From positions 2,816,001 through 2,880,000 of the forward strand of contig OY729428.2 of assembly GCA_963422375.2 (NCBI GenBank): a DNA stretch of 64,000 nucleotides, in the 5' to 3' direction. The stretch is from Bryobacterales bacterium (lineage in GTDB: Bacteria > Acidobacteriota > Terriglobia > Bryobacterales > UBA6623). The translations under genes were made by a program, and so were the position numbers. This document shows, piece by piece, positions 1-64,000 of this stretch. Each line of letters begins with the position of its first letter. The first letter of the stretch is position 1. The notes below the pieces were generated by a model. That model had not been told where the DNA came from. It did not search any database and saw nothing but the letters and a program-made list of their open reading frames with translations.

Positions 1-1425
1 GACTGTCCAACACGCCAGCCCGCTGCCATGGCTAGTCTCTTCCACGAAGCGCCCGTACTCCTCCTGCGTCACCTCGTACACTCCCACCGCCAACGGCCCA
101 CTGATCGTCACACGGCGCTGAGGCCCTTCGTCGTTTTGCCTGCCGTCCTCTGTAGACGGAGACCCCATCGTGAACGAGCCCCCGGGCACTACTACCAGTT
201 CCGGACAGCCTTCGCAATCGTCGCGGAAGCGGTCCCCCGCGCGCAGGGGTGGCCGCAATCCGCGAATGAGAACCTTGGCTTGGTCCAGCAGCGGCTTGGC
301 CCGCGGAACCCCCTCGTACTTCTCGACGAAGGCATTCAGAGCCTTCAAGTTCTGGCTCTGCTCCACCATTGGCCACACTTGCTGCGCTTCCTCTGCAAGC
401 CGTTGCTGCTCCCGGCCCGATTCCGCCGCAGCGCGTTCCCCGCGCAGCTTCTCGCGAAGCGCTTCTGCGAGAGGCAGGACGATCTTGGCCTCGTCCTTGC
501 CCTTCCACCTCTCGATAAACTCATCCACCTTGCTCTCGCTGTCGGATCCGCTTAATAGCTTCCATTCTTCAAGCGCCGTCAATTCCCTTGAAGGCGGCGG
601 CACCGGATCGGCACCTGTTCCGGCGGGTGCACCGCGCAGATAGACCTTTCCGATCAGATCTTCATAGATCGCCGGATTCTGCTGCTTTCCCGAGGCAGCG
701 TACACTGCCGCCTTCGTGCGTTGGAAGGCTTCTCGTAACTCTACTACATCACGCTGGAGTTCCGGCAAGAAATGGGTAATATAGGTTCCGAACTCGTCTC
801 TGGAAGCGCCGCTTTCCATTCTGTTATTCCCCGTCGGGTACGCGATCAGGGTGCCTTCAGAACCCGCGCTCATCGCCGCCAGCCCAGCTACCATGCTCCC
901 GTCCTCCAGAAACGGATTGTCACGGCAAGCATCTAGCACGAGCACTCGTACGCGAGCGCTGGCCTCCAGCAAGTTGCGAACCGCGTCTGCCGACAGCGCG
1001 GCATCGGGCACCTTCGTCGCTGGGGTCTGGCCGTAGTCCGCCGGAAGAAGGTAGTTCCTACCATCGGCCTGCAACCCGTGTCCGGAGAACCAGAAGAACG
1101 CCAAGTCGTCGCCCTGCAACTCGCTACTGAAGTCCCTCACCGCACGGTCCATCTCCCGCAGGCTCAAGTTCTCGAGCCTTGTCACGCTGAATCCGAGTCC
1201 GCGCAATGCGCCCTCCAGCGCGCGCACTTCCGCGGTCGTGCTCTTCAGCGGCAGGGCCATCTCATAGGCGGCGTTGCCGATGACCAATGCCTTCCTCCCC
1301 GCTACGGCAACCGGCTGGAGCGCCCCATCCTGCGCCTCAAGCAACACCTGCGGCAGCGCAACGCCCAGCAGAGCTGCGGCCACGATGGTTCCGTGACAGA
1401 TCGATCGACGGTTGCAACAGGTCAT
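1..1425 (-). CDS. Caspase-like peptidase C14 domain + helical repeat linker + FGE-sulfatase/CLec domain protein (3' end outside window)
   Basis: Manual translation (not in the ORF track because there is no stop in the window). ATG at 1425 follows a GAGGAAG RBS. Hydrophobic N-terminus MTCCNRRSICHGTIVAAALLGVALPQVLLEAQ; then RKALVIGNAAY, FWFSGHG (catalytic His) and LVLDACR (catalytic Cys); then RFRDDCEGCPELVVVPGGSFTMGS...EGPQRRVTISGPLAVGVYEVT, homologous to the two DGR targets. Confidence 0.9.
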   Translation of the reverse strand, partial: MTCCNRRSICHGTIVAAALLGVALPQVLLEAQDGALQPVAVAGRKALVIGNAAYEMALPLKSTTAEVRALEGALRGLGFSVTRLENLSLREMDRAVRDFSSELQGDDLAFFWFSGHGLQADGRNYLLPADYGQTPATKVPDAALSADAVRNLLEASARVRVLVLDACRDNPFLEDGSMVAGLAAMSAGSEGTLIAYPTGNNRMESGASRDEFGTYITHFLPELQRDVVELREAFQRTKAAVYAASGKQQNPAIYEDLIGKVYLRGAPAGTGADPVPPPSRELTALEEWKLLSGSDSESKVDEFIERWKGKDEAKIVLPLAEALREKLRGERAAAESGREQQRLAEEAQQVWPMVEQSQNLKALNAFVEKYEGVPRAKPLLDQAKVLIRGLRPPLRAGDRFRDDCEGCPELVVVPGGSFTMGSPSTEDGRQNDEGPQRRVTISGPLAVGVYEVTQEEYGRFVEETSHGSGLACWTV

Positions 1426-2140
1426 CGCTTCCTCGTCACGTCTATGCTACCGCACTCTGCCCTGAGACTACGGGGCTCTGCCCCTGCCTCGAACTCGGAC
1501 ACGCACTGGCAGGTTAGGCAGTTGGCAATGGAGCTTGGCTCGGATCCGCATGAGCGATACGTCGCCTGTCGCGCCACCATGTAGCACTCAGGCGTTGGGG
1601 CGCCACACGAGACAGCCCACTCGCGCGCCGCTGCACACCTCGACGTCTCCGCCGCCGCGTCCGCCAACGGAGGACACGAAGTCTTGATCGAGTGCCGCCG
1701 TCGCATAGTCCCGTGCAGGCACGAGTTCGCCAAGGGGATCGAGCATCTGACGCTGAGCGACAGTCCACTGAGGTTTCAGTCGAAGCTCATCTTGGACAGT
1801 CTGAATCTTGCGAGACGACCTCTCAGACCGACGTGACGCTGTGACCTCGGGCGGGACTCAGGGCGCTGCTCCCCGCTGCAACGCCATGCCGCGGGCGACG
1901 GTGCATCGACCGTGGGCGCCTGCCGACGAGACGATGCACAAAGCCGTCGGCATTTTCGACCGGGAGAGCATCGGTCTCCGAGATTGCGAGCTACGCGTCG
2001 AGGAAACCTATCTCAGTTCTCGACCGATGACCGCGACAAAAAACCTAGAGCATCGACAGCTCTCGGAGGAAATCAATGAGATCGAGTGCGCCGACCAATA
2101 TCCCATCCAGCCTAGGGCCTACCGATATTCCATGAAGGAA

Positions 2141-2306
2141 TCCATCGCATAGGTTACGTCGGCGGCGAGATACGAAATGTCTTCGCACATAAGAAATGGT
2201 CGCGAACCGAGAGCACGTGCTTCCCCTTCAGGAAGTCGCACAAGAGCTGGCTATTGTAGGTGCCAAGCACGCGATCGAAGCGCATTGCAATGACTCTGGC
2301 TAGCAT
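2141..2306 (-). pseudogene. Truncated, frameshifted copy of the 5' part of the DGR HRDC accessory gene
   Basis: MLARVIAMRFDRVLGTYNSQLLCDFLKGKHVLSVRDHF matches 31899-32065. There is a 1-nt deletion and homology stops at about 2141. Confidence 0.85.
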
Positions 2307-2325
2307 TGTCCCTCTTCGGTGGCCT

Positions 2326-2401
2326 GCGGCTTGGCTGCGATCGTGCCGTTCGGTCCGGTCTGCTTCGCGCCCGTCTCTTCGGCCCGCCTCCGCCAAGCCG
2401 C
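2326..2401 (-). repeat. Inverted repeat downstream of VR-B (candidate DGR homing hairpin)
   Basis: GCGGCTTGGC (2326-2335) / GCCAAGCCGC (2392-2401). The same arms occur downstream of VR-A although the loop sequence has diverged. Confidence 0.6.
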
Positions 2402-2436
2402 TTCTGCAAAGAGAAATAGGGTAACAGCGCAAAGGG

Positions 2437-4359
2437 CTAGGGAATTGTCCTCAGTACGCGGAAGCCCAGGACGCTGTTGCGGTCGCCGGGGCTGAGCCTG
2501 AAGCGGTACGCCGACCGGCCGTACCGCGGACCGTCGCCCCAGCTGCCGCCCCGAAGGACCCGGTCGGAGCCCGTAGCGGGGCCTCGCGGATCTGTCGCAG
2601 CGCCGCTCGGGTAGGACCCGTACCAGTCCTGCACCCACTCCCATACATTTCCGTGTACGTCGTGCAAGCCGAAAGCGTTTCGACTGAATGACCCCACCGG
2701 AGCCGTATGCACGTAGCCGTCCCGACACGGCGCGACCCCGGCCCAACGGTAGTGGTCCGCTCCGACTTGGTCTGCCATGTTTCCGTACCCGCAGGTCCGC
2801 GTGTAGTCCGGATCATCGCCATAGGAGAAGCGGGTCTCCGATGTCCCCCGAGCCACGTACTCCCACTCCGCCTCGGTCGGCAACCGATACTTCTCGCCTG
2901 TCTTCCCCGACAGCCACTTCACGTACGCCTGAGCATCGTTCCAAGACACACACACCGCGGGCTCCTGCCGACCCTGGCGGAACCCGGGATTCGTCCACGA
3001 TCGCCCGGTGCGAGCATCCCATTCCCCGCTCTCGTGAGTCCGGCACGCCGACCCGCCGTCATGGCCGGCGTCATCCACGAATCGCCCGTACTGCTCCTTC
3101 GTCACTTCGTACACTCCTACCGCCAGCGGGCCGCTGATTGTCACGCGGCGACGAGGCCCCTCATCGTCCTCCCGGTCATTCTCATACGCCGGCGACCCCA
3201 TCATGAATGAGCCCCCGTCCACCACCACCATCTCCGGACAGCTATCGCAGTCCCGAAAACGGTCCCCATCCAGGCCTGGACGCAATCCACGTAGACTCCT
3301 CTCCGGCACTCCAAGGACCACTGCCAGCAACGTCGCAGCGACGGTCCCCGTCACCAGCGCTACCAGCCACCGCGCGGTCGAGCGAGACCGGTCTGGATGC
3401 ACATTAGAGCGCTCTTCGGCGACGCGCCCCGACCCCTGCAGGAGCCCCACGAGGTCCGCGCAGTCCTGTACTCGGTCCTCCTCCCTCAATTCAAGGCATC
3501 GGTCAATCGCCGTGAGAATCCGCTCCGGGAACCGCCCTGCTCCCACCTCTCGCGCCGGCGGCAGTGGGTCCGCTTGGCCCCGCAAGAACGCGGTCAGCCG
3601 CGCCTCCACCTTCACCGGCTGCCGGGATACTGACTCCACCGCCCCTCCGGCGACCATCCGCCACATCACCGCCCCGACCGCGTACAAGTCCGTCCACGGC
3701 CCCAGCTTCCCTTGCCCAACCTGCTCGATCGCCGCGAAGCCTTCCGTGTAAGGGGCGTAAGTCCGCGACACTCCAGCGAGCGTCTGCTTCGCCGCACCGA
3801 AGTCGATCAGCACCGGTCGCTCCGCCTCCTGCCGAATCAGGATGTTGCTGGGCTTGATGTCCCGGTGCAACACGCCAGCTTCGTGGACCGCCTTCAGCCC
3901 TCCCAGCAGCGGAACGATCACCGCCAGCAGGTCAGCCTCGCCGAACGGCCTCCGCGCACGCTCCCGCAGCGCCAGCAAGTTCGCCAGCGACATGCCTTCC
4001 ACGTAATCCATCACGAGGTAAGCCGTGCCGTTCTCCCGGAAGAAATCCCTGCACGTCACGACGCTGGGGACGTCCTTGAATTCGGTCAGGCGCTTCGCTT
4101 CCTCGAGGAACCTATGCAGGCCCTCCGCGAAGTCCTCCCTGCCAGCCTTGCTCCTCGGATGCACCATGCCGTCCTCGCGGACGGACAGCTCGGCGGGGAA
4201 ATACTCCTTGATCGCAACGAGGGATCCAAGGTCCCGGTGCAGCGCCTTGTAGACGATGCCGAAACCGCCGTGCCCCAGCTGCGCCTGCACCTCGTACACG
4301 CTATTGAGAAGCAGGCTGCCCGCCGGCAGCGCGACACGGGTGGGGTCTTCGCCGCCCAT
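2437..4359 (-). CDS. DGR remote target B: Ser/Thr protein kinase - TM - FGE/CLec domain with C-terminal variable repeat
   Basis: Kinase motifs GHGGFG, VAIKE, HRDIKPSN, DFG; TM segment WLVALVTGTVAATLLAVVLGVP; FGE motifs RLPTEAEWEY, GNVWEW, RGGSW, GFRV. Confidence 0.95.
   Translation of the reverse strand: MGGEDPTRVALPAGSLLLNSVYEVQAQLGHGGFGIVYKALHRDLGSLVAIKEYFPAELSVREDGMVHPRSKAGREDFAEGLHRFLEEAKRLTEFKDVPSVVTCRDFFRENGTAYLVMDYVEGMSLANLLALRERARRPFGEADLLAVIVPLLGGLKAVHEAGVLHRDIKPSNILIRQEAERPVLIDFGAAKQTLAGVSRTYAPYTEGFAAIEQVGQGKLGPWTDLYAVGAVMWRMVAGGAVESVSRQPVKVEARLTAFLRGQADPLPPAREVGAGRFPERILTAIDRCLELREEDRVQDCADLVGLLQGSGRVAEERSNVHPDRSRSTARWLVALVTGTVAATLLAVVLGVPERSLRGLRPGLDGDRFRDCDSCPEMVVVDGGSFMMGSPAYENDREDDEGPRRRVTISGPLAVGVYEVTKEQYGRFVDDAGHDGGSACRTHESGEWDARTGRSWTNPGFRQGRQEPAVCVSWNDAQAYVKWLSGKTGEKYRLPTEAEWEYVARGTSETRFSYGDDPDYTRTCGYGNMADQVGADHYRWAGVAPCRDGYVHTAPVGSFSRNAFGLHDVHGNVWEWVQDWYGSYPSGAATDPRGPATGSDRVLRGGSWGDGPRYGRSAYRFRLSPGDRNSVLGFRVLRTIP
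2450..2571 (-). repeat. DGR variable repeat VR-B
   Basis: 122-nt ungapped match to TR 30015-30136 with 19 mismatches, 17 at TR adenines. Confidence 0.95.
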
Positions 4360-5225
4360 GGAGAATGAGTGCTCTTCCTAATCGCGTCGCGACCTTGCCC
4401 GTTTCGAGGCGCAGCGCGAACGGAACTTGAATATACCGAATCCAACCTAATTCCCAGCTACTTGCGAAGTAGGTGGCTCGAACTGCCTGCGTGCGTTGGA
4501 AGGCGATTGGCTCACGGCGCCCATGCAGCAGAATCGTCTCATTCGACATGCCAAGACATGAGAACGCGGGAGTCGATGCGCGGCGCATACGAACGGCATC
4601 GAGTCGTTTTGGTCCCTGTTCAAGCGCGGCCTGTACGGAACCTATCACCGGATGAGCGTCCGTCATCTCGGCCGCTACCTCACGGAGTTCGCGGGACGGC
4701 GCAACGACCGCGACTGCGACACGGCGGAACGGATGCGGCGCATGGCGCGGGGCCTGGTCGGCCGGACGCTGACCTGCCGGCAGCTGACCGGCAAGGCCGC
4801 GGTCGCGGCCCGAGCGGCGCCCGCCGCGCCGAGCGCGGCAGCCCGCTGCGGGCGCGCTCTTCACGCTCGGTACGAGGGGCGCACCGGATCCGGCATGCCC
4901 CGGCGCGACCCCGGTCCGGTCCGGACCGTCCATGCAGGCCGTCGAGCGCCGGGGATCCGCTGTCTTCGGCCCTCGCAGGGCCTGCAAGCGGCTTGCAAGG
5001 CGTGCCCTGCCACCGCCAACCGGGTTTCACCGGGGCAACCGGGGCATGCGAGGCGGCCTCTCTAGTCCCTTCCTCGTCCAATCCGCTGGCAGGCTCGATT
5101 CACATACGATCCCACCCCCCACCCCTCTGTGCCCGCCGCGGCCGCACTCGCATGACCCCAGCTCGACACCCACCTCCCTGCTCACAGCAGTTCTAGGCCG
5201 ACATGGCGTTGTCGGCACTCAGATA

Positions 5226-6788
5226 GAGCCTTTTGCAAAAATCCCGAGCTAATAGCATTATCATTTAGTTAGTCTATTAAGTATTCGATATAATCAATGG
5301 AATAGAACTGAAGTAAATGTAGTTTTAATGGCTTGTCTGCGTTTTGAGTTTCCTGACAATCCCTTGCCCTCCGTGCTATTATTGTAATGCAAGCCTAGTA
5401 AACAGCTGGCAGGATTCAACGAATATGTCCTTGATAGAAACCGTATCCGCGTACTGGTTCACGTTCCAGCAGGGGCTGTTCCCCTGGCTCCAGCAGGAAC
5501 TCGGCCCCCTCGGCGAGCGCTACCGCAGCTTCGTTCAAGCGGTGGAACTGGCGCAGGTCGAGGACTGCCTGCCCGTCGGGCAGGGCGGCCGCGGCCGCCC
5601 CCGCGCAAGCCGCGCCGCCATGGCGCGCGCCTGCATCGCCAAGGCCGTCTTCGACCAGCCCGCTACGCGCTCGCCGGTCGAGCGCCTGCAGACCGATCAC
5701 ACCCTGCGCCGACTGTGCGGCTGGGACCTGGCCGGGGCCGTGCCCGGCGAGGCAACCTTCTCGCGCGCCTGCGCCGAGTTCGCCGCCGGCGAACTGCCCG
5801 GACGCTTGCACCAGGCGCTGCTCGCGCGGACGCTCGACGGCCGCTTGGCAGGGCACGTCTCCCGCGACTCGACCGCCATCGAGGGCCGCGAGCGGCCCGC
5901 CGGGAAGCCCGCGCCGGAGCCGAAACGCAAGCGCGGGCGCCCTCGCAAGGGCGAGCAGCGGCCGCCCGCTCCGCGCCGACTGGCGCGGCAGCCCGACATG
6001 AATCTCGAAGCAATGCTGCACGACCTGCCGCAGGGCTGCGATACCGGCACCAAGCGCAACGCCAAGGGCCGTACCGTCAGCTGGCGCGGCTACAAGCTGC
6101 CTATCGACGCGATCGACGGCGGGATCCCGGTCAGCTGCCTGCTCACCGCGGCTTCGCTGCACGACAGCCAGGCCGCGATCAGGCCGCGATCCCGCTGGCG
6201 ACACGGACCGCGGGCCGCGTCGACAACCTGTACGACCGGATGGACAGCGCGCGCGACGCGGCCGGGATCCGGGCCTTCAGCAAGCGGCTCGGGCACGTGC
6301 CGATCATTGATGTCAACCCGCGCGGCCGGACGGAGCTGCAGGCGGATCTGGCACGGGAGGCCAAGGCGCTGCGCAGCGCCGGGCGGGCGGAGCCCGCCAA
6401 GCTGCGCTACCGCGAGCGCTCGACGGTGGAGCGTGTCAACGGCCGCCTGAAGGACGATTGCGGCGGGCGCCACGTGCGCGTCCGCGGCCACGGCAAGGTG
6501 GCCACGGCAAGGTGCTGTGCCACCTCCTGTTCGGCGTGCTCGCGCTGACGGTGGAGCAGCTCCTGCGCCTGGCGCTCCGAGAGCCCGGGCCGCCGGGACA
6601 GCCGCGAAGAGCGCCCGCCCGCAGGGCCGCGCCGGGAGAGCTGCGCCTGCACCGGGCCGCTCCTCGCAGGAGCGCCCCGCAGCCGAGCAAGCCCAGCTGC
6701 AGGGGGTCTTTTTCGGCGAGAATAACAGCCCGGAAACTAGTCGTTCATGGGGCGGTCAGCCCTCTTTTCTGAATTTTGCAAAAGGCTC
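5226..6788 (+). mobile_element. IS4/IS5-like DDE insertion sequence (1563 bp)
   Basis: 15-bp perfect TIR GAGCCTTTTGCAAAA at both ends; 5-bp direct repeat AGATA at 5221-5225 and 6789-6793. Exact family assignment uncertain. Confidence 0.9.
5425..6772 (+). pseudogene. DDE transposase with two frameshifts
   Basis: Motifs SRDSTAIE, GYKL, SLHDSQAA, YRERSTVERVNGRLKD are split over three frames by tandem duplications at 6170-6191 (11 nt) and 6487-6514 (14 nt). Confidence 0.85.
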
Positions 6789-6945
6789 AGATATATAATT
6801 CCCTTTCGAATCAATGCGCCTCAATGCGCCGTATCTTGACAGGAACGGAGCGCTTCGGGCTCTCGCTCCCGATGCCCTGTCAGCGGCCGACGGTCAGCTT
6901 ACTGGAACCTCGCCGACGCGCGGAGTCGAGGCGTCACAGGGCCAA

Positions 6946-7806
6946 TCACTCAGTCCAGTCCTTCGGCAGCGGAGGGGCCAGCTTCAGGCGTCGCAGGACT
7001 CGATACGGAAACCGGCGCAACTCGCGGCTCATCCTGCTCTCTACCCTTGCGTGCCGCGATTCCACTTCCGCGACCCATGCGTCGAGCTTGCTGATATGCA
7101 GTTCCCGCTCCCGCAGCACGTTTCCGCTCGCGGGGACGTAAGCCAGTGGGGCGAGGGAGGGGAGCGGCTTCATCGAACACATCGCCACGAAGAAGTGCGC
7201 CGACTCCGGCTCGAACGACGGCGCTTCGAAGCTGGCCCGCGCATCCGACGCAGCCGCCGACATGATCGCGACGGCCGGGGCGTGATTCTCGAGGAAGACT
7301 GCGGCATGGGCGAACGCCGCACCGAGGGCCGCCCGGAACTCGTCGTACTCGAATTCATGCACGTGGAACGGATTCGGCTCCTCCCGCGTGGTCCGGTAGT
7401 AGGCGGCGTTCGGTGTCGAGACTAGGAAGAGTCCTGTCGGCACCAGCACGCGGGCAGCTTCGCGCACGAGGCCGACCCATCCCTCGATGTGCTCGATCAC
7501 TTCGAACGCGACGACCAAGTCAAGGGAATCGTCGGCGAATGGCAGGGCCGTGCAATCGCCTCGGACGAAGCGCACGGCCGGGTAATTGGAACGGCCGTGG
7601 CGAACCGCCTCGGCTGCATTGTCGAGTGCGTAGGCCTTCGCGCCCGCGCCCGCGAGCCGCCCCGCGCCGTAACCCGTCCCGCACCCCGCGTCCAGAACAC
7701 GCCGCCCCGCTGCCAGCGGCTCGGCGAAGCAGTAGCGAGCAACATGCTCGTTCCGCAGGTCCGGGTCGCTCGCCTCGAGAACCAGACGCTCGCCGGTCGG
7801 ATCCAC
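6946..7806 (-). CDS. Class I SAM-dependent methyltransferase
   Basis: TGERL, VLDAGCGTGYG, LPFADDSLDLVVAFEVIEH, STPN motifs. Confidence 0.9.
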   Translation of the reverse strand: MDPTGERLVLEASDPDLRNEHVARYCFAEPLAAGRRVLDAGCGTGYGAGRLAGAGAKAYALDNAAEAVRHGRSNYPAVRFVRGDCTALPFADDSLDLVVAFEVIEHIEGWVGLVREAARVLVPTGLFLVSTPNAAYYRTTREEPNPFHVHEFEYDEFRAALGAAFAHAAVFLENHAPAVAIMSAAASDARASFEAPSFEPESAHFFVAMCSMKPLPSLAPLAYVPASGNVLRERELHISKLDAWVAEVESRHARVESRMSRELRRFPYRVLRRLKLAPPLPKDWTE

Positions 7807-7905
7807 CTAGCCCCCTCCTTCCATTAGCGCATCCGAGAACTCAGGCGCACCGACCGGCACCCGAACCGCCATGGGCCGGTCGGGCGCTATTGTAGGGAGA
7901 GGCCT

Positions 7906-8280
7906 TTGGACACTCGCACGAAGATCGTCGAGCGGGCCGCGCTGCTCCCGTCGCAGCCCCGCCCCTGCCTGGCGAAGGGCTGGTTTGACGTCCTAACCGC
8001 CGAGCACTGCTCGCTCCTAGCCGAAGCTAAGGCACGGAACAGACCCTTGGTGGTCTTGGTATATCGCGAAACCGCACGCCGCCCCGCCCCGCTCCGCGGC
8101 TACGACCGCGCCCAGATGGTCGCGGCGCTGGCAGCCGTCGACCGTGTCTGCCTGTGCGAGGAGCCCCAGGCGGATTCGATCGCGGAGGATATGGCCGCAG
8201 TATCCGTGCTCGATGTCGATGCCGTCCAGCAGCGGGACGTGGTTCGCGATGTTCTCGAGCGTCACGTCGACCGCCGGTAG
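7906..8280 (+). CDS. Small nucleotidyltransferase-like protein (RfaE domain II/HldE-like, degenerate HxGH)
   Basis: KGWFDVLTAEH...RAQMVAALAAVDRV resembles GxFDxxHxGH...RAxxLAALxxVDxV; lies upstream of a heptosyltransferase. Confidence 0.6.
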   Translation: MDTRTKIVERAALLPSQPRPCLAKGWFDVLTAEHCSLLAEAKARNRPLVVLVYRETARRPAPLRGYDRAQMVAALAAVDRVCLCEEPQADSIAEDMAAVSVLDVDAVQQRDVVRDVLERHVDRR

Positions 8281-9277
8281 GTCGCCCCGCATCCTGATCG
8301 TGCGCCTCGGCGCCATGGGCGACGTCATCCATACGCTCCCCGCGGCCGCCGACCTGCGTGCAGCCCTACCCGCGGCCCGCATCGCCTGGGCGGTCGAGAC
8401 GCGCTGGAGCTCGCTGCTGCAGGCGAATCCCCATATCGACCGGACGATCCCAGTACCCCTTCGGCGCTGGCGCAAGGCCAGTCTCCGGCGCTCGACCTGG
8501 ACCGAGGCCGGGGAATTCCTGAACGGACTCCGCACGAATTCCTTCGATCTCGCGATCGACTTCCAAGGACTCCTCAAGTCGGCGGCTCTGGCAACTCTGA
8601 GCGGTGCCCGGAGAATCGTCGGATTCGAGCGGGGAATCCTACGGGAGCCCCCGGCCGAGCTCGCATACTCTCGCCGCACGGGCGCGTCGCTCGCCCACGT
8701 CGTAGACCGGTACCGCGAGCTTGCGGCCTTCGCGTCCGGACACCGCCCCGCGGGCCCGGCCGCGTTCGCCCTGCCCGTCGGCGAGCCGAGGGAGGGCCTG
8801 CCCGCGCGCTTCGTCCTCGCCAGCCCCGAAGCCGGCTGGGGCGCGAAAGAGTGGCCACCGGAGTCCTACGCGCGGCTTGCCTCGACACTCTGGAAGGAGC
8901 GCCGCATCCCGCTCGTCGCGGATTGCGCACCGGGCCGGACGCACGTCGCGGAATTGATCCGCCGCATGGCCCCCGCAGGAGCCGTGCTCCCGCACCCCTC
9001 GACGATCCCCCAGCTGATCGGAGCCACACGGGCAGCCGCCGCCGTGGTCGGCGTGGACAGCGGCCCGCTGCACCTAGCCGCGGCGCTCGGCAAGAGCGGC
9101 GTTGCAATCTTCGGGCCGACCGACCCGACCCGCAACGGCCCCTACGGGCGAGGCATCGCGGTCGTTCGCTCCGGCGGCGCCGCCACCACCTACAAGCGCC
9201 GCGACGATCCCAGCGCGTCCATGCAGGCTTGCAGCGAGGCGACGGTCTACGAGGCGCTCGCTCCCTCGCTGGGTTGA
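8249..9277 (+). CDS. waaC: Glycosyltransferase family 9, LPS heptosyltransferase I-like
   Basis: ILIVRLGAMGDVIH, FDLAIDFQGLLKSA, VGVDSGPLHLAAALG, FGPTDP. Start codon uncertain. Confidence 0.8.
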   Translation: MFSSVTSTAGRSPRILIVRLGAMGDVIHTLPAAADLRAALPAARIAWAVETRWSSLLQANPHIDRTIPVPLRRWRKASLRRSTWTEAGEFLNGLRTNSFDLAIDFQGLLKSAALATLSGARRIVGFERGILREPPAELAYSRRTGASLAHVVDRYRELAAFASGHRPAGPAAFALPVGEPREGLPARFVLASPEAGWGAKEWPPESYARLASTLWKERRIPLVADCAPGRTHVAELIRRMAPAGAVLPHPSTIPQLIGATRAAAAVVGVDSGPLHLAAALGKSGVAIFGPTDPTRNGPYGRGIAVVRSGGAATTYKRRDDPSASMQACSEATVYEALAPSLG

Positions 9278-9291
9278 GTAGACTCGTACCC

Positions 9292-10365
9292 ATGCGACGA
9301 CGCTGCCTCGCGCTGCTGGTCCTGCCCGCCCTGCTCCTGCTGCGGCCGTCGGTCTGCGACGCAGGCGAACTGCTGAACGGCCGCGAGGTCGGCCGGTTGA
9401 TGCGAGGCATCGCGGACCTCCTGGAAGCGACCCGCATCGTCATGCCGGAACTGTCCCGAGCGGGCGCCCCGCTGCAAGAGAACTTCCGCCAAGGGATCTC
9501 CACCCTCGAGATCTCGCCGAGCCAAAACCATACGGGCATCCTGTACCGGATGCTGGTCAACGCCAAGGCCTACCTGCTGCTGTCCGACACGCTGCCCAAG
9601 CCAGCCGATTTCCCGGAGGACTTCGACAGGCAGCTCTCCGACCTGCGCAACTCGATCGAGCGTTTCGAGGGGCACTTCCGGGCGACCTTGGACCTGCGCG
9701 AGGAGCAGGCGCTCGGCGCGGACCGCGACAACTTCCGCCGCTACGCCGACGCGAACCGTCGCGTCGGGCCGGCCTCCGACGAAGGCCCGCGCGTCGTCTT
9801 CCTAGGCGACTCGATCACCGACGGGTGGAAGCTCGACCAGTACTTTACCGGAAATCCGTACTACAACCGCGGCATCAGCGGCCAGATCACGGGGCAGATG
9901 CTGGGACGGGCCAAGCCGGACGTGGTGGACCTGAAAGCCTCGGCGATGGTGCTCCTTGGAGGGACGAACGATTTGGCGCGAGGCGTGTCCGATGCCGCAA
10001 TCCGGAGCAATCTCGAAGCGATCGGCCTGCTGGCCGAAGCGGCGGGCGTCTATCCGATCATGGCGTCTATCCTCCCGGTGAACGACTACCGCGAGGCGTC
10101 GAATCCGCGCTTCCGCCGGACCACGCTGCGCGACCCGACGCGCATCATCGAACTCAATCGCTGGCTCGAAGCTACCTGCGACGCCAAGGGATGGGCGTAC
10201 CTGGACTACTTCAGCGCGATGACCGACGCGGAAGGACGGCTCCGCGACGATCTGTCGGACGACGGGCTGCACCCCAACGCAGAGGGCTACAAGGTCATGG
10301 CTCCACTCGCGCAAGCGGCAATCGACCGCGCCTTGCGCTCCAAGGGCCGCCGCGGGCGGCGCTAG
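9292..10365 (+). CDS. SGNH/GDSL hydrolase with signal peptide
   Basis: VVFLGDSITD, NRGISGQ, GGTND, DGLHPN blocks; hydrophobic N-terminus. Confidence 0.9.
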   Translation: MRRRCLALLVLPALLLLRPSVCDAGELLNGREVGRLMRGIADLLEATRIVMPELSRAGAPLQENFRQGISTLEISPSQNHTGILYRMLVNAKAYLLLSDTLPKPADFPEDFDRQLSDLRNSIERFEGHFRATLDLREEQALGADRDNFRRYADANRRVGPASDEGPRVVFLGDSITDGWKLDQYFTGNPYYNRGISGQITGQMLGRAKPDVVDLKASAMVLLGGTNDLARGVSDAAIRSNLEAIGLLAEAAGVYPIMASILPVNDYREASNPRFRRTTLRDPTRIIELNRWLEATCDAKGWAYLDYFSAMTDAEGRLRDDLSDDGLHPNAEGYKVMAPLAQAAIDRALRSKGRRGRR

Positions 10366-10510
10366 TCGGAGGGAGAATCCAGCGGCTCCGGAACTCGGCC
10401 GGTCGCGCAGGCCGCGGGCCGGACGCGGGGGCGCTTCCGGCCCGGGACGCGAATGGCTGCTAAGCTTATGGTCCGGCAGTGCCCCCGCGGCCCGGATCGC
10501 GCAGGCAGCT

Positions 10511-11029
10511 ATGTCCATCCTCGACATCTTCAGAGCCGCACAGAAGCGCAAGCCGGCCCGCATGAGCGAGTCCGAGACCTTGCGCCGGATTACGCGCGCC
10601 GTCGAGGAGCTATCCCCGGAACGAGCGCGGTTCATCGCGGCCTTCGCCTTCATCCTCGGGCGCGTGGCCGCGGCGGACATGGAGATCAGCGGCGAAGAAG
10701 TCGCGGAGATGGAGCGCATCGTCGAGCGCGTGGGCCGTCTCCCCGAAGAGCAGGCCGTGCTGGTCGTCCAGATCGCCAAGGCGCAGCATGCGCTGTTCGG
10801 AGCCACCGAGAATTTCGTGGTCACCCAGGAGTTCAACCGCATCGCAACGAGGCTGGAGAAGCAGGCCCTGCTCAACTGCCTATTTGCGGTGTGCTCCTCG
10901 GACCAGTCGATAAGCGTCCAAGAAGACAACGAGATCCGCGCGATCAGCCGGGAATTGCGCTTGGATCACGTCGATTTCATCGCCGCGCGCTCGATTTACA
11001 GAGAACACCTGAACGTACTCAAGGACTAG
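10511..11029 (+). CDS. TerB-family protein
   Basis: [13 protein letters not shown]...[16 protein letters not shown]...I pattern typical of TerB-like domains. Confidence 0.75.
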
Positions 11030-11105
11030 ACCCCCGGCCGCAGGGACGCGGCCTCGGCCCGGCCTTCGCGAGAATCTGCAGAGCACCGGAGAGGCAAGGA
11101 AAGCG

Positions 11106-11582
11106 ATGGAAACAGCGACATTCGGGGCCGGTTGCTTCTGGGGAGTGGAGGCAGAATTTGCCGGCGTTCCCGGCGTCAAGTCAACCGAGGTGGGCTACGC
11201 GGGCGGCTCGCTCCCGGATCCGAGCTACCGCGACGTATGCCGGGGTGACTCGGGCCACGCGGAGGTGGTCCGAGTGACATTCGACCCGGGACGCGTCAGC
11301 TACGAGACGCTGCTCGAGACCTTCTGGACGTGCCACGACCCGACCCAAGTCAACCGCCAAGGGCCGGACGTGGGCTACCAGTACCGGTCGGTGATCTTCT
11401 GCGAGAACGCAAGGCAGGTGACCGAGGCCGCCGCGTCCAAGGCTCGCTTGGAGCGCAGCAAGACCCATTCCCTCCCAGTCGCGACCGCGATCGAACCGGC
11501 GGGCGCGTTCTACCGGGCGGAGGAGTACCATCAGCAGTACCTCGCCAAGCGCGGCTTGGCGGCCTGCCATCCCGCATACTGA
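11106..11582 (+). CDS. msrA: Peptide-methionine (S)-S-oxide reductase
   Basis: [43 protein letters not shown]. Confidence 0.97.
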
Positions 11583-11772
11583 GTGCGAGCGGTCGGCGCA
11601 GCTGGCCGCCCGGACCGGCCTGACCGTCGCTGCGGGCCGAAGCGCCAGTGCCGATCAGGCGTGTCCGCTCGCCACCTCGCGAGCGCGGTGCATTGGGCAG
11701 CGGCTCCGCGGCGAGCGCCCGCGTCCGCCCGGCACGGCGCTCTCGAATGCCCCTGCGGTGAGGAATCCAGCC

Positions 11773-12831
11773 ATGTCACTCATGCTCAGCGAAATCAGCC
11801 AGCAGCCCGCAGTGCTGGACGGAATCCTCTCGCGTCCGTCCGAGGCGCTTGCGCGCCTGCGCGGGCACTTCGCGAGGAGGCCGCCGACGATGATCGCGAT
11901 CGTCGCACGGGGCACATCGGACAACGCCGCGCTCTTCGCGCGCTACCTGTTCGAGATCACGCTCGGCATCCCGACGATGCTGGCAGCGCCCTCGGTCTCG
12001 ACCCTCTATCGGAAGCTGTCTCTGCCTCCGGGCACCCTGGCGGTGGGCATCTCCCAGTCCGGCGAGTCGACCGACATCAACGCGTACATGGAGGACGCAA
12101 AACGCATCGGCGCTCCGACGGTTGGCATCACGAATGACGGCTCCAGCACCCTCGCCACTCTCGCGGACGAAGTCCTGCTGACCGGGGCCGGCACCGAATC
12201 GAGCGTCGCGGCGACCAAGACCTACACCGCCCAGATTCTCACGCTGTACCGCCTTTCCCAGTCTCTCGGTTCCGGCATCGGGACGGACGAGCTCCGGGCG
12301 ATCCCCGACGCGGTGGAAGCGCAGCTCCGGCACGAGGCCGAAGTCCGGCAGATCGCCGACGAGTACCGGGATATGACGCACGCAGCGGTGATCGCCCGGG
12401 GGCTCAACTACGCCAACTGCTTCGAGTTCGCCCTCAAGCTGATGGAGACGAGCTACGTGGCGGCCTCGGCATTTTCCGGGGCGGACTTCGCGCACGGCCC
12501 GATCGCCATGGTGGACGAGGGGTTTCCGGTCTTCGTCTTCACGCCGCCCGGACCCACGGCCCCGGAGACGGCCCGGCTCCTGAGACGGCTGGCGGGCAGC
12601 CGGGCAGACGCGATCGCCATCGGGACGGAAGCCGCCACAAGCGACCTTCCGTTCTCGCACCGCATGCAGATCTTCCGCGCGATGCCAGAGCCGGCCGGCT
12701 TCCCGGCGGACCTGCTCACGCCGATCCCGTCGATCATCCCAGCGCAGCTGTTCGCCGCGCATCTCGCGACATGCAAGGGTCTCGACCCGGACCACCCGCG
12801 CATGCTGACGAAGGTCACGCAAACGATGTGA
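11773..12831 (+). CDS. SIS-domain sugar isomerase / glucosamine-6-phosphate deaminase-like (GlmS C-terminal type)
   Basis: ARGTSDNA, ISQSGES, SVAATKTY, EFALKLME, HGP, DPDHPRMLTKVT. Confidence 0.9.
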   Translation: MSLMLSEISQQPAVLDGILSRPSEALARLRGHFARRPPTMIAIVARGTSDNAALFARYLFEITLGIPTMLAAPSVSTLYRKLSLPPGTLAVGISQSGESTDINAYMEDAKRIGAPTVGITNDGSSTLATLADEVLLTGAGTESSVAATKTYTAQILTLYRLSQSLGSGIGTDELRAIPDAVEAQLRHEAEVRQIADEYRDMTHAAVIARGLNYANCFEFALKLMETSYVAASAFSGADFAHGPIAMVDEGFPVFVFTPPGPTAPETARLLRRLAGSRADAIAIGTEAATSDLPFSHRMQIFRAMPEPAGFPADLLTPIPSIIPAQLFAAHLATCKGLDPDHPRMLTKVTQTM

Positions 12832-12891
12832 GGCCCGGCTCGCCAGGTCGCGGCACCATGCAGGGACGCGTCCGATGCCCGTTGCGAACTG

Positions 12892-15030
12892 CTACTGTTC
12901 GCGACCGAACAAGCCTCCCAGGAAGTTCTTCAGGCGGGGCGGATCGCCGTCGACCCCCTCTTCGTCTTTGGACTTGGGCCGCTCGGGGTCCGGGCTGGAC
13001 TGCTCCGGGCCGGTCTCGCTGTCCCCGTCGCTCGCGGCAGCCTGCTTGTCTCCCGGGCTGTCCTCCTGCTCGGGAGCGGACGGCTCCCGGGTCGTCCCCA
13101 CGTACCGGATGCCCGTTTCCGCGGTGTCGCGGACACCGAGATATCCCTTGGCCCGTGCGTGGTCCAGCAGATCCCTGAGGCTGCGAACTCCGTACTGGCT
13201 GACCTCGAAGTCCGAGTCGGCCTCTCGAATGGCGGCCCTCAACTCGCTTCTCGACAGGCCCGGGCCGGCGAAGCGGGGGTTCCCTCGGAGCGCGCGCAGG
13301 AGCACTTCCAGCGCGGCGTCAATCCCTTGCGGCCCGGCCGACGCCGCGGGTCCGCGCGGCTTGCGTTCCGGCGCTTGCGACACCGGAGCGGGCCGACGCG
13401 GAGGTGATTCTGCATCCTCGCCGCGCCCTTCGCGCGAGCTTTGGTCGGGGCGGCCCGGGGCGACCGCCGGCTCGGCGACGCGCTCGCCCGGCACCTCCTC
13501 CGCGGATTCGGGCGGGAAATAGAGCTCCCGTCCCTCCGCGTCCCGGCGCAGCTCTAAGAAACCCTCTCGAACCACTCGCGCCAGCAGGTCCTCGGCCCCG
13601 GCCACCCCTAGCGCCTCCTCGTCGAAGCCGGGGTGCGCCCGGAACATCGCCTCCATTTGCTTGGAGGGTATGCCCGCCGTCAGCAAGGAGCCGCTCTCTC
13701 GCAGGATCTCGCCCACGACGTGCCGAGCGGCGGGGCTGAGGCGGCTAGCGGCAGCTTCCGGATCGTCGTCAGCTTCGTGCAGCTCCACGACGAAGGTGCC
13801 TCCGACAGCCTCCAGATGCAGTTCCCCGTCCTGTGCCAACCGGCCCGCGAACTTGCGGAATTCGTGGGCCGCGCAGCCATACGACCGGAAGCGGGGGTCG
13901 AGGTCTAGAACCGTCCGGTACAGGAGATCGAGTTCGGCGTTCTTCCCGTCCAAGGCGATCTGGCGCACCGCCTGCCGGATTACAGAGAGCGCCTTCTTCG
14001 GGTCAGGCTGCGCGACGGGCCGCGAGGGCGCGGTGGGCCGTTCCTGGCGCATCGGAGGTGCGCCGGCCTCGTCAGGCGGCCCGCCGCGCGAGTAGCTCCG
14101 CTCGCCCCGGTCCCTGCCGCGAGAGTAGCCGCTGCCCTCGTCCCGGACACCGCCCCGGTGAGGGGGCCAGCGCTGGCCGTACCGGTGCGAGTCGCGCGGT
14201 CCCGGCGGGGAATCCGCCCGGCCCTCGGGCTCGGCAATGCAGAACCGCCCTTCGCCGATCATCTTCCTGCGGAGGTGACCGGCATCGACCAGCCGGATGA
14301 TCAGGTCCTTGAACGAACCGCATTCGAAACGGCGCGCATCGAAACCGGGATTGATCTCGAGCAGTACTTCCTCGAGCTGACGGATGTAGGGGATCTCGCC
14401 GACCCGCTCCATCTCCCTGATCGCCTGCCGCATGGCGGGCAGCGCCTTTTCCAAGGGGTCGGAGTGCCGGTCGTACCGTCGGAACCCTTCCGCTTGCGTC
14501 ACGGGCTGGCGCGCCGCCGGCCGGGGATGCCGGTCCGCGGGATAGCCGGCCAGGTCCTCGTAGCTCACGAACTGGTGGCAGTTGCGGCGCAAGTTCTCGC
14601 TGGTGAACGGGATGCCCGCCACAACGTAGACGCGCTTGTTGTACCGCTTGAGCTTCTGCACGAGCGGCAGGAAATCGCTATCGCCGCTCAGGATGCAAAA
14701 CGCATCGATGTGCTCTTGGGTGAACACGAGTTCCAAGGCGTCGATGGACAGGGCGATATCGGCGCCGTTCTTGCTGCCGTCGTACGACGTCTCGAGATGC
14801 TCCATCTTGACGCCGAGCTGCGCCATCCCCCGCGAGACGGTCTTGAAGTCCGGGTGAATGTTCCAGTTGCCGTAGGCGATCTGCGACTGGATCTCGCCTC
14901 GCTCCTCAAGCCAGCTCTTTACGAGCTTGTAATCGAATCCCTGCTTGAGTGTGTTCCAGACGCCCGTCGCGATGTTGTCATAGTCGATAAAGACGGCGAA
15001 GTTCAATCGATCCTGCAAGGTTCCTCTCAA
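12892..15030 (-). CDS. NYN (PIN-like) domain protein with multiple LOTUS/OST-HTH domains
   Basis: AVFIDYDN, KNGADIALSIDA, LSGDSDFLPLV; repeated PxFDxxxxGxxxxxDL motifs. Confidence 0.9.
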   Translation of the reverse strand: MRGTLQDRLNFAVFIDYDNIATGVWNTLKQGFDYKLVKSWLEERGEIQSQIAYGNWNIHPDFKTVSRGMAQLGVKMEHLETSYDGSKNGADIALSIDALELVFTQEHIDAFCILSGDSDFLPLVQKLKRYNKRVYVVAGIPFTSENLRRNCHQFVSYEDLAGYPADRHPRPAARQPVTQAEGFRRYDRHSDPLEKALPAMRQAIREMERVGEIPYIRQLEEVLLEINPGFDARRFECGSFKDLIIRLVDAGHLRRKMIGEGRFCIAEPEGRADSPPGPRDSHRYGQRWPPHRGGVRDEGSGYSRGRDRGERSYSRGGPPDEAGAPPMRQERPTAPSRPVAQPDPKKALSVIRQAVRQIALDGKNAELDLLYRTVLDLDPRFRSYGCAAHEFRKFAGRLAQDGELHLEAVGGTFVVELHEADDDPEAAASRLSPAARHVVGEILRESGSLLTAGIPSKQMEAMFRAHPGFDEEALGVAGAEDLLARVVREGFLELRRDAEGRELYFPPESAEEVPGERVAEPAVAPGRPDQSSREGRGEDAESPPRRPAPVSQAPERKPRGPAASAGPQGIDAALEVLLRALRGNPRFAGPGLSRSELRAAIREADSDFEVSQYGVRSLRDLLDHARAKGYLGVRDTAETGIRYVGTTREPSAPEQEDSPGDKQAAASDGDSETGPEQSSPDPERPKSKDEEGVDGDPPRLKNFLGGLFGREQ

Positions 15031-15352
15031 ATGCGCGCGAGTGCCGCGCGCTCGCCAACTCCTAGGAATCCAAGGCCCCGAGGCGGAGACCGCAAGGATT
15101 CCCTAAAGCGCTTGGCCGACCGGGCAGTCGGGAACCGTCCGTTTCCGCCGTACCGGCCTTGTCCCCGCTGGACGGGCGAGACGCGGCTCGCCTGCCCGGT
15201 CTCACAACAGGGGCGGCCCCTGCAATGGCCTCCGAACACAAACTCAACAGCTGCGAGAAACGGCTCGGGTAATGCACTACGCAAGAGACCGGGACGAAGG
15301 CGGTCGAACGATCTGGCCGTCACCACGGATAGCACTCGGTCGGGCACTGCCC

Positions 15353-15607
15353 CTACTCGTCCAAGCTAATGCTCAATGCCTTCAGAAACTGCTGGTCGGT
15401 TTCCGTCAAGTGCTCTTCAAGGTTCTTATGCGCGATTGCCTGACCGGGCCGGCGGGCGAAGCCGATCGTTGCCTCGAGAAACAGCAGCACGTCATAGCCT
15501 TCCTTCTTGATTTCGCCAATTACGTTCGCGATCTGCTTGGAGCCAGACAGCGACTCGTCAATCGCGCCGCCGAGCTGCTTGATGAGTTCCTTGAGACGCT
15601 GGTCCAC
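15353..15607 (-). CDS. Small hypothetical protein
   Basis: GTG start; protein-like sequence VDQRLKELIKQLGGAIDESLS...DQQFLKALSISLDE. The upstream part of the ORF-track frame looks spurious. Confidence 0.6.
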   Translation of the reverse strand: MDQRLKELIKQLGGAIDESLSGSKQIANVIGEIKKEGYDVLLFLEATIGFARRPGQAIAHKNLEEHLTETDQQFLKALSISLDE

Positions 15608-17310
15608 GCGAGTCCACCACGCGCCCAGCGGGCCCCGCTCTGGAAGCGGCCCCGGGCCAAGCGCCCGTCTGCAGGTCATTGAATCAGATGCGAGGCCGTA
15701 TTGCAACTGCTCCGGGGCGGATTCCGGAGAAATGCCGTTGCGGGCTGTTGGGAAGGCTTGCCGGTGCGGGCGCGAAGAACCGACCGTGGCAGGGGCTCGC
15801 GCCCCTTCCTGCGGCTCCCGTCCGGCCATCGCGCCGAGACCGGTTCCCCGGACCCGCACGCCGTCCCGCCGCAGCGCCCATCGCCAGCCCGGCAGGCAGG
15901 ACGGCGCGCCCGCGAGCATCGCGCCGAAGACCGGGCTCGCTCCCTACTAGAATACCCGCTGGATGGCCCGTCGCAGCGACCCAGCAGCTCAGAGGGCCTC
16001 CGGGCCAGGGAATCTCCGCCTTTGCGTCGCGATCGCCATGCTCGCTTGGGCGGCCGCGGGTCTGGCGAGCGGCACGGCGTCCTATCTGGGGCAGGTCTCC
16101 GGCGTCTCAGGGGTAGACGCCTTCGACGACGTCGTTGCCGTGCTCTCCGGTCGAGGCGTGCTCGAAACCGCCGCTCCGGACCCTCAGGGGCGATTCGCGT
16201 TCTACGGCCTGCCCGCCGGCTCCTACGCGGTCCAAGTCCGCAAGCCCGGATACGAGTCGTCTCCGAGCCGGGCCTTCCGCGTCGGCGCGGGCGGGCAGAT
16301 GTCAGGCGAAGGCACCGACAACGAATTCGCGCTCAGACAGCTGGCTCCCGACACCTTCGTCTTCCACTGGGAGGAAGACCAGAGCACGGCCGGCTACGAT
16401 TACGCGTCTCGCGTCAACAAGCCCCCGGAGATCCAGTTCCTCGACGAAGGCGCCGCCACTGCGGACGGAGCCTCGGCCGACCAGCTTCTGCACGACTACA
16501 ACGTGTCGCTCATCGACGGCGCGGGCGGCTCGTGGACCCACGAGCACGCCTACCGGCTCCTGCAGACGATGGAATCCATCCCGCAACGGAAGAGGGATCC
16601 CTACCGCGTCCAGTCGCTGCCGCCGAGTCAGTGGTTCATCGCTTCGGGCCATCTCGCGAGCGACATACGAATCGACAGGAACGCTGGAGACGGAGCAGCG
16701 GTTGTCCGAATCTCCGCTGACACATTCATTCGTGCAAGCCCGAGGATTGCACTCGTCGACGGCAAGAAGGGCAAGTACTACTCGCAAAGACTGCATCATG
16801 CAGTCGTTCGGTTCGTCACGGACAATGGCCGCAATCGAGATGCGTTCGAGAGAATACTCAACGAACGCTTCGGCGTGACGACTCGGATCAACCGCCACTT
16901 GACATACGAGGAACTGACTGCCGGAACCACAGGCGAACCGGCGTCTAGATTCCAAGAATTTCATCCAGAGGAGATCGTCCGGATCATCAATACATTCGAA
17001 GAGATGCCATCAGGAATGCATGCCATTCCGGGACTCAAGTATCTCGTGCGGCGCTTGGACGGAAGTCCGAACCCTACGACCTCCGCTCCGGCAGTGGCGT
17101 ATACGTCCGCAGGCTACATTGAATTCATGGAAGAGGCATTCAAGAACACATCCGTTCAGTACATCCATCGCCTGATCATCCACGAGAAATCGCATTTCCT
17201 ATGGGAATACCTGCTTGATGACGGCCTCAAGCGGAACTGGACCACCCTCGGGGGTTGGCACCTAGACGCAAGCGATCCGGACGGTTGGTCCACAACCAAG
17301 CAAACGGAAT

Positions 17311-18339
17311 GGCTCAATTCGCAAACCGTAGGCGCGGTCTGGCCATCGCCGCCTTGAGACACGCTCTGGGCGATGGCTGATCGCCGAGTTCGGTGAGATG
17401 GAACCACCTGAGATAGCTGTCCAAGTACTTGGTGGCGATGCCGCGCCGCCTGCGCAGAAAGCCCTTGATCTGGCTGTGGCGGCTATTGACCGTCTGGATG
17501 TGCACAGCACCCCGGACCCGCTCGCCAGCGGAAGCGTTGATGCTCTCGTGAGGGATGTCGAGTGCCTCCGCGACGGGCGGATAGCAGCGGTTGGCGTCGG
17601 AGACGAGCAAGGCATCGCGGGCGACGACCGGCTCCAGCACTTCCTTCACGCTCTTTGCGTTGAGGGCGGGCAGGGTATGGCTGAGGGTCTCGCCCGCACG
17701 GTCGGCGGCGACCAGGATCGGCACCTGCTCGCGCGAGAGGCCGCGTTTGCGGGCCTTGCCGCCGCGCCGGCGCGGCTTGCGGTCCAGCTTCCGCTCCCCC
17801 TTGCGGCTCTCCAGAACGAAGGTCTCGTCAGCCTCGACGATCCCGGCAAGCCGATCCGGCGCCTGGCGCACCGCCGCCGGAAAGCGGTGTCGCCAGCGAT
17901 GCGCCGTGCTCGGCGCAATCCCGCAGCGCTCGGCGGACTCCTTGACCGTCTCACCCTCGGCAAGCGAGGCGCCAAAGGCAAGCCAGCGCTCCTTATGGTG
18001 CAGACCCGACAGCGCTGTGCCGGTCAACGCACCGAACGTCTTCCCGCAGTCCTTGCACCGGAAACGGCGGAGACCGCGCGCCTTGCCCCGCGACACCGCC
18101 CCGCCGGCGCCGCAATGCGGACAGCGCCGCTCGTCATCCACGCCCAGATCGATCGCCGCCAGCGAGGCCGCGCCCTCCGAAGGCTCCGACAGCACCGCCG
18201 CCACCTCCCTGCGCTGCGCCGCCGTCAACTCATCGACACGCGAGAACCAATCCCGAAACCGCTCGTGATCCATCTGTCTGACCTCCAGGGCAAATCGGGC
18301 GACATTCTATCACGATGCCTACGATTCACGAATTGAGCC
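17311..18339 (-). mobile_element. IS1595-family insertion sequence (1029 bp)
   Basis: TIRs GGCTCAATTCG / CGAATTGAGCC (imperfect out to about 24 bp); 8-bp TSD AACGGAAT at 17303-17310 and 18340-18347. Confidence 0.95.
17314..18273 (-). CDS. IS1595-family (ISXO2-like) transposase
   Basis: CPHC...CKDC zinc ribbon, HTH, VEADETF, VSD, HIQTVNSRH, GIATKYLDSYLRWF; frame intact. Confidence 0.93.
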   Translation of the reverse strand: MDHERFRDWFSRVDELTAAQRREVAAVLSEPSEGAASLAAIDLGVDDERRCPHCGAGGAVSRGKARGLRRFRCKDCGKTFGALTGTALSGLHHKERWLAFGASLAEGETVKESAERCGIAPSTAHRWRHRFPAAVRQAPDRLAGIVEADETFVLESRKGERKLDRKPRRRGGKARKRGLSREQVPILVAADRAGETLSHTLPALNAKSVKEVLEPVVARDALLVSDANRCYPPVAEALDIPHESINASAGERVRGAVHIQTVNSRHSQIKGFLRRRRGIATKYLDSYLRWFHLTELGDQPSPRACLKAAMARPRLRFAN

Positions 18340-20008
18340 AACGGAATTCGTCAGCGCGTATGCTCATGAGAAAAACCCAAACGAGGACATGGCCGAGTCA
18401 ATCGCCTACTTCGTCGTCAACCCCGACAAGCTCCGGTCCCGTTCGCTGCCAAAGTACGAATTTATTAGGGACAGGATCATGCAAGGCAATATCTACATGT
18501 CTTTGATTCGCGAAGATCTAACATTCGAAGTATATAACCTGTACCCTGATTATGTGTTCCCAGGCAAGATTCGCAGAGTGGACATCAAAGTCATCGGAGC
18601 GCCGGAAGACGACAAGGAAGTTCTGATCGAGATCGCCTTGCATGCGTTCGACAACGTGCTGGAAGGCGCGATCAGCGCATACGCTAGAATCCATAGCGAC
18701 GCAGGGACTTACAAGGACGTGTACCTTTATCCCGTCGGCGTGCCAAGGGGCACCCCCGGGACCGTGCTTTCCGGCGGCTTCAAGCTAAGCAAGCACGCCA
18801 AGGCCGGATACTGGAGCCCGGATCAAGTCTCGCTTACCGACGAGCACCTCAACGAACGCTTCGTAGGGCGAAACGATTTCGGCTGGAGGCTCTACGTCAA
18901 CAATCCGCAGGAAGACATCACTCCTCCGCATTATGTGAGGAATTCAGCGCGCCTCGCGAAATCCGTCGCGACACGCGAAGGACAGGAAGTGCAACTCATC
19001 GAGGCTAGCTGGAGCGTGGGCGAGAATTCAGGGTTTATGCGAGAAGGTTCGGCGTGCGCAGCTGCGCTGAACGATCAGAACCTCGAAACCTACAGCGTGT
19101 TCGAGTACGGAGACTATGACCCGCGCACCGAGACCTGCCTCGTAGTTTTCGAAATGCCCGACTACATGCCGTCAGCAATGTACGCGATGAACTACATCAT
19201 GATGACCGATCGTGCGTTGAACGTATCGGGCATCTACTTCGGCGACCCGAATCACGGCCTCAGGCAAGAGGAATCCATCGTCGATGAGGTCGCACCGCGA
19301 ATCAGGCTGAGCACAAGCAACGAAGACACGCTTCCTCCGGAGATCGATCTGAATAGGATCCGAATCCAAGCCGAGCCTAGCAGGCCGAGCGATCCCAACG
19401 GAGAAACCTTGGTTACATTGGACTTCGTCGTCCGGGACGACATATCAGGCGTTCGCATTGCGAGTCTTTACTTGCGAGATCCACAGGGGAACGACCACCA
19501 CCATTACGTTTACGGAAACTTTGAGGGCCATGCTCTGTTTCCAGCTAGCGATCCAACCCAGTGGAGCCACCAGAGATGGACTACGATTCTTCCTCCCGGC
19601 TCTCCTCCGGGAACTTGGGGTCTCTTGGAGCTCAACGTACAAGATCGTGCGGGCAATGCACGCCGATACAACTTCGCTGAAACAATTCACTTCGACATCG
19701 AATAGATGGATAGAAGATGAAGGTGAATTCGATTGAATTACTCTAGAATATCCATTGTTTCGGTCGAGTCCCATGCATTGCGCTCACCCGGCAGACGGGG
19801 CGTGAAGATCCACTGCACCCCGCCCTGTCCCCATGCATGCCTTCACTCGCCCGGGCGCAGGCCCTGACCGGCGCTGGCGCCCCGCCGCCAGTGCGGACGT
19901 CCGGCCGACGGGGCGGCCGGCAAGCGCCGATGCAAGCCGCCCCTGACACGTCGGCCGGCCCGCGTCTTGCAACTCCGACCGGCAACCGGCGAAAATGGCG
20001 GTGCGGGG

Positions 20009-20818
20009 ATGACTCAGCGGGAACGCGCCGCCCTGGCTGGAGAGATCGCGGCGGCGGTCCAGAGCGGCGAGGCGCCGCACTCCTGCAGCTGCGGCAGCGG
20101 GGGGGGGCCGCCGGTCGTCCCGGAGGCGCCTTGGAACGGCCTGGCCGGGCGGCTCGACCTGTGCCTGACAGGCCCCGGCACCGCCAGGCCCGAGGTTGAG
20201 GAGTTCCTGGCCGCGGCCCGCTCGGCACGCGTTCGATCCGCTTGCGTCCCTCCGCGCTGGCTCGCTCTCGCGGTCCGGGCGCTGCAGGACCGGCCCACCA
20301 AGGTAGCCTCGCTCGTCGGGTATCCCAGCGGCACCTCGCTCACGCCGGCAAAGTGCTCCGAGGCCGAATGCCTGCTTCGGATGGGAGCCGACGAGCTGTG
20401 GATGGTAGCCGACATCGGCGGTCTCCGGTCCGGGGATCTCGACTCGGCGTACATCGACATCAAGGCGGTCGCGGACGTGGCCGCCTGCCGCGCCGTCCCG
20501 GTGAACGTCGTTCTCGAGCTACCGCTGCTGCGCGGCCGGCAGAGGGTCGAAGCCTGCGTCGTGGCCAAGCTTGCCGGAGCTGCCGCCGTGGTATCGGCCA
20601 CGGGCTGCGGCGGCTCGCTCGCCGACGCCTCGCACGTCGAGCTGATGCGTCGCACGGTAGGAGGCGACCTGGACATCGTGGCGGCGGGCGGGATTCGCAC
20701 CGCGGCCGCAGCGAATCGCATGCTCGCCGCCGGAGCGACGCGCGTCGGAGCGAGCCACCAAGCGGCGCGGCGGGCCCCTAGCGAGGCGGGAAGGGCCCCG
20801 ACAACGGTGATAAGCTGA
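20009..20818 (+). CDS. DeoC (deoxyribose-phosphate aldolase)-like protein lacking catalytic residues
   Basis: DeoC-like backbone (VGYPSG, GADEL.MV, AGGIRT, AGATRVGAS) with the conserved Asp and Lys residues substituted. Confidence 0.8.
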   Translation: MTQRERAALAGEIAAAVQSGEAPHSCSCGSGGGPPVVPEAPWNGLAGRLDLCLTGPGTARPEVEEFLAAARSARVRSACVPPRWLALAVRALQDRPTKVASLVGYPSGTSLTPAKCSEAECLLRMGADELWMVADIGGLRSGDLDSAYIDIKAVADVAACRAVPVNVVLELPLLRGRQRVEACVVAKLAGAAAVVSATGCGGSLADASHVELMRRTVGGDLDIVAAGGIRTAAAANRMLAAGATRVGASHQAARRAPSEAGRAPTTVIS

Positions 20819-20974
20819 GGGAGAGTCGGCGATTCTTGCGCACCGCAGGCCACCCCAGCCCGATGTCGACAGCCCCCGCGGGGCAGGCAGGCGTCGTTCG
20901 AAGGCGGCGGTTCCCCGCCCTCCCGCCAAGCGACGGGCCGAAGAACCGAGCAATTCCGGATCCACGGTGCGAAC

Positions 20975-22735
20975 ATGGCCGGCCAAGACCCGCTCAGTGC
21001 AACCGCCCCCGCGGTGGATGACCAAGCCGCCAAGATCGAGATCCTGCTAGAGGCGTCCGAGGCGGCCGCATCCCATACGCTCGACTTCGCCGCGCTCATG
21101 GACGCGCTGGCGAAGCTGGTCCGCAAGATCGTCGACTACGAAATGTACTCGGTCCTCGTGCCGGCCGAGAACGGGGCGCTCCGGATCGCCCATTCGGACG
21201 GATACCCGGACGACCTGGTGCGCAGCCTCCGCATCCCCGTAGGAGAGGGCCTCACGGGCAAGGCCGCGAGCTCGCTCGCCACCGTGCGCAGCGACGACGT
21301 GCGCAGGGATCCCTGCTACCTGGGAGCCGTCGAGTCCGTGCGCAGCGAGCTGTCCGTACCCTTGGTCGCGCGCGGCCGGCTGGTCGCCGTGCTCGACCTG
21401 CAGTCGGCCTGCCCGAACGCCTTCGACGCGAGGGTGTCGGACCTCCTGGAGCTGGTGGCGTCGCGCTTCTCGCTGGCGATCGACGTCGCGCAGCTCTACC
21501 GGACGCTCCAAAGGCAGAACTCGATCCTGAGCACGCTGCGACGGATCGCCCAGGAGTTCTCGCATATCCTGCGTCTCGGGGATCTGCTCCAGGAGATCTC
21601 GACGGTAGTGCGCACGCTGATCCGCTACGACGTGCTGGCGATCTACCTCAAGGACCCGCAGCTGCCCGTTCTGCGGCATTACTTCGGCGTGAAGTTCGAG
21701 GAGCGGGTTCGCTGGACGGACATCGAGGTCGGCCGGGGCCTGGTGGGAACCGCCGCCGCGACACGCGAGGCGGTCCTGGTGGATGACACGAGCCTGGATC
21801 CGCGCTATATCGCCTCGACACCGGAAATCCGCTCGGAAGTCGCGGTCCCACTGATCCTGAAAAACGAGCTGGTCGGCGTGCTCGACCTGGAGTCTGCCCG
21901 CAAGTCCGGCTTCAGCCGGCAGGACGCCGACACGCTGCTCCTGCTGGCCCCGCAGATCGCGGCCGCGGTCGAGAACGCCCGCCTCTACGAGGAGGTGTCC
22001 CGTAGCGAGGCCCGGCTCGAACAGGATCTCGCAGCGGCTCGCGCCCTCCAGAGGCACATGCTGCCGCACGGGATTCTCAGCGCCCCGGGCACCGAGATCG
22101 CCGCGCGAAACGCACCGGTGGCGGTGGTTTCCGGGGATTTCTACGACTATTACGACCGCGGGCACTTGATCGGGATCCTCAACGGCGACGTCAGCGGCAA
22201 GGGAGCGGCGGCGGCCCTGTACGCCGCTCTGGCGAGCGGTCTGCTCCGCACGGCGGCGCGCTCGGGGCTCACGCCCGCCGAGACGTTCGCGCAGGTCAAC
22301 GACTCCCTCCTCGACCGGAAGATCGAGGCCCGCTTCCTAGCCGCCCATCTCTTCCAGTGGACGCCTTCGACGCGCCGACTGGTGCTGGCCGGAGCCGGCA
22401 TGCCCTTTCCCCACCTCTGCCGCAACGGCCGGGTGCGGGAGATCCGCCTGGAGGGCCTGCCTTTAGGCCTGTTCCGGTCCGCGCAGTACGACGAGGTGTC
22501 GCTGGAGCTGCAACCGGGAGACTTCGTGGTGTCCGTGTCCGACGGCATCGGCGAAAGCGCGAATCACGGCAACGAACCGTACGGCGACGAGCGTCTCCGG
22601 CGGGTCCTCGAAGCCTGTCGCGACGCATCCGCCGCGGCGATCCTGGAGCGCGTTTTCGACGATCTCGAGCGGTTCTCCGCGGGCTGCGCGCAAGTCGACG
22701 ACCGGACGGCCGTCGTCCTGCGCGTCACGCCGTGA
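20975..22735 (+). CDS. GAF-GAF-PP2C/SpoIIE (RsbU-like) serine phosphatase
   Basis: Two GAF domains (RSELSVPL, RSEVAVPL); SGDFYD, GDVSGKG, SDG, DDRT. Confidence 0.92.
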   Translation: MAGQDPLSATAPAVDDQAAKIEILLEASEAAASHTLDFAALMDALAKLVRKIVDYEMYSVLVPAENGALRIAHSDGYPDDLVRSLRIPVGEGLTGKAASSLATVRSDDVRRDPCYLGAVESVRSELSVPLVARGRLVAVLDLQSACPNAFDARVSDLLELVASRFSLAIDVAQLYRTLQRQNSILSTLRRIAQEFSHILRLGDLLQEISTVVRTLIRYDVLAIYLKDPQLPVLRHYFGVKFEERVRWTDIEVGRGLVGTAAATREAVLVDDTSLDPRYIASTPEIRSEVAVPLILKNELVGVLDLESARKSGFSRQDADTLLLLAPQIAAAVENARLYEEVSRSEARLEQDLAAARALQRHMLPHGILSAPGTEIAARNAPVAVVSGDFYDYYDRGHLIGILNGDVSGKGAAAALYAALASGLLRTAARSGLTPAETFAQVNDSLLDRKIEARFLAAHLFQWTPSTRRLVLAGAGMPFPHLCRNGRVREIRLEGLPLGLFRSAQYDEVSLELQPGDFVVSVSDGIGESANHGNEPYGDERLRRVLEACRDASAAAILERVFDDLERFSAGCAQVDDRTAVVLRVTP

Positions 22736-22757
22736 TCCGAGAGCGGAACGCAAGTCC

Positions 22758-24032
22758 ATGCCACTCCAAGGATTCCGCTACGTCGAAGGCGCGCTGCTCT
22801 GCGAGAGCGTCGCCCTGAGCGACATCGCCTCGTTCGCCGGCACTCCCACCTACGTCTATTCCGCGCAGGCAATCCGAGAGAATTTCCGCCGCTATAAGGA
22901 ATCGCTGGCGAGCGTCCCGCACGAGATCCACTACGCGGTGAAGGCCAACTCGTCCCTAGCCGTGCTGGCCCTGCTGGCATCGGAGGGCGCCGGCTTCGAC
23001 ATCGTTTCCGGCGGGGAGCTGTACCGCGCGCTCCGTGCCGGCGGGGACCCGGCCAAGGTGGTCTACTCGGGCGTCGGCAAGACGGAAGCCGAGCTGCGCT
23101 ACGCGCTGCAGTGCCGCATCGGGGCGTTCCACTGCGAGTCGGCCCAGGAGCTGGACCTCCTGCGGGGCATCTGCCAGGCGACCGGGGCTTCGCCCGCGGT
23201 GGCCCTGCGCGTCAATCCCAATATCGACGCCATGACCCATCCGTACATCGCGACGGGCCTGAGCGAGCACAAGTTCGGCATCGCGATCGAGGAAGCGGAG
23301 TCGCTCTACCGGGACGCGCAGCGCTGGGCTCCGCTGCGCTTCACCAGCCTGAGCTGCCACATCGGCTCGCAGATCTTCGACATCGGCGTCTTCCGGGAAA
23401 CGGTTCGCCAGATGCTCGCGCTCGCCGCCCGCTTGCGCGACGCGGGAACCGCGATCCGCTCGATCGACCTGGGAGGGGGGCTGGCCGTCGGATACCTGGC
23501 CGACCAAGCCAGCGTGTCGATCCGGTCCTACGGGGAGATGCTCAGCGAAGCGCTGGGCGGCACGGGCTTTCGTCTCGGTCTCGAGCCGGGACGGTCGATC
23601 GTGGGGCAGGCCGGAGTGCTGCTGACCAAGGTGCTGTTCCGCAAGCCGACCGGGAGCAAGACGTTTCTGGTCGTGGACGGGGCGATGAACGATCTGATCC
23701 GTCCGGCGCTCTACAGCGCGCACCACGAGACGCTTCCGGTGCGCCGGACCGCCGGGCCCGCAACGAAGTGTGACGTCGTCGGGCCCATCTGCGAGAGCGG
23801 CGACTTCCTGGCGAGCGGGCGGGATCTGCCTCCGTGCGAGCAGGGCGACCTGCTGGCGGTCGCGACGGCGGGAGCCTACGGCTTCGTGCAATCGTCCAAC
23901 TACAACTCCCGCCCGCGCGCGGCGGAAGTGCTCGTGGACGGGCAGAGCTTCCGCGTCGCGCGGAGGCGCGAGACCTACGAGGACCTGGTGCGAGGCGAGA
24001 CAGCGGAGCGCGTCATTCCCGCGCGCCGTTGA
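22758..24032 (+). CDS. lysA: Diaminopimelate decarboxylase
   Basis: YAVKANS, HIGSQ, DLGGG, EPGRSIV, GPICESGD, GAYG, SNYNSRPR. Confidence 0.97.
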   Translation: MPLQGFRYVEGALLCESVALSDIASFAGTPTYVYSAQAIRENFRRYKESLASVPHEIHYAVKANSSLAVLALLASEGAGFDIVSGGELYRALRAGGDPAKVVYSGVGKTEAELRYALQCRIGAFHCESAQELDLLRGICQATGASPAVALRVNPNIDAMTHPYIATGLSEHKFGIAIEEAESLYRDAQRWAPLRFTSLSCHIGSQIFDIGVFRETVRQMLALAARLRDAGTAIRSIDLGGGLAVGYLADQASVSIRSYGEMLSEALGGTGFRLGLEPGRSIVGQAGVLLTKVLFRKPTGSKTFLVVDGAMNDLIRPALYSAHHETLPVRRTAGPATKCDVVGPICESGDFLASGRDLPPCEQGDLLAVATAGAYGFVQSSNYNSRPRAAEVLVDGQSFRVARRRETYEDLVRGETAERVIPARR

Positions 24033-24092
24033 TCCGGACTCCTCCAGCCCGCTCGACTTCCCGGCGGCGGTCTCCGAGTGCAGCTCGCGGCG

Positions 24093-27221
<3,129 letters not shown>

Positions 27222-27237
27222 CCGCGTCTCCCGCCGG

Positions 27238-28482
27238 CTAGTCGTACTCCCCGGCGAGGAACCACTCGCCCGTGGTTCTCTCGCAGCAGGCCCGGTACAG
27301 GCGCCGCTGGACCTCGACGTCCCATTCCTGGTACTGCCAGCCTTCCGGCGTCCACCACTCGCCCGAGACACGCCAGGGCCCGGCGCAGGCCGTCACGGGC
27401 CCGCGAGCCTCCCGCGCCTCGACACGGACGGGACGGCCGCCGCGCAGGGTCACCTCCGCTGGGCTCGACGGCCGGAAGCAGCGGAAGGCCAAGGAGCTCC
27501 TCGGAGGGACGGCCACCCGGAGAGAGCGCGGCTGCCGGCGTTCCCGCGAGAGTCCGGGCGAGCCCGGCGCAAGGCCGGTCCCGCACCCTGCCGCGGGCGG
27601 GCGGAACGCCGCCAGCGCCGCCGCGCCGGGCCGGTGCGTGTCCGGAACCACCGGCGCCCCGGCCCGCCCGTCCCCGACCAAGCAGGCCAGCCGCGCCAGC
27701 GTCACCGCCAGGGTCTCCGGATCCGGCAGGTCGGGCGGCGCGAACAGGGACGCCTGCACCCGCCGGCGCTCGGCTGGCTCGGCCGACACGCGCACGCCCT
27801 CGACCGAGCCGCCCGGGGGATGCGCTTACAGGTCGACCATCCGCCCGCGCGGCAAGGTCGCCAGATCGCCGATCTTGCGCACGCCCCAGCGCTCCAAGGT
27901 CGCTCGGTCCTTGCCGTCCAAGGGCAGCAAGTCGAGGGGCAGATCCTGCAGGAAGCCGGGCTCCTGCCCCGGGTACACGTGGGTCACGCCCGGCTGCGTG
28001 CGCGCCGCGCACAGGGCGACGAAGCGGTTGCAGGCGACGCCGACACTAGCGCGGAGTCCGAGCCGGGCGGCGCCCGCGACCAGGCCCGCGGCCGCGGCGT
28101 AGGGATCGTGCAAGCCCGCGAAGTCCAGCGCGAGCAGGCCGGGCGCGACCTCCTCGAATAGCGGCGTCGCCGTCTCGGCCAGCTTCAGCAGCCGGGCATG
28201 GGCCCTCCGCTCCGCCCCGACGTCGCGGTCGAGAACCAGCAGCGGCCGCTGCGCCCCGGCAACGGAATAGCGCGCCTGCGCAGCAGCCAGAACCATGCCC
28301 TCGCGCACTCCTAGCGACCTAACGCGCGCGTCGGCGGCGTAGACGAACCGGTTGGGCGGCTCGCCGCAAGCGACCGTCGTCGGCTGCGGCCGGCGCTCTC
28401 CCGCCTGCAGCACGGCGACGGGGAAGTCGGGCACGTGCAGCGCGGCGTACAGGCGGGCGGCACCGGAGGGCCGCGCTGTCAT
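27238..28482 (-). pseudogene. imuB: ImuB (Y-family polymerase-like) with in-frame stop and apparent internal deletion
   Basis: LYAALHVPDFP...ERWGVRKIGDLATLP, then TAA at 27826-27828, then in the same frame AHPP...VQASLF...GPWRVSGEWW...GEYD. The central region looks shorter than typical ImuB. Confidence 0.85.
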
Positions 28483-29201
28483 CTCGCTCTCCCCGGACGC
28501 AGGCCGCGCACTCTGTCCCGGACGATTTCCGCGCGAATGCCGATGCCTCCCAGCAGGCCGTCCCACTCGGTCCGCTCGCGGCGCAGCTCCAGCACCACGT
28601 CCGCAACGCTGCCGGCCACGTGCTTGGCGGCCAGCACGACCAGTGCCGCGGGCGTACCTTCCACGGCCTGCCTGAGCCGCGTCCACGTCCGCCGCTGCCA
28701 GTCGCCGAGCTGGCGGTCGGAAAGCCCTCCGAGGTCGACCGCGATCAAGCCGAAGCCGCCTGCCGAGACGACCAGGTTCGTCGCGGACCAAGCCTCGTCC
28801 GCAGGCGAGAGGCTCCGCGCTCCCGGGTCGCGACGGAGAGTCCCCGGATCGCCGCAGCGGACCCACAGCAGCCGCTCCAGCAGCACCCCGGCCTGCTCCG
28901 CCGAGCGGGGATCCAAGCAGTCGGTCGCGTCGACGTACGCGGCGATCTCGCTCGCTCGGGTCAGCCGGGCGAGAGCGGCCAGGACCAAGCCCGTGCGACC
29001 GGACGAGCACGGCCCGGTGACTTCGCTGATCGCGCCGCGGGGGAGACCGCCGCCGAGCCGGGCGTCCACGCTCTCGATCCCGCTCGGCACGGGGGGATGA
29101 CGGGGCTTGGCCCGTCCGGGAAGGGTCCGGCCGAACCCGCGCTTCCGGACCAGCTCCTCAATCACTCCGATGCTCTTGGGCAATGCGGCGGGACAAGACA
29201 T
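28479..29201 (-). CDS. imuA: ImuA / RecA-like protein
   Basis: SGIESVDARLGGGLPRGAISEVTGPCSSGRT; its stop overlaps the imuB start (ATGA). Confidence 0.85.
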   Translation of the reverse strand: MSCPAALPKSIGVIEELVRKRGFGRTLPGRAKPRHPPVPSGIESVDARLGGGLPRGAISEVTGPCSSGRTGLVLAALARLTRASEIAAYVDATDCLDPRSAEQAGVLLERLLWVRCGDPGTLRRDPGARSLSPADEAWSATNLVVSAGGFGLIAVDLGGLSDRQLGDWQRRTWTRLRQAVEGTPAALVVLAAKHVAGSVADVVLELRRERTEWDGLLGGIGIRAEIVRDRVRGLRPGRAR

Positions 29202-29240
29202 ATATTTGTATTTTCTTCGATTTTATATCATATTATAGCT
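29202..29240 (-). promoter_or_regulatory. AT-rich putative promoter/operator of the imuA-imuB-dnaE2 operon
   Basis: TATAAT on the minus strand at 29232-29237 in an AT-rich patch; CGAA-N7-CAAA between it and the start could be a degenerate operator. No clear -35. Confidence 0.35.
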
Positions 29241-29259
29241 CACTCTTGCGGGCAGGTTG

Positions 29260-29500
29260 TGCGCTGCGCACCGAGACCACCGTCAACGACACTCACGACT
29301 TCGGCATCGACCGGAGGCTGGGCACCCTAGACAGCATCGCGCCGATCAGCTGCGCAGTCGGCCGGGACCGACGGCCAGCGCGCGCCCTGCGCTTCGGGGA
29401 CGCCCGCGTGCTGCGCCCGGACCTGTCGGCGGCCTTCGCGGCCTGCCTCCACTCGGCACCCCTGCGCAAGGCCCTCGCACTCTTCGACCGCGAGACGAGC
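29260..29500 (+). pseudogene. Degraded mobile-element gene fragment (putative)
   Basis: LRTETTVNDTHDFGI..RL and RALRFGDARV resemble segments of IS-associated proteins. Family not identified. Confidence 0.3.
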
Positions 29501-29856
29501 AGCTTCGGGAGGGCCAGTCGATCGCCGCGTGGAACTCCGGTGTCAACGTTCCGCATCGACAAGCAATCTAGGTGCAGGAATACCGAGAAGCGGAAACGCG
29601 GGAGTCTTCACGCGACGCCTAGCTGGGCGCAAGCGTCTCGGAGAGGGATGCTGTCGCGATGGCGAGCTGGCAAGCTTTCGATGTCAGGCACAGCGCCAGC
29701 GCGGGGACCCTGTATTACTGGCTGTGTACAAGCTGGGCTAACCGAGAGCGGCTGCGGGAACCATCGCCTACCGCACAATTCCGACAAGCCCCGTGCGCGC
29801 TACCCGGGCACGGGGGCAGTGCCCCCGCCTGATCGAATCCAGTCGCCACGGCGGTC

Positions 29857-30014
29857 GCGCCTGCAACGGCCTTCGAGCCCGGGCAGGCCTACCAGACGTC
29901 GCAGGCGCTATGGGTTGTTTGTCCGGCCGCCTGCCGGAGCGGGATGAACCGCTTGGACACGGCGATGGCACGCGGGCGAGGTCCTTGAACCGCGCCCTCT
30001 GGCGCCGTCGTGTG
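29857..30014 (-). ncRNA. Structured spacer 3' of TR (part of the DGR RNA)
   Basis: Three stem-loops directly after the TR: 29974-29997, 29922-29938, and a 12-bp stem 29857-29868/29897-29908. Confidence 0.55.
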
Positions 30015-30136
30015 CTCAGCACGCGGAAGCCCAGGTTGCTGTTGCGGTTGCCGGGGCTGTTCCTGTTGCGGTTCGCCGACCGGCCGTTCTGCGGATGGTT
30101 GTTCCAGCTGCCGCCCCGATTGACCCGGTTGGAGCC
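30015..30136 (-). repeat. DGR template repeat (TR)
   Basis: Reads GSNRVNRGGSWNNHPQNGRSANRNRNSPGNRNSNLGFRVL with 11 AAY codons; matches VR-A and VR-B with mismatches concentrated at adenines. Confidence 0.97.
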
Positions 30137-30147
30137 TGCTACGGCGG

Positions 30148-31161
30148 TCACCCCAGATGCAAGGATACCTCGAACACCTGCCTGCGCGCCATGTGGCAGT
30201 CTGCGTGACTGACGTGCGCGACCATGCTACGCACGAACTGCGCGAGCTCGTCCTCGGAGATCTTTCCGTGTCGGTATGCCCTCTCCCGGCCTCGGACGCG
30301 ACGGCGCAACCGCGCCCATTGGCGGCCATCGAGCCTCAGCAAGACGGGAAAGACGCGGAAGCCGAGGAATGGAATCCCTTGGGTCACGGGAGCGAGCCTA
30401 GTGTGTTCCTCCCGCAGATCTAGTCGCAGCGTCTCCGACAGGAATTCCCGGACGGCAGCCAGAGCCTCGTGCAGCCGAGGCTTATCACGAGCGAAGACCG
30501 CGACATCGTCCATGTAGCGCACGTAGCCCGGCAGGCGCAGCCTGTCCTTGACGAAATGGTCCAACTCGCCCAGATACATGTTCGCGAAGTACTGGCTCGT
30601 GAGATTCCCGATGGGGACACCCTTCCCCGGCGCACATCCTGGAATCGGATGGTCGACTATCCCGTCGATGAGCGCTAGCAACGCCTTGTCCTTGACCTTG
30701 CGCCTCCACATCGCCTTGAGCACGTCGTGGTCAATCGTCTCGAAGTACTGGCGGACGTCGCAGAGTAGCGCGTAGGGGAATCGCCGCGCAAAGTGCTGCA
30801 CTCGACGCACGGCCGCGTGAGTGCCGCGGCTCCTTCGGCACGCACAACTGTCGTCGATCAGACCCTGCTCGACGATCGGATCGAGAACGTTGCAGAGAGA
30901 GTGGTGAACCACCCTGTCGCGGAAGTCCGCCGCGCAGATCTTGCGGGGCTTCGGCTCGCGGATCTCGAACACACGATACGGACGCATCCGGTAGCGGCCG
31001 GACTGCAGATCCTCCTGCAGCATGAGCAAGTTGGACTCCAAGTGGAACACGAACCTAGCAATGCCGACGTTCCCCTGCTTTCCCCGCCGTGCGGCATAAG
31101 CGGCATCCAGCAGGCTCCGATACTCGGTGACCTGCTCGAACAGGTGCCCGTGTCGTTTCAT
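30148..31161 (-). CDS. DGR reverse transcriptase
   Basis: FRDRVVHH, GTHAA, GVPIGNLTSQYFAN (SQ motif), YVRYMDD, FLGF; 337 aa with no maturase or endonuclease domain; flanked by avd and TR. Confidence 0.96.
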   Translation of the reverse strand: MKRHGHLFEQVTEYRSLLDAAYAARRGKQGNVGIARFVFHLESNLLMLQEDLQSGRYRMRPYRVFEIREPKPRKICAADFRDRVVHHSLCNVLDPIVEQGLIDDSCACRRSRGTHAAVRRVQHFARRFPYALLCDVRQYFETIDHDVLKAMWRRKVKDKALLALIDGIVDHPIPGCAPGKGVPIGNLTSQYFANMYLGELDHFVKDRLRLPGYVRYMDDVAVFARDKPRLHEALAAVREFLSETLRLDLREEHTRLAPVTQGIPFLGFRVFPVLLRLDGRQWARLRRRVRGRERAYRHGKISEDELAQFVRSMVAHVSHADCHMARRQVFEVSLHLG

Positions 31162-31511
31162 CGGCCCGCCTGCTGCTTGCGCCAGCCTCCGAGCATAGCG
31201 CCAACCTCGCTCATGCGGCGCATGGCGTACTCGCAGCGCGAGTGCGGGAAGTAGCCCACCACATGGCAGATCCGCAGCAAGATTCTCAGCTTCTCGAGAC
31301 GCAGGTTAGCACGCGCCAAGACCGGCTGCTTGGCGCGGGAATACCGCGCCTCGACCAAGTCCTCGGCCATATCGAGGGCTAGGTTGTCGATGCGGTTGGA
31401 AAAAGTGAAACGGACATGCTTAGGGAGCTTGGCGGTCGTCGGCAGCAACCAGTTCAGGAAATCCAGCCACGCAACGAAGACAGGCAGGTCCCCGTCTGAC
31501 CTCGTGCCCAT
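31158..31511 (-). CDS. avd: DGR accessory variability determinant (four-helix bundle)
   Basis: 117 aa; PKHVRFTFSNRIDN, LEKLRILLR, EVGAMLGGW; ATGA overlap with RT. Confidence 0.92.
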   Translation of the reverse strand: MGTRSDGDLPVFVAWLDFLNWLLPTTAKLPKHVRFTFSNRIDNLALDMAEDLVEARYSRAKQPVLARANLRLEKLRILLRICHVVGYFPHSRCEYAMRRMSEVGAMLGGWRKQQAGR

Positions 31512-31515
31512 GGAA

Positions 31516-32065
31516 CTAGGCCCCTTCCAAGAGGGGCGGTTTGGCCGGAGGAGCGGCCGGGCCGGTCATGTCCCGCTTGCCCTTGCTCGCGTTGCTACCG
31601 CTAGCGGACCGTAACCCAGAACTGGGGGGCATCGACAGCAGTTCCTACCCGTATTTTTCCAGCTTGGCCTTTCCGATGCCCTCGATCTCGCCCAGCTTGC
31701 CTAGGCTGCGCGGCCTAGCTTTGATCATCGCTACGAGCTGCTTGTTCGTGCAGATTAGGTAAGGCGGCACGCCATCTCTCTTGCTACGCTCCGCTCGCCA
31801 GTCGCGCAGCGCGTTGAAGAGCGGCATATCCGCGTCCTTTAGGTCGACCTGCCTCCCGTCGCTCGGGTCGCGAGCGCCTCGCCCGGGGGGAGGGGGGCTC
31901 CATCGCGTAGGTCACGACCGCCGCTAGATACGGAATGTCTTCGCGCATGAAGAAATGGTCGCGAATCGAAAGCACGTGCTTCCCCTTCAGGAAGTCGCAC
32001 AAAGGCTGGTCATTGAAGGCGTCAAGCACACGATCAAAACGCATTGTAATGATTCTGGCTAGCAT
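31516..32065 (-). pseudogene. HRDC-domain DGR accessory gene (frameshift plus nonsense codon)
   Basis: LFNALRDWRAERSKRDGVPPYLICTNKQL...IEGIGKAKLEKYG is an HRDC domain. Frame change near the C6-T-C6 tract (31885-31897); TAG at 31645-31647 with the frame continuing (ELL...) to a TAG 4 nt before avd. Confidence 0.85.
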
Positions 32066-32084
32066 TGTCCCTCTTCAATGGCCT

Positions 32085-32160
32085 GCGGCTTGGCTGCGGT
32101 CGTGCCGTTCGATGCGGCCTGCTTCGCGCCCGTCTCGTCGGCCCGCCTCCGCCAAGCCGC
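32085..32160 (-). repeat. Inverted repeat downstream of VR-A (candidate DGR homing hairpin)
   Basis: GCGGCTTGGC (32085-32094) / GCCAAGCCGC (32151-32160). Confidence 0.6.
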
Positions 32161-32195
32161 TTCTGCAAAGAGAAATAGAGTAACAGCGCAAAGGG

Positions 32196-34784
32196 CTAGG
32201 GAATTGTCCTCAGCACGCGGAAGCCCACGCCGCTGCCGCGGTTGCCGGGGCTGAGCCTGAAGCGGTACGCCGACCGGCCGTACCGCGGACCGTCGCCCCA
32301 GCTGCCGCCCCGAAGGACCCGGTCGGAGCCCGTAGCGGGGCCTCGCGGATCTGTCGCAGCGCCGCTCGGGTAGGACCCGTACCAGTCCTGCACCCACTCC
32401 CATACATTTCCGTGTACGTCGTGCAAGCCGAAAGCGTTTCGACTGAATGACCCCACCGGAGCCGTATGCACGTAGCCGTCCCGACACGGCGCGACCCCGA
32501 CCCAACGGTAGTGGTCCGCTCCGACTTGGTCTGCCAAGTTTCCGTACCCGCAGGTCCGCGTGTAGTCCGGATCATCGCCATAGGAAAAGCTGGTTTCCGA
32601 TGCCGCCCGAGCCACGTACTCCCACTCCGCCTCGGTCGGCAACCGATACTTCTCGCCTGTCTTCCCCGACAGCCACTTCACGTACGCCTGAGCATCGTTC
32701 CAAGACACACACACCGCGGGCTCCTGCCGACCCTGGCGGAACCCGGGATTCGTCCACGATCGCCCGGTGCGAGCATCCCATTCCCCGCTCTCGTGAGTCC
32801 GGCACGCCGACCCGCCGTCATGGCCGGCGTCATCCACGAATCGCCCGTACTGCTCCTTCGTCACTTCGTACACTCCTACCGCCAGCGGGCCGCTGATTGT
32901 CACGCGGCGACGAGGCCCCTCATCGTCCTCCCGGTCATTCTCATACGCCGGCGACCCCATCATGAATGAGCCCCCGTCCACCACCACCATCTCCGGACAG
33001 CCGTCGCAGTCCCGCAAGCGGTCCTCCGCCTCCGGGCGCGGACGCAATTCACGGAGCAGCACTCGAGCCTGTTCCAGCAGCCCCTCGGCTCCGGCAACCC
33101 CGTCGTACTTTTCGATAAAGGCCTCTGCCGCTTTCGAGTTCCGGCTCCGCTCCACGAATGCCCAGGCATCCCCCGCTTCCTCGGCAAGCTCCCTTGCGAG
33201 GCGCTCGTTTCGCAGCCTCCCGAGCAGCACTTCGGCGAGAGGCAGGACCACCCGAGCATCCTCCCGTCCCTGCCACTCCCGGATGAATTCCTCCACCTCG
33301 TCCTCGCTGTCGGAGTCCTCCATCGACTTCCATTCGTCAAGAGCTGTCGATTCAGCCGGTGGGGAGTTGGAGGGCCCTGACTGGTTCGGTGGCTCAATTG
33401 TCTCCTGTGCCTTTCCGGCCGGGCGGTCGTCCGAGGGCGGAGGCGACACGACTGTGGCGCTGGGAGGCCCAAGCTTCGGGACTGCCTTGGGCATCGCCGG
33501 CGATGCGCCGTTTTCGGCCTTCTTCGAACCCTCTGGCTCTGACGACTCGGTCGTGGCACCAGCAGAGTCAGTCTCTTGCGGCGGCGTATCTGCCGTGGCA
33601 ACCCCTCCTGCGTTGTCGCGACCGTCTGGATCCGGCCCGGGCCCTGCCGACCTTGAATCCGACACCGGGGCACGCCCGCCCTCATCTTCGATGTCCCCTG
33701 GCGAACCTCCCTCCGGCACTCCAATGACGACCGCTGCAAGCAAGGCTGCGGCCACGGCGGCAGCCCCGAGGGCCACTGCCCATCGCGCGGTCGAACGAGA
33801 CCGCCCCGGGGGCTGAACCGAGGGCTCCTCGGCGACGCGTCCCGGCCCCTCCAAGAGCCCCGCGAGTTCCGCGCAGTCCTGTACTCGGTCCGCCTCCTTC
33901 AGTGCGATGCATCGGTCAATCGCCGCGAGAATCCTTTCAGGGAACCGCCCCGCTCCCACCTCACGCGCCGGGGGCAGCGGATCCTCTTGCCCCCGCGCGA
34001 ACGCGGTCAGTCGCGACTCCACCTTCACCGGCTGCCGGGAGACCGCCTCGTCCGCACCCCCGGCGACCATCCGCCACATCACCGCCCCGACCGCGTACAG
34101 GTCCGTCCACGGCCCCAGCTTGCCTTCCCCGACCTGCTCAATCGCCGCGAATCCCTCCGTGTACGGGGCGTACGACCGCGACATTCCGGCGAGAGTCTGC
34201 TTCGCCGCCTCGAAGTCGATCAGCACGGCCCGGTTCTCTTCCCGGTCCACCTCTCGCCGAATAAGGATGTTGCTCGGCTTGATGTCCCTGTGCAGCACGC
34301 CGGCGTCGTGGACCGCCTTCAACCCTCCCAGCAGCGGCACTGTCACCGCCAGCAGATCGGCCTCCCCGAACGGCCTCCCCGCGCGCTCCCGCCGCGCCAG
34401 CAGGTCCGCCAGCGACATGCCTTCCTCGTAATCCATCACGAGGTACGCCGTGCCGTTCTCCCGGAAGAAATCCCTGCACGTCACCACGTTGGGGACGTCC
34501 TTGAATTCGGTCAGGCGCTTCGCTTCCCCGAGAAACCTATGCAGGCCCTCCGCGAAGTCCGCCCCGCGAGCCTGGCTGCTCGGATGCACCGTGCCCGCCT
34601 CGCGGACGGACAGCTCGGCGGGGAAATACTCCTTGATCGCGACGAGGAATCCAAGGTCCCGGTGCAGCGCCTTGTAGACGATGCCGAAACCGTCGTGCCC
34701 CAGCTGCGCCTGCACCTCGTACATGCCGTTGAGAAGCAGGCTGCCCGCTGGCAGCGCGACACGGGATCTGCCCTCTCCGCCCAT
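32196..34784 (-). CDS. DGR adjacent target A: Ser/Thr (pseudo)kinase - TM - low-complexity and helical linker - FGE/CLec domain with variable repeat
   Basis: Start MGGEG chosen by homology to target B; GHDGFG, VAIKE, HRDIKPSN, DFE; TM segment WAVALGAAAVAAALLAAVVIGVP; FGE motifs; VR at the C-terminus. Confidence 0.95.
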   Translation of the reverse strand: MGGEGRSRVALPAGSLLLNGMYEVQAQLGHDGFGIVYKALHRDLGFLVAIKEYFPAELSVREAGTVHPSSQARGADFAEGLHRFLGEAKRLTEFKDVPNVVTCRDFFRENGTAYLVMDYEEGMSLADLLARRERAGRPFGEADLLAVTVPLLGGLKAVHDAGVLHRDIKPSNILIRREVDREENRAVLIDFEAAKQTLAGMSRSYAPYTEGFAAIEQVGEGKLGPWTDLYAVGAVMWRMVAGGADEAVSRQPVKVESRLTAFARGQEDPLPPAREVGAGRFPERILAAIDRCIALKEADRVQDCAELAGLLEGPGRVAEEPSVQPPGRSRSTARWAVALGAAAVAAALLAAVVIGVPEGGSPGDIEDEGGRAPVSDSRSAGPGPDPDGRDNAGGVATADTPPQETDSAGATTESSEPEGSKKAENGASPAMPKAVPKLGPPSATVVSPPPSDDRPAGKAQETIEPPNQSGPSNSPPAESTALDEWKSMEDSDSEDEVEEFIREWQGREDARVVLPLAEVLLGRLRNERLARELAEEAGDAWAFVERSRNSKAAEAFIEKYDGVAGAEGLLEQARVLLRELRPRPEAEDRLRDCDGCPEMVVVDGGSFMMGSPAYENDREDDEGPRRRVTISGPLAVGVYEVTKEQYGRFVDDAGHDGGSACRTHESGEWDARTGRSWTNPGFRQGRQEPAVCVSWNDAQAYVKWLSGKTGEKYRLPTEAEWEYVARAASETSFSYGDDPDYTRTCGYGNLADQVGADHYRWVGVAPCRDGYVHTAPVGSFSRNAFGLHDVHGNVWEWVQDWYGSYPSGAATDPRGPATGSDRVLRGGSWGDGPRYGRSAYRFRLSPGNRGSGVGFRVLRTIP
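32209..32330 (-). repeat. DGR variable repeat VR-A
   Basis: 122-nt ungapped match to TR with 20 mismatches, 18 at TR adenines. Confidence 0.96.
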
Positions 34785-34954
34785 GGAGATAGAATACCCT
34801 TGCACAGCGCGTCGCGCCCCCAGCGACAGCAAGCCACAAGATGACCCGGACGTGAGTGTACCGAGAGCAGCCTCAGAATTCCGTACATCGAAGGATTGGT
34901 CAAGTACGGCCGTCCGGCGTGAGGCCGTGGGATTCTCCGCAAGGCCTTTCGATT

Positions 34955-36405
34955 GAGAATTATATATCTGAGTGCCGAGGGAATCAAGTCGGCAAATTAT
35001 CAAGCCATAATAAGATTTCATATTTCTTCCGAATTTCCATTGAAATTCTGTGGTGTTTCTTGGTAGAATAGTTCCAGTATGGGATACCGTAAATGAAGAA
35101 ACAAGATCCCGGAAAGTGGTTCCGCAAAGGCATCACATTGATCGAAGTGATCGCCATGTTCTCCGATGACGAATCCGCGGAAAAATGGTTCGCCTCCATG
35201 CGCTGGCCGGACGGTCCCGCGTGCCCCCGCTGCCGCGGCTCCAGCGTGCAGTCCGGCGCGGCCGACCCTTCGATGCCGTACCGTTGCCGCGGCTGCGGCA
35301 AGCGCTTTGCCGTACGCACCGGCAGCGTGACGGCCGACACCAAGCTCGGCTACCGCACCCGGGCCGTCGCCCTGTTCCTGCTGACCACCGGCATCAAGGG
35401 CGTCTCGAGCATGAAGCTGCACCGCGACCTAGGCATCAGCCGGAAGTCGGCCCGGCACCTGGCGCACCGCATCCGCGCGTGCCGGGAGCGGGATCAGGGC
35501 CTGTTCGCCGGCCCGGCGGAGGTGGACGAGACCTGCGTCGGCGGCAAGGAACGCAACAAGCACGAGAGGAAGAAGGCCCGCGCCGGGCGCGGGCCCGTCG
35601 GCAAGACCCCGGTGGCGGGGGCGCGGGACCGCGCCACGCCCGGGGCGCAGGTCCGCTCCGACGAGGCGGCGGCCTGCGCCGGCATGGCGGAGTTCGCGCG
35701 CGAAGCCGTCAGGCACTCCGGCGGCGAGTACGTGCGCGGGGCAGGGCATACGAACGGCATCGAATCGTTCTGGTCCCTGTTCAAGCGCGGCCTGTACGGC
35801 ACCTATCACCGGATGAGCGTCCGTCATCCGGGTCGCTACCTCACGGAGTTCGCGGGATGGTACAACGACCGCGACTGCGACACGGCGGAACGGATGCGGC
35901 GCATGGCGCGGGGCTTGGTCGGCCGGACGCTGACCTACCGGCAGCTGACCGGCAAGGCCGCGGTCGCGGCCCGAGCGGCGCCCGCCGCGCTGAGCGCGGC
36001 AGCCCGCTGCGGGCGCGCTCTTCACGCTCGGTGCGCTCGGTGCGCTGCACACTCGGTACGAGGGGCGCACCGGATCCGGCATGCCCCGGTGCGCCCCCAG
36101 TCCGGCCCGGACCGTCCATGCAGGCCGTCGAGCGCCGGGGATCCGCTGTCTTCGGCCCTCGCAGGGCCTGCAATCGGCTTGCAAGGGGCGCCCTGCCACC
36201 GCCAACCGGGTTCCACCGGGGCATGCGAGGCGGCCTCTCTAGTCCCTTCCTCGTCCAATCCGCTGGCAGGCTCGATTCAGATGCGATCCCACCCCTCCGT
36301 GCCCGTCGCGGCCGCACTCGAATGACCCGAGCTCGACACCGACCTCCCTGCTCACAGCAGTTCTAGTCGGACATGGCGTTGTCGGCACTCAGATACATAA
36401 TTCCC
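34955..36405 (+). mobile_element. IS1595-family element (probably defective)
   Basis: TIRs GAGAATTATATATCTGAGTGCCG / CGGCACTCAGATACATAATTCCC; no matching TSD on its own flanks. Confidence 0.9.
35093..36325 (+). pseudogene. IS1595 transposase with apparent internal deletion and read-through tail
   Basis: RWPDGPACPRC...CRGC, EVDET, SDE, HTNGIESFWSLFKRG, YRQL. The stretch between DRAT and PGAQV is unusually short. Confidence 0.75.
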
Positions 36406-36584
36406 CTCGTGAAAGGTGCATCAAGTCGCATCCTCCGCCAAGCCTGCGACGCCGACCACGGGACGGTCGTGCGCCCAGCCCGCGGCCGCGGCGAGTAAGG
36501 TGCCCAGCGAGCCTCGATGCCGCGGGCGGCGCGGACTAGCCGCTGCCGCGACCCATTCGCAGGCACGCAAGCCGCAAGGCGCGG

Positions 36585-37370
36585 TCAGGCGAGCGGCTCG
36601 AACGGCCACTTGGCCGTCGTGGTGTAGCCGCCGTCGGCCGCGATCACCTGGCCGGTTATGTAGTCCGCGGCGGGACTAGCGAGGAACGCGGCCAGCCCGG
36701 CGATGTCCTCCGGCCTGCCGAGGCGCGGGTTCGCCTGCACCGCACCCAGCCACTTCGCCATTCCGGGCGGCCGCCACATCTCGCGGTTCAGGTCGGTGAG
36801 GATGAAGCCCGGTGCGATGCAGTTCACCTGCACGTCGGCGTGGGCCCATTCCGCCGCGAGCACGCGCGTCAGCCCGGCCAAGGCGCTCTTCGTCATGGCG
36901 TAGATTGAGAGATACGGCAGCCCCAGGACGGACATCAGGCTGCCGATATTCACAACCTTGCCTCCCACGCCCCGCTCGACCATGCGGCCGCCAACCAAGC
37001 GCGTGAGTCGGGCGATACCGTGCAGGTTAGTCTGCATGATGCGGTCGTACTCTTCCGGGGTGTAGTCCTCAAAGCGTCGACGGACGTTGGTGCCCGCTAC
37101 GTTGACGAGGATGTGAACGTCACCACAGGCCGCAGCCGCTCCATCGATCGAATCGGGATCGGCAATGTCCAGGCAGCGCACGTCGGCCGAGAGGCCGGCG
37201 CCCCGCAGCTTCCCGGCCTCCCGTTCCAGCGCTTCCGCAGAACGCGCGGCGAGAACCGTGCGGGCGCCCTGCGCGGCAACGGCCTTGGCGATCGCCAGTC
37301 CGATCCCCCGGCTCGCCCCGGCCACCAAGGCCGTCCGACCGTCGAGGGAGTACATCTTGCCGTAGTCCAT
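36585..37370 (-). CDS. SDR family oxidoreductase
   Basis: GASRGIG, NVAG, YAMTK, VNCIAPG, ITGQVIAADGG. Confidence 0.93.
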   Translation of the reverse strand: MDYGKMYSLDGRTALVAGASRGIGLAIAKAVAAQGARTVLAARSAEALEREAGKLRGAGLSADVRCLDIADPDSIDGAAAACGDVHILVNVAGTNVRRRFEDYTPEEYDRIMQTNLHGIARLTRLVGGRMVERGVGGKVVNIGSLMSVLGLPYLSIYAMTKSALAGLTRVLAAEWAHADVQVNCIAPGFILTDLNREMWRPPGMAKWLGAVQANPRLGRPEDIAGLAAFLASPAADYITGQVIAADGGYTTTAKWPFEPLA

Positions 37371-37443
37371 TGCGACGTGCCATCGTAGCAACGCTCCACC
37401 CTGCCGGCCCCCGCGGCCCGCCTGTCGCTACCATGAGCCGTAT

Positions 37444-38826
37444 ATGGCGAACGAAAAGGGGCGCTTCGAAGCGGCGAGAGGCGCGCTGGCCGAGCTGCTC
37501 CTAGAGCGGCTTTCGACTTCCCCCTACGACATCGAGAGCCACGCCCGCGACGAGTCCTTCCATCCGCCCGCGCCTCCTGACGCCGTCGCGTTCCCCGCGT
37601 CGAACGAGGAAGTAGCGGCGATCGTCCGCATCTGCCACGCGCATTCGCTCCCGGTCATTCCGTTCGGCGCGGGGACCGCGGTGGAGGGGCACGTCCAAGC
37701 GACGCGCGGAGGGCTCTCGGTCGACCTCTCGCGCATGAACCGGATCCTCGACCTGCAGTCCGACGACATGGACTGCCGCGTGCAGGCGGGAATCCGCCGC
37801 TTGGCGCTCAACGAGCGCCTAGAGAGGCACGGGCTCTGGCTGCCCGTGGACCCCGGGGCCGACGCCTCGGTCGGGGGCATGGCCGCCACCGGGGCGTCCG
37901 GGACGACTACGGTGCGGTACGGGACGATCCGCGAGAACATCCTTGGCCTGACCTGCGTCCTGGCGGACGGCCGCATCGTTCGCACGGGCGGGAGGGCGCG
38001 CAAGTCGTCCGCGGGCTACGACCTGACCAAGCTGATGCTGGGGTCGGAAGGCACGCTTGGCTTGATCACCGAGGTCCAGCTGCGGCTCTATCCGCTGCCG
38101 GAAGCCATCTCGGCGGCGGTTTGCAGCTTTGCGAGCGTCGAGGACTGCGTCGAGTCGGTCATCGAGATCTTGCAGTCGGGCATTCCGGTCGCTCGCTGCG
38201 AGCTGCTGGACGAGGCCACCATGCGCGCCGTCAGCCAGTACGCGCGGCTGAGCTACGATCCGGCCCCCACGCTCTTCCTCGAATTCCACGGCACGCCCGC
38301 AAGCGTGGCCGAGCAGGCGGGCCGGTCCGGCGAGATCGTCGCCGAGCACGGCGGCGGGGACTTCCAATGGACCCCTGAACGGGAGAAGCGGGAGAAGCTG
38401 TGGCACGCCCGGCACCACGCCTACTACGCCATTAAGGCCCTGCGCCCGGGGTCGTACGGCTGGGTCAGCGACACGTGCGTCCCGATCTCGAGACTCGCGG
38501 AATGCATCACGGCTACCGTCAGCGACCTGGAAGAGGCCGGACTGGTCGCCCCGATCCTCGGGCATGTCGGCGACGGCAATTTCCATGCGATCTTCCTCGT
38601 GGACCCGGAAGACGAGGCAGAGATGGCGCGGGCGGGGACGGCAAACCAGCGCATGATAGAGCGGTCGCTCGCCATGGGGGGCACGTGCACCGGTGAGCAC
38701 GGGATCGGTCTTGGCAAGAAAGAGGCCCTGCTCGAGCAGCATGGTGCCGGCGTCGCCGTAATGCGCACGCTCAAGACGGCGCTGGATCCGGACGGGATCC
38801 TCAATCCAGGCAAGATCCTCGCCTGA
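37444..38826 (+). CDS. FAD-linked oxidase (D-lactate dehydrogenase/GlcD family)
   Basis: PFGAGTAVEG, DPGADASVGGM, KSSAGYDL, GSEGTLG, GHVGDGNFH, GEHGIG, LNPGK. Confidence 0.92.
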   Translation: MANEKGRFEAARGALAELLLERLSTSPYDIESHARDESFHPPAPPDAVAFPASNEEVAAIVRICHAHSLPVIPFGAGTAVEGHVQATRGGLSVDLSRMNRILDLQSDDMDCRVQAGIRRLALNERLERHGLWLPVDPGADASVGGMAATGASGTTTVRYGTIRENILGLTCVLADGRIVRTGGRARKSSAGYDLTKLMLGSEGTLGLITEVQLRLYPLPEAISAAVCSFASVEDCVESVIEILQSGIPVARCELLDEATMRAVSQYARLSYDPAPTLFLEFHGTPASVAEQAGRSGEIVAEHGGGDFQWTPEREKREKLWHARHHAYYAIKALRPGSYGWVSDTCVPISRLAECITATVSDLEEAGLVAPILGHVGDGNFHAIFLVDPEDEAEMARAGTANQRMIERSLAMGGTCTGEHGIGLGKKEALLEQHGAGVAVMRTLKTALDPDGILNPGKILA

Positions 38827-38852
38827 GGCCGAGTCGACGCGGTTCGGTGCCG

Positions 38853-40331
38853 TCAGCGGCTCCTGCCGCGGTCGCGGATTCGCTCGAGGGCCTGCTCCAG
38901 CCTATTGGCGAGGGTCGGGTTTCTGTGGTAAACGTTGCGCTTTTCGGACGGATCGCCTGCGAGATCGTACAACTGATACGGCCTCTCGAACGGCTGTCCC
39001 CGCGGAGCCTCCCTGCCACCTGATCCGTTGCCCGCGATCAGCTTCCAGCGGCCGTCCCGGATCGCGAACATGCCGGAAGACGAATGATGAACCACCGGCG
39101 CCCGCGGGACGGGCCAGCGCTTACCGCGCAGCAGCGGCAGCAGGCTGAAGCTGTCCTCGGCAGCGTCCTCGGGAAGCGGTGCCCCGAGGATGTCCGCCAG
39201 CGTCGCGAACACGTCAGTGAGACACACGGTCTCGCGCTGTACGCTGCCCGGTTCGACCTCGCCCGGCCATCGCGCGAAGAACGGGACGCGGTGGCCGGCC
39301 TCCCAGATGTCGGCCTTGGTTCCACGGTAGACGTAGTTGGCCGTGTGATTGGTCGAGCGGTAGGCCTGGATGGTCGGATCGTCGGTGTGGTCCTGCGCGG
39401 AAAGACCCTCGCGGCGGTACATGAACGAGCCGTTGTCGGACGTGAAGATGACGAGAGTGCTGTCCCCGACTCCCGCACGGTCGATCGCTTGCGCCACGGT
39501 GCCCGCCGCCGCGTCGACATGGCCGACGAAGTCTCCGTACGGTCCGAGACCGGTCCTTCCCTGGAACCGCTCGCCCGGCCAGACGGGCTTGTGCGGCGCC
39601 GTCAGGGGCAGGTACAGCAGGAAGGGCCGTCCGGCGCGCGCCTGCCGTCCGACAAAGTCGGATGCCTCGCGCACGAGGTCGTCGAGTACGTCCACGGGAT
39701 CGAGGTCCGAGGCGATCTCGCCTTGCCGCATGAAGCGCGGGAACTTCAGTGCCGGCTGCTCGCCCAGCGGCAGGCCCGTGATCTGTCCGTCACGAATGTA
39801 TACGTACGGCGGAAAGTCCAGCGACGCGGGGATGATGTAGGACTCGTCGAACCCGTGCGTGCGAGGCCCGTCCGAGACCGGCTTGGTGAAATCGAACTCC
39901 CCGGATTCGTTCTTGGCGAAGCCCAGTCCAAGGTGCCACTTGCCGACGATAGCGGTACGGTAGCCCTTCGCTCGCAGGAACGTGCCGATGGTCTCCCTCC
40001 CTGGCGCGAGCAGCGGCTCGCCGTAGCCGTTCAGGACGCCGCGCTTGAGCCGCGTCCGCCAGGAGTAGCGCCCCGTCAGCAGGCCGTAGCGAGTCGGCGT
40101 GCAGACACCCGAAGGGGTGTGGGCGTCGACAAAGGCCATTCCCTGCGACGCCAGCCGATCTAAGTGCGGCGTCGGGATCTTCGATTCCGGATTGAGGTAC
40201 GCTACGTCGCCGAATCCCAGGTCGTCAGCGAGGATCACGACCACATTGGGCTGGGCGGCCGTCGCGGCCGCGGCCAGGAACAGGGCCAAGGCGAACCGCG
40301 GCAGCGGAAGAACACGAGTCCGGAGGCGCAT
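38853..40331 (-). CDS. Arylsulfatase-family sulfatase
   Basis: PNVVVILADDLG, CTPTRYGLLTGRY, GKWHLG; signal peptide. Confidence 0.93.
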   Translation of the reverse strand: MRLRTRVLPLPRFALALFLAAAATAAQPNVVVILADDLGFGDVAYLNPESKIPTPHLDRLASQGMAFVDAHTPSGVCTPTRYGLLTGRYSWRTRLKRGVLNGYGEPLLAPGRETIGTFLRAKGYRTAIVGKWHLGLGFAKNESGEFDFTKPVSDGPRTHGFDESYIIPASLDFPPYVYIRDGQITGLPLGEQPALKFPRFMRQGEIASDLDPVDVLDDLVREASDFVGRQARAGRPFLLYLPLTAPHKPVWPGERFQGRTGLGPYGDFVGHVDAAAGTVAQAIDRAGVGDSTLVIFTSDNGSFMYRREGLSAQDHTDDPTIQAYRSTNHTANYVYRGTKADIWEAGHRVPFFARWPGEVEPGSVQRETVCLTDVFATLADILGAPLPEDAAEDSFSLLPLLRGKRWPVPRAPVVHHSSSGMFAIRDGRWKLIAGNGSGGREAPRGQPFERPYQLYDLAGDPSEKRNVYHRNPTLANRLEQALERIRDRGRSR

Positions 40332-40723
40332 GTCAAGTCCATTGTGCCAGCCGGAACGGCTCGGCGCATGCCTCGCGCCGTCTCGACGCCCGTCCCGCCG
40401 AGGTCGCCTTGCAGCGCGTGATCGGGCTAGTCCGATTGCTGAGTACAACGCCCCGCGACGAGCGGGGGATTCCGGCGCGCCGAGGAACGGATTCAACGAT
40501 GGCGGCGAGCCTGCCGCCTCGGGCCGCGCTCGGTCACACCCCTCAGATGCCCCTCCGAGGCCCGAACGTTTTGGTTGTAAGGCCATCCGCCGGAAGCTTG
40601 TGATACACTCTAGGGCTCGCTCGGACGAGCGCTCCGCTCCTGTCCGCACCGTCGCCCTCGCGGAGCGATATCCAGATCGGATCCCCGGAGCAGGCCGGAT
40701 CCCCGGAGCGCGCATTCTGCCGC

Positions 40724-42718
40724 ATGACTGTCGATGTCGCCGGTCCAAAGGACGGGACGGGCGAACTGCAGGTCGACCGCCAGCCGCAGGGCGAGGGTCT
40801 CCGGGACATTGGAGGCGCGGCACTAGGGCCCGCTGCGCACGATCGGCAAGTCGCGGTATTCATTGATTTCGAGAACCTCGTTTTCACTACTGGTAGATCG
40901 TGCGAATTGGACTGCAAGAAGCTGATGCAGTTCTCAACGCTTCAGGGACGTGTTGTACTGGCCTGCGCATACGCGGACTGGAGAAGTCCGTCGTACTCCC
41001 GCTATCAGAAATGTATGCACGAACTCGGCATTGAACTTGTCCACGTCCTCGCGAAGCGAGCTAAGAACTCGGTCGACATCAAGATTGCAGTTGATGCAAT
41101 ACGGTCTGCATTTTCCCTGCCGCATATCTCTACCTACGTAATTGTGTCAGGTGATCGTGACTTCATTCACATCGTCAGAGAACTGAGACGACAGGGAAAG
41201 ACTGTTGTCGGAGTTTCTCCTAGCAAGGGGAAGAGCGAGGATTTCGCCACAACATGTGATTGGTTCATTGATTACGAGAAGATTGCGGGAGGACCGGAAG
41301 AAGACGATTCCGGCACACCTACTTTAAGGAGTATAGACGAGGTCAAGGCTGCATTGAATCACATTCTACAGCAACGTCCGAACGGAGTCTTCGGGGCACA
41401 GATTAAGCCGTTTCTCCGTCGTAAAATATCTGAAGATTTCAGCGAAAAGCAGTACGGTTTCCGGAGGATGAGGGCGCTGCTGGAGTCCATGCCGGACATC
41501 GCGACCATCGTCCCGCAGACAAGTCGAGACGTTCTGGTGCTCCCGGCCTCGCAGGCCCCGGCCCAACCGGCATGCCTACCGGTGCATCCGTCGGGCTCGG
41601 CACAGGACGCAGTCGAATCCGAGGACACAGACCGATCTCCGTCCGGCGACCACCTAGCCGGCATTCCAGCCAAGGACATCGCCGAAATCCGCATCTTGCT
41701 ACACAAGATTCTGTTGCAGCATCCTGACGGAGTTCCCTCTGCAAGGATCAAGACATTGCTTTGCGAAGCCATCTCGGGTGAATTCAACGCAAACGACTAT
41801 GGCTTCTCAAGTTTCAGAATGTTCTTGGACTCAGTTAGCGATATTGCGCGGGTTGTCGAGCGTTACGGTCGCGACATTCTTGTGGTTCCCGTTGTTGAAT
41901 CAGGCTTGGAAGAGTCAAGCGAAGAATCGGACAATGAAGAGCATCAACAACTTAATAAAAAGACGACAGATCTCATTCTTCGCGCATGTCTACGAAACTA
42001 TAAGTATGAACCAAACGCCAGTGCCCGAAGGGAGTTCTTGGCAACAATCTTTGAGATCATAACTGACAATCAGCCCCTCAACCGAGCCGAAATCCTATCA
42101 TTCATCCAAAACAGGATCGACCCTTCCGGAAACGGAAAAGAGATCAGTTCTACGTGGCTCGCTCGATACTTGACAATCTTTTTTCAGACCGGATCCGTCA
42201 ATTTTCTCCCGAACCAGCCAGATCTAAGCATGAAGGATCGAAAGATGGAGCTTAATCCAAAGGACATTTCTCTAGATCAATTCTGTCGTGGCTACGAAAC
42301 CAGCATCGTTTACAAAGTAGTTCGTTCTTCCTCGGACACAGAGATTGATGCGGAATTGGTTTCTAGAATCCTCGGCTTGGGAGAAGGCGACCTCAATTAC
42401 AGCGCAGAACTTCTCCAAGTGGCAAGATCGAGATTGAACCATCCCACAGAAGAGCCAAGCGCTTCGCAAAATGGCAATGTCGGGCACGTCTCGGACCGAA
42501 TCTTTCCAGCGAAATTGGAAAACACAAGTGTCGCAATTGATGGGCCGGAGTCAAATGGACATAGATTTGAGACCGGAAATGCGTCGAATTCAAATCGTAG
42601 GAACCAGCAAAGCAATACAAATCGAATCGCAACAGCAGGAGTTTGGATTGCAATCGGCTTGGCTTCTTCCTACATTTTCTCCCAGTTAGTCGACAGAATG
42701 ATGAAGGCCGCCAGGTGA
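40724..42718 (+). CDS. NYN domain protein with two LOTUS/OST-HTH domains and a C-terminal hydrophobic segment
   Basis: AVFIDFEN, KNSVDIKIAVDA, VSGDRDF; FSEKQYGF and FNANDYGF; visibly lower GC than the flanks. Confidence 0.88.
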   Translation: MTVDVAGPKDGTGELQVDRQPQGEGLRDIGGAALGPAAHDRQVAVFIDFENLVFTTGRSCELDCKKLMQFSTLQGRVVLACAYADWRSPSYSRYQKCMHELGIELVHVLAKRAKNSVDIKIAVDAIRSAFSLPHISTYVIVSGDRDFIHIVRELRRQGKTVVGVSPSKGKSEDFATTCDWFIDYEKIAGGPEEDDSGTPTLRSIDEVKAALNHILQQRPNGVFGAQIKPFLRRKISEDFSEKQYGFRRMRALLESMPDIATIVPQTSRDVLVLPASQAPAQPACLPVHPSGSAQDAVESEDTDRSPSGDHLAGIPAKDIAEIRILLHKILLQHPDGVPSARIKTLLCEAISGEFNANDYGFSSFRMFLDSVSDIARVVERYGRDILVVPVVESGLEESSEESDNEEHQQLNKKTTDLILRACLRNYKYEPNASARREFLATIFEIITDNQPLNRAEILSFIQNRIDPSGNGKEISSTWLARYLTIFFQTGSVNFLPNQPDLSMKDRKMELNPKDISLDQFCRGYETSIVYKVVRSSSDTEIDAELVSRILGLGEGDLNYSAELLQVARSRLNHPTEEPSASQNGNVGHVSDRIFPAKLENTSVAIDGPESNGHRFETGNASNSNRRNQQSNTNRIATAGVWIAIGLASSYIFSQLVDRMMKAAR

Positions 42719-42931
42719 GTCTTACGCACCTCGGGGACCGAAGCTGCGCGAGCCTACCACGACCCAGTCCATCCCTGCGGGCGCCCTCGTTGACATCGTC
42801 GCCGGACAGGGCTCTGCCCGGAGGTCGCGAATCGAGCGCTCCGAGACGGAATTCCGCCGGAGGTGGCGAGCCCTCGCTCGGGCTCGCCACCCGTCGCAGC
42901 CGTAATCCCCGTGCGCGAAGGGTGCGGGCTG

Positions 42932-43825
42932 CTAGTCGTCCTTCTTGATCCGCCGCTTGCCTTCCATGTCGCGCCGCTCGTTCTCCATGTCGAATTCGAA
43001 CTCCTTGACAGCATCGGCCAGCTGCTCGCTCTCGAGGTGAGGCGCGGACCATTGCTGCGCCATGTTGAGCACGTGCGTCCTCACCTTCGGATCGTTGATG
43101 CCGGACCTGTCGAACATGACAGAGATATCGAGCAGTATCCGGGCCACGCCGAACTCGACCTCGTCGGACCCCGCGGAGATCGCGCCCGTCGCAGCCTCCT
43201 CGGACAGCTGCGAGAACTCCCGCCCACCGGCTAGGGTCGACAGCACGGTGAAAATCCCGCGCGTCAGGGTCTGGTCCTCCATCGCGGCGATCTGCGAATC
43301 GACCACCTTGTTGCCGCTCTCGACGCTGGCGAGGATCGGCGACGCGCTCGAGTTCCCCGACGGCAGCGGCACCGCGAGCGCGACCGTGTCGCCAGCATCA
43401 ACTAGCTTCTTGATCGGTCCGACGCCTTCCGCGAACTGGATCGCGTTGATGCGGGTGCGGCGGCGGTATTCGTTGATCGACGGTTGGAAGCCCTCGGCCA
43501 GCGCGTCGCTGGCTTCCGCGCCTTTCGCGAAGGCGTCCGTAAGTTCGTCGTATCCGAGCGCCAAGCCGCCCGTGAGCACGAACCTCCACACGGCGGCCCG
43601 CGCCCCGGCTTCGCCTTCGGCCGCCATCGCTTCCTTGAGTTGCTCGACCGTCTTGGTGTAGTCGGGGATGGCGTAGTTGTCTTCCGCAGCCTGCAGGAAC
43701 CACTCGGGCGAGCCTTGGCGCGGACCGGGATCGCCGCCGGCGCAGGCCATTCCGAGCATGCAGATCGCCGCGAGCGTCGCGGCGACGACTGAAGAGGATG
43801 ATGAATGCAGGTGAATTCCCGGCAT
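42932..43825 (-). CDS. Hypothetical exported protein/lipoprotein
   Basis: AAGGAGG RBS; hydrophobic N-terminus ending GMAC (lipobox-like). Confidence 0.7.
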   Translation of the reverse strand: MPGIHLHSSSSSVVAATLAAICMLGMACAGGDPGPRQGSPEWFLQAAEDNYAIPDYTKTVEQLKEAMAAEGEAGARAAVWRFVLTGGLALGYDELTDAFAKGAEASDALAEGFQPSINEYRRRTRINAIQFAEGVGPIKKLVDAGDTVALAVPLPSGNSSASPILASVESGNKVVDSQIAAMEDQTLTRGIFTVLSTLAGGREFSQLSEEAATGAISAGSDEVEFGVARILLDISVMFDRSGINDPKVRTHVLNMAQQWSAPHLESEQLADAVKEFEFDMENERRDMEGKRRIKKDD

Positions 43826-44016
43826 GTGCAGGGCCTCCTTTCGAGGCACAGTTTCCCAATTCGGCGAGCGAACTGCAACCCGCGACCCGCTCATCCAGCA
43901 TTCCGCGCGGCGCGTACGCCAACGCGGTCCCCGAACGCGCACATCTTCGTCCCGCTCGGGCGGCGGCCCGGCCCCGCACCGCCGAGTCTCAAAGTGCCGC
44001 GGCCGGCACCGTCGGT

Positions 44017-44613
44017 ATGATGCCCGCAGTGCGAGACTCCGGCCAGCGGGGCGATGTCGACGCGGACGGATACGTCCTGGTCGGGGGGCGCAGTTCCCGG
44101 TTCGGCTCCGACAAGGCCGTTCACAAGATCGGCGGGCGCCCGATGGCGCTGCGGGCGGCGGACGCGCTGCGCCCGCACGTAGGGACTGTCACCCTTGTCG
44201 GGGGAACGTTCAATCACCTCGAACTCGGGCTCCCGTCCATTCCCGACTCCGTCGACAGCGCCGGCCCGCTCGGCGGAATCGTGGCGGCGCTCCAGCACGC
44301 CCGCTCGTCCCTTTGCGTTGTGCTGGCGTGCGACATGCCGCACGTCGCTTCGGCACCGATCGAAACGCTCATCCGGACAGCCGTCCGCACGGGGGCCGGC
44401 GCGATCGTCCCGGAGACGCCGGACGGGCGCCTGCAGCCGTTGTGCGCGGTCTACGCCAAGCGGACTGCCTCGCCGCTCGCCCGGGCCCTGAGCGAAGGCA
44501 CGCGAAGGATCGCAGCGGCGCTGCAGCGCATCGACTGGATCCGCTTGCCTGTCAACGATGCAAGGCCGTTCGCTAACGTCAACCGGGTCAGCGACTTGTA
44601 CCTGATCGGCTGA
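44017..44613 (+). CDS. mobA: Molybdenum cofactor guanylyltransferase
   Basis: VLVGGRSSRFGSDKA, GPLGGI, ACDMP, QPLCAVY, FANVN. Confidence 0.88.
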   Translation: MMPAVRDSGQRGDVDADGYVLVGGRSSRFGSDKAVHKIGGRPMALRAADALRPHVGTVTLVGGTFNHLELGLPSIPDSVDSAGPLGGIVAALQHARSSLCVVLACDMPHVASAPIETLIRTAVRTGAGAIVPETPDGRLQPLCAVYAKRTASPLARALSEGTRRIAAALQRIDWIRLPVNDARPFANVNRVSDLYLIG

Positions 44614-44630
44614 GCCCAGGCCCCGAGGGC

Positions 44631-45773
44631 TCAGTTATCCAGCGCCGCCGCGAGGCGACGAAGGTCCTCGACGTTGTTGAAGAAGTGCGGCGACACGCGG
44701 AGGTTACCCTTGCGCACCGAGACAGCCACGCGCGCTCGCTCCAGTGTCTCCCGCAGCCGGACCGCATCCCTGCCGGGGAACGAAGCGGCGATGATCGGGG
44801 AGTTGCAATCCTCGATCGACGGGATGAGGGGCTCACCACCGCGCGACTGGAGAATCTCGAGGCATGTCCGGGCGAAGCCCAACACGCGGCTTTCGATTTG
44901 GGGCTGGCCGCATTCGAGGATCAGGTCGACGCAAGCCTCCAGCGCGAACAGGAGAGCGAACGGTTGCACACCGCCCTCGTACATAGCCGCTTCCGCCGGC
45001 AATTCGGGTCGGCCGTGGTGCAGATGCTCGTGGTCCCGCCAGGTCCGGTGGGTGCGCCAGCTCACGATGCTCGGACGAAGCCAGTCTCTGGTCCACTCAG
45101 GCACGTAAGCGAAGCCAGCTCCGGGCGGCGCCATCAGCCACTTGTAGCCATGCGCGAAGAGATAGTCCACAGGCACCTTACGCAGGTCGTGGCGCAGGAC
45201 TCCGACGCTCTGCGTCGCGTCGACGCACAGCAGCACGCCACGCTTGCGCAACTCCGGGGACAGCGCATCAAGCGGGGCTCGCAGCCCGTTCGAGTAGTTG
45301 ACCTCACTCACCACGACCAAGCGTGTTCGCGGCCCGACCGCGTCGAGAACCAGTTCCGGCTCGAACAGACCGGTCGGCGCCGGGAGTGCGCGGAAGTCGA
45401 CGCCTTTCGCGTCGAGCAGCAAGGGCGCGTACAGGTTGCTGGGAAACTCGTGGTCCAGTGCCAGGATTTCGTCGCCGCTGCGCCAGTCGATCCCTCGCAG
45501 CAGCCACGAAAGGGCAGCCGCCGCGCTCGGGCAGAAGGCTATGTCGGCCGATTCGGCACCGATCAGCAGGCCGATCTTGCCGCGGAGCCGGTCCAAGCGA
45601 TCAAACCAATCGAGGAAATCGAGCGAAGCGCCCGCATCGCGGGCAGCGCAGTAGTCGGTCATTGCCCGGACCGCTTCCGTCGGCGTGGGGCCGAATGCAG
45701 CCGTATTCAGGTGCGTCCACTCCTTCAGAACCGGAAACCGGGCGCGCACCGCCGACCAATCTGATTGATCCAT
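44631..45773 (-). CDS. Class V aminotransferase (cysteine desulfurase-like, PLP-dependent)
   Basis: HLNTAAFGP, VDATQSVG, HGYKWLMAPPGAG, LRVSPHFFN. Confidence 0.9.
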   Translation of the reverse strand: MDQSDWSAVRARFPVLKEWTHLNTAAFGPTPTEAVRAMTDYCAARDAGASLDFLDWFDRLDRLRGKIGLLIGAESADIAFCPSAAAALSWLLRGIDWRSGDEILALDHEFPSNLYAPLLLDAKGVDFRALPAPTGLFEPELVLDAVGPRTRLVVVSEVNYSNGLRAPLDALSPELRKRGVLLCVDATQSVGVLRHDLRKVPVDYLFAHGYKWLMAPPGAGFAYVPEWTRDWLRPSIVSWRTHRTWRDHEHLHHGRPELPAEAAMYEGGVQPFALLFALEACVDLILECGQPQIESRVLGFARTCLEILQSRGGEPLIPSIEDCNSPIIAASFPGRDAVRLRETLERARVAVSVRKGNLRVSPHFFNNVEDLRRLAAALDN

Positions 45774-46554
45774 CGTCTCAGCGTAAGCGCAATCGCCCTG
45801 CAACCCGATCAATGGGTGCAGGTGACGGCCGGGTCGGAGCCGCGCTTGTTGGCGGGAGGGCCCAGCGGCCAGCCCGACCAGCATCGACTGCGGGAGGGTT
45901 CCGGGGCTGGAGTTCAGCGCTTCGGGCTAATCGGAATCGCACCGCCCGACTCATGAAAGAGCCGGCAAGGCGAGCATCCGGCACCGTCCACGAAGTTCCC
46001 GCAGCTGTGTTCTCGACGCTGGACCCAGCGTCGCTCGCGGAAGACGGCTCAGCCCCTCGCGAACAAGAACAGCCCCTCCCCAGCCGAGACGGCACACTGG
46101 TGTTCCGCCGGAACTCCCGGGCACGGCGGCTCGAGTATGCGCACTCCGTGAATCTGCTTCACCGCTCCTGCTCGCAAGGTCCAAGCTGCCGTGACTCGGC
46201 CGGCCACGCCGGCTAGGGTGTCGGAACCGTGTCAGGGACGCCCGCGACTGCAATGTCTGGGGTGGTCAGAGATTTCGACCGCACGCACGCCTGCTGCCGG
46301 TTCGCCGTTCGACCCCGCGCGGCGGGAGACCGGTCGCGGACGTGCAGGACCTCGTCCTATTCCGGAGCCGACCCGCGGGTCCACGCAAATTCCGGCGGGC
46401 GAGACTCGCCGACTGACTTCCGCTGCCCGGCGCGGCCGACCCCGGACCGCGGCGTCACGGCCCTCGATGATCCCCCGCGGCCGGCCGCTCGGATATTCTG
46501 GGATGGGGCCGGGCCGGAGCAGCCTGACTCCCCGCGCCAGCACCAGCGCCCAAG

Positions 46555-48381
46555 ATGCCAGCGGCAGCCCCGTCTCCGAAGGACTCCGCGCAGCCCGCGT
46601 CCCGTCCGTGGCACAGGGTCGAAGACGCGGCCGCGGCCGCGCTGCTGGCCGCGATCGCGCTGCTGCCGCTCTTGGAGGGCGCGGGCCGGATGCTCGGCAT
46701 CGGCAACTTGGTGCCCGGGTCACTCCCCCTCGTGCAGCACTGCACGCTTCTCCTCGCCATCGCCGGCGGGATGCTCGCGGCACGGGAGGGCCGGCTGCTC
46801 GCGCTATCCACCGCCTCGTTCCTTCCGGAACGCCTGAATCAGCCGGCGCGAGTCATCACGTCGTCGATCGGCGTTGCCGTCTGCACCTGCCTAGCCTACG
46901 GCTCGTGGACCTTCGCCAGCGTCGAGCGCGAAGCGGGGGACATCGTGGCCTTCGGCCTCCCGGTCTGGCTGTTCGTGTTCGCCATGGCGCCGGGCATCGC
47001 GGCGATCGGCCTGCGCATGGCTTGGCGCTGCTCGGACGGCCACGCCGGGACGGCGGTCGCGCTCGCCGGCGCCGTCGCGCCGGTCGCCATAGGCTACTGG
47101 GAGGCGCTGGGCGAGTGGCCGGTCCTGCAGTACGGCGGACTCGCGCTGCTGGGCGGAGCGCTGCTCGGCCTTCCGATCTTCGCCGTGATCGGCGGGCTCG
47201 CGGCCCTGCTGTTCTGGTTCGAATACACGCCGGTGTCGGCCGTGCCGCTGGCCGCCTACCAGCTGTCGGGCCAGCCGCTCCTGCCCGCGATCCCCCTGTT
47301 CACCCTAGGCGGCTTCATCCTTGCCGAGGGCGGGGCGAGCAAGCGCCTGGTGCGGGTGTTCTCGGCGCTGGTCGGCTGGCTGCCGGGCGGGCTCGCCGTG
47401 ACCACGGCCCTGGCGTTTGCCTTCTTCACCTCGTTCACGGGCGCGTCGGGCGTCACGATCCTCTCGCTCGGCGGCCTGCTCCTGCCGGTGCTGGTGAAGT
47501 CGGGCTACCCGCGCCGGTTCTCGCTCGGGCTGGTGACTGCCTCGGGCTCGATCGGCCTGCTGTTCCCGCCCAGCCTTGCGGTGATCCTGTACGGGGTATA
47601 CTCCCGCACGCCGATCAACGAGCTATTCCTGGCCGGGCTCCTGCCGGGCGCCCTGCTGGTCGGCCTGGTCGCGCTGTGGGGCGTTCGCTGCGGGCATGCG
47701 TCCGACACGGGCCGCCGGCCGTTCGTTCTCGCCGAGGCGCGCGCGGCCGCCGGCGGGGCCAAGTGGGACCTGCTGCTGCCGTTTGTCGTCATCGGAGGAA
47801 TTTTCGGCGGGATCGTCACGCTGGTGGAGGCCGCCGCCGTGACGGTGCTGTACGCCGCGGTCGTCGAATGCTTCGTCTACCGAGACCTGTCCGCCCGCCG
47901 CCTGCCATCCGTCGCCGTGCAGTGCGCCGCCCTCGTCGGCGGCGTGCTGCTGATCCTCGGCGTCGCCCTCGGGTTCACCAACTACGTGATCGACGCGCAG
48001 ATCCCGGACCACGCGCTCGAATGGGTGCAGTCGCACATCGAATCGAAGTACGTCTTCCTGCTCGCTCTGAACGCGCTGCTGCTGGTCGTGGGATGCATGA
48101 TGGACATCTTCTCGGCCATCCTCGTGGTCGTGCCTCTCGTCGCCCCGATGGGGGAGGCTTACGGAATCGACCCGGTCCATCTCGGCATCATCTTCCTGGC
48201 CAACCTCGAGCTCGGCTACCTGACGCCCCCGGTCGGGCTGAACCTATTCCTGTCCTGCTATCGCTTCGGCGACCCGCTGACCCGCGTCTACCGCTCGGTC
48301 CTGCCGTTCCTGCTGATCCTGCTGGGGGGCGTCCTGGTGATCACCTACGTCCCCTCCCTCGCGCTCGCCCTAGTCCGCTGA
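46555..48381 (+). CDS. TRAP transporter fused small+large permease (DctQM)
   Basis: Highly hydrophobic; AIPLFTLGG, SGSIGLLFPPS, GIDPVHLG, TPPVGLNLF. Confidence 0.9.
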   Translation: MPAAAPSPKDSAQPASRPWHRVEDAAAAALLAAIALLPLLEGAGRMLGIGNLVPGSLPLVQHCTLLLAIAGGMLAAREGRLLALSTASFLPERLNQPARVITSSIGVAVCTCLAYGSWTFASVEREAGDIVAFGLPVWLFVFAMAPGIAAIGLRMAWRCSDGHAGTAVALAGAVAPVAIGYWEALGEWPVLQYGGLALLGGALLGLPIFAVIGGLAALLFWFEYTPVSAVPLAAYQLSGQPLLPAIPLFTLGGFILAEGGASKRLVRVFSALVGWLPGGLAVTTALAFAFFTSFTGASGVTILSLGGLLLPVLVKSGYPRRFSLGLVTASGSIGLLFPPSLAVILYGVYSRTPINELFLAGLLPGALLVGLVALWGVRCGHASDTGRRPFVLAEARAAAGGAKWDLLLPFVVIGGIFGGIVTLVEAAAVTVLYAAVVECFVYRDLSARRLPSVAVQCAALVGGVLLILGVALGFTNYVIDAQIPDHALEWVQSHIESKYVFLLALNALLLVVGCMMDIFSAILVVVPLVAPMGEAYGIDPVHLGIIFLANLELGYLTPPVGLNLFLSCYRFGDPLTRVYRSVLPFLLILLGGVLVITYVPSLALALVR

Positions 48382-48438
48382 GGGGCCGCGAGGGAGCCTT
48401 GCTAGACTCGGAATTCGCGGGCTAGCCGCGTTCCTCGG

Positions 48439-49677
48439 ATGGCGATCGCGCGCAAGCCCACGGCCACTTGCACCGTCGGCGGCGTCCCGGTCGGGGGCGG
48501 CAATCCGATCGTCGTGCAGGCGATGACGAACACCGACACCGCCGACTCGGCGGCGACGGTGAACCAGGCGCTGGCGCTCGCGCGGGCGGGCTCCGAGCTC
48601 GTGCGCGTGACCGTCAACCACGACCGGGCCGCGGCCGCGGTGCCAGGGATCGTCCGCACGCTGCGCGACTTCGGCTGCCCCGTGCCGGTCGTCGGCGACT
48701 TCCACTACAACGGGCATATCCTCTTGCGGAAGCATCCGGAGTGCGCGCGGGCTTTGGCCAAGTACCGGATCAACCCGGGCAACGTCAACGTCGGCCGGAA
48801 GCACGACGACAACTTCCGCACGATGATCGAGGCCGCGATCGAGCACGGCAAGCCCGTGCGGATCGGCGTGAACTGGGGCTCGCTGGACCAGCAGCTGCTG
48901 ACCGCCCTGATGGACGAGAACGCCGGCCGCGCCCGGCCGCTGAGCGCGGCCGAAGTCACCTACGAGACGATCGTGCAAAGCGCCCTGCGCTCCGCCGAGG
49001 CCGCCGAGCGCTACGGGCTCGGGCACGACCGGATCATCCTCAGCGCGAAGGTCTCGAACGTCCAGGACCTGATCGCGGTCTACCGGATGCTGGCGAGCCG
49101 CTGCGACTACCCGCTGCATCTGGGTCTCACCGAGGCCGGGATGGGCACGAAGGGCGTGGTCGCCTCGACGGCCGCCATGGCGGTGCTCTTGCAGGAAGGT
49201 ATCGGGGACACGGTCCGCGTCTCCCTGACGCCGCGGCCCGACGGCGACCGCTGCGAGGAGGTAGAGGTGGCCAAGCAGATCCTGCAGTCGCTCGAGATCC
49301 GCCACTTCGCGCCGCAAGTGACGGCCTGCCCGGGATGCGGACGCACCACGAGCACCTTCTTCCAGGAAATGGCCGAGGAGATCGAGGGGCACCTGCGGGA
49401 CCAGATGCCGGCATGGAAGAGCCGCTACGCCGGCGTGGAGACCCTGAGCGTGGCCGTGATGGGCTGCGTCGTGAACGGTCCCGGCGAGTCCAAGCACGCC
49501 GACATCGGCATCTCGCTCCCCGGCACCTTCGAGGAGCCGGTGGCCCCGGTCTATGTCGACGGACGGCTGCACCGCACGCTGCGAGGCGAGCGGATCGTGG
49601 CGGAGTTCGTCGATATCCTCGACTCGTACGTGGCGGCGAAGTACGACGCCCGGGCCGGCACGGCGCCGGCTCGGTAG
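48439..49677 (+). CDS. ispG: (E)-4-hydroxy-3-methylbut-2-enyl-diphosphate synthase
   Basis: [47 protein letters not shown]. Confidence 0.97.
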
Positions 49678-49702
49678 CCGTCCGGCCGGGGCGTTCCGGA
49701 CC

Positions 49703-50902
49703 CTACGGAATCGCTTCCCGCACAAACCACGGGAACTCGGGCACAAATCCGTATCCCCGGAAGAAATACAGGTAGGCCACGATGCCCGCCACCATGGCGA
49801 AGAAGAGCAAGACGGTCAGGGCGATCCTGAACAAGGGGAGCTTCCGCCCCTCGCGCTTGAGGACCAGCAGCCAGCTCGCGCCGATGCCGACGAAGTAGAG
49901 CAGGATCATCGGCCCGGCGAACAGGGTCATCGTCAGCGGGTCGCCGGTCGGCGTGATGATGGCCGCGATCACGAACATGATCAGCACCGCGTAGCGGACG
50001 TTGCGCAGCAGGAAGCGGGGCGACGTCAGCCGCAGCAGCGTGAAGAAGAAGATCAGGACGGGCAGCTGGAACACCAAGCCGAGGCCGATCTCGAGAATGA
50101 TGAAGAGATTCAGGTATTCGCTGACCGAGATGAACGGCTCGACCTGGTCGAGCGACAGAGTCAGCAGGAACTGCAGGGTGACGCGCAGCGCGACGAAGTA
50201 GCAGAACGCCCCGCCGAGGATGAACAGGCTGGCGGTGACGAAGATGAACGGCATGGCCCAGCGCTTCTCCCGCTTGTACAGCCCGGGGGCGATGAACTGC
50301 CACGCCTGGTACATCAGCCACGGGGCGCCGAGGAACACCGCCGCGATCAGCGGCACCTTGATGTAGACGACTTGAAACTGCTCGAGGGGCCGGATGTTGA
50401 TGATCCGGATCGCCTCGCCGGACTTCGTGGTGATCCCCTCGACAGCCGCGTAGAAGGGCGTCAGGACGAACGCGAGCAAGTCCTGGGCGAAGGCCAGGCA
50501 AAGCAGGTAGACCACCAGCAGCCCGCCCAGCGCCCGCAGGATCCGAGTCCGCAGCTCCTCGAGATGCTCGAGGAACGACATGCGGGCCATGTCGTCGTCT
50601 CCGACGTCCCCGTCGTCTCCGTCGTCCCCGGAAGAAGGCGGGGGCGGCGGGGGCGGGCCGGGCGCGTCTTCCCCCCCGCCTGTCGTCTCCGCGCCCACCG
50701 GGCCCGCGGACTCGCTCTCGGGACGGGAGGCGTGCGGGTCGTCGTAGAGATGGTCCGATTCGTCGTGGTACGGGTCGTCGTAGTAGGCGGCGTCGCCGTG
50801 CGGATCCACGGGCGCGCCGGATCCGCTCTCGCCAGTCCCGGGGCCCTCGGGCCGGGCGGGATCCGCGGCGGCCCCCTGCGGGTCTTTCTCTTCCGAGTTC
50901 AT
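49703..50902 (-). CDS. tatC: Twin-arginine translocase TatC with long disordered N-terminal extension
   Basis: MSFLEHLEELRTR, QAWQFIAPGLY, AAIITPTGD. Confidence 0.95.
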   Translation of the reverse strand: MNSEEKDPQGAAADPARPEGPGTGESGSGAPVDPHGDAAYYDDPYHDESDHLYDDPHASRPESESAGPVGAETTGGGEDAPGPPPPPPPSSGDDGDDGDVGDDDMARMSFLEHLEELRTRILRALGGLLVVYLLCLAFAQDLLAFVLTPFYAAVEGITTKSGEAIRIINIRPLEQFQVVYIKVPLIAAVFLGAPWLMYQAWQFIAPGLYKREKRWAMPFIFVTASLFILGGAFCYFVALRVTLQFLLTLSLDQVEPFISVSEYLNLFIILEIGLGLVFQLPVLIFFFTLLRLTSPRFLLRNVRYAVLIMFVIAAIITPTGDPLTMTLFAGPMILLYFVGIGASWLLVLKREGRKLPLFRIALTVLLFFAMVAGIVAYLYFFRGYGFVPEFPWFVREAIP

Positions 50903-50962
50903 AGACCGGTACAGTTCCTAGGATTACGCGGGGAGGTCGGGGCCAGCGCCAGGCGGCACCGC

Positions 50963-51454
50963 TCAGGCGGGCTTGGACGCCGAGGCCTCTTCCGACTCCG
51001 GCAGGCCGGACACTGGCGCGGCAGCCGGTGCCTCCGACGAATCCTCGGCGGCGGCGTCCGGCTGGGACGCGACGGCGCCTTTCGAGGCCGATCCCTCGCC
51101 CGCTGCCGGGTCGGGACCTTCCGCGCTGGCTCTTGCGGGCTTGGAAGTCGCAGAGGACGCGCTCGAGCCCGCGCCGTAGTCGTAGTCGTTGTAGTAGTCG
51201 TCCTCGTTGTCGTCGTAATAGCTGGTGTCGATGTCCTTGCCGACGTCCTTCGCGATCGTCTTGACGTCCTTGGTCTCCTGCTCGATGCTGTCCATCTCGC
51301 GCTGGAAGGTCGTCTTCAGCTCGTTCGAGGCCCGCTTGAACTCGGCCATGCCCTTGCCGAAGGTCTTGCCGAGCTCCGGCAGCTTCTTGGGGCCGAAGAT
51401 CAGCAGCGCCAGAATGAACAGGACTACGATCTCACCCATGCCTAGCGGGCCCAT
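50963..51454 (-). CDS. tatA: TatA/TatB family subunit
   Basis: MGPLGMGEIVVLFILALLIFGPKKLPELGKTFGKGMAEFK. Confidence 0.9.
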   Translation of the reverse strand: MGPLGMGEIVVLFILALLIFGPKKLPELGKTFGKGMAEFKRASNELKTTFQREMDSIEQETKDVKTIAKDVGKDIDTSYYDDNEDDYYNDYDYGAGSSASSATSKPARASAEGPDPAAGEGSASKGAVASQPDAAAEDSSEAPAAAPVSGLPESEEASASKPA

Positions 51455-51595
51455 GCGAATCTCCTCAGGCGCTCCCGGCGTTCTGGGGTTTCATTTGATG
51501 ATAGCGACGAGCCAGCGCAGAATCAACCGCGCGCGGATCCGCCGCCCGCGCGGAAGCCCCGACGCCCATGCGCGGCGCGCTAGACTGGAGCGTAT

Positions 51596-51976
51596 ATGGA
51601 CCGCATCGGGCTCAAGCGCCTGCATCACGTCTCGTTCGCCGTGGCGGACTTGGCCGCGTCGAAGCGGTTCTTCTGCGAGGTGCTGGGACTGCCCGAGGAC
51701 GACCGCCCTAGCTTCAGCTTCCCCGGGGCCTGGCTGGCCGTCGGCGACCGGCAGATCCACCTGATCGAGGACCGCCACGCCGGTCGCGCAGTCCGCGGCC
51801 CGATCAGCCGCTCGGACCACCTGGCGATGGAGGTCGAGGACCTCGAGACGGTCAAGGCGCGCCTCCGGGACTGCGGGATCGACTTCGCTATGGGGGGCAA
51901 CGAACGCCTCGGGATGAGCCAAGCTTTCTGCAGCGACCCGGACGGCCACACGATCGAATTCGTGCAGTACCACTGA
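51596..51976 (+). CDS. VOC/glyoxalase family protein
   Basis: LHHVS, RPSFSFPGAW, QIHLI, DHLA, DPDGHTIE. Confidence 0.9.
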   Translation: MDRIGLKRLHHVSFAVADLAASKRFFCEVLGLPEDDRPSFSFPGAWLAVGDRQIHLIEDRHAGRAVRGPISRSDHLAMEVEDLETVKARLRDCGIDFAMGGNERLGMSQAFCSDPDGHTIEFVQYH

Positions 51977-52115
51977 CCGCGGCGACGGGCCGGGCCCGCC
52001 ACGGCGGCCTCCCTAGCCGTGATAAGGTCAGATTAGCAGACAGACAGCGAGCGTGTCCGCGGCTTCCGCCTTGGCGGGAGGCGCTGCCCGCGCAGAGCCA
52101 CCCGAAGGAGAACCG

Positions 52116-52757
52116 ATGAGAATTGCCTTGCTGTGCTGCGCCCTAGTGGCGCTGCTGGCCGTGCCCGCGACGCCGCAGTCCGCCGAACTGGGTATCACAG
52201 GCGGCTACGGGGCCTTCGGCGATAACTCGCTGAGCGTGGCGGGCATTCGAGATACCATGGCCGACATCGCCCGCGAGGTGCGCGAGGAATACACGATTTC
52301 CAACGGCGTCCGCGTCGGGGGGCGGATGGTCTTCAACACTATGGCCTTCATCGGGCACGAGGTGTCGTACGCCTACCAGCACGCGAACCTGAACTTCCTG
52401 TCGTCCGGAGAGGGGGCGTCCGAAAGCGGGGACCTCGGCGCAGTCCGGTCGCATCACATGTACTACAACCTCGCCTTGCATGCCCTGCCCACGGGAATGC
52501 CGGTGCGTCCGTTCGTCACAGGCGGCGGCGGCTTCTCATCGTTCTTCCTTCCGGGGATCTCGTCGTTCTCCGGCTACGGCGACACGAAGTTCGGCTACAA
52601 CTACGGTGGGGGCGTGAAGTTCAACTTCTTCATGTACGGCATTCGATTCGACGTGCGCAACCACGTAACCGGAAAGCCGTTCGGGAGGTACCTGCCCAAT
52701 GTCGACGGCACTCTGAACAATCTCGAGTTCTCGATGACCTTCTCCCTGCTGCTGTAA
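52116..52757 (+). CDS. Outer-membrane beta-barrel protein
   Basis: Signal peptide after a GAAGGAG RBS; VRPFVTGGGG, FGYNYGGGVK, IRFDVR. Confidence 0.8.
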   Translation: MRIALLCCALVALLAVPATPQSAELGITGGYGAFGDNSLSVAGIRDTMADIAREVREEYTISNGVRVGGRMVFNTMAFIGHEVSYAYQHANLNFLSSGEGASESGDLGAVRSHHMYYNLALHALPTGMPVRPFVTGGGGFSSFFLPGISSFSGYGDTKFGYNYGGGVKFNFFMYGIRFDVRNHVTGKPFGRYLPNVDGTLNNLEFSMTFSLLL

Positions 52758-52832
52758 CGCGGCGACGGCGGCCCTTCGGGCGGCGAAGGGCAGTGGGCGG
52801 GGCCGGGCTTGCCCCGCCGGGTGCAGGGCAAG

Positions 52833-53174
52833 CTAGAAGCTCGCGACCGCCGCCGCCTCGTCGTCGTGCGTCTCGAACACGGTGTACAGCTTGGTGATCT
52901 GAAGCAGATCCCGCAGCTTGGTCTGCACGTTGAGCAGCTTGACCGTGCATCCCTTCCCGCGCGCGGTGGTGTACGCGGACACCAGTTCGCCGAGACCCGA
53001 GCTGTCGACGTAGGTCACCTCGGCAAGGTTCAGCACCATGCTCGTCACGCCGCTATCGAGCAGGCTCTTGACGGTGGAGCGAAGGCTCACGGACGCCTCG
53101 CCCAGCGTGATCCGGCCGGACAGGTCGATGACCGTCACGCCGGCCACGTCGCGAATCGAAGAAGTAAGGCTCAT
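52833..53174 (-). CDS. STAS anti-sigma factor antagonist (RsbV-like)
   Basis: LNLAEVTYVDSSGLGELV; LLQITKL. Confidence 0.92.
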   Translation of the reverse strand: MSLTSSIRDVAGVTVIDLSGRITLGEASVSLRSTVKSLLDSGVTSMVLNLAEVTYVDSSGLGELVSAYTTARGKGCTVKLLNVQTKLRDLLQITKLYTVFETHDDEAAAVASF

Positions 53175-53185
53175 TCGTTTCTCCT

Positions 53186-53629
53186 CTACTTGTCTGTCGC
53201 ACCTGCGCCGCTGGCGCGGTACTTCACCAAACGAACTGTGGTCCCTGACTCGCCGACGCAGCCGAACTCGACCAGGTCGAAGAATGCCCGCATCATAAGC
53301 AGGCCGCGTCCGGAGGGCAGGAGAAGGCTTTCGGCCGCCAGCGGGTCCGGCACGGACTCCGGATCGAAACCCCCGCCTTGGTCGGTGACGCTCACGCGAA
53401 ACGCCTCGGCGTCGATCGAGGCATCGAACGACACGGTCTTGTCGGGACTGAAGCGGTTGCCGTGCTCGACGGCGTTGATCATCGTCTCGCGGACGCCCAT
53501 GCCGATTTGATGCACCTGGTTCTCGTCGAACCCGTTGAGTTCCGCCATGCGCTGGACGATCAGCTCGGCTGCCTCGACACTATCCAGAGTACTCTCCAGG
53601 GAGAGCCGGAGCTTCCGGGAGTCTGTCAT
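53186..53629 (-). CDS. Anti-sigma factor kinase (RsbW-like)
   Basis: ETMINAVEHGN, DQGGGFD, SGRGLLMM. Confidence 0.9.
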   Translation of the reverse strand: MTDSRKLRLSLESTLDSVEAAELIVQRMAELNGFDENQVHQIGMGVRETMINAVEHGNRFSPDKTVSFDASIDAEAFRVSVTDQGGGFDPESVPDPLAAESLLLPSGRGLLMMRAFFDLVEFGCVGESGTTVRLVKYRASGAGATDK

Positions 53630-53821
53630 CCCCAGCAGCCGACCTCCAGCCAACCGCCGAGGCTGCATCCGGCACCGAACTCGCAACGATGCCACATCGG
53701 CTTCCGCGATGTCAAGGCACGCACTCGCTCCAGTCTATCCCCACGAAGGCAGGCGGCGGCGCGACCCGCGAAGCGGAGGTCGCGTATCATAGTTGGCGCG
53801 CATCTCGAAATGAGAGTCCCG

Positions 53822-54853
53822 ATGAAGAGCACTAGCTGGCTCCTTGCCGTCGCGGCCCTTCTGGCCGCCGCCTGTACCGCCCCGCCCGAGCCCGAGGCCG
53901 AGCCGGATTCAGGAGCCGGAACGGTCCTCCGGGCGGGCCCCGGGCTTGACGCCATCGTTCCGGCCGACGCCGTGATCGAGAAGCTGGCCGGGGGCATGAT
54001 GTTCACGGAGGGACCCGTGTGGGTTCGCGAGGGCGGCCCGCACCTCCTGTTCAGCGACATTCCGGCCAACAGCATCTACCGCTGGGCGGAAGGCGACACC
54101 GAGGCCTCCGTCTTCTACGAAGGCATGTACCGCGGCGAGCCGCGGGACGCGTTCGTCGGGTCGAACGGCCTCAACCTCGACAGGCAGGGGCGGCTCATCG
54201 CGCTAGAGCACGGCAACCGCCGGGTTTCCCGCATGGTCGAGGGCGCATGGGAGACCGTCGCGGACCGCTTCGAGGGCAAGAGGCTGAACAGCCCCAACGA
54301 CTCGGCCTGGCATGCGAACGGCTGGCTGTACTTCACCGACCCGCCGTACGGCCTGCCGGAGCAGGACAGCGACCCAGCCAAGGAACTGGACTTCAACGGC
54401 ATCTTCCGCCTGAACTACGAGACAGGGGAGGTGCAGCTGCTCAACCGCGACCAGACGAGGCCCAACGGCATCGGATTTTCGCCCGACGGCAAGACGGCAT
54501 ACGTGGCCAACTCCGACAGCGCGCGGAAGGTCTGGATGGCGTACGATGTCACCGACGACGGCCTGTTCGAGAACGCGCGGGTGTTCTACGACGCCTCGAG
54601 CGTGCAGGCGGATGGCTTGCCGGACGGCCTCAAGCTCGACCGCGACGGCAACGTGTACGCGACCGGCCCCGGCGGTGTCTGGATTCTCTCCCCGGATGGG
54701 ACGCACTTGGGCACGCTTCAGCCGTCCGAGGTCCCGGCCAACGTAGCGTGGGGCGGCGACGGCAGCACGCTTTACATGACGGCGCGCAACGGCCTGTACA
54801 GGGTTCAGCTGCTAGCGAGGGGGCCCATGCCGGCGGACATGGTCGCAAACTAG
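53822..54853 (+). CDS. SMP-30/gluconolactonase family lipoprotein
   Basis: AAAC lipobox; FTEGPVW, LNSPND, PNGIGFSPD, PDGLK. Confidence 0.92.
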   Translation: MKSTSWLLAVAALLAAACTAPPEPEAEPDSGAGTVLRAGPGLDAIVPADAVIEKLAGGMMFTEGPVWVREGGPHLLFSDIPANSIYRWAEGDTEASVFYEGMYRGEPRDAFVGSNGLNLDRQGRLIALEHGNRRVSRMVEGAWETVADRFEGKRLNSPNDSAWHANGWLYFTDPPYGLPEQDSDPAKELDFNGIFRLNYETGEVQLLNRDQTRPNGIGFSPDGKTAYVANSDSARKVWMAYDVTDDGLFENARVFYDASSVQADGLPDGLKLDRDGNVYATGPGGVWILSPDGTHLGTLQPSEVPANVAWGGDGSTLYMTARNGLYRVQLLARGPMPADMVAN

Positions 54854-54922
54854 AGCATTCCGCGGGCGTTCCGACCGGCTAGGCTACGGCTTGTGGTTCC
54901 CTGCGTCGAGAGCCTAGTCTAG

Positions 54923-55175
54923 TGCTTGTGACAAAACCCCTGAATTCTGACCCGATCAGCATTTCATACTACATCCTGAGGTCGGATGGATCTCCAAACA
55001 CAACATATAGGGTCCAAGGTCGGAAGTTGCTCAGACGCCAATCGCGAAGATTTCCGCGCTCTACCCAGAATCGCCAGGATTTCGGATTAGTCGTAGCATT
55101 CCAGCGAAATCTTCGCCTTGAGAGATTGGACCTAACGCCTTTGTTGTCAAGGGGATACGAGTTTTGTCACGGGCA
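54923..55175 (+). mobile_element. MITE copy 1 (253 bp)
   Basis: TIR TGCTTGTGACAAAAC / GTTTTGTCACGGGCA; flanking direct repeat CTAGTCTAG; homologous to 63011-63263. Confidence 0.9.
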
Positions 55176-55736
55176 CTAGTCTAGAATAGGACGCTGAATT
55201 CACTCCTGACGCACCGGCCAAGAGTGACGCGAGCGAGGCCGAGGTGCGGGGAGATGCTCTTTTTCCTCGCGAGCTGCTGGACCGAGCTACGGCAGCGGTG
55301 ACTCGCATGCGATGCCTCGGAGCACCGATTGACATCGAATGGGCCGCGAGTCTCTGTTCAGGATGTACCTTCAATGAAGTCCAGCAAATGACAACGGATT
55401 GAAATCGCTGATCGGCCCATCAACATTACTCCGGATAAGCCTGGTCCGAATCCGTTCTTTATCTCACTGGTTCTAGCGTGTCAGATCGTCGTCAGGGAGC
55501 GCTCTCCGGGTCGGAATATGCCGCGTCCTCGAAGGTCCAACCAGGCTGGACAAACCTAGAGGTCAAGATAGGGTTTAGCGCAGTGGTCAGGAAACTTGAT
55601 TGACCCGAACAAGTCCACAGCACGTCGAGAAGCTTGCGATCTGACGACAGACAACTGCCCTCTCGTCGTGCCCTGAATGCGCCGTCTGCCGGATTCTTAG
55701 CAGAACCGAGCGAATACGACGCAGGGCGGGCGGGAG

Positions 55737-56522
55737 CTAGCACGCTGCGAAGACCGCCGCTACCTCCGCCGTGCCGGGACTGGTCACCCTGACCGAGTCT
55801 TCCTCCTCTACCCGGTATAGGGGGAGCGGCGAGCCCGTCAGCAAGAGATCACCCTTGCGGGACCGGATGCCGTGGTTCGCGAGACGGCACGCTAGCTCGT
55901 GCAGATGAAGGCACGGATCGACCTCGGCGCAGGCATCCACCCTGTCCCCGATCACGACGCGAATCGGCGCTGGCTCGCCGAATGGTAAGGAGCCTGTTCG
56001 GACAGGAACCACGATTCCAGCCTGCAGGGCGTTGTTGGCGATCAATTCCGCCGCCCGCGGACTCGGACCGCGGAATACGTAGTTGTGCAGCTCGATGACG
56101 GGAAAGATCCCGCCGATAAACCGGTCCGGCTCGGCAAGCAGGCGGTCCGGGTCCGGGAGATCGGAACCGAGGCGCACGGCAAACTCGCCTTCAATCGCAG
56201 GGCAGCAGAATTCGTTCACGCTGACGCGCACGGGGCTGGTTCGAATCTCGCTCTGGAAGACGTGCCCGAATACAGGGCCGTCTACTACGAGTTGACGCCG
56301 TATCCGCTCGCTCACACACCCGATCTTGTAGCCCGCCACTATCTCCCCGCGAGCGGAGCGAAGTCCTGACGAGGCGATCTGAAGTCGATACGCGTCGTCG
56401 ACATTCAGGACGAAACCCGGCTCGGCAAACATGCCTCCGGGCGACCGTCTGTCGTAGTCCGCCAGCTGACGGCGCGCCAGTTGGAAGACGTCGTCGTCGG
56501 AGAGTAGCTGCGAGCGCTCCAT
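55737..56522 (-). CDS. 2-keto-4-pentenoate hydratase-like (FAA hydrolase family)
   Basis: AYRLQ, GYKIG, PVFG, IEGEFA, LLLTGS. Confidence 0.8.
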   Translation of the reverse strand: MERSQLLSDDDVFQLARRQLADYDRRSPGGMFAEPGFVLNVDDAYRLQIASSGLRSARGEIVAGYKIGCVSERIRRQLVVDGPVFGHVFQSEIRTSPVRVSVNEFCCPAIEGEFAVRLGSDLPDPDRLLAEPDRFIGGIFPVIELHNYVFRGPSPRAAELIANNALQAGIVVPVRTGSLPFGEPAPIRVVIGDRVDACAEVDPCLHLHELACRLANHGIRSRKGDLLLTGSPLPLYRVEEEDSVRVTSPGTAEVAAVFAAC

Positions 56523-56849
56523 GCGATGGCGAACACCGTGAAGGTCAGGACCGCAGGCGCGGCCGGACCAGCTCCGTGCGATACGGCAACCCAACAGCGT
56601 CGCATACGAGCCAAGCGCTTCGAGCAGTCCCGGCCCCGCGTACGCAACGAGGCGTGGGGCATGGCCCGTCCGCGCCACCGGCAGCGGGGGCCTCCGCACG
56701 GTCCGAGGAGTGCCGACGGGAGCCATTCGAACCAAACGCGCCCGCGCCATAATGCGTGCGCAGCGACCGGTCGCCCGGGAGACAAGCGACCGCAGCAGCG
56801 ACTGACGACGCTCCCGGGGAACGACCGGCCGCGTAGCGTCCCGCCCGTC

Positions 56850-57584
56850 GTGTCGCTGCCCGTCGCGCCGCCGCGGCCGACGACACGCCAGCGGCCGGAG
56901 GTGGCGGAAGTTGACTATCCCAGCTCGGATGGCAAGCCCATGGCTGAGAGCGGGCCCCAGAAGCGGGTGATGATCGATGTCACCGAAGGCCTGCGCAGGT
57001 ACTTCGAGGAGCGGCGGTCCGACGTTGTCGTGGAATGCGACCTGCTGATGTACTACGTTCGGAATGACGCCAGCGCGGTGGGGGCACCGGACGTATTGGT
57101 GGCGCTCGGCCTTGAGGGGAGCGCACGGCTCGCCTACCGAGTCTGGCTGGAGGGCAAGGCACCGGACTTCGTGCTGGAAGTCGCCTCGAACAGGACCATC
57201 CGGCGTGACAACGAGGACAAGGCCGAGCTCTACGAAGGACTCGGGGTGCTGGAATACTGGCAGTTCGACGCCGTGGGCAAGCTACTGACGCCGCGCCTCC
57301 AGGCGGGCCGGCTGGGACCGGGCGGATACGAGCCGCTGGACGTACTGCCGTCAGATTCCGGGGAGTTGCGGATTCGCAGCGAGGTGCTGGGCGCCGAGTT
57401 CCGGATTGACGGTAAGCAGAGGCTGGCGGTGTTTGACCCCAAGACGGGGAGGTGCCTGTCGCCGCTCGATGAGACCCAGCGCGCGAATCGAGAGCAGGCG
57501 TTAAGGGAGCACGAGCGACAACGCGCGGACCGGGCGGAGGCACGTGCGATCGCGAAGAGGCGGAGGCGCGCATTGCGGAATTGA
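56850..57584 (+). CDS. Uma2/DUF820 family endonuclease-like protein
   Basis: YPSSDGKPMAES, APDV, PDFVLEVAS, LGVLEYWQFD, coiled-coil tail. Start uncertain. Confidence 0.85.
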   Translation: MSLPVAPPRPTTRQRPEVAEVDYPSSDGKPMAESGPQKRVMIDVTEGLRRYFEERRSDVVVECDLLMYYVRNDASAVGAPDVLVALGLEGSARLAYRVWLEGKAPDFVLEVASNRTIRRDNEDKAELYEGLGVLEYWQFDAVGKLLTPRLQAGRLGPGGYEPLDVLPSDSGELRIRSEVLGAEFRIDGKQRLAVFDPKTGRCLSPLDETQRANREQALREHERQRADRAEARAIAKRRRRALRN

Positions 57585-58132
57585 CGGCGTCGGGAGCAGC
57601 GCGATCCTGAAGCGGACAGCGTGCCGCCAGCGTCGCTGGCGTGCGAGTCAACGAATTCCGGCCGGGCCACACGGTGGGCGGCGAGCGATCCACCGGCGGC
57701 CGATCACCGCACCCTCCTAACCGAGGTGGGCTCTATCGTCGACGCGAACGAGTCGGGACCGCGCCCGGCAGCCGGGACGGCCCATTCTCGGTTCGCGATG
57801 AGCGCGTAGCACGGGGATTCACCAGCAGCCCGTTCGGCCTCCGTTGCATCGGACCCGCTCGATCGATCGCAGGTCGACCGGACGCTAACTTGTCCATTCG
57901 CGAATTCGCCCAGCCGGCGGCAACGGCACTCCTTCTCGCGATGCCGTACAGCATGGTTTGGCCGGGTTAGAATCGCATGGGCCGCCCGAGCGCGCAGGGC
58001 TGTTTCGAGGAGGTCGATCCCATGGGCCGACAGCTTCCGGCGAGCCATCGTGCATGCCTTCGGGCGGCGCTCTCGCTCCTCTTTCCCGGGGACTCCCCTC
58101 TTCAGTCGAACGTGGCGACACTAAGCGACGCA

Positions 58133-58330
58133 TTCATCCTTGCCGACGACATCGGCTGGCAGGTCGGGGGATTTCACGGCGCCGAGCTCGGCACGCCGCA
58201 CATCGATCGAATCGCGGCTGGAGGCATCGAGCTGCACCGCTCCCCCGCCCGGCACGAATGCTCTCCGATTCACGCGGCGCTCGTGGCAGGCTCGGACCCG
58301 ATCCGGCGAGGCAGGCAGCGAGACGCCGCC
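58133..58330 (+). pseudogene. Sulfatase N-terminal remnant
   Basis: FILADDIGW...TPHIDRIAAGG...CSPIHAALVAG is a degenerate CxPxR region with no downstream catalytic domain. Confidence 0.6.
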
Positions 58331-58476
58331 ACGCCTTGGGCGGAACCTCCGGGCTGCCGGCTGAAGGTCCGCGCTGAGCCGGTCCCGGCGCCCGCGCCAT
58401 GCGCCCGGACCTCGCCGCCGATTTGGTCCGTCCCGAGTACCTCGGAAGGCAGGCAGGCATTCGGACTGGAGGACGT

Positions 58477-59997
58477 ATGACCCGGATTGTCGAAAAGGCG
58501 ATTCGCTCTCGATCAGCAAGAGCGCTCGCCGCCTGTCTGGCGGGGGCGCTCGCGCTCGCCGCGCCGAATGGGAGCGCCAACCGCCCGAATATCCTGCTGA
58601 TCGTGTCCGAAGACAACGGCCCGGAGCTTGGCGCGTACGGAGACACCTTCGCCCGCACGCCGGCGCTTGACGATCTCGCGCGGCGAGGCGTCCTCTTTCG
58701 GAACGCCTACGTCCCGCAGGCGGGATGCAGCCAGTCGCGGGCAGCATTCCTGACCGGACTCTACCCGCATCAGAACGGCCAAATCGGACTGGCGACTTGG
58801 AGATTCGGCCTGTTTCGCGCCGATACGCCCAATATCGTCCGGAGGCTGAAAGCGGCCGGATATCGCACGGGCATCGTCGGGAAGCTGCACGTCAACCCCG
58901 AGTCGGCCTTCCCGTTCGATTTCGCGGCGCTGCCCGGAGCCAACTTCCAGAGGAAGGACCTAGGCGCCTACTCGCGGCTCGCCAAGGGCTTCATCGAAGA
59001 GGACGACAGGCCCTTCTTTCTCTCCGTCAACTTCCCGGACGCCCACCGACCGCTGCTCAGGCAAGCGGACGGGCTGCCGCCCGCCCCGCTCTCCGCCGAC
59101 GACGTCGGGCCGCTATCCTACATGGGTCTCGACTCGCCGACCTTGCGCGGCGACACCGCCAACTATCACAACTCGATCGCCAGGCTGGACGCGTTGGTCG
59201 GGGGGATCCTCGAAATGCTCGACCTCTCCGGCAGAGCGGACAACACCTTGGTGGCGTATCTGGGAGACCACGGCGCGGACCTGCTGCGGGGGAAGCGAAC
59301 CTCCTACGAGGGCGGCGTCCGCATCCCGCTAATCGTGCGCTGGCCCGGCGGCCAGAGGGCCGGCCAGGTGCGCGAGGAGCTCGTCTCGACGATCGACCTG
59401 GCGCCGACCCTCCTCGAGGCGGCTGGAGCCGAACCGATTCGCGGGCTCCCGGGCCGCGCGCTGGGACCGCTGCTGCGGGGAGAGTCGCCGGCCTGGCGCG
59501 AGCACCTGTACACGGAGTACCACCTGCACTCGAACCACAACTTCTATCCGCAGAGGACGGTTCGAGGACACCGCTTCAAGCTGATATGGAACCTGCTGCC
59601 CGGCGAGCCGAATCCCGGGCACGCGTTCACGATCGCGAAGTTCGTCGGCGCGGACGAGATGCGGCAGGCGCTCGAGCGAGCCGAAGTCCGAGTGCGCGAG
59701 GCTTACACGCTCATGGAGAGGCCGCCGGAGTTCGAGCTCTACGATCTGGAGCGGGACCCGTTCGAATTTCGAAACCTCGCCGCGGAGCCTGCGCACCGGC
59801 AGACGCTCGACGATCTGAAAGCGCGCCTGCTGGACTGGAGGCGGCGCACGGACGACGCATTCCTGAATCCCGAGAACGTAATGCGGCTCAGAGCCGAGGT
59901 CGAATCGACCTACAGGGACGGACAGTACCGCAAGCCGGACCGATGGGCGTATCGCGAGTACCTCGCGCCCGCCGTTCCGCCCTGGCTCAAGGATTAG
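58477..59997 (+). CDS. Sulfatase (N-sulfoglucosamine sulfohydrolase-like)
   Basis: PNILLIVSEDNG, CSQSRAAFLTGLYPH, GKLHV, GDHG. Confidence 0.9.
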   Translation: MTRIVEKAIRSRSARALAACLAGALALAAPNGSANRPNILLIVSEDNGPELGAYGDTFARTPALDDLARRGVLFRNAYVPQAGCSQSRAAFLTGLYPHQNGQIGLATWRFGLFRADTPNIVRRLKAAGYRTGIVGKLHVNPESAFPFDFAALPGANFQRKDLGAYSRLAKGFIEEDDRPFFLSVNFPDAHRPLLRQADGLPPAPLSADDVGPLSYMGLDSPTLRGDTANYHNSIARLDALVGGILEMLDLSGRADNTLVAYLGDHGADLLRGKRTSYEGGVRIPLIVRWPGGQRAGQVREELVSTIDLAPTLLEAAGAEPIRGLPGRALGPLLRGESPAWREHLYTEYHLHSNHNFYPQRTVRGHRFKLIWNLLPGEPNPGHAFTIAKFVGADEMRQALERAEVRVREAYTLMERPPEFELYDLERDPFEFRNLAAEPAHRQTLDDLKARLLDWRRRTDDAFLNPENVMRLRAEVESTYRDGQYRKPDRWAYREYLAPAVPPWLKD

Positions 59998-60058
59998 GGC
60001 GCTCCGAGTTCGGAGTGAGCCGGCCCTCGGGGCGTTACGCTATGGAGCGGAGCCCTCC

Positions 60059-61498
60059 GTGACCAAGGCCGCCTTCTGCATGGCGATCGGCGCCGCGCTC
60101 CTCGCGGCGTGCGAACGCAGTGCCCCGGAGCGACCGAACGTCCTCCTTCTCAGCGTTGACGACATGAACGATTGGGTCGGCGCCCTCGGCTGGGAGCCGG
60201 CGCGGACCCCCCATATCGACCGGCTCGCGGCGCGGGGCGTGACGTTTGCCAACGCGCACGCGCCGTCTCCGAAATGCAACCCGTCGCGCACGGCGATCCT
60301 ATCGGGACTGCGGCCGTCCACCACCGGCATCTACAGCAACGCGGAATGGTGGAAGCCGAACTTCCCCGACCTCGTCATGCTGCCGCGCTACTTCAAGGAC
60401 CGCGGGTACCTCGCGGCAGGAGGAGGCAAGGTCTTCCACCACACGCCCGGCTTCAACCCGCCCGAATCCTGGGACGAGTACTTCAGCCTTGTCGACGACC
60501 TGCGGACGGACGGTTTCCTGATCCCCTACCGGCGTCCGGACCACATCTCCAGCTTCGACTGGGGCCCATTGGACAGGGGCAGCATGGAGATGGGCGACGG
60601 CGCGACAGTGCGATGGGCCGAGGAGTTTCTCGCCCGCGACCACGACCGGCCGTTCTTCCTCGCGGTGGGTCTGTTCCAGCCCCACCTTCCGTTCTACGCG
60701 CCGCGGGCAACGTACGAAGACGTCGGCCCGGACGAGGCACCCGTGCCCGTGGACCAGCCCGGCGACTTGGACGACGTGCCGCCCGCGGGCCGCGAGATGG
60801 CGGCGTACCGCACGAACGACCTCGAACTCGTCCTGGAGCACGGCGATCTGGACGACATGGTCCGGTCCTACACGGCATGCATCCGGCATGCCGACACCCT
60901 GGTCGGTCGCGTGCTGGACGCGCTGGATTCCAGCGCCTACGCCGAGAGCACGATTATCGTTTTCTGGTCAGACCACGGCTACCATTTCGGCGAGAAGCAC
61001 CACTTCGCGAAGAACACGCTCTGGGAGCGCTCGTCGCGCGTGCCCTTCGCCATCGCGGCACCCGGGGTGACCGCACCCGGCGGCAGCTGCTCCCGGCCCG
61101 TGAGCCTTCTCAACATCTACCCGACGCTGCTCGACCTGTGCGAGCTGCCAGCGCGGCCCGGACTGGAAGGTGTGACGCTGCGGCCGCTGCTCGAGAATCC
61201 GGACTTGCCCTGGTCACGGCCCGCCGTGATGACGTTCGGGCGCGGCAACCATGCCGTGCGCTCCGAGCGCTACCGGTACATCCGCTACGCCAGCGGGGAC
61301 GAGGAGTTCTACGACCATTCGACGGATCCGGACGAGTGGACAAACCTCGCAAGCAGCCCGGCCCACGCGGCCGAGATCGCGAACCACGCCCGCTGGCTGC
61401 CCGAGGCCGACGCGCCCCGGGCGCTGCGCAAGGGTTCGTTCCTCTTCGACCCCGCCGCGTACACGTGGACCCGGCGGACCGAGGGAGCCGCGCGATGA
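60059..61498 (+). CDS. Sulfatase (iduronate-2-sulfatase-like), lipoprotein
   Basis: LAAC lipobox; CNPSRTAILSG, PHLP, WSDHGYHFGEK. Confidence 0.9.
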   Translation: MTKAAFCMAIGAALLAACERSAPERPNVLLLSVDDMNDWVGALGWEPARTPHIDRLAARGVTFANAHAPSPKCNPSRTAILSGLRPSTTGIYSNAEWWKPNFPDLVMLPRYFKDRGYLAAGGGKVFHHTPGFNPPESWDEYFSLVDDLRTDGFLIPYRRPDHISSFDWGPLDRGSMEMGDGATVRWAEEFLARDHDRPFFLAVGLFQPHLPFYAPRATYEDVGPDEAPVPVDQPGDLDDVPPAGREMAAYRTNDLELVLEHGDLDDMVRSYTACIRHADTLVGRVLDALDSSAYAESTIIVFWSDHGYHFGEKHHFAKNTLWERSSRVPFAIAAPGVTAPGGSCSRPVSLLNIYPTLLDLCELPARPGLEGVTLRPLLENPDLPWSRPAVMTFGRGNHAVRSERYRYIRYASGDEEFYDHSTDPDEWTNLASSPAHAAEIANHARWLPEADAPRALRKGSFLFDPAAYTWTRRTEGAAR

Positions 61499-62967
61499 CT
61501 CGACGGCGCGAGTTTCTGGGACTCGGCCTAGGCGCCGTCCTCCCCTCCCCGGCCGCCGGGGACTTCAACGTGCTGTTCATCGCGGTGGACGACCTGCGGC
61601 CCGAACTGGGCTGCTACGGCAATCGCGTCGTCCGCTCGCCGAACCTGGACCGGCTGGCCGGCCGCAGCCTGACCTTCCGGCGGGCGTACTGCCAGTCCCC
61701 GGTCTGCGGGCCCTCGCGAGCCTCCCTGCTGACCGGCCTGCGACCGGACACGACGAGGGTCTGGGGCAACCGGACGCACTTCCGCGAGACCGTGCCCGAG
61801 GCGGTTACGGTGCCGCAGCGCTTCAAGCAGGCCGGCTACCGCACCGAGGCCCTCGGCAAGGTGCTGCACGGCAGAATGGACGACTCGCCCTCGTGGAGCG
61901 TCCCGGCCTGGCCCCCGGGGGGCCGCCAGGCCGGGATGCAGTACGTCGATGTCGACCAGCTCGCGGCCATGCGAGCGTCCCAGCCGGAGGCCGACCCTCT
62001 CGGCGGGGCCATCCCGACGCTCGAATGGAAGAAGAGGAAGTCGTGGCAGGCCCCGGACGTGCCGGACAACGCCCTGCAGGACGGCCAGGTCGCGGACCGG
62101 GCCGTCGAGACGCTGCGTAGGTCGAAAGGCGAGCGCTTCTTCCTCGCCGTGGGATTCCAGAAGCCCCACCTGCCGTTCACCGCCCCGAAGAAGTATTTCG
62201 ACCTGTACGACCCGGACGAGATCCCTGCGGCCAGGGAACCGCAGCGGCCGGTCGGCGCGCCAGAGATCGCCTTCACGCGCTGGCAGGAGCTGCGCGGATA
62301 TTCCGACATTCCCGGCGAGGGCCCCTTGCCCCCCGGCAAGGCCAGGGAACTGCGTCACGGGTATTACGCCGCAACCTCCTACATGGACGCCCAGGCCGGG
62401 CGGGTCCTGGACGAACTGGACAGCCTGGGGCTAGCCGCCAGCACGGTCGTGATTCTCTTCGGCGATCACGGCTGGCATCTGGGCGAGCAGGACCTCTGGG
62501 CCAAGACCATGAATTTCGAGTTGGACGCCCGCACACCCCTCATGGTTCACGTGCCCGGCATGCGAACGGGCGGACGTCCGTGCGACGCCTTAGTGGAGTT
62601 CGTCGACCTGTACCCGACTCTGTGCGAGGCATGCGGCATCGCGCCGCCGGACGGTCTCGAGGGCGCGTCGATGATGCCTCTGCTGACGGCACCCGGGCGC
62701 GATTGGAAGCGGGCGGCCTTCACCCAGATTCCGCGACCGTACCTCGCAGGCCCGACCTGGGAGCGGATGGGCTACAGCATGCGAACCGAGCGCTACCGCT
62801 ACACCGAGTGGGTGGATCGCGAGAGAGCGGTCACGGACCGCGAGCTGTACGACTTCGGGACGTCCCCGCTAGAGACCGTCAATCTCGCCGGGCGCGCCGA
62901 GCGCCGGCCCCTCGCGGAGCGCCTCTCCAGGCAGCTGCGCGCCGGTTGGCGCTCCGCCCTGCCCTGA
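61495..62967 (+). CDS. Sulfatase (iduronate-2-sulfatase-like) with Tat-like signal
   Basis: MTRRREFLGL (Tat-like); CGPSRASLLTG, KPHLPF, GDHGWHLGE; ATGA overlap with the previous gene. Confidence 0.9.
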   Translation: MTRRREFLGLGLGAVLPSPAAGDFNVLFIAVDDLRPELGCYGNRVVRSPNLDRLAGRSLTFRRAYCQSPVCGPSRASLLTGLRPDTTRVWGNRTHFRETVPEAVTVPQRFKQAGYRTEALGKVLHGRMDDSPSWSVPAWPPGGRQAGMQYVDVDQLAAMRASQPEADPLGGAIPTLEWKKRKSWQAPDVPDNALQDGQVADRAVETLRRSKGERFFLAVGFQKPHLPFTAPKKYFDLYDPDEIPAAREPQRPVGAPEIAFTRWQELRGYSDIPGEGPLPPGKARELRHGYYAATSYMDAQAGRVLDELDSLGLAASTVVILFGDHGWHLGEQDLWAKTMNFELDARTPLMVHVPGMRTGGRPCDALVEFVDLYPTLCEACGIAPPDGLEGASMMPLLTAPGRDWKRAAFTQIPRPYLAGPTWERMGYSMRTERYRYTEWVDRERAVTDRELYDFGTSPLETVNLAGRAERRPLAERLSRQLRAGWRSALP

Positions 62968-62991
62968 CGCCTCCGGCACCCCGAGACCGTG

Positions 62992-63569
62992 CTACCACGT
63001 GTCTACGTAGTGCCCGTGACAAAACTCGTATCCCCTTGACAACAAAGGGGTTAGGTGCAATCTCTCAAGGCGAAGATTTCGCTGGAATGTTACGACTAGG
63101 CCGAAATCCTGGCGATTCTGGGTAGAGGGCGGAAATCTTCGCGATTGGCGGCTGAGCAACTTCCGACCTTGGGCGCTATATGTTGTGTTTGCGGCTCCAT
63201 TCGACCTCAGGATGTAGTATGAAATGCTGATCGGGCCAGAATTCAGGGGTTTTGTCACAAGCACTACGTAGGGACGCTTCTTGGCCGCGCGGGGCGGAGC
63301 CGGCGGCACGGCTTCCAGCGTGCGAGCGATGCAGCGCCGGGTGTCAGCCGGGTCGATCACGTCGTCGAAGGCAAACGCGGCGCCGGCGTTGAGGGCCCGG
63401 CCCCGTTCGTAGGCCGCCTTCACGAGTTCGTTGTAGCGCTCGGTGCGGGCCTACGGGTCGCTGATCGCCGCCAGCTCGTTCCGGAAACCGAGCTTCATCT
63501 GGCCCTCCAGCCCCATGCCGCCGTGCTCGGCGGTCGGCCATGCGACGGTCAGGACCGGACGCTTCGTAT
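62992..63569 (-). pseudogene. Acyl-CoA carboxylase carboxyltransferase C-terminal fragment
   Basis: AWPTAEHGGMGLEG...DDVIDPADTR...KKRPYVDTW; in-frame TAG at 63451-63453, MITE at 63011-63263, IS1595 starting at 63570. Confidence 0.85.
63011..63263 (-). mobile_element. MITE copy 2 (253 bp)
   Basis: Same TIRs as copy 1 in opposite orientation; flanking direct repeat CTACGTAG. Confidence 0.9.
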
Positions 63570-64000
63570 GGGAATTATATATCTGAGTGCCGAGGCAACC
63601 GATTTTGCAAATTATCAGTCCATAAATTAATTTCATATTTCTTCCGGAGATCTGTTGACAGTCGGTGGAGTATTTTGATAGAATAGTTCCAATATATGAG
63701 GTCGTCTATGAAGCAGAAAGGTCCCGGGAAGTGGTTTCGTGAAGGCCTCACTCTGATTGACGTGATCGCCATGTTCCGCGATGACGAATCCGCGGAAAAG
63801 TGGTCGCCTCCATGCGCTGGCCCGACGGTCCGGTATGCCCCCGCTGCCGCGGCTCCAGCGTGCAGTCCGGCGCGGCCCACCCTTCGATGCCGTACCGTTG
63901 CCGCGGCTGCGGCAAGCGCTTTTCCGTGCGCACCGGCAGCGTGATGGCCGACACCAAGCTCGGCTACCGCACCCGGGCCGTCGCCCTGTTCCTGCTTACC
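63570..64000 (+). mobile_element. IS1595-family element, left end (partial, frameshifted transposase)
   Basis: TIR GGGAATTATATATCTGAGTGCCG; homologous to the element starting at 34955; 1-nt deletion near 63803. Confidence 0.9.

Follow-up and report, generated by a model that had tools for sequence, protein, structure and literature searches.

A caspase-CLec gene near a DGR cassette is probably a descendant of the target module that is no longer rewritten

An intact caspase-CLec gene lies at the left edge of a 64,000-nt stretch of Bryobacterales DNA (GCA_963422375.2, contig OY729428.2, cited below as G000:C2, positions 2,816,001 to 2,880,000; the whole stretch is referred to hereafter as the window). 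Sequence comparison indicates that this gene is likely a descendant of the module carried by the neighboring DGR targets, that it is very probably not rewritten now and that its specificity is probably fixed. The parts of this reading differ in strength. It is highly probable that the gene is not a current third DGR target, and its descent from the target module is likely; whether the module was itself mutagenised while fused to the caspase is close to an even bet. The original prediction, which was made from the letters of the window, had proposed the gene as a candidate third DGR target. That place belongs to a remote kinase-CLec gene, so that the three kinase members are the diversified ones of the family and the caspase member is fixed.

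Results

The 475-codon frame that had been described as running off the left edge (window 1..1425, minus strand) extends to 673 codons. The whole gene occupies G000:C2:2817425-2815404, ends 597 nt left of the window and encodes a caspase-linker-CLec protein of 673 aa. GAGG lies directly upstream of the ATG, and a scan for promoters and terminators found nothing distinctive. The predicted signal-like N-terminus (aa 1-30; 1336..1425) was present, with basic residues and a single hydrophobic peak at aa 13-29 in the hydropathy plot; AQ follows the hydrophobic stretch at the same place in close homologs. It is probably a Sec-type signal with cleavage after Ala30, and the protein is probably exported. 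The Pfam search suggested with the original prediction returned Peptidase_C14 of the orthocaspase type at aa 44-262 (640..1296; E 1.1e-27, 97.7 bits against a cut-off of 21.4 bits). Both members of the His/Cys dyad were intact as stated (His116 in SGHG, 1080-1078; Cys167 in DACR, 927-925), and neither varies in any of the 90 aligned sequences.

A helical linker (aa 280-390; 256..588) is common to target A and the caspase-CLec homologs and is missing from target B. The likeness to target A that had been noticed there was confirmed by 60% identity over linker and CLec (aa 267-672). The FGE-sulfatase/CLec domain, of which only the start (1..207) is in the window, proved to be complete (aa 407-670; Pfam E 2.5e-57). 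The gap to target B on the same strand is 1011 nt, in agreement with the estimate of about 1 kb. A single-sequence model of the protein was poor (pLDDT 43), and an alignment-based model was used instead (mean pLDDT 90). It matched PvdO and human FGE best, and also TvpA, a DGR protein of Treponema denticola (variable protein 1; E 1.5e-16), and the caspase domain of MALT1 (E 5e-15). By domain, dyad and fold, the gene is intact and encodes a caspase-family cysteine protease with predicted activity.

At the level of the genome the parts of a DGR (RT, Avd and TR) are present. The cassette runs, all on the minus strand, in the order target A, split HRDC gene, avd, RT and TR. Target A (kinase-TM-linker-CLec; 32196..35021) has a VR at 32330-32205 that differs from the TR at 18 of 31 adenines and 3 of 95 non-adenine positions. 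The HRDC accessory gene (31645..32065) is in two frames of 93 and 60 aa; it is likewise split in congener G021 and whole in G019. Next come avd (31158..31511; NCBIfam NF033474, 98.7 bits, cut-off 80), the reverse transcriptase of 337 aa (30148..31161) and, directly after it, the TR (30011..30136; 126 nt compared, 31 adenines). The assembly holds one avd and one close RT; a second RT-like match on contig C1 has 29% identity.

Target B (kinase-TM-CLec; 2437..4359, minus strand; VR 2571-2446, 17/31 adenines and 3/95 non-adenines) is a duplicate of the target A region minus the linker. A and B differ at 13 positions in the last 800 nt and at 6 in the last 48 nt, and four of the latter face TR adenines, a distribution that suggests homing after duplication. 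A 5' remnant of HRDC (2154-2307) was copied along with target B. IS-like repeats of a family with more than 100 assembly matches lie upstream of both targets (4580-6790 and 35093-36395), a second family with about 20 matches lies upstream of target B, and such repeats may have driven the duplication. The third target is a kinase-TM-CLec gene on the plus strand at G000:C2:1378123-1379961 (L195), 1.47 Mb away, with 15/31 adenine and 2/95 non-adenine differences. A convergent kinase-TM-CLec paralog, K2 (C2:2812493-2814751, plus strand; L001:12493-14751), may have been retired as a target at an earlier date. Kinase and CLec are separated by hydrophobic segments in all four kinase genes, namely A, B, the remote gene and K2.

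The VR of the caspase gene, if present, had been placed outside the window. A VR-like stretch was indeed found to the left, at C2:2815538-2815413, but it is decayed. It matched the TR at 73% over 122 nt (E 5e-19), with mismatches at 19 of 31 adenines versus 16 of 95 other positions (p 5e-6). Two findings had been named as contrary to the original prediction, a 3' end with no TR match and mismatches not biased to adenines; the match and the bias were both found. The bias was equally present in paralogs, in K2 (19/31 adenines, 19/95 others, p 3e-5) and in a second control with 22/95 non-adenine mismatches. Control paralogs may be former targets and are not clean negatives; a broken paralog at C2:2112964, which aligned out of frame, was dropped from these counts and four distant FGE genes were left out. 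Close paralogs pass the adenine-bias test because the TR adenines sit on codons that vary among paralogs. We rejected the bias alone as evidence of target status, since K2 passes too: it does not by itself identify a DGR target.

The non-adenine positions separated the genes. Only 54% of the caspase mismatches (19/35) fall at TR adenines, compared with 85-88% in the three clean targets. When the whole assembly was scanned with the TR, ignoring adenines and allowing up to 30 mismatches in the 95 remaining sites, six other places were recovered with 2, 3, 3, 16, 19 and 22 mismatches. The first three belong to the clean targets (the remote kinase-CLec gene, B and A); with 16, the caspase gene is the nearest to the TR of the non-clean paralogs. 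It differs from the pooled targets (16/95 against 8/285, p 1e-5) and is not distinguishable from the two other paralogs (41/190, p 0.43). Among its 16 non-adenine changes 10 are synonymous, and at fourfold sites it differs from the TR at 7 of 18, as against 0/21, 1/22 and 1/22 in the targets and 7/19 and 6/16 in the paralogs. Within the final 21 nt of the matching stretch (its IMH-like part) there are three differences in the caspase gene and one or two in the clean targets. Fourfold divergence between the caspase gene and target A was lower in the VR (6/20) than upstream (60/117), a difference that was not significant (p 0.09). No second or better TR for the caspase 3' end was found in the assembly (96% complete, 3 contigs), the best remaining at 16 non-adenine mismatches.

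A working threshold of at least 75% of mismatches at adenines is given in PMC8144416, and the largest number of non-adenine differences in one target that PMC5758913 gives is 11, with several such changes described as frequent in some DGR lineages. At 54% and 16/95, the caspase 3' end lies outside a rule of at least 75% at adenines and few other changes. Under the 50%-identity rule of PMC7517822 it would count as a remote variable protein.

The sequence downstream of the stop codon was examined in the same way. Targets A, B and the remote gene have about 100 nt after the stop codon in common. With a flank profile derived from 13 targets in congener G017, all three outscored 5000 of 5000 background segments, whereas the raw caspase downstream sequence was at background level (15% of background scores as high). 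G017, G019 and G021 have kept the first part of the flank behind their targets, and from this conservation we infer a cis element of targets. Such an element directly after the VR, as in other targets, is absent at the caspase gene. In its place is a 392-bp insertion (C2:2815008-2815407), a candidate MITE or other non-autonomous IS derivative. It is bounded on either side by CTAG, with the caspase stop codon at one of the two ends, and has a 17/24 terminal inverted match. It is one of three copies; the other two are on C3, one full with CTAG ends too and one partial.

Beyond the insertion, at about C2:2815007-2814923, is a relic of the A/B downstream flank. Compared with the A and B flanks, 0 of 3000 genome segments and 0 of 500 shuffles scored as high, so that homology between the caspase gene and the targets passes the stop codon. 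Its likeness to the flank of the remote gene was weak (49/3000 score as high), and the K2 flank is weakly similar to the target flank (27/3000). The target flank at the caspase gene has thus decayed and been interrupted. We conclude that the gene is very probably no longer rewritten, because its VR is as far from the TR as those of other paralogs and the insertion parts the stop codon from the flank. We do not assert the insertion as the cause of retirement, since flank, VR and element are all old and the decay may have come before or after the insertion. A literature search, largely without subscription papers, found nothing on an insertion at the stop codon of a DGR target.

Trees of the CLec module (30 rows, bootstraps not settled) pointed to a mixed history. 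The N part placed the caspase gene together with A and B (99/94) in one subtype and the remote gene, K2 and the targets of G017 and G021 in another (100/100 split). In the C part (last 77 residues, 79 columns) the caspase gene, A and B shifted to the group in which the targets of G017 and G021 are placed together with the remote gene (100/99). The caspase CLec is chimeric, its N part being of one subtype and its 3' part of the DGR-target subtype; by motif, this chimera was seen in 2 of 120 proteins among the matches listed, and the N-part tree assigns the second of them to the other subtype. At the DNA level the remote gene and target A are 47-69% identical over most of the CLec and then 82-98% over the last 80 codons. 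Judged by this step in identity, the last 80 or so codons of the remote gene look to be derived from the lineage of target A, and the gene looks to have been recruited through exchange of its 3' end. For the caspase domain the nearest matches (52-57%) are eight metagenomic proteins with caspase and linker; in seven of these the C-terminus is a CLec of the target subtype. The simplest account of these comparisons would be that effectors at the N-terminus, halves of the CLec and the 3' end with the VR have been reshuffled repeatedly. The claim that one hypervariable module is coupled to both kinase and caspase stands in part: the module is common to both and shares one origin with A and B, but present hypervariability of the caspase copy is not supported.

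Among 40 relatives, a close RT (66-69%) was present in three (G017, G019, G021), and no ortholog of the caspase gene was found, the best long match being 38%. PF00656 occurs in 6 of 31 genomes of the genus. In a wider search 326 proteins among 8000 scored reached E 1e-40 or better; the nearest full-length relatives among the matches listed were about 43% identical. Caspase-domain loci numbered at least 83 (5 named genomes and at least 78 metagenome contigs), with at least 11 caspase-CLec fusions, and at least two fusions with an RT nearby were found among the matches listed.

Caspase-CLec DGR targets do exist in nature, as judged from the sequence of a metagenomic locus (L117:1497-15015) with an RT, a TR and four caspase-CLec genes. 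These have 0, 1, 3 and 3 non-adenine differences in 83 positions, the last with a one-codon indel; in all four His and Cys are intact, and the N-termini look hydrophobic and signal-like by eye. A fifth CLec gene there, cut by the locus edge, has 13/83. Further uncharacterised genes with signal-like N-termini adjoin these targets. A second locus (L113) contains two caspase-type CLec genes and a piece of RT; a TR was looked for and not found.

In G017, at least 75% of mismatches were at adenines in 14 of 36 CLec frames (14 regions, one TR), comprising 6/14 kinases, 8/19 others and 0/3 caspases. Its caspase-CLec genes had 33-49 non-adenine mismatches in 93 against the TR tested. The DGR target family of this genome (G017:C5:1.79-1.835 Mb, 2.99-3.03 Mb and 1.28 Mb; L073-L086) is very large, with tandem arrays of kinase-CLec and other CLec genes, and 19 of the 36 frames examined have 9/93 or fewer non-adenine mismatches, along a gradient of decay. 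The maxima given in PMC5758913 are 8 adjacent and 7 non-adjacent targets. In one G017 caspase-linker-CLec protein (G017:C5:2063875-2065881; L004, L082) the catalytic His and Cys are replaced by Tyr and Ser, and another caspase has an internal CLec and a TonB_C tail. A second DGR RT in this genome (G017:C5:3031897-3032904; L031, L076) has an internal stop, and no recognisable TR was found after it.

Read data were compared over 5.1 kb for 4 of 19 runs, which may be the source of the genome. The caspase 3' end is covered by a single contig in each of X1, X4 and X5, in every case with 0 differences; contigs drop rare variants. At target B, the positive control, the only other forms among contigs were target A (7 differences) and the TR (20), both cross-mapped. 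X13 yielded 6 partial raw reads only. The read data are no evidence either way on variation of the caspase gene.

Discussion

Among the alternatives, the one that survives best, improbable as we consider it, is an ordinary caspase-FGE gene without DGR history, in which case a sister CLec was taken up by the DGR later on and paralogy explains the likeness to the TR. Its architecture is common (119 of 120 proteins among the matches listed have both Peptidase_C14 and FGE-sulfatase), the caspase-CLec genes of congener G017 are not targets of the TR tested, and it has diverged from the TR to a similar degree as the other paralogs. This alternative is at odds with the homology to A and B that continues past the stop codon into a flank conserved behind targets in three congeners, and with a chimeric CLec whose target-type 3' part is common to A and B.

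A second alternative, that the C-terminal domain is a redox enzyme of the FGE/PvdO kind and not a binding module, is very unlikely. PvdO and human FGE are the best fold matches and PvdO is the best NCBIfam match, yet no NCBIfam score comes near its cut-off (PvdO 209 of 500, EgtB 77 of 360, GldK 87 of 350) and the DGR protein TvpA matches the same fold. The two-cysteine motif after RGGS, which we take to have a role in copper binding, is also absent, and it is seen in two other FGE-family genes here. An enzymatic FGE role for this domain is unlikely. Least credible is a current third target, served by a sloppy RT or an unassembled second TR: the adenine-biased TR match, the clean caspase-CLec targets of L117 and an assembly that is 96% complete in 3 contigs can be cited for it, but the same RT and TR leave only 2-3 non-adenine changes in three other genes, the excess is mostly synonymous, no matching TR is in the assembly and the downstream flank is displaced and decayed.

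On the preferred reading, of an intact descendant of the target module with fixed specificity, the CLec binding domain would be carried on the helical stalk outside the cytoplasm, where it may bind a fixed ligand. If the protease is exported, its CLec tip would be in the same compartment as the CLec tips of the kinases, and the kinase-TM-CLec paralogs may relay binding across the membrane. By analogy with MALT1 and with caspases that are activated as dimers, ligand binding might cluster the caspase, leading to dimerisation and activation; alternatively, the CLec tip might dock the protease on its substrate. Orthocaspases are reported to cleave after positively charged residues (PMC6426788).

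It is conceivable, if rather doubtful, that the gene is the fossil of a receptor leaving hypermutation, an exported caspase with a DGR-tuned binding tip that was once a target, became locked on one specificity when the small element entered at the stop codon, and has stayed intact from then on. If so, this gene together with the remote gene and L117 would mean that targets are recruited and retired via exchange or loss of a 3' cassette of about 300 bp, and caspases that work outside the cytoplasm with antibody-like variable tips would form a class. Since this genome contains a target probably recruited through a swapped 3' end as well as one probably retired, with decayed VR and interrupted flank, the turnover of DGR targets can be traced here. 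Exported variable-tip caspases, if active proteases, would be ligand-programmed extracellular proteases, which we did not find described in the literature searched. No paper was found there on DGRs with Peptidase_C14, nor on exported caspase targets, although caspase targets with a signal may be listed in the target tables of PMC7517822, PMC8144416 and PMC10907252. Among matches listed for secreted bacterial caspases with formylglycine, and in literature on DGRs in sponge Acidobacteriota, none was relevant by title.

The idea of a modular receptor family, put forward in the original prediction, is already in print (PMC7517822, PMC10907252). In cyanobacterial DGRs a C-terminal CLec is likewise grafted to a Ser/Thr kinase or an orthocaspase, targets may be remote, dispersed paralogs have remnant TR-VR homology (all3226), and some members have TM segments or signal peptides (PMC7517822). 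A non-diversified paralog in a DGR-linked CLec family is a pattern already described. Cyanobacterial targets are mostly predicted to be cytosolic, whereas here each of the three kinase targets has a TM segment in front of its CLec, and the caspase member starts with a signal-like N-terminus and is very probably not diversified. In several features the system also resembles the Clade 5 DGRs of multicellular bacteria, as in Thiohalocapsa PB-PSB1: the VR-bearing C-terminus is shuffled from one N-terminal effector to another, there are targets in trans, duplication took place among IS elements and a perhaps MITE-like sequence degrades DGR parts (PMC10907252). In PB-PSB1, however, MITE arrays replace RT or TR, whereas here a single insertion sits at a target-like stop codon, and ORF inspection found no MoxR/vWA/TIR partner beside the cassette.

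The cassette of HRDC and avd is that of Treponema-type DGRs, and targets more than 100 kb away are known (PMC5758913), but the HRDC gene is split in this assembly. The FGE-sulfatase domain is widespread in bacterial metacaspases, and proteins with PF00656 and PF03781 have both domains and an intact dyad as here (PMC4933709); the present protein differs from them in its distance from its nearest relatives and in a CLec chimera common to DGR targets.

Two further regions of the window were noted. Directly downstream of the TR, on the minus strand (24093-29200), is a polymerase-like gene with neighbors; from its translation and from recall, we take it to be error-prone DNA polymerase III alpha-like, with imuB/imuA-like neighbors. 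On the plus strand a large gene with a signal-like start (15963-19705) is, by eye, apparently split by a transposase-like frame (17314-18273).

Follow-up and report, generated by a model that had tools for sequence, protein, structure and literature searches.

Near the start of a 64,000-nucleotide window (the whole stretch of DNA analysed here), a gene for a receptor kinase ends in a variable repeat, VR-B, that resembles the template (TR) of a DGR some 27.5 kb away. The question raised by this locus, locus B, is whether the distant DGR diversifies VR-B in its own right or whether VR-B owes its pattern to target A, which adjoins the DGR. A preliminary description of the sequence had proposed that one RT and TR serve several receptors in trans. 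We consider it probable that B is a transmembrane receptor kinase whose lectin VR is cognate to the genome's single DGR, that it was homogenised with A, and that only the 3′ third of the VR has diverged since.

The receptor at locus B and the single DGR of the genome

Locus B comprises the following features:

2437..4359, minus strand: target gene B, coding for a 640-aa receptor-type Ser/Thr kinase with one TM helix and a C-terminal FGE-sulfatase/C-type-lectin domain (ORF list, translation, Pfam)
3469..4296, minus strand: protein kinase domain of B, residues 22-297 (Pfam PF00069, motif positions)
3307..3369, minus strand: sole predicted TM helix of B, residues 331-351 (single Kyte-Doolittle peak, 2.35 over 19 residues)
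2449..3240, minus strand: FGE-sulfatase/C-type-lectin-fold domain of B, residues 374-637 (Pfam PF03781, 188.9 bits)
2446..2571, minus strand: VR-B, the variable repeat cognate to TR, with 20 mismatches to TR, 17 of them at TR adenines

The kinase-TM-lectin architecture and canonical kinase motifs given in the preliminary description were recovered from Pfam, hydrophobicity and motif positions. The match to PF00069 scores 126.4 bits (Pfam cut-off 31.7), and the motifs GHGGFG, VAIK, HRDIKPSN and DFG stand at residues 29, 48, 165 and 186, respectively; with a Gly-rich loop, the VAIK lysine, an HRD catalytic loop and DFG, B reads as a Hanks-type Ser/Thr protein kinase. The Arg-rich N-terminal side of the TM helix suggests that the kinase lies inside and the lectin domain outside. 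Sequence matches of the lectin domain in the PDB include PvdO (5hha, 1e-48), FGE, and the DGR variable protein TvpA (2y3c, 5e-16). Target A carries an extra linker of 217 aa after its TM helix that B lacks, in agreement with the preliminary description. A also has GHDGFG and DFE where B has GHGGFG and DFG, and may therefore be a pseudokinase next to the DGR, in which case the remote copies would be the functional receptors.

The DGR cassette, 27.5 kb from B, has the order target A, avd, RT, TR:

32196..35021, minus strand: adjacent target A, an ORF of 941 aa in which the start homologous to that of B lies at about 34784; VR-A spans 32205-32330
31158..31511, minus strand: Avd accessory protein (PF22296; NF033474 DivGenRetAVD)
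30148..31161, minus strand: DGR reverse transcriptase, 337 aa, with IGNLTSQ and YMDD (Pfam RVT_1)
30011..30136, minus strand: TR, with 31 adenines, downstream of the RT gene

DGR-type RTs carry a motif-4 signature, [ILV]GxxxSQ, together with a YxDD catalytic box. The RT domain matches PF00078 with 57.1 bits, and Avd matches NF033474 with 98.7 bits (cut-off 80) and PF22296 bAvd with 58.3 bits (cut-off 40). Across the whole genome, which is 96.4% complete, we found one DGR-type RT, one Avd and no second DGR; the other RT is of the group II intron type (287.5 bits, just under the 300-bit cut-off of the model). The genome-wide TR search that the preliminary description had suggested returned a single TR and three cognate VRs (VR-A, VR-B and VR-C), located 2 kb, 27.5 kb and 1.47 Mb from TR. 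The 10 kb or so on either side of B contain no RT, Avd or TR, in line with the lack of a nearby RT or TR described before. IS copies abound in the genome. An Rfam search over the whole window gave 0 matches.

By analogy with the family, the avd-RT-TR unit would produce a TR RNA, which the RT would reverse-transcribe, placing random bases opposite adenines. The GC-rich 3′ constant stretch (...GGGCTTCCGCGTGCTGAG) would anchor the resulting cDNA as it replaces a VR, and replacement would rewrite the ligand-binding codons of the sensor. As such a mechanism has no need for the VR to be adjacent, A, B and C could all be served in trans.

The adenine signature in the three repeats

VR-B forms 42 codons at the tail of the ORF and ends 9 nt before the stop codon, inside the C-type-lectin-fold domain; its variable codons correspond to AAC and AAT codons of TR. 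Over 2450-2571 (idx 0-121 of the repeat) we counted 19 mismatches to TR, 17 at adenines, exactly the numbers first reported, a strong adenine bias (Fisher p = 2.7e-11) with two non-adenine exceptions. Over the same indices, adenines account for 18 of 20 mismatches in VR-A and 15 of 16 in VR-C. Positions idx 101-121 of VR-B are the same as TR except for G116A, a G-to-A change at 2455 within the 3′ constant stretch that TR does not encode. The 3′ end ...CTGAGGACAATTCCCTAG is indeed common to VR-B and VR-A, as had been noted, because both belong to the same duplication or conversion tract. All three VRs part from TR after ...CTGAG. The GC-rich stretch that stays constant beyond the last variable adenine, together with this VR/TR divergence point, makes up an IMH-like feature of putative function. 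With A-to-N differences, minor exceptions aside, and a position outside any other DGR, VR-B qualifies as a remote DGR target in the sense of Wu et al. 2018.

The repeat farthest from TR has an adenine pattern of its own. VR-C shows 17 mismatches to TR, 15 at adenines, and its non-adenine sites are TR-like: dS is 0.03-0.06 in the VR versus about 1.0 (saturated) in the remaining lectin domain. VR-C is distinguished from the other two repeats nearly exclusively at TR adenines (11 of 14 and 12 of 15 differences); its comparison with VR-B gives 14 differing sites, and TR adenines make up 11 of these (p = 5.5e-6). In the congener G017, one TR accompanies at least 16 distinct VRs; the 16 examined have 17-26 mismatches each to TR, 14-22 of them at adenines, and differ pairwise by a median of 25 sites, the closest pair by 16. 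VR-C and G017 thus provide better support for action in trans than does VR-B.

Further paralogs in the genome, D, E and F, were considered as current targets and rejected, having 35-39 mismatches to TR, about half at adenines, and no copy of the downstream element described below. They are possibly decayed targets. One of them is the neighbour of B:

1..1425, minus strand: neighbouring paralog D, a caspase plus lectin protein of 673 aa that extends beyond the window and has a degenerate VR-like end

The VR-like end of D has 35 mismatches to TR, 19 at A, and is not followed by the downstream element.

Kinship of VR-A and VR-B

Two stretches define the relation between the repeats of A and B:

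2379..3242, minus strand: near-identical A/B tract, with 14 mismatches in 864 nt and identical runs of 256 and 396 bases
2455..2484, minus strand: the only part of VR-B unlike VR-A, with six differing sites (2455, 2469, 2471, 2477, 2478 and 2484), four at TR adenines

Of the 20 mismatches of VR-B to TR, 15 are letter-for-letter the same in VR-A, including a non-adenine C-to-G (C39G). The two genes are 95% identical over 1155 bp and 86.5% identical in the kinase half, and dS between them rises from 0.03 in the lectin part to 0.27 in the kinase (dN/dS = 0.068/0.27) and 0.69 in the juxtamembrane part. These values show a recent homogenisation of the lectin half and its VR, which we read as the outcome of gene conversion or of a partial duplication. 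Some three quarters of the adenine signature of B is therefore inherited from VR-A, and VR-B is no independent witness of diversification. The proposal that one RT/TR serves several receptors in trans fits the data as regards the single RT/TR, the three VRs and the pattern of VR-C, but the evidence that B contributes to it is mostly not independent. More generally, adenine-biased TR/VR mismatches at a remote locus are by themselves no evidence of targeting: a locus can acquire them from another target by duplication or conversion, and surveys that count remote targets by a mismatch criterion therefore overcount independent events.

What remains to be explained is the divergence of the two repeats since homogenisation. 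All six differences lie at idx 87-116, in the 3′ third, and given that the closest pair in G017 differs at 16 sites, so small a number is exceptional. Four of the six fall at TR adenines versus 1.5 expected (Fisher p = 0.028; binomial p = 0.036, or 0.014 within idx 80-121), a bias that is only mildly significant, at codons that would also tolerate or select ordinary mutations. In published DGRs the 3′ start of the cDNA is fixed and its 5′ boundary variable, according to the sections of Wu et al. 2018 cited here (PMC5758913), and for 5′ integration at least 8 bp of homology suffices in the experiments cited from PMC3240598. The differences between VR-A and VR-B fit at most one partial, 3′-anchored retrohoming event, and we lean slightly towards one such short event, in either A or B, as their source. 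Continuing independent diversification of VR-B is not the reading we choose.

The main competing explanation holds that VR-B is a passive copy: the adenine pattern would have been made at A or in a common ancestor and carried over by duplication or conversion, B would never have undergone retrohoming, and the six differences would be point mutations at permissive ligand-binding codons. The 15 shared substitutions, C39G among them, and the dS of 0.03 in the lectin part are what such a copy would show, and divergence within the VR (6/126) is not significantly higher than in the remaining lectin part (17/714; Fisher p = 0.14). Two of the six differences are at non-adenine sites, and one of these mutations, at 2455, sits within the 3′ constant stretch. 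A second tight cluster of A/B mismatches, five within 2827-2846, lies outside any VR, and clustering alone therefore proves nothing; when we sought a donor for this cluster among the paralogs, no third paralog matched either version. The absence of new alleles in the consensus contigs of four of four runs points the same way. Against a passive copy stand the excess of differences at TR adenines (p ~0.03) and the confinement of all six to the 3′ end, the expected place of integration for a short cDNA. B has also kept the conserved downstream element of the lineage, the same TR demonstrably holds a VR 1.47 Mb away in a TR-like state, and the remote VRs of G017 are individually diversified. On balance we regard a purely passive origin of VR-B as rather unlikely. 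B retains every feature that cognate targets have in common in this DGR lineage, namely the 3′ constant stretch, the end point of VR/TR homology and, behind the stop codon, a conserved non-coding element of about 110 nt.

Strains were compared through consensus (Logan) contigs of four runs (X3, X4, X5 and X6) from two studies, a type of contig in which rare variants are dropped. In all four runs the VR contigs carry the A or B allele of this genome, with no new letters, in consensus contigs of what is apparently the same strain, and the unique flanks show 0 differences between run contigs and genome. At the six distinguishing sites, X3 and X4 have the B allele, and X5 and X6 have the A allele in a contig placed on B. 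With depths of 119.7 (VR contig), 140.7 (lectin contig) and 67-83 (unique parts), the contigs are compatible with a blend of shared and allele-specific words, and we therefore read the A allele at B in X5 and X6 as two co-existing alleles simplified into one contig, not as a converted VR-B. Exact-pattern scans of metagenome contig and genome contig collections for external alleles of the VR 3′ end found 0 loci.

The same contigs bear on the possibility of an assembly artefact, which the preliminary description had raised; B would then be a collapsed or misplaced duplicate of target A. The 95% identity over 1155 bp and the richness of the genome in IS copies might invite such a suspicion, but identity falls to 86.5% in the kinase half, and the 217-aa linker is missing from B. 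In X4 (8/6), X5 (77/82) and X6 (31/33) the 3′ flank is present in both its versions (0 and 19 differences), with depths close to each other, and B-specific contigs join the unique neighbourhood of B to flank, VR, lectin domain and kinase part in four of four runs from both studies. As far as contigs allow, an artefact is already refuted, its probability being close to nil, and B stands as a real locus in all four runs. We found nothing in favour of service by a template other than the TR at 30011-30136. The whole-genome search gave one TR only, the sole RT besides the DGR-type enzyme is of the group II intron type, and the genome is 96.4% complete, which together make another template extremely improbable.

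Known systems and the sequence downstream of the repeats

Remote DGR targets and kinase-lectin targets have both been published (PMC5758913, PMC7517822, PMC10907252). In the sections of Wu et al. 2018 on which we draw (PMC5758913), 45 of 372 DGRs have 73 non-adjacent targets, targets over 100 kb away number 29 and belong to 10 DGRs, distances range from a few kb to Mb, and the Treponema denticola DGR has seven remote targets. The system described here resembles those remote targets in that one RT/TR is accompanied by distant VRs differing nearly only at adenines, its avd-RT-TR order is architecture B2 of that study, and the lectin domain of B matches T. denticola TvpA (2y3c) by sequence. In contrast to the systems presented there, the targets here are receptor kinases and not lipoproteins, two of the three VRs are near-identical via conversion, and the host looks planctomycete-like from its gene content.

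Cyanobacterial variable proteins, in the parts of Vallota-Eastman et al. 2020 that describe them (PMC7517822), likewise carry a C-terminal CLec with VR on an N-terminal Ser/Thr kinase or orthocaspase; some have predicted TM segments, as B has, and the 'remote VPs' are paralogs scattered by recent intragenomic duplication, with transposase genes close by. Relative to those systems as presented there, ours belongs to another phylum, the predicted receptor topology (kinase, TM, lectin) is explicit, an inter-target conversion tract is mapped and a conserved element follows the VR. In Thiohalocapsa PB-PSB1, according to the portions of Dore et al. 2024 cited here (PMC10907252), there is a similar transposon-driven duplication of loci, and one target, that of DGR 1, matches a TR without variability, as may hold for VR-B; diversification was seen directly in population metagenomes there, whereas our material consists of consensus contigs of one strain. 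With Bordetella phage BPP-1, as covered in the cited text of Guo et al. 2011 (PMC3240598), the system has in common adenine mutagenesis, an IMH-like GC-rich 3′ stretch, Avd and an RT with the SQ motif. The TR follows the RT gene here and precedes it in BPP-1, and action in trans, shown experimentally in BPP-1, is what the sequence suggests here. Our results add a genus to the bacteria that would retune several signalling receptors (kinase or caspase fused to a variable lectin) with one DGR, a theme known so far mainly from cyanobacteria and other multicellular or aggregate-forming bacteria.

The region after the VRs differs from that of BPP-1, in which a GC stem of 7-10 bp with a GRNA loop follows the VR at 4-34 bp (PMC3240598, in the text cited). 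An inverted repeat downstream of VR-A and VR-B had been claimed in the preliminary description, but none with a 6-base seed occurs within 130 nt, and an exhaustive stem scan found no perfect stem of at least 5 bp in the 110 nt after either repeat. DNA folds after the VRs were no better than those of shuffled sequences (z-scores +1.47 and +0.14), and RNAalifold on 19 flanks gave no supported structure (covariation term -0.05). A GC-rich inverted repeat of the BPP-1 kind just downstream of the IMH is thus absent here; such hairpins are not universal, being present in 127 of 372 DGRs in the survey data cited from PMC5758913. A candidate 6-bp hairpin further downstream was discarded: it is perfect in congener G021 only, and 60.9% of cells pair overall, as they do likewise in 212 of 500 shuffles.

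In place of a hairpin, each VR here is followed by a conserved sequence of about 110 nt, again unlike BPP-1 as described in the cited text (PMC3240598):

2333..2440, minus strand: conserved non-coding element, about 110 nt, directly after the stop codon of B (alignments and HMM)

The element follows all cognate VRs in four congeners, that of B included. An HMM built without this genome has its only matches at E < 0.01 in the 6-Mb genome at the sites after VR-B (contig positions 2818333-2818440), VR-A and VR-C. Two pyrimidine blocks resembling TTACCCT come first in it, and the GC-rich block behind them has four hypervariable nucleotides at its centre. We tentatively propose, as a possible but doubtful role, that the element is a target-recognition signal replacing the BPP-1 hairpin and licensing lectin genes genome-wide for retrohoming in trans. 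Paralogs lacking it (D, E and F) would have left diversification and drifted from TR, and, as a corollary, TR-driven homogenisation of VRs would seed gene conversion between targets, as in A and B. If so, the sensors would evolve in concert around a hypervariable tip. Common to dozens of targets in four genomes, the element is a testable candidate for recognition of remote targets where no hairpin exists.

A and B share their entire 3′ flank (2141-2437), which is 12.6% diverged. A 92-aa ORF at 2154-2432 was rejected as a gene: it has no Pfam or NCBIfam match, the A copy contains a stop, and mismatches are spread evenly over codon positions (9/10/10). The older portion of the flank is useful for locus-specific primers:

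2141..2378, minus strand: older A/B 3′ flank, with 30 mismatches in 238 nt

Gene B as a remote target of a single DGR

The variable repeat that ends gene B, VR-B (2446-2571; positions without a contig name are window coordinates), aligns without gaps to the template repeat (TR) of a DGR cassette lying ~27.5 kb away on the same strand, with 20 mismatches, 17 of them at TR adenines. The 19 mismatches, 17 at adenines, previously counted over 2450-2571 were exact (adenine bias, p = 2.7e-11), and the statement that no RT or TR lies near B likewise held, with RT, Avd and TR all missing within 10 kb. The loci concerned are as follows.

2437-4359, minus strand: gene B, ORF of 640 aa (ORF list and translation)
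32196-35021, minus strand: target gene A
31158-31511, minus strand: Avd (NF033474, 98.7 bits, cut-off 80)
30148-31161, minus strand: RT, with IGNLTSQ and YMDD
30011-30136, minus strand: TR, 3′ of the RT
G000 contig C1:1224743-1225708 (L049:1243-2208), minus strand: second RT gene, group II intron type (TIGR04416)

The cassette at the A locus, with the TR after the RT, corresponds to architecture B2 as Wu et al. outline it (PMC5758913). A search of the whole genome under study (G000) recovered one TR only, and only one RT is of DGR type; the second RT gene scores 287.5 bits against the group II intron RT/maturase model TIGR04416, just under its 300-bit cut-off, and a TGA inside its longer match indicates that it is possibly truncated or broken. 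Judged from these alignments, VR-B is a bona fide remote VR, cognate to the only DGR of this genome.

In Pfam searches, residues 22-297 of B match the protein kinase domain (126 bits) and residues 374-637 the FGE-sulfatase domain (189 bits), while residues 331-351 are the sole strongly hydrophobic stretch in a hydropathy scan of the whole protein. As the motifs GHGGFG, VAIK, HRDIKPSN and DFG are also found, the label kinase-TM-CLec with canonical kinase motifs, used in the preliminary description, was correct. By sequence, the C-terminal lectin domain of B resembles PvdO, formylglycine-generating enzymes and TvpA (2y3c, 5e-16), the DGR variable protein of Treponema denticola. Because Arg-rich residues precede the hydrophobic helix, we infer that the kinase would be cytoplasmic and the lectin outside. 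Genes around B include PSCyt2/PSD1, DUF1501 and sulfatases, a gene content that may point to a planctomycete-like host. B is the third gene, after E and D, in a cluster of lectin-tipped signalling proteins, and a high-copy insertion sequence (well over 100 BLAST matches over three contigs) lies upstream of both A (35746-36395) and B (4585-5225).

Just upstream of the window, within G000 contig C2:2812493-2817425 (L013:6493-11425), plus strand: E, kinase-lectin, 752 aa
1-1425 and beyond, within G000 contig C2:2812493-2817425: D, caspase (Peptidase_C14)-lectin, 673 aa
35093-36325: IS1595-type transposase ORF near A
5344-6450: DUF772 transposase ORF near B

The arrangement of B is already known in kind. 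Wu et al. report 73 non-adjacent targets for 45 of 372 DGRs, and 29 targets, in 10 DGRs, that are more than 100 kb away (PMC5758913). For cyanobacteria, an earlier study describes variable proteins of kinase-lectin and orthocaspase-lectin type, together with dispersed paralogs of these and 'remote VPs' (PMC7517822), and an account of Thiohalocapsa includes diversification in trans and DGR loci duplicated by transposons (PMC10907252). Large metagenome surveys miss remote targets by their own statement (PMC8144416), and fusions of FGE-type lectin domains to conflict and signalling domains are described in planctomycetes (PMC7159879).

Contigs from four sequencing runs (X3-X6) were compared with window positions 1500-4400. 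All four showed 0 differences in the unique flank and kinase part of B, and thus come from the same strain. Both forms of the 3′ flank, the B type with 0 differences and the A type with 19, occurred together at similar depth in X4, X5 and X6, so loci A and B both exist. Within the VR, contigs carried the B allele in X3 and X4 and the A allele in X5 and X6, at exactly the six sites that distinguish them; contig depths suggest that two alleles co-exist and that the assembler kept one. Across these contigs of one strain VR-B showed no new letters, a comparison that speaks to the presence of the locus and not to rare variants.

A homogenised lectin half in A and B

VR-A and VR-B differ at six sites only (2455, 2469, 2471, 2477, 2478 and 2484) and have 15 departures from the TR in common, one of which, C to G, is at a non-adenine site. 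Over 2379-3242 (864 nt) the two loci show 14 mismatches and stay identical through stretches of 256 and 396 nt. Their dS is lowest in the lectin domain ahead of the VR (0.03), against 0.27 for the kinase domain and 0.69 for the surroundings of the TM helix, and in the 3′ flank (2141-2378, 238 nt) they differ at 30 sites. On these values the paralogs A and B have a mosaic history, and the low lectin dS together with the near-identical tract argues that gene conversion or a partial duplication recently homogenised their lectin half, including the VR. The shared 3′ end of VR-A and VR-B noted in the preliminary description is present, but it belongs to this same tract. The adenine signature of VR-B is therefore mostly second-hand, being mostly that of VR-A, and this is the instructive point of locus B.

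The six remaining differences all fall at alignment positions 87-116, the 3′ third of the VR. Four of the six are at TR adenines against 1.5 expected (p = 0.036, binomial; 0.028, Fisher; 0.014 for positions 80-121 only), and five change the amino acid, within or beside former AAC codons. DGR cDNA synthesis is described as having a fixed 3′ start and a variable, homology-dependent 5′ junction (PMC5758913, PMC3240598), so a short cDNA would alter the 3′ part of a VR and leave the rest as it was. The best reading, on thin evidence, is a single partial retrohoming event, in which one short 3′-anchored cDNA would have entered A or B since homogenisation. Against it stands the stretch 2827-2846, where five mismatches cluster in a similar way although it belongs to no VR. 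Divergence is not significantly higher in the VR (6/126) than in the rest of the lectin part (17/714; p = 0.14), and within positions 87-116 VR-A and VR-B each carry one non-adenine change. Had one full-length retrohoming event into A or B taken place since homogenisation, the two VRs would differ at many more than six sites, given that VR pairs in the congener genome G017 are at least 16 sites apart.

The cluster at 2827-2846 places five A/B mismatches in 20 nt of an otherwise identical lectin tract and alters three residues (GT..R in B, AA..S in A); among the other paralogs, none matches either version as a donor. The kinase of A has GHDGFG for GHGGFG and DFE for DFG, the canonical motifs being kept in B and C, and A, the DGR-adjacent target, may be a pseudokinase. 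Further features of A are an acidic, Pro-rich and helical linker of 217 aa that follows the TM helix, and a 79-aa N-terminal extension that is probably spurious.

VR-C and action in trans

The preliminary description had suggested searching the whole genome with the TR to list all VRs, and this search revealed a third cognate repeat.

G000 contig C2:1379827-1379952 (L014:7827-7952): VR-C, 1.47 Mb from the TR

VR-C ends another kinase-TM-lectin gene (C, ~612 aa) with no RT nearby. Of the 17 sites at which VR-C departs from the TR, 15 are adenines, and VR-C and VR-B differ at 14 sites, 11 of them TR adenines (p = 5.5e-6). Between C and A/B, dS is 0.03-0.06 in the VR and ~1.0, a saturated value, in the remaining lectin domain. 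By this comparison the adenine pattern of VR-C is independent of VR-A and VR-B, and something holds its non-adenine sites identical to the TR over this distance; the mechanism known to do so is overwriting by TR-derived cDNA. The earlier proposal that one RT/TR serves receptors in trans is thereby supported, better by the dS contrast and adenine pattern of VR-C than by VR-B. The VR-like ends of three lectin paralogs, D, E and F, have 35-39 mismatches to the TR (35-38 in D and E), only about half at adenines, which rules them out as current targets; D and E are possibly decayed former targets.

As a yardstick, G017 has one TR-RT-Avd cassette (TR at C5:1280454-1280664) and at least 16 distinct cognate VRs (loci L015 and L019-L038). 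The 16 examined each have 17-26 mismatches to the TR, 14-22 at adenines, and the median distance between two of them is 25 sites, the closest pair being 16 apart. These VRs are spread over four regions, up to ~3.3 Mb from the TR, and tandem arrays of small lectin genes ~1.1 kb apart occur at 3.015-3.024 Mb; compared with Wu et al. 2018 only, the target set may be among the largest for one TR. A second congener, G021, has three TR-region copies, 89-100% alike, on three contigs (L039, L040 and L041), at least two with RT and Avd, so the cassette itself was duplicated there.

A conserved element 3′ of the VR

The preliminary observation was real and accurately counted except for its inverted repeat downstream of VR-A and VR-B, which repeat search, stem scan and folding did not reproduce: a 6-base seed gave no inverted repeat within 130 nt, the 110 nt after the VR had no perfect stem of at least 5 bp, and folding energies of the VR flanks were no better than those of shuffles. 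The non-coding DNA immediately 3′ of the stop is conserved, as an element of ~110 nt, among A, B, C and the cognate VRs of three congeners (G017, G021 and G019).

2333-2440, minus strand: element after VR-B
32091-32199: element after VR-A
G000 contig C2:1379958-1380060: element after VR-C

Two TTACCCT-like blocks are followed by a GC-rich block, and conserved arms flank a hypervariable 4-nt centre. A profile built from 21 flanks of G017, G021 and G019 only, with the VR left out, was run over the 6-Mb G000 genome; its top three hits were the sites at VR-B (E = 1.4e-4), VR-A (3.5e-3) and VR-C (5.3e-3), the next having E = 0.38. One 16-mer of the element has three copies in G000, exactly at these sites, and the element is missing 3′ of the VR-like ends of D, E and F, with remnants in E. 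A hairpin over the variable centre found no statistical support, being perfect in G021 only, with 60.9% of cells paired, a value equalled in 212 of 500 shuffles. The element is, on these comparisons, conserved as sequence and not as structure.

Among 13 VR-bearing G017 paralogs, median identity rises from 0.59-0.64 in coding DNA lying 240-600 nt upstream to 0.82 immediately ahead of the VR; it is 0.80 within the VR and 0.70 over the 120 nt past the stop, and then falls to 0.53, the value of unrelated controls. The element may act in cis as a targeting signal, or it may have arisen as a by-product of gene conversion centred on the VR, and it is a lead worth following. A sequence model of it found matches in 15 of 31 genomes of the genus. 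Of the 26 matches in G017, 21 adjoin a VR-like match (7 of these 21 outside the model) and 5 do not, and 7 of 28 VR-like matches are without a model match.

Follow-up and report, generated by a model that had tools for sequence, protein, structure and literature searches.

Within the 64,000-nt stretch of DNA analysed here (the window), two receptor-kinase target genes of a diversity-generating retroelement (DGR), designated A and B, carry VRs that are identical over 29 codons and differ only toward their 3' ends. The feature is real; ordinary ectopic gene conversion between the targets of a DGR of known kind accounts for it best, and we hold with high confidence that such exchange among target paralogs accounts for the A/B identity. 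The components are known; the most interesting part is a sub-domain tract common to A, B and a remote paralog, C.

A single cassette and its targets

The system is a DGR, featuring an RT with a YMDD motif, a TR, Avd, adenine-biased VRs and C-terminal CLec domains (Table 1). Its RT is the only one of DGR type that tblastn recovers from the genome, and the TR starts 10 nt past the RT stop codon. The interrupted accessory gene is one that we take to be of HRDC type by its resemblance and from the usual DGR architecture; its 93-aa 5' ORF yields no Pfam match. The gene is intact in the G017 and G019 cassettes and is also broken in one G021 cassette (L002). Directly downstream of the TR lie IMS-family and DNA polymerase III alpha genes (24093-29010, minus strand), presumably a mutagenesis cassette of the imuB-dnaE2 type.

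Table 1. Features of the cassette, its targets and the tracts shared between them (positions in the window unless a contig is named)
Feature	Position	Strand	Remarks
Caspase-CLec paralog D	1-1425	-	extends past window edge; decayed VR, 16 non-adenine mismatches
Truncated 5' piece of cassette HRDC-type gene, behind target A	2190-2306	-	tblastn, 77% over 39 aa
Target A, 640 aa	2437-4359	-	Ser/Thr kinase, hydrophobic stretch, FGE-sulfatase-type CLec
VR-A	2446-2572	-	versus the 127-nt TR: 18 adenine substitutions, 3 non-adenine mismatches
Divergent 3' block of the VRs	2455-2484	-	6 differences in 30 nt; 4 at adenines, 2 at 23 non-adenine sites
Junction interval	2485-2494	-	10 nt the same in TR, A and B; B has 16 nt of TR identity
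Exact A/B tract 2	2485-2740	-	256 nt, from CLec scaffold into VR
79-nt identity of A, B and C	2565-2643 (B, 32324-32402)	-	3 copies in the genome
Apparently unconverted patch	2741-2846	-	7 differences in 106 nt
Exact A/B tract 1	2847-3242	-	396 nt, ends where CLec domain starts
TR	30011-30137	-	127 nt, 32 adenines, AAC-rich
DGR reverse transcriptase, 337 aa	30148-31161	-	RVT_1 match; YMDD intact in translation
avd (bAvd-like)	31158-31511	-	PF22296, E 1.2e-15, above cut-off
HRDC-type accessory gene	31645-32065	-	frameshift and in-frame stop (three-frame translations)
Target B, 941 aa from first ATG	32196-35021	-	cassette-adjacent kinase-linker-CLec (Pfam and translation)
VR-B	32205-32331	-	versus TR: 19 adenine substitutions, 3 non-adenine mismatches
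VR of remote target C	G000:C2:1379826-1379952		1.44 Mb from A

Scanning the 6.0-Mb genome with the TR returned three VRs with at most three non-adenine mismatches, those of A, B and C, together with three decayed ones with 16-22 such mismatches, those of D (caspase-CLec), E and F; A, B, C and E are kinase-CLec proteins. Target A, located 29.8 kb from the cassette, matches Pkinase (22-297) and PF03781 (374-637), with the VR at its C-terminus and a hydrophobic stretch that, from a by-eye reading of the translation, is likely transmembrane. PF03781 is matched in B too, whose kinase motifs are degenerate (GHDGFG and DFE, versus GHGGFG and DFG in A), and the B kinase may as a consequence be catalytically impaired. 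VR-C departs from the TR at 16 of 32 adenine and 2 of 95 non-adenine sites, and the CLec of C is of a shorter type, 47% identical to that of A. No clear conserved hairpin was found downstream of these VRs; the 3' sequence is conserved between them and the G017 targets, with a weak consensus fold (-4.55 kcal/mol).

The nearest relative of the A/B CLec body is D (66% in amino acids), and the linker preceding the CLec of B resembles that of D (repeat 443-546 versus 33211-33314, 74%). E and D, both with decayed VRs, converge tail to tail beside A, at the upstream edge of the window (L017, G000:C2:2812586-2816234). IS1595-family elements are found at 35093-36395, 4585-5225 and 17314-18273; dozens of full or split copies occur in the genome, often in two pieces parted around position 530-546. 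The IS1595 remnants upstream of A and B are no evidence for a shared duplication unit, as the element is one of dozens of copies.

Mosaic identity between targets A and B

Aligned ungapped at an offset of 29,759, VR-A and VR-B differ at six sites, of which 2471, 2477, 2478 and 2484 lie opposite TR adenines and 2469 and 2455 do not: at 2469 it is B that departs from the TR, and at 2455 it is A, synonymously (GTA/GTG). The corresponding peptides read DRNSVL in A and NRGSGV in B. All of 2485-2571 is identical (87 nt), and with it every one of the 21 TR-adenine sites and of the 13 adenine-bearing codons found there. An earlier note on this DNA, which had described 29 identical codons followed by six 3' differences, four of them at TR adenines, is thus borne out. 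As a null we used the congener G017, whose TR has equal length and register, retaining 20 of its 33 VR-like matches (those with at most 8 non-adenine mismatches) and dropping the 13 with more. Where two independent G017 targets are both substituted at a site, they agree in 40% of cases, and the chance expectation for the identical part of the A/B pair is 7.0 sites or 2.9 codons (P about 5e-11 with the 20 independent targets); in the 3' block, agreement in adenine-bearing codons is at chance level (1 of 4, 0.7 expected).

Upstream of the VRs the identity is broken only by a short patch: 2572-3242 holds seven differences, the number estimated previously by eye, and all of them fall within 2741-2846, between two exact tracts. 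Given 35 differences over 1043 nt, a run of 396 nt arose in 0 of 5000 shuffles and one of 256 nt in 9 of 5000. The kinase region is 86.5% identical in nucleotides, and four-fold sites differ at 24 of 105 positions in the kinase and at 1 of 106 in the CLec. Greater divergence had been claimed for both the kinases and the 3' flanks; this holds, with the qualification that the flank at 2200-2454 is homologous rather than unrelated (22 differences in 255 nt), with 21 of 179 nt differing in 2200-2378 and only 1 of the 76 nt closest to the VR (2379-2454). Divergence along the two genes is therefore not uniform, the identity per segment being strongly mosaic, and a mosaic of exact tracts in diverged paralogs, silent sites included, is the mark of gene conversion.

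Nucleotide homology between the loci spans 2141-3294 and 31899-33056. As the sequence homologous behind A takes in the beginning of the HRDC-type gene, A is an incomplete copy of the locus beside the cassette, and the divergence of kinase and flank shows the pair to be old; the origin of A long predates the levelling of the CLec domains. Partial retrohoming is insufficient as an explanation, because it cannot equalise 652 nt of non-TR sequence in a pair whose kinases diverge at 23% of four-fold sites. Of the two alternatives offered earlier, retrohoming or conversion, the mosaic and the tract in C uphold conversion; that the two exclude each other does not follow, as both may apply.

One avd-RT-TR cassette thus has three targets with at most three non-adenine mismatches, and A goes back to an old partial duplication of its locus. 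These data support a model where the pattern of 396-, 256- and 79-nt exact tracts would have been laid down by homologous copying between paralogs. The VR allele GDGPRYGRSAYRFRL would thereby have passed from one gene to the other in a tract that ended short of the final four codons with adenines, and the identity would persist with retrohoming now rare or strongly purged. The broken HRDC-type gene fits low activity, as a correlation only. Strong purifying selection can mimic DGR inactivity, as put forward in the available text of 10.1101/2020.04.01.020958.

The 3' end of the VRs

The junction interval may hold either the end of a conversion tract or a 5' cDNA junction. With moderate confidence we favor the first, in which the last tract ended inside the VR at 2485-2494 and the six 3' differences would be older alleles, written independently from the TR. 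The 2 of 23 non-adenine differences of the 3' block match the flank (22 of 255, P=1) and not the tracts (0 of 652, P=0.001), which counts for a tract end. Non-adenine substitutions amount to 0-0.5% in vitro, where 40-59-nt cDNAs are a minor class (available parts of PMC6182149), and they make up two of the six A/B VR differences, with A equal to the TR at 2469. Against a tract end, the G017 VRs carry 3-4% non-adenine mismatches, so that in this family such changes are not as rare as they are in vitro; moreover, the tract would have to end by chance within a window of ~10 nt, one long enough (at least 8 nt) for 5' cDNA integration, and VR-adjacent tracts are unseen among 20 G017 or 4 G021 targets.

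Two positions inform on the order of events. At 2532 the TR and C read CAT and A and B read GGT, with AAC or AAT in four congener TRs (adenine in 4 of 4); the shared non-TR base means that A and B inherited their 5' allele as a single copy, which was likely written when the TR was in an older state. At 2469 only B is off the TR, and the position is an adenine in 2 of 4 congener TRs. Possible, yet distinctly less probable in our judgement, is that the whole VR was converted and that a short 3'-anchored retrohoming event, most simply in A, then replaced 2460-2494 alone, which would have brought back the TR base at 2469 and drawn seven adenines anew, with 2455 outside the rewritten tract. Such an event is consistent with BPP-1, where the 3' boundary is fixed and the 5' boundary is set by at least 8 nt of homology (PMC3240598), and with the differing 5' boundaries noted for multiple targets (PMC5758913), in the portions of both papers available. 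It also accommodates a junction within a 10-16-nt block of TR/VR identity, an intact RT, avd and TR, and the order of markers at 2532/2469 (B old/old, A old/new, C new/new), which is as 3'-anchored homing predicts. However, it calls for one more event and for no full-length event since, short cDNAs are minor in vitro (PMC6182149, same parts), and 2469 is weak as a marker of the old TR, given its adenine in only half of the congener TRs. Nor do the VRs of the 20 G017 targets display a 5'-to-3' gradient of non-adenine mismatches (3.1, 4.0, 2.4, 3.8 and 4.4%). Our rough weighing, in which the ~11 nt where a tract may end were set against 29 nt multiplied by the probability that a short event occurred and a long one did not, puts the tract end moderately ahead. 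With its two non-TR marker bases and 10-nt junction, the locus offers a natural coconversion test of how common short 3'-anchored homing is outside BPP-1. Under either reading of the 3' end gene conversion is needed, on account of the 652 nt of non-TR identity and of 71 nt in C.

A tract shared with remote target C

The 79-nt stretch common to A, B and C forms a separate contig at ~3x depth in short-read runs X2 and X5. Of it, 71 nt lie before the TR homology begins, in a part for which the TR locus has RT coding sequence instead; this precludes the TR as source, and as all adenines are kept, neither the TR nor the mutagenic RT can be its origin. Just before the WEW motif C and A are identical at 16 of 30 and 18 of 27 positions, followed by 72 of 72, including 23 third positions, and the simple reading of such a transition would be DNA-level copying between paralogs. 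The exact tract in C stops at the first mutable codon, which suggests that full-length homing went on in the same period and counts in favor of short homing over a tract end at the 3' side of the VRs. In the 72-nt region the tail matches E at 51 and D at 46 of 72 positions, too weak a signal for the direction of copying, and none of the loci compared provides an outgroup with the long CLec body. At TR adenines, VR-C and VR-A agree in 14 of 21 cases (P=0.002), or in 6 of 13 by codon (P=0.03); we rejected patchy homing in C in favor of likely constraint, as this codon sharing equals that of the decayed paralog D (6 of 13). A 79-nt exact tract in a paralog of 47% identity shows how small an exchanged unit can be.

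Location outside the TR and retention of adenines indicate that the tracts were not reverse-transcribed. Their position, adjoining or including the VR as the site of cDNA integration, could still point to RNA-mediated conversion, with the DGR RT producing non-mutagenic cDNA from target mRNA, which we regard as very unlikely: 0 differences in 652 nt is unlike a mutagenic RT product, and bRT-Avd mutates adenines whether or not its template is that of a DGR, and makes only short cDNAs from non-DGR templates (PMC6182149, as far as available). Slighter still is the chance that independent homing converged on the same VR through ligand selection, or that the same cDNA homed into both genes. Selection does lead to sharing in this genome, as A agrees with C, and likewise with the decayed D, at 6 of 13 codons. 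The A/B pair, however, agrees at all 13 codons and has a non-TR base in common besides (P about 5e-11), the best of 190 G017 target pairs reaching 6 of 12, and neither route explains 652 nt of identity outside the TR.

The assembler having merged or cross-polished the two CLec copies is the least credible account, in spite of the classic collapse risk posed by 99% identity over 760 nt, of no read being seen to span the whole locus and of X6 possibly being the source sample, because the two flank versions assemble separately in the Logan contigs of X2, X5 and X6, the depths are 0.85-1.09 of the 1x/2x/3x expectation (X2, X5), and X2 and X5 stem from another study than X6. The merging that the earlier note had raised as a danger is thus contradicted by separate copies in three short-read assemblies, where flanks are at 1x and the shared part at ~2x. 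The allele assembled at the six VR sites is that of B in X2 and that of A in X5 and X6, and no further differences occur within the exact tracts among 40 of the 41 matches listed from these contigs. Ratios of k-mer depth to expectation for the VR, three-copy and CLec contigs are 0.97, 0.94 and 0.95 in X2 and 1.00, 1.09 and 0.85 in X5. Only alleles A and B of the VR appear in the three contig sets, contigs being known to drop rare variants, and VR k-mer depth reaches 97% (X2) and 100% (X5) of the expectation for two fixed alleles, with no k-mer depletion. The contig data show fixation of two alleles, not absence of DGR activity.

Known systems and congeners

The closest parallels combine features found here in other arrangements. 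Cyanobacterial DGRs (Vallota-Eastman 2020, PMC7517822) are likewise chromosomal, with kinase-CLec, (ortho)caspase-CLec and remote targets, decayed VR paralogs and intragenomic duplication; the available text of that paper makes no mention of 'gene conversion' or 'recombination', whereas here paralog exchange appears to reach into the VR, and in a 67% GC bacterium rather than a cyanobacterial host. Clade 5 DGRs of Thiohalocapsa PB-PSB1 (Dore 2024, PMC10907252) share with ours a recent high-identity duplication of the target C-terminus onto different N-termini, a trans-acting RT/TR, IS-rich surroundings and degraded DGR parts. In the accessible sections, however, it is whole CLec modules that are shuffled and VRs are diversified in reads, as opposed to sub-domain tracts of 79-396 nt, one ending in the VR, and no VR diversity detectable in contigs. 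Duplication of target C-termini with recombination is accordingly in print there, and the consulted part of 10.1101/2020.04.01.020958 proposes it too. BPP-1 retrohoming (Guo 2011, PMC3240598; Naorem 2017, PMC5703328; Handa 2018, PMC6182149) causes the same adenine-specific VR changes and, with its fixed 3' and homology-set 5' boundaries, would yield a 3'-only difference as seen here; on the available portions of these papers it is unable to make identity outside the TR, which is found here. Conversion between tufA and tufB in Salmonella (Paulsson 2017, PMC5485169), characterised in the available pages by a walk of ~500 nt and a uniform start, resembles the present case in tracts of a few hundred nt that start and stop independently of position; in the present case, exchange is between paralogous receptors, one of them with a protein identity of only 47%, and a hypermutated binding site is overwritten. 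No report of conversion between the VRs of DGR targets was found in the main texts of the literature searched, supplements aside (the TR-VR alignments of PMC5758913 could hold cases), and none is described in the available parts of PMC12875486, PMC5703328, PMC4891356, PMC4372165, 10.1101/2024.11.15.621889 and 10.64898/2026.07.21.739853.

As the identity is real and most probably stems from copying between targets, VR alleles can pass laterally from target to target, which can mislead when DGR activity or convergence is estimated in genomes with several targets; through conversion, variants would be spread among receptors or lost from them. In surveys each VR is taken for a retrohoming product in its own right, and identical VRs are sometimes considered an assembly error (PMC5758913, in part). 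More speculatively, and rather improbably in our view, VRs kept alike at non-adenine positions by one TR might act as recombination seeds between distant receptors, with CLec bodies grafted at GNVWEW. Were this true, a second, DNA-level and cassette-like layer of shuffling would overlie mutagenic homing, and selected binding-site alleles would pass between receptors along with the adjoining scaffold. A, B and D (2437-3242, 32196-33001 and 1-219, minus strand) have a long CLec body, with an insert unseen in congener cassette targets, joined to a short-type DWYG.YPS..TDP.GP tail, and an older graft at GNVWEW in these three is possible.

Among congeners, a chimeric G007 target sides with one paralog up to a breakpoint (48 of 50 informative sites) and with a different one beyond it (58 of 71; 48:2 versus 13:58, 0 of 1000 permutations), the VRs being independent. 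Four G007 targets (L036, L038, L074, L076) have mosaic CLec scaffolds, L076 being a clear chimera. No VR-adjacent exact tracts were present among 190 G017 target pairs, in a scan of 22 loci out of 60 PF03781 matches: matches directly upstream of the VR reach at most 29 nt, and the longest anywhere in the 700 nt upstream is 87 nt. None were present among the 6 pairs formed by four G021 targets either, and VR-adjacent conversion is not a rule across congeners.

In G017:C5 (L048-L066) one intact TR serves at least 20 VRs that have diversified independently, and FGE-sulfatase/CLec matches number ~60. The RT of a second G017 cassette is broken; a search for a TR after this RT and in the G022 loci found none. 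G021 (L067, L068, L072) has three TR copies, two differing by 1 nt and one by ~11. Within the window, a 259-nt inverted repeat (54920-55178 and 63008-63266, 95% complementary) has its arms 7.8 kb apart, with sulfatase genes between them.

Follow-up and report, generated by a model that had tools for sequence, protein, structure and literature searches.

An Avd-type chromosomal DGR and its three paralogous kinase-FGE targets, predicted to be membrane receptors

We identified an element which, on its sequence signatures, is a chromosomal, cellular DGR of the Avd type, and which has probably diversified, in an Avd-dependent manner, three paralogous membrane receptor kinases. The window (the whole 64,000-nt stretch of DNA that was analysed) contains the cassette together with targets A and B; their coordinates are collected in Table 1.

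Table 1. Features of the DGR locus and of its targets within the window
Feature	Position	Strand	Remarks
Duplicated 3' flank of target B	2141-2436	minus	130-nt intergenic stretch in common with target A, plus HRDC fragment
Target B (640 aa)	2437-4359	minus	kinase (DFG intact), helix (residues 333-351), short linker, FGE/CLec-fold domain
VR-B	2450-2571	minus	end of target B; 27.6 kb from TR
Spacer-like structured RNA	29853-30031	minus	overlaps the last 17 nt of TR and extends ~160 nt further downstream
TR (template repeat)	30015-30136	minus	29 adenines in 122 nt
DGR reverse transcriptase, RT (337 aa)	30148-31161	minus	RVT_1 2.6e-15; IGNLTSQ and YMDD in translation
avd (117 aa)	31158-31511	minus	Pfam bAvd 1.2e-15
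HRDC accessory gene	31645-32065	minus	split: ORFs 31784-32065 and 31645-31827
Target A (862 aa)	32196-34784	minus	Pkinase 8.9e-29, FGE-sulfatase 3.8e-54
Target A FGE/CLec-fold domain	32208-32999	minus	
VR-A	32209-32330	minus	C-terminus of target A; last 45 codons
Target A linker			~240 aa, acidic/Pro-rich and helical
Target A hydrophobic helix	33723-33779	minus	residues 336-354
Target A kinase	about 34056-34721	minus	
IS1595-family element	34957-36403	plus	terminal inverted repeats 34957-34978 and 36382-36403

Identity of the element

The genes of the cassette are all located on the minus strand, in the order target A, HRDC, avd, RT and TR, which confirms the one-strand arrangement proposed in the initial annotation. 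The RT (with its GNLTSQ and YMDD motifs) and avd had also been annotated as intact, and this was borne out, since both frames are open and have kept their catalytic and family signatures. The Avd protein reached 98.7 bits with the NCBIfam DivGenRetAVD equivalog model (cut-off 80). Among solved structures, the best match of the RT was chain 8ub7_A (E 2e-61; query residues 2-324 on residues 3-314 of 328), which we take to be the bRT of Bordetella phage BPP-1, as against 7e-23 for the group II intron enzyme GsI-IIC and 4e-16 for a retron-type enzyme; on these scores the RT is of the DGR type rather than of the intron or retron type. Every NCBIfam intron, retron and Drt model scored below its own cut-off with this protein, and an Rfam search of positions 29300-32300 revealed no intron RNA family, the single match being sub-threshold RT-3. 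Families of phage structural, lysis and integration proteins were found neither among the 26 window ORFs compared with PHROGs nor in the Pfam scans, in agreement with the earlier remark that no phage genes are visible in the window.

Template and variable repeats

The previously reported alignment of TR with VR-A was reproduced exactly: it runs over 122 columns without a gap, 102 of them being invariant, and of its 20 mismatches, read on the coding (minus) strand, 18 fall at TR adenines and two at TR cytosines. With a TR core containing 29 adenines in 122 nt, the hypergeometric probability of at least 18 out of 20 is 3.6e-12. An equally strong preference was observed for VR-B (17 of 19 mismatches at adenines, two elsewhere; P 2.7e-11) and for VR-C, which is located on the same contig, 1.47 Mb away (15 of 16; P 1.8e-10). 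Differences between the VRs themselves also coincided mostly with TR-adenine positions (A-B 4/6, A-C 12/15, B-C 11/14). Mismatches placed almost exclusively at template adenines, seen here in three VRs, are a hallmark of DGRs, as is the placement of the VR at the C-terminus of a target with a CLec/FGE fold. The TR is built as a DGR template: 28 of its adenines lie within 40 full codons, occupying the first position in 15 cases, the second in 13 and the third in none, and a stop cannot be reached by mutation from any of the 17 variable codons.

Downstream of the three VRs there are ~110 nt in common, which are absent from TR. We found no convincing IMH-like recognition element or hairpin 3' of the VRs (fold z-scores -2.0, 0.0 and -0.3), and the hairpins predicted after VR-B and VR-C were no better than shuffles. 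The two further targets (VR-B and VR-C), as well as the broken HRDC gene and the DFE substitution described below, were not included in the initial annotation.

It might be argued that the likeness of TR and VR is ordinary paralogy of FGE gene ends, and that the adjoining RT is an unrelated enzyme of a group II intron or retron. The TR region itself does score as FGE-sulfatase, matching the end of that domain, and 11 FGE-domain matches were found in the genome. However, neutral divergence cannot account for the mismatch spectrum (three independent copies, with P between about 1e-12 and 1e-10), the RT is far nearer to 8ub7 than to introns or retrons, no intron family accompanies it in the region searched with Rfam, and both Avd and the Spacer-like RNA are present. 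The adenine-specific mismatches, the RT match to 8ub7 and the Avd score refute this explanation, which we regard as scarcely credible.

Structured RNA adjoining the template repeat

The Spacer-like RNA contains a 10-bp stem capped by a tetraloop, as well as an unpaired ACAAACAAC stretch. It is conserved in DGRs of the same genus, with double changes at 13 pairs (5 sequences), and a covariance model gave full-length matches at the same location in 16 further RT loci. Compensatory change was observed in 49 of the 53 pairs (22 matches), and 87.4% of the cells pair, compared with 35-42% when the partners were slid. At the locus described here the RNA is intact (170.6 bits on the covariance model). 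This 53-pair structure thus provides another hallmark of DGRs, a cis-acting structured RNA adjoining TR; an RNA of similar place and kind is described for Avd-type DGRs in the available text of the preprint of Handa et al. (10.1101/2023.10.23.563531).

Architecture of the target proteins

Targets A, B and C have one architecture, consisting of a PpkA-like kinase, a single hydrophobic helix and an FGE/CLec-fold domain. The order previously given for target A (kinase, TM helix, linker and FGE/CLec domain with a C-terminal VR) was confirmed by its Pfam matches and its hydropathy, and the start codon chosen at 34784 agrees with that of paralogue B; the ORF reaching 35021 arises from reading on into the sequence that flanks the IS. 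Among solved kinase domains, that of PpkA (5hnv, E 1.3e-45) is the closest. In the structure model of target B (pLDDT 75.9) a kinase is followed by a lone helix (residues 329-348) and then by an FGE fold, and Foldseek matched this model to PpkA (TM 0.87) and PvdO (TM 0.84). Target B also matched 2y3c (E 5.5e-15).

The Hanks-type catalytic motifs (Gly-rich loop, VAIK Lys, HRD...N, DFG) are complete in targets B and C. Target A does not possess the full set, because DFE (GAG at 34209-34211) replaces DFG. The glycine of this motif is invariant in all 51 aligned homologues, across which K51, H165-R166-D167, K169 and D186-F187-G188 are likewise invariant. Since the substitution affects an invariant glycine, kinase activity may be reduced in target A, the one that adjoins the cassette.

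Between the kinase and the FGE domain of each target there is a single 19-residue segment of strong hydrophobicity (Kyte-Doolittle value, KD, 2.28-2.65; threshold 1.6), and the 15 residues on its kinase side include 3-4 Lys/Arg and 0-1 Asp/Glu. The accumulation of positive charges on the kinase side supports the receptor-kinase reading. Hydropathy and the positive-inside rule thus argue for single-pass receptor kinases with a cytoplasmic kinase and a periplasmic variable domain, as had been suggested in the initial annotation, which placed the kinase and the variable site on opposite sides of the membrane. Of the two outcomes named there as refuting its reading, neither was observed: in the comparisons above the RT does not side with group II intron or retron enzymes, and a predicted membrane segment does separate the kinase from the CLec domain.

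A different possibility is that the segment forms no membrane helix, or that the topology is inverted, in which case a cytoplasmic FGE domain would adjust the choice of substrate or autoinhibition, as has been proposed for most of the kinase-CLec targets of cyanobacteria. According to the available part of Vallota-Eastman et al. 2020 (PMC7517822), such cyanobacterial proteins are for the most part predicted to be cytosolic. Moreover, the kinase-FGE target of one related RT locus (L030) has no segment above KD 1.6, the pLDDT of the helix is low in the target B model, and 9 of 118 close homologues have no hydrophobic segment between the domains. Nevertheless, the segment is kept in the other 109, its KD lies far above the threshold, it is the only one of its kind in each protein, and the basic residues are clustered on one side of it. 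The nearest solved relatives point in the same direction: PpkA is presumably a membrane kinase with an outside sensor, and PvdO, the closest solved FGE-fold protein, is one that we take to be periplasmic. A cytoplasmic variable domain therefore seems improbable to us.

In the alignment to Streptomyces FGE (6muj, 2q17), the LCHDSYC stretch corresponds to WGDGPRY, i.e. to variable-region sequence, and the two catalytic cysteine positions are taken by variable-region residues matching TR adenine-bearing codons. The catalytic copper-binding cysteine pair is absent from the FGE/CLec domain of the targets in this alignment. Judging from the Foldseek match and from these residues, the targets have kept the FGE fold and lost FGE chemistry.

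Accessory gene, insertion sequence and activity of the element

The HRDC gene ascribed earlier to the cassette is indeed present (Pfam HRDC 1.4e-18 for ORF 31645-31827), but it is not intact. Comparison (tblastn) with intact same-genus orthologues of 185-193 aa (G017 and G019) revealed a frame change in a C6-T-C6 run at 31885-31897 and a premature TAG at 31645-31647, where the orthologues have Gln. The contigs of the same-species runs X1, X4 and X5 contain an identical run, without gaps. The gene is frame-broken also in both loci of genome G021, whose RT and avd are open. A fragment comprising its first ~57 codons, with a 1-nt gap, was found behind target B, where the homology to locus A stops opposite 31899. 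In the available text of the survey by Wu et al. 2018 (PMC5758913), HRDC is present in just 14 of 372 DGRs, which indicates that it is not generally required.

The IS1595-family element is located 173 nt upstream of the target A start codon, with no target-site duplication seen at its ends, and it may separate target A from its promoter. Genome-wide, ~246 IS-family matches were detected. Two further paralogues lying just left of the window have degenerate VR-like ends (18/33 and 18/36 mismatches at A), so that decay of targets evidently occurs in this genome.

The X1, X4 and X5 contigs contained just two VR forms, both known from the assembly, and revealed no additional variants at adenine sites; minority variants are invisible in contigs. 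The A-type and B-type letters of these VRs switch along with flanking non-VR differences (32179, 32500-32605). In a related strain (X6), the VR contig differed at 16 of 149 positions (10.7%, the positions being mostly unlisted), compared with ~1.4-2.3% in the flanking contigs.

The DGR might therefore be a genuine one that is now inactive or barely active, its VRs being fossils of past homing that now change by ordinary mutation and through gene conversion among the paralogues. The loss of an intact HRDC gene, the IS upstream of target A in a genome with so many IS matches, the DFE motif and the degenerate ends of the two paralogues would all fit such a state, and the joint switching of VR types and flanks resembles gene conversion rather than fresh homing. 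On the other hand, RT and avd are open with their signatures, the TR has lost none of its 29 adenines and its variable codons still cannot turn into stops, the Spacer-like RNA has remained intact, and the VR contig of X6 differs far more than its flanks; as regards HRDC, its rarity among surveyed DGRs and the G021 loci both diminish the weight of its loss. We consider an inactive or barely active element a serious possibility, albeit not the one that we would expect.

Proposed mechanism and significance

If the DGR fires at present, then by analogy with that of the Bordetella phage the avd-RT-TR region would be transcribed, and an RT-Avd complex would bind the structured RNA directly 3' of TR, prime cDNA there and misincorporate opposite template adenines. 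The cDNA would then replace the homologous variable repeat. In this manner the outward ligand pocket could take ~10^16 possible forms, the kinase and the membrane anchor remaining constant, and the binding of a ligand outside would presumably alter kinase activity inside.

We tentatively propose, while regarding it as rather doubtful, that the DGR sustains a set of three single-pass receptor kinases, each diversified independently of the others, and that Ser/Thr phosphorylation reports on the state of their hypervariable periplasmic pocket. If true, such proteins could be seen as the bacterial analogue of lectin receptor-like kinases. Within generations, a cell might come to recognise outside ligands that are new to it, be they phage parts, competitors, kin or host surfaces, and might relay the signal to an expanded network of PpkA-like kinases. 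The VR together with its flank would moreover spread as a module among paralogues by recombination, bringing new receptors under the same template.

Comparison with known systems

Pseudomonas aeruginosa PpkA, the nearest solved relative of the kinase domain, is a kinase that spans the membrane once and has its sensor domain outside; this domain is of the vWA type and is not known to be diversified. Treponema denticola TvpA (2y3c) resembles the targets in its FGE-type CLec fold and C-terminal VR, and in that targets are dispersed in the genome; whereas TvpA is, as we take it, a lipoprotein without a kinase, the variable domain described here is fused to one via a membrane helix. Within the same genus, a second DGR lineage (genome G007, RT ~41% identical) has an orthologous kinase-helix-FGE target with 17/20 mismatches at A.

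The DGR of Bordetella phage BPP-1 likewise has Avd, an RT homologous over its full length (8ub7) and, in the available text of the preprint (10.1101/2023.10.23.563531), a structured RNA with a tetraloop-capped stem-loop directly downstream of TR. It differs in being a phage rather than a cellular element, in its order (avd-TR-RT, compared with avd-RT-TR here) and in diversifying a tail fibre instead of signalling proteins; an IMH or cruciform, moreover, was not recognised at the VRs described here.

In the accessible portions of Wu et al. 2018 (PMC5758913), target composition b12 includes a kinase domain, the avd-RT-TR order corresponds to architecture B2, and Architecture C comprises the HRDC-containing DGRs, about half of which (14 in all, of 372) have the HRDC accessory gene together with avd; the HRDC gene of our locus differs from these in being split and truncated. 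The cyanobacterial DGRs, as presented in the available text of Vallota-Eastman et al. 2020 (PMC7517822), share with ours targets with an N-terminal Hanks-type kinase and a C-terminal CLec/FGE fold carrying the VR, several paralogous targets per genome (remote ones included) and caspase-like paralogues that share this C-terminal domain. In contrast to those mostly cytosolic predictions, all three targets described here have a membrane helix; further differences are the HRDC gene remnant, a host that is non-cyanobacterial by composition (67% GC) and an RT at most ~43% identical to the cyanobacterial RTs retrieved.

The DGRs of Thiohalocapsa PB-PSB1 (Dore et al. 2024, PMC10907252) are also cellular, and their CLec targets carry signalling domains; in the available text these include Pkinase and TM, with targets predicted on both sides of the membrane. 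They lie within conflict systems of the STAND NTPase or MoxR/vWA type, whereas Pfam and PHROGs scans of the window found no such partners adjoining targets A or B. Kinase-CLec targets have been published by Wu et al. 2018 (PMC5758913), by Vallota-Eastman et al. 2020 (PMC7517822) and in a 2024 MAG survey. The initial annotation therefore overrated the novelty of the locus, as the combination of a Ser/Thr kinase with CLec is a frequent DGR target class in the available text of these sources, with transmembrane forms mentioned. The locus is a well-preserved example of a target class already described in genome surveys.

Cassette, template repeat and genomic surroundings

Our analysis supports the presence of a complete-looking cellular diversity-generating retroelement (DGR) with three receptor-kinase targets, one of which is located 1.47 Mb away. 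The gene order target-HRDC-avd-RT-TR on one strand, proposed in the initial annotation, was confirmed, and all of these genes lie on the minus strand (see table). Residues 2-324 of the RT match the 328-aa RT chain 8ub7_A (E 2e-61), which we take to be the Bordetella phage bRT, and Avd scores 98.7 bits against the NCBIfam DGR-Avd equivalog (cut-off 80). This is the only DGR-type RT of the genome; a second RT-like frame (G000:C1:1225124-1225813) is 29% identical to it and contains an in-frame TGA.

The template repeat (TR) and the variable repeat of target A (VR-A), whose adenine bias had been noticed from the sequence, form a real repeat pair, the longest direct repeat in the repeat-finder output. 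They align without gaps over 122 columns, 102 of them invariant, and the mismatches on the coding (minus) strand that do not fall on TR adenines fall on two TR cytosines. The TR core contains 29 A, 43 C, 39 G and 11 T, and the probability that at least 18 of the 20 mismatches would occur at A is 3.6e-12. The codon layout of the TR resembles that of a DGR template. Twenty-eight of its 29 adenines are placed inside the 40 complete codons, 15 at the first position, 13 at the second and none at the third; in none of the 17 variable codons can a stop be reached by mutation, and the number of possible protein variants is ~10^16.4.

The absence of phage genes from the window was upheld, with phage structural, lysis and integration families found neither among the 26 window ORFs (PHROGs) nor in two Pfam scans. 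The neighbours of the cassette are housekeeping and IS genes. Directly beside the DGR, ~800 nt from the TR, there is an SOS-type mutagenesis cassette, composed of dnaE2 (error-prone DNA polymerase; NCBIfam 1201 bits, cut-off 939), an imuB-like Y-family gene and an imuA-like gene scoring below the cut-off. Two different mutagenic systems are found side by side.

Features of the DGR, its targets and their surroundings (positions refer to the window unless stated otherwise)
Feature	Location	Strand	Remark
Target A	32196-34784	-	
HRDC ORF	31645-31827	-	
avd	31158-31511	-	
RT	30148-31161	-	IGNLTSQ and YMDD present
TR	30015-30136	-	
VR-A	32209-32330		20 mismatches to TR, 18 at TR adenines
VR-B	2450-2571		19 mismatches to TR, 17 at TR adenines
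VR-C	contig C2:1379827-1379948, 1.47 Mb away		16 mismatches to TR, 15 at TR adenines
L005 (caspase-FGE protein)	just left of window; window 1-1425 / G000:C2:2815404-2817446		33 mismatches to TR, 18 at TR adenines
L006 (kinase-helix-FGE protein)	just left of window; G000:C2:2812472-2814751		36 mismatches to TR, 18 at TR adenines
Spacer-like RNA	29853-30031	-	
Spacer-like RNA matches	L024-L029, L033, L040, L046, L049, L055, L061, L069, L074, L082, L084		covariance model
SOS-type cassette	24093-29201	-	
imuB-like gene	27826-29010	-	in SOS-type cassette
imuA-like gene	28479-29201	-	in SOS-type cassette
GAF-GAF-PP2C phosphatase	20975-22735	+	SpoIIE-type
IS1595-family copy	34957-36403		173 nt upstream of target A
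IS1595-family copy	4585-5225		upstream of target B
IS1595-family copy	17314-18273		
IS1595-family copy	63572-64000		

Three targets with a kinase, a helix and an FGE fold

The whole-genome search with the TR as query revealed five TR-like matches elsewhere. The target originally listed, A, was borne out, and the same search added two targets absent from that list, B and C. VR-A, VR-B and VR-C are clean variable repeats; the TR-like ends of the paralogues L005 and L006 have degenerated and appear to be remnants of former targets. Differences between the three VRs occur mostly at TR-adenine positions (A-B 4 of 6, A-C 12 of 15, B-C 11 of 14).

A single plan is common to targets A (862 aa), B (640 aa) and C (612 aa, counted from the first Met of C). 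The closest match of the kinase domain is PpkA (5hnv, E 1.3e-45), and that of the C-terminal domain is PvdO (5hha, 5.6e-48), followed by human and bacterial FGEs and TvpA (2y3c, 5.5e-15). The AlphaFold model of target B (51 homologues, mean pLDDT 75.9) assigns residues ~10-310 to a kinase fold, 329-348 to an isolated helix and 370-640 to an FGE fold, with Foldseek TM-scores of 0.87 to PpkA and 0.84 to PvdO. One segment per target exceeds the Kyte-Doolittle membrane threshold (A 336-354, 2.65; B 333-351, 2.35; C 359-377, 2.28), and in all three proteins the 15 residues preceding it include 3-4 Lys/Arg and 0-1 Asp/Glu. Since this flank is basic, the positive-inside rule predicts a cytoplasmic kinase and a variable domain outside. 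The reading of the target as a receptor kinase is thus supported for A, B and C alike, by the single hydrophobic segment between kinase and FGE fold and its basic kinase side. In the alignment to the Streptomyces FGE, residues of the variable region stand in place of the catalytic-cysteine stretch LCHDSYC, and the FGE-fold domain of the targets is a putative binding scaffold rather than an enzyme.

Target A carries Glu instead of the DFG glycine (GAG at 34209-34211), a residue invariant in 51 of 51 aligned homologues; the contig of X1, a public sequencing run of the same species, has no differences in this DFE region.

The genome encodes four kinase-then-FGE proteins, three of which are the targets. 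The fourth, L006 (helix 342-360), resembles the TR at 70% over its C-terminal 125 nt (half of the mismatches at A) and is probably a former or never-used target. The other paralogue, L005, combines a signal-peptide-like N-terminus, a Peptidase_C14 (caspase) domain and an FGE domain ending in a degenerate VR-like copy of the TR, and parallels the orthocaspase-CLec paralogues known from cyanobacteria. A Ser/Thr phosphatase (GAF-GAF-PP2C) encoded ~10 kb from target A is a candidate counter-enzyme of the target kinases.

Possible exchange of modules between targets

The kinase halves of targets A and B are 85.7% identical. Identity reaches 95% in a 1157-nt stretch that begins with the FGE domain (33056), crosses the stop codon and ends at 31899. 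Contained in this shared 3' block are 130 nt of intergenic DNA and ~57 codons from the start of the HRDC gene; the DNA homology ends at the same C6-T-C6 run in which the HRDC frame changes. The VR, ~110 nt preceding it and ~110 nt beyond the stop make up the only part (~350 nt, 84-85% identity) that target C shares with A and B; elsewhere the FGE domain of C has 47% protein identity. A VR-plus-flanks module is therefore common to otherwise diverged receptors, which points to recombination between paralogues as the route by which new targets may have been recruited.

VR-A and VR-B differ solely within the last 36 nt (positions 87-116 of 122). This pattern fits either a partial homing event or the boundary of a conversion tract.

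Present activity and public sequencing runs

At least part of the locus is carried by 13 runs from 9 studies, none of which is recorded as RNA. Four of them were compared with the window as Logan contigs, in which minority VR variants stay invisible: X1, X4 and X5 (same species) and X6 (related strain). At the six VR positions separating A from B, X1 has only VR-A letters, and X4 and X5 have only VR-B letters, accompanied by a joint switch to the B type at sites outside the VR. The contigs of these three runs have ~1.5-2 times single-copy depth across the VR and FGE region (32138-33001). A single VR form at such depth suggests that both loci have the same form in those samples, as would result from gene conversion between A and B; alternatively, the raised depth might reflect collapsed contigs. 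No third VR form appears in the X1, X4 and X5 contigs, which cannot show minority variants. X6 differs from the window by ~1.4-2.3% in flanking contigs, compared with 16 of 149 positions in its VR contig (one position listed). Present activity of the DGR is uncertain.

Signs of wear

HRDC orthologues of 185-193 aa are intact beside the 66-67%-identical RTs of two same-genus genomes, G017 and G019. The initial annotation had placed an HRDC gene in the cassette, and the gene is indeed there; judged against these orthologues it is frame-shifted, within the C6-T-C6 run (31885-31897), and ends at a TAG (31645-31647) at the position of a Gln in the same-genus proteins. The run is identical and ungapped in the X1, X4 and X5 contigs, and X6 has one extra base in the second C run (C7 vs C6). 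Restoration of the frame by this base was ruled out by frame arithmetic, which calls for a shift of -1 or +2 in the window. The tract thus varies in length, with C6 and C7 both out of frame (considering the listed differences only). In both loci of a further same-genus genome, G021, the HRDC genes are frame-broken and the adjoining RT and avd genes are open. In the accessible text of Wu et al. 2018, HRDC genes are given for just 14 of 372 surveyed DGRs, so this gene is not a general requirement.

The IS1595-family element upstream of target A has 22-nt terminal repeats and no visible target-site duplication; another copy lies upstream of target B. The family is highly amplified, with 246 matches in the genome (blastn), 7 near full length, and its read depth in run contigs reaches several hundred times single-copy.

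Distribution of the RT and of the receptor architecture

Of 24 other genomes of the genus, 6 have RT homologues (E<=1e-20), as against none of 16 genomes from other genera of the order; public matches from other phyla are at most 59% identical. The closest RTs (66-69% identical) have FGE targets without a kinase. In the same-genus genome G007, a 41%-identical RT targets an orthologous kinase-helix-FGE protein (helix 331-349), with 17 of 20 mismatches at A. Among the 86 RT loci surveyed (80 public and 6 same-genus), many of them short so that the counts are lower bounds, at least 60 have an FGE-domain match and at least 4 a kinase match near it; at one of these four, in a Heliomicrobium MAG, the kinase-FGE target has no hydrophobic segment.

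The target B family is large, with 7032 of 8000 scored candidates matching at E<=1e-20. Of the 119 homologues listed, 118 place the kinase before the FGE domain, and in 109 of these 118 a hydrophobic segment lies between the two. The genus has an enlarged set of PpkA-like kinase domains, with at least 30 matches in G017, 13 in G007 and 9 in this genome. The G017 region C5:1.68-2.07 Mb, with at least 30 paralogues of varied C-terminal parts, many within ~400 kb, represents a large expansion of the targets' kinase family.

A conserved RNA next to the template

The ~165 nt downstream of the TR are conserved in five same-genus DGR loci and fold into a 53-pair structure, which we call the Spacer-like RNA and which contains an unpaired ACAAACAAC stretch, the expected site, or neighbourhood, of the priming nucleotide. 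In these five sequences 86.7% of the paired cells can pair (37-43% with the partners slid), both sides have changed in 13 pairs, and the covariation score was equalled in 0 of 500 shuffles. Of 87 sources searched with a covariance model derived from them, 16 further ones contain a full-length match (see table), in each case immediately downstream of RT and TR on the strand of the RT. Planctomycete, acidobacterial, Desulfobulbaceae and Magnetococcus records are among the hosts. In the alignment of the 22 matches, compensatory change is seen at 49 of 53 pairs, and 87.4% of cells can pair (35-42% slid); this alignment was fitted to the model and itself favours the structure.

The sole Rfam match in 29300-32300 is RT-3 (RF03068; 29858-29967, E 0.19). 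Its 18.6 bits are far under the gathering score of 40.5, so membership was not accepted and the match is a hint only; four same-genus loci gave no Rfam match at E<=1. The Spacer-like RNA may be a diverged or wider form of the RT-3 motif. We claim no hairpin/IMH downstream of the VRs, the DNA folds of the 146-nt stretches having z of -2.0 (A), 0.0 (B), -0.3 (C) and +0.1 (TR).

The accessible part of the preprint by Handa et al. reports an element of this kind, located downstream of the TR, for 207 of 278 Avd-type DGRs, and the Spacer-like RNA matches it in place and in its tetraloop-capped stem-loop. The present case is evidence for conservation of this RNA across several phyla in this RT clade.

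Significance and comparison with known systems

If active, the DGR would constitute a compact system for studying the role of a hypervariable sensor domain wired to a kinase and not to a phage tail or surface adhesin. It offers one template and three receptors of the same fold with different linkers, an intact and a DFE variant of the kinase, and natural strains differing in the VR.

Kinase targets as such have been described. As far as the accessible texts go, Wu et al. 2018 already listed a kinase-containing target composition (b12) and HRDC-containing cassettes. In Vallota-Eastman et al. 2020, Ser/Thr kinases are the commonest functional domain in cyanobacterial variable proteins, most predicted to be cytosolic and some transmembrane, and ligand-gated control of the kinase was proposed. 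In a 2024 MAG survey, the few frequently annotated targets include Pkn1-/PknD-annotated kinases whose CLec domain carries the VR, and Dore et al. 2024 give Pkinase and TM among Thiohalocapsa target domains. Our search of freely accessible main texts found no explicit treatment of outside-facing receptor-kinase DGR targets, and the published surveys, in their accessible parts, list kinase targets without a ligand, a topology test or a signalling output. The finding opens no new category; its value is that of a thoroughly documented example, which includes a target in trans at a distance of 1.47 Mb.
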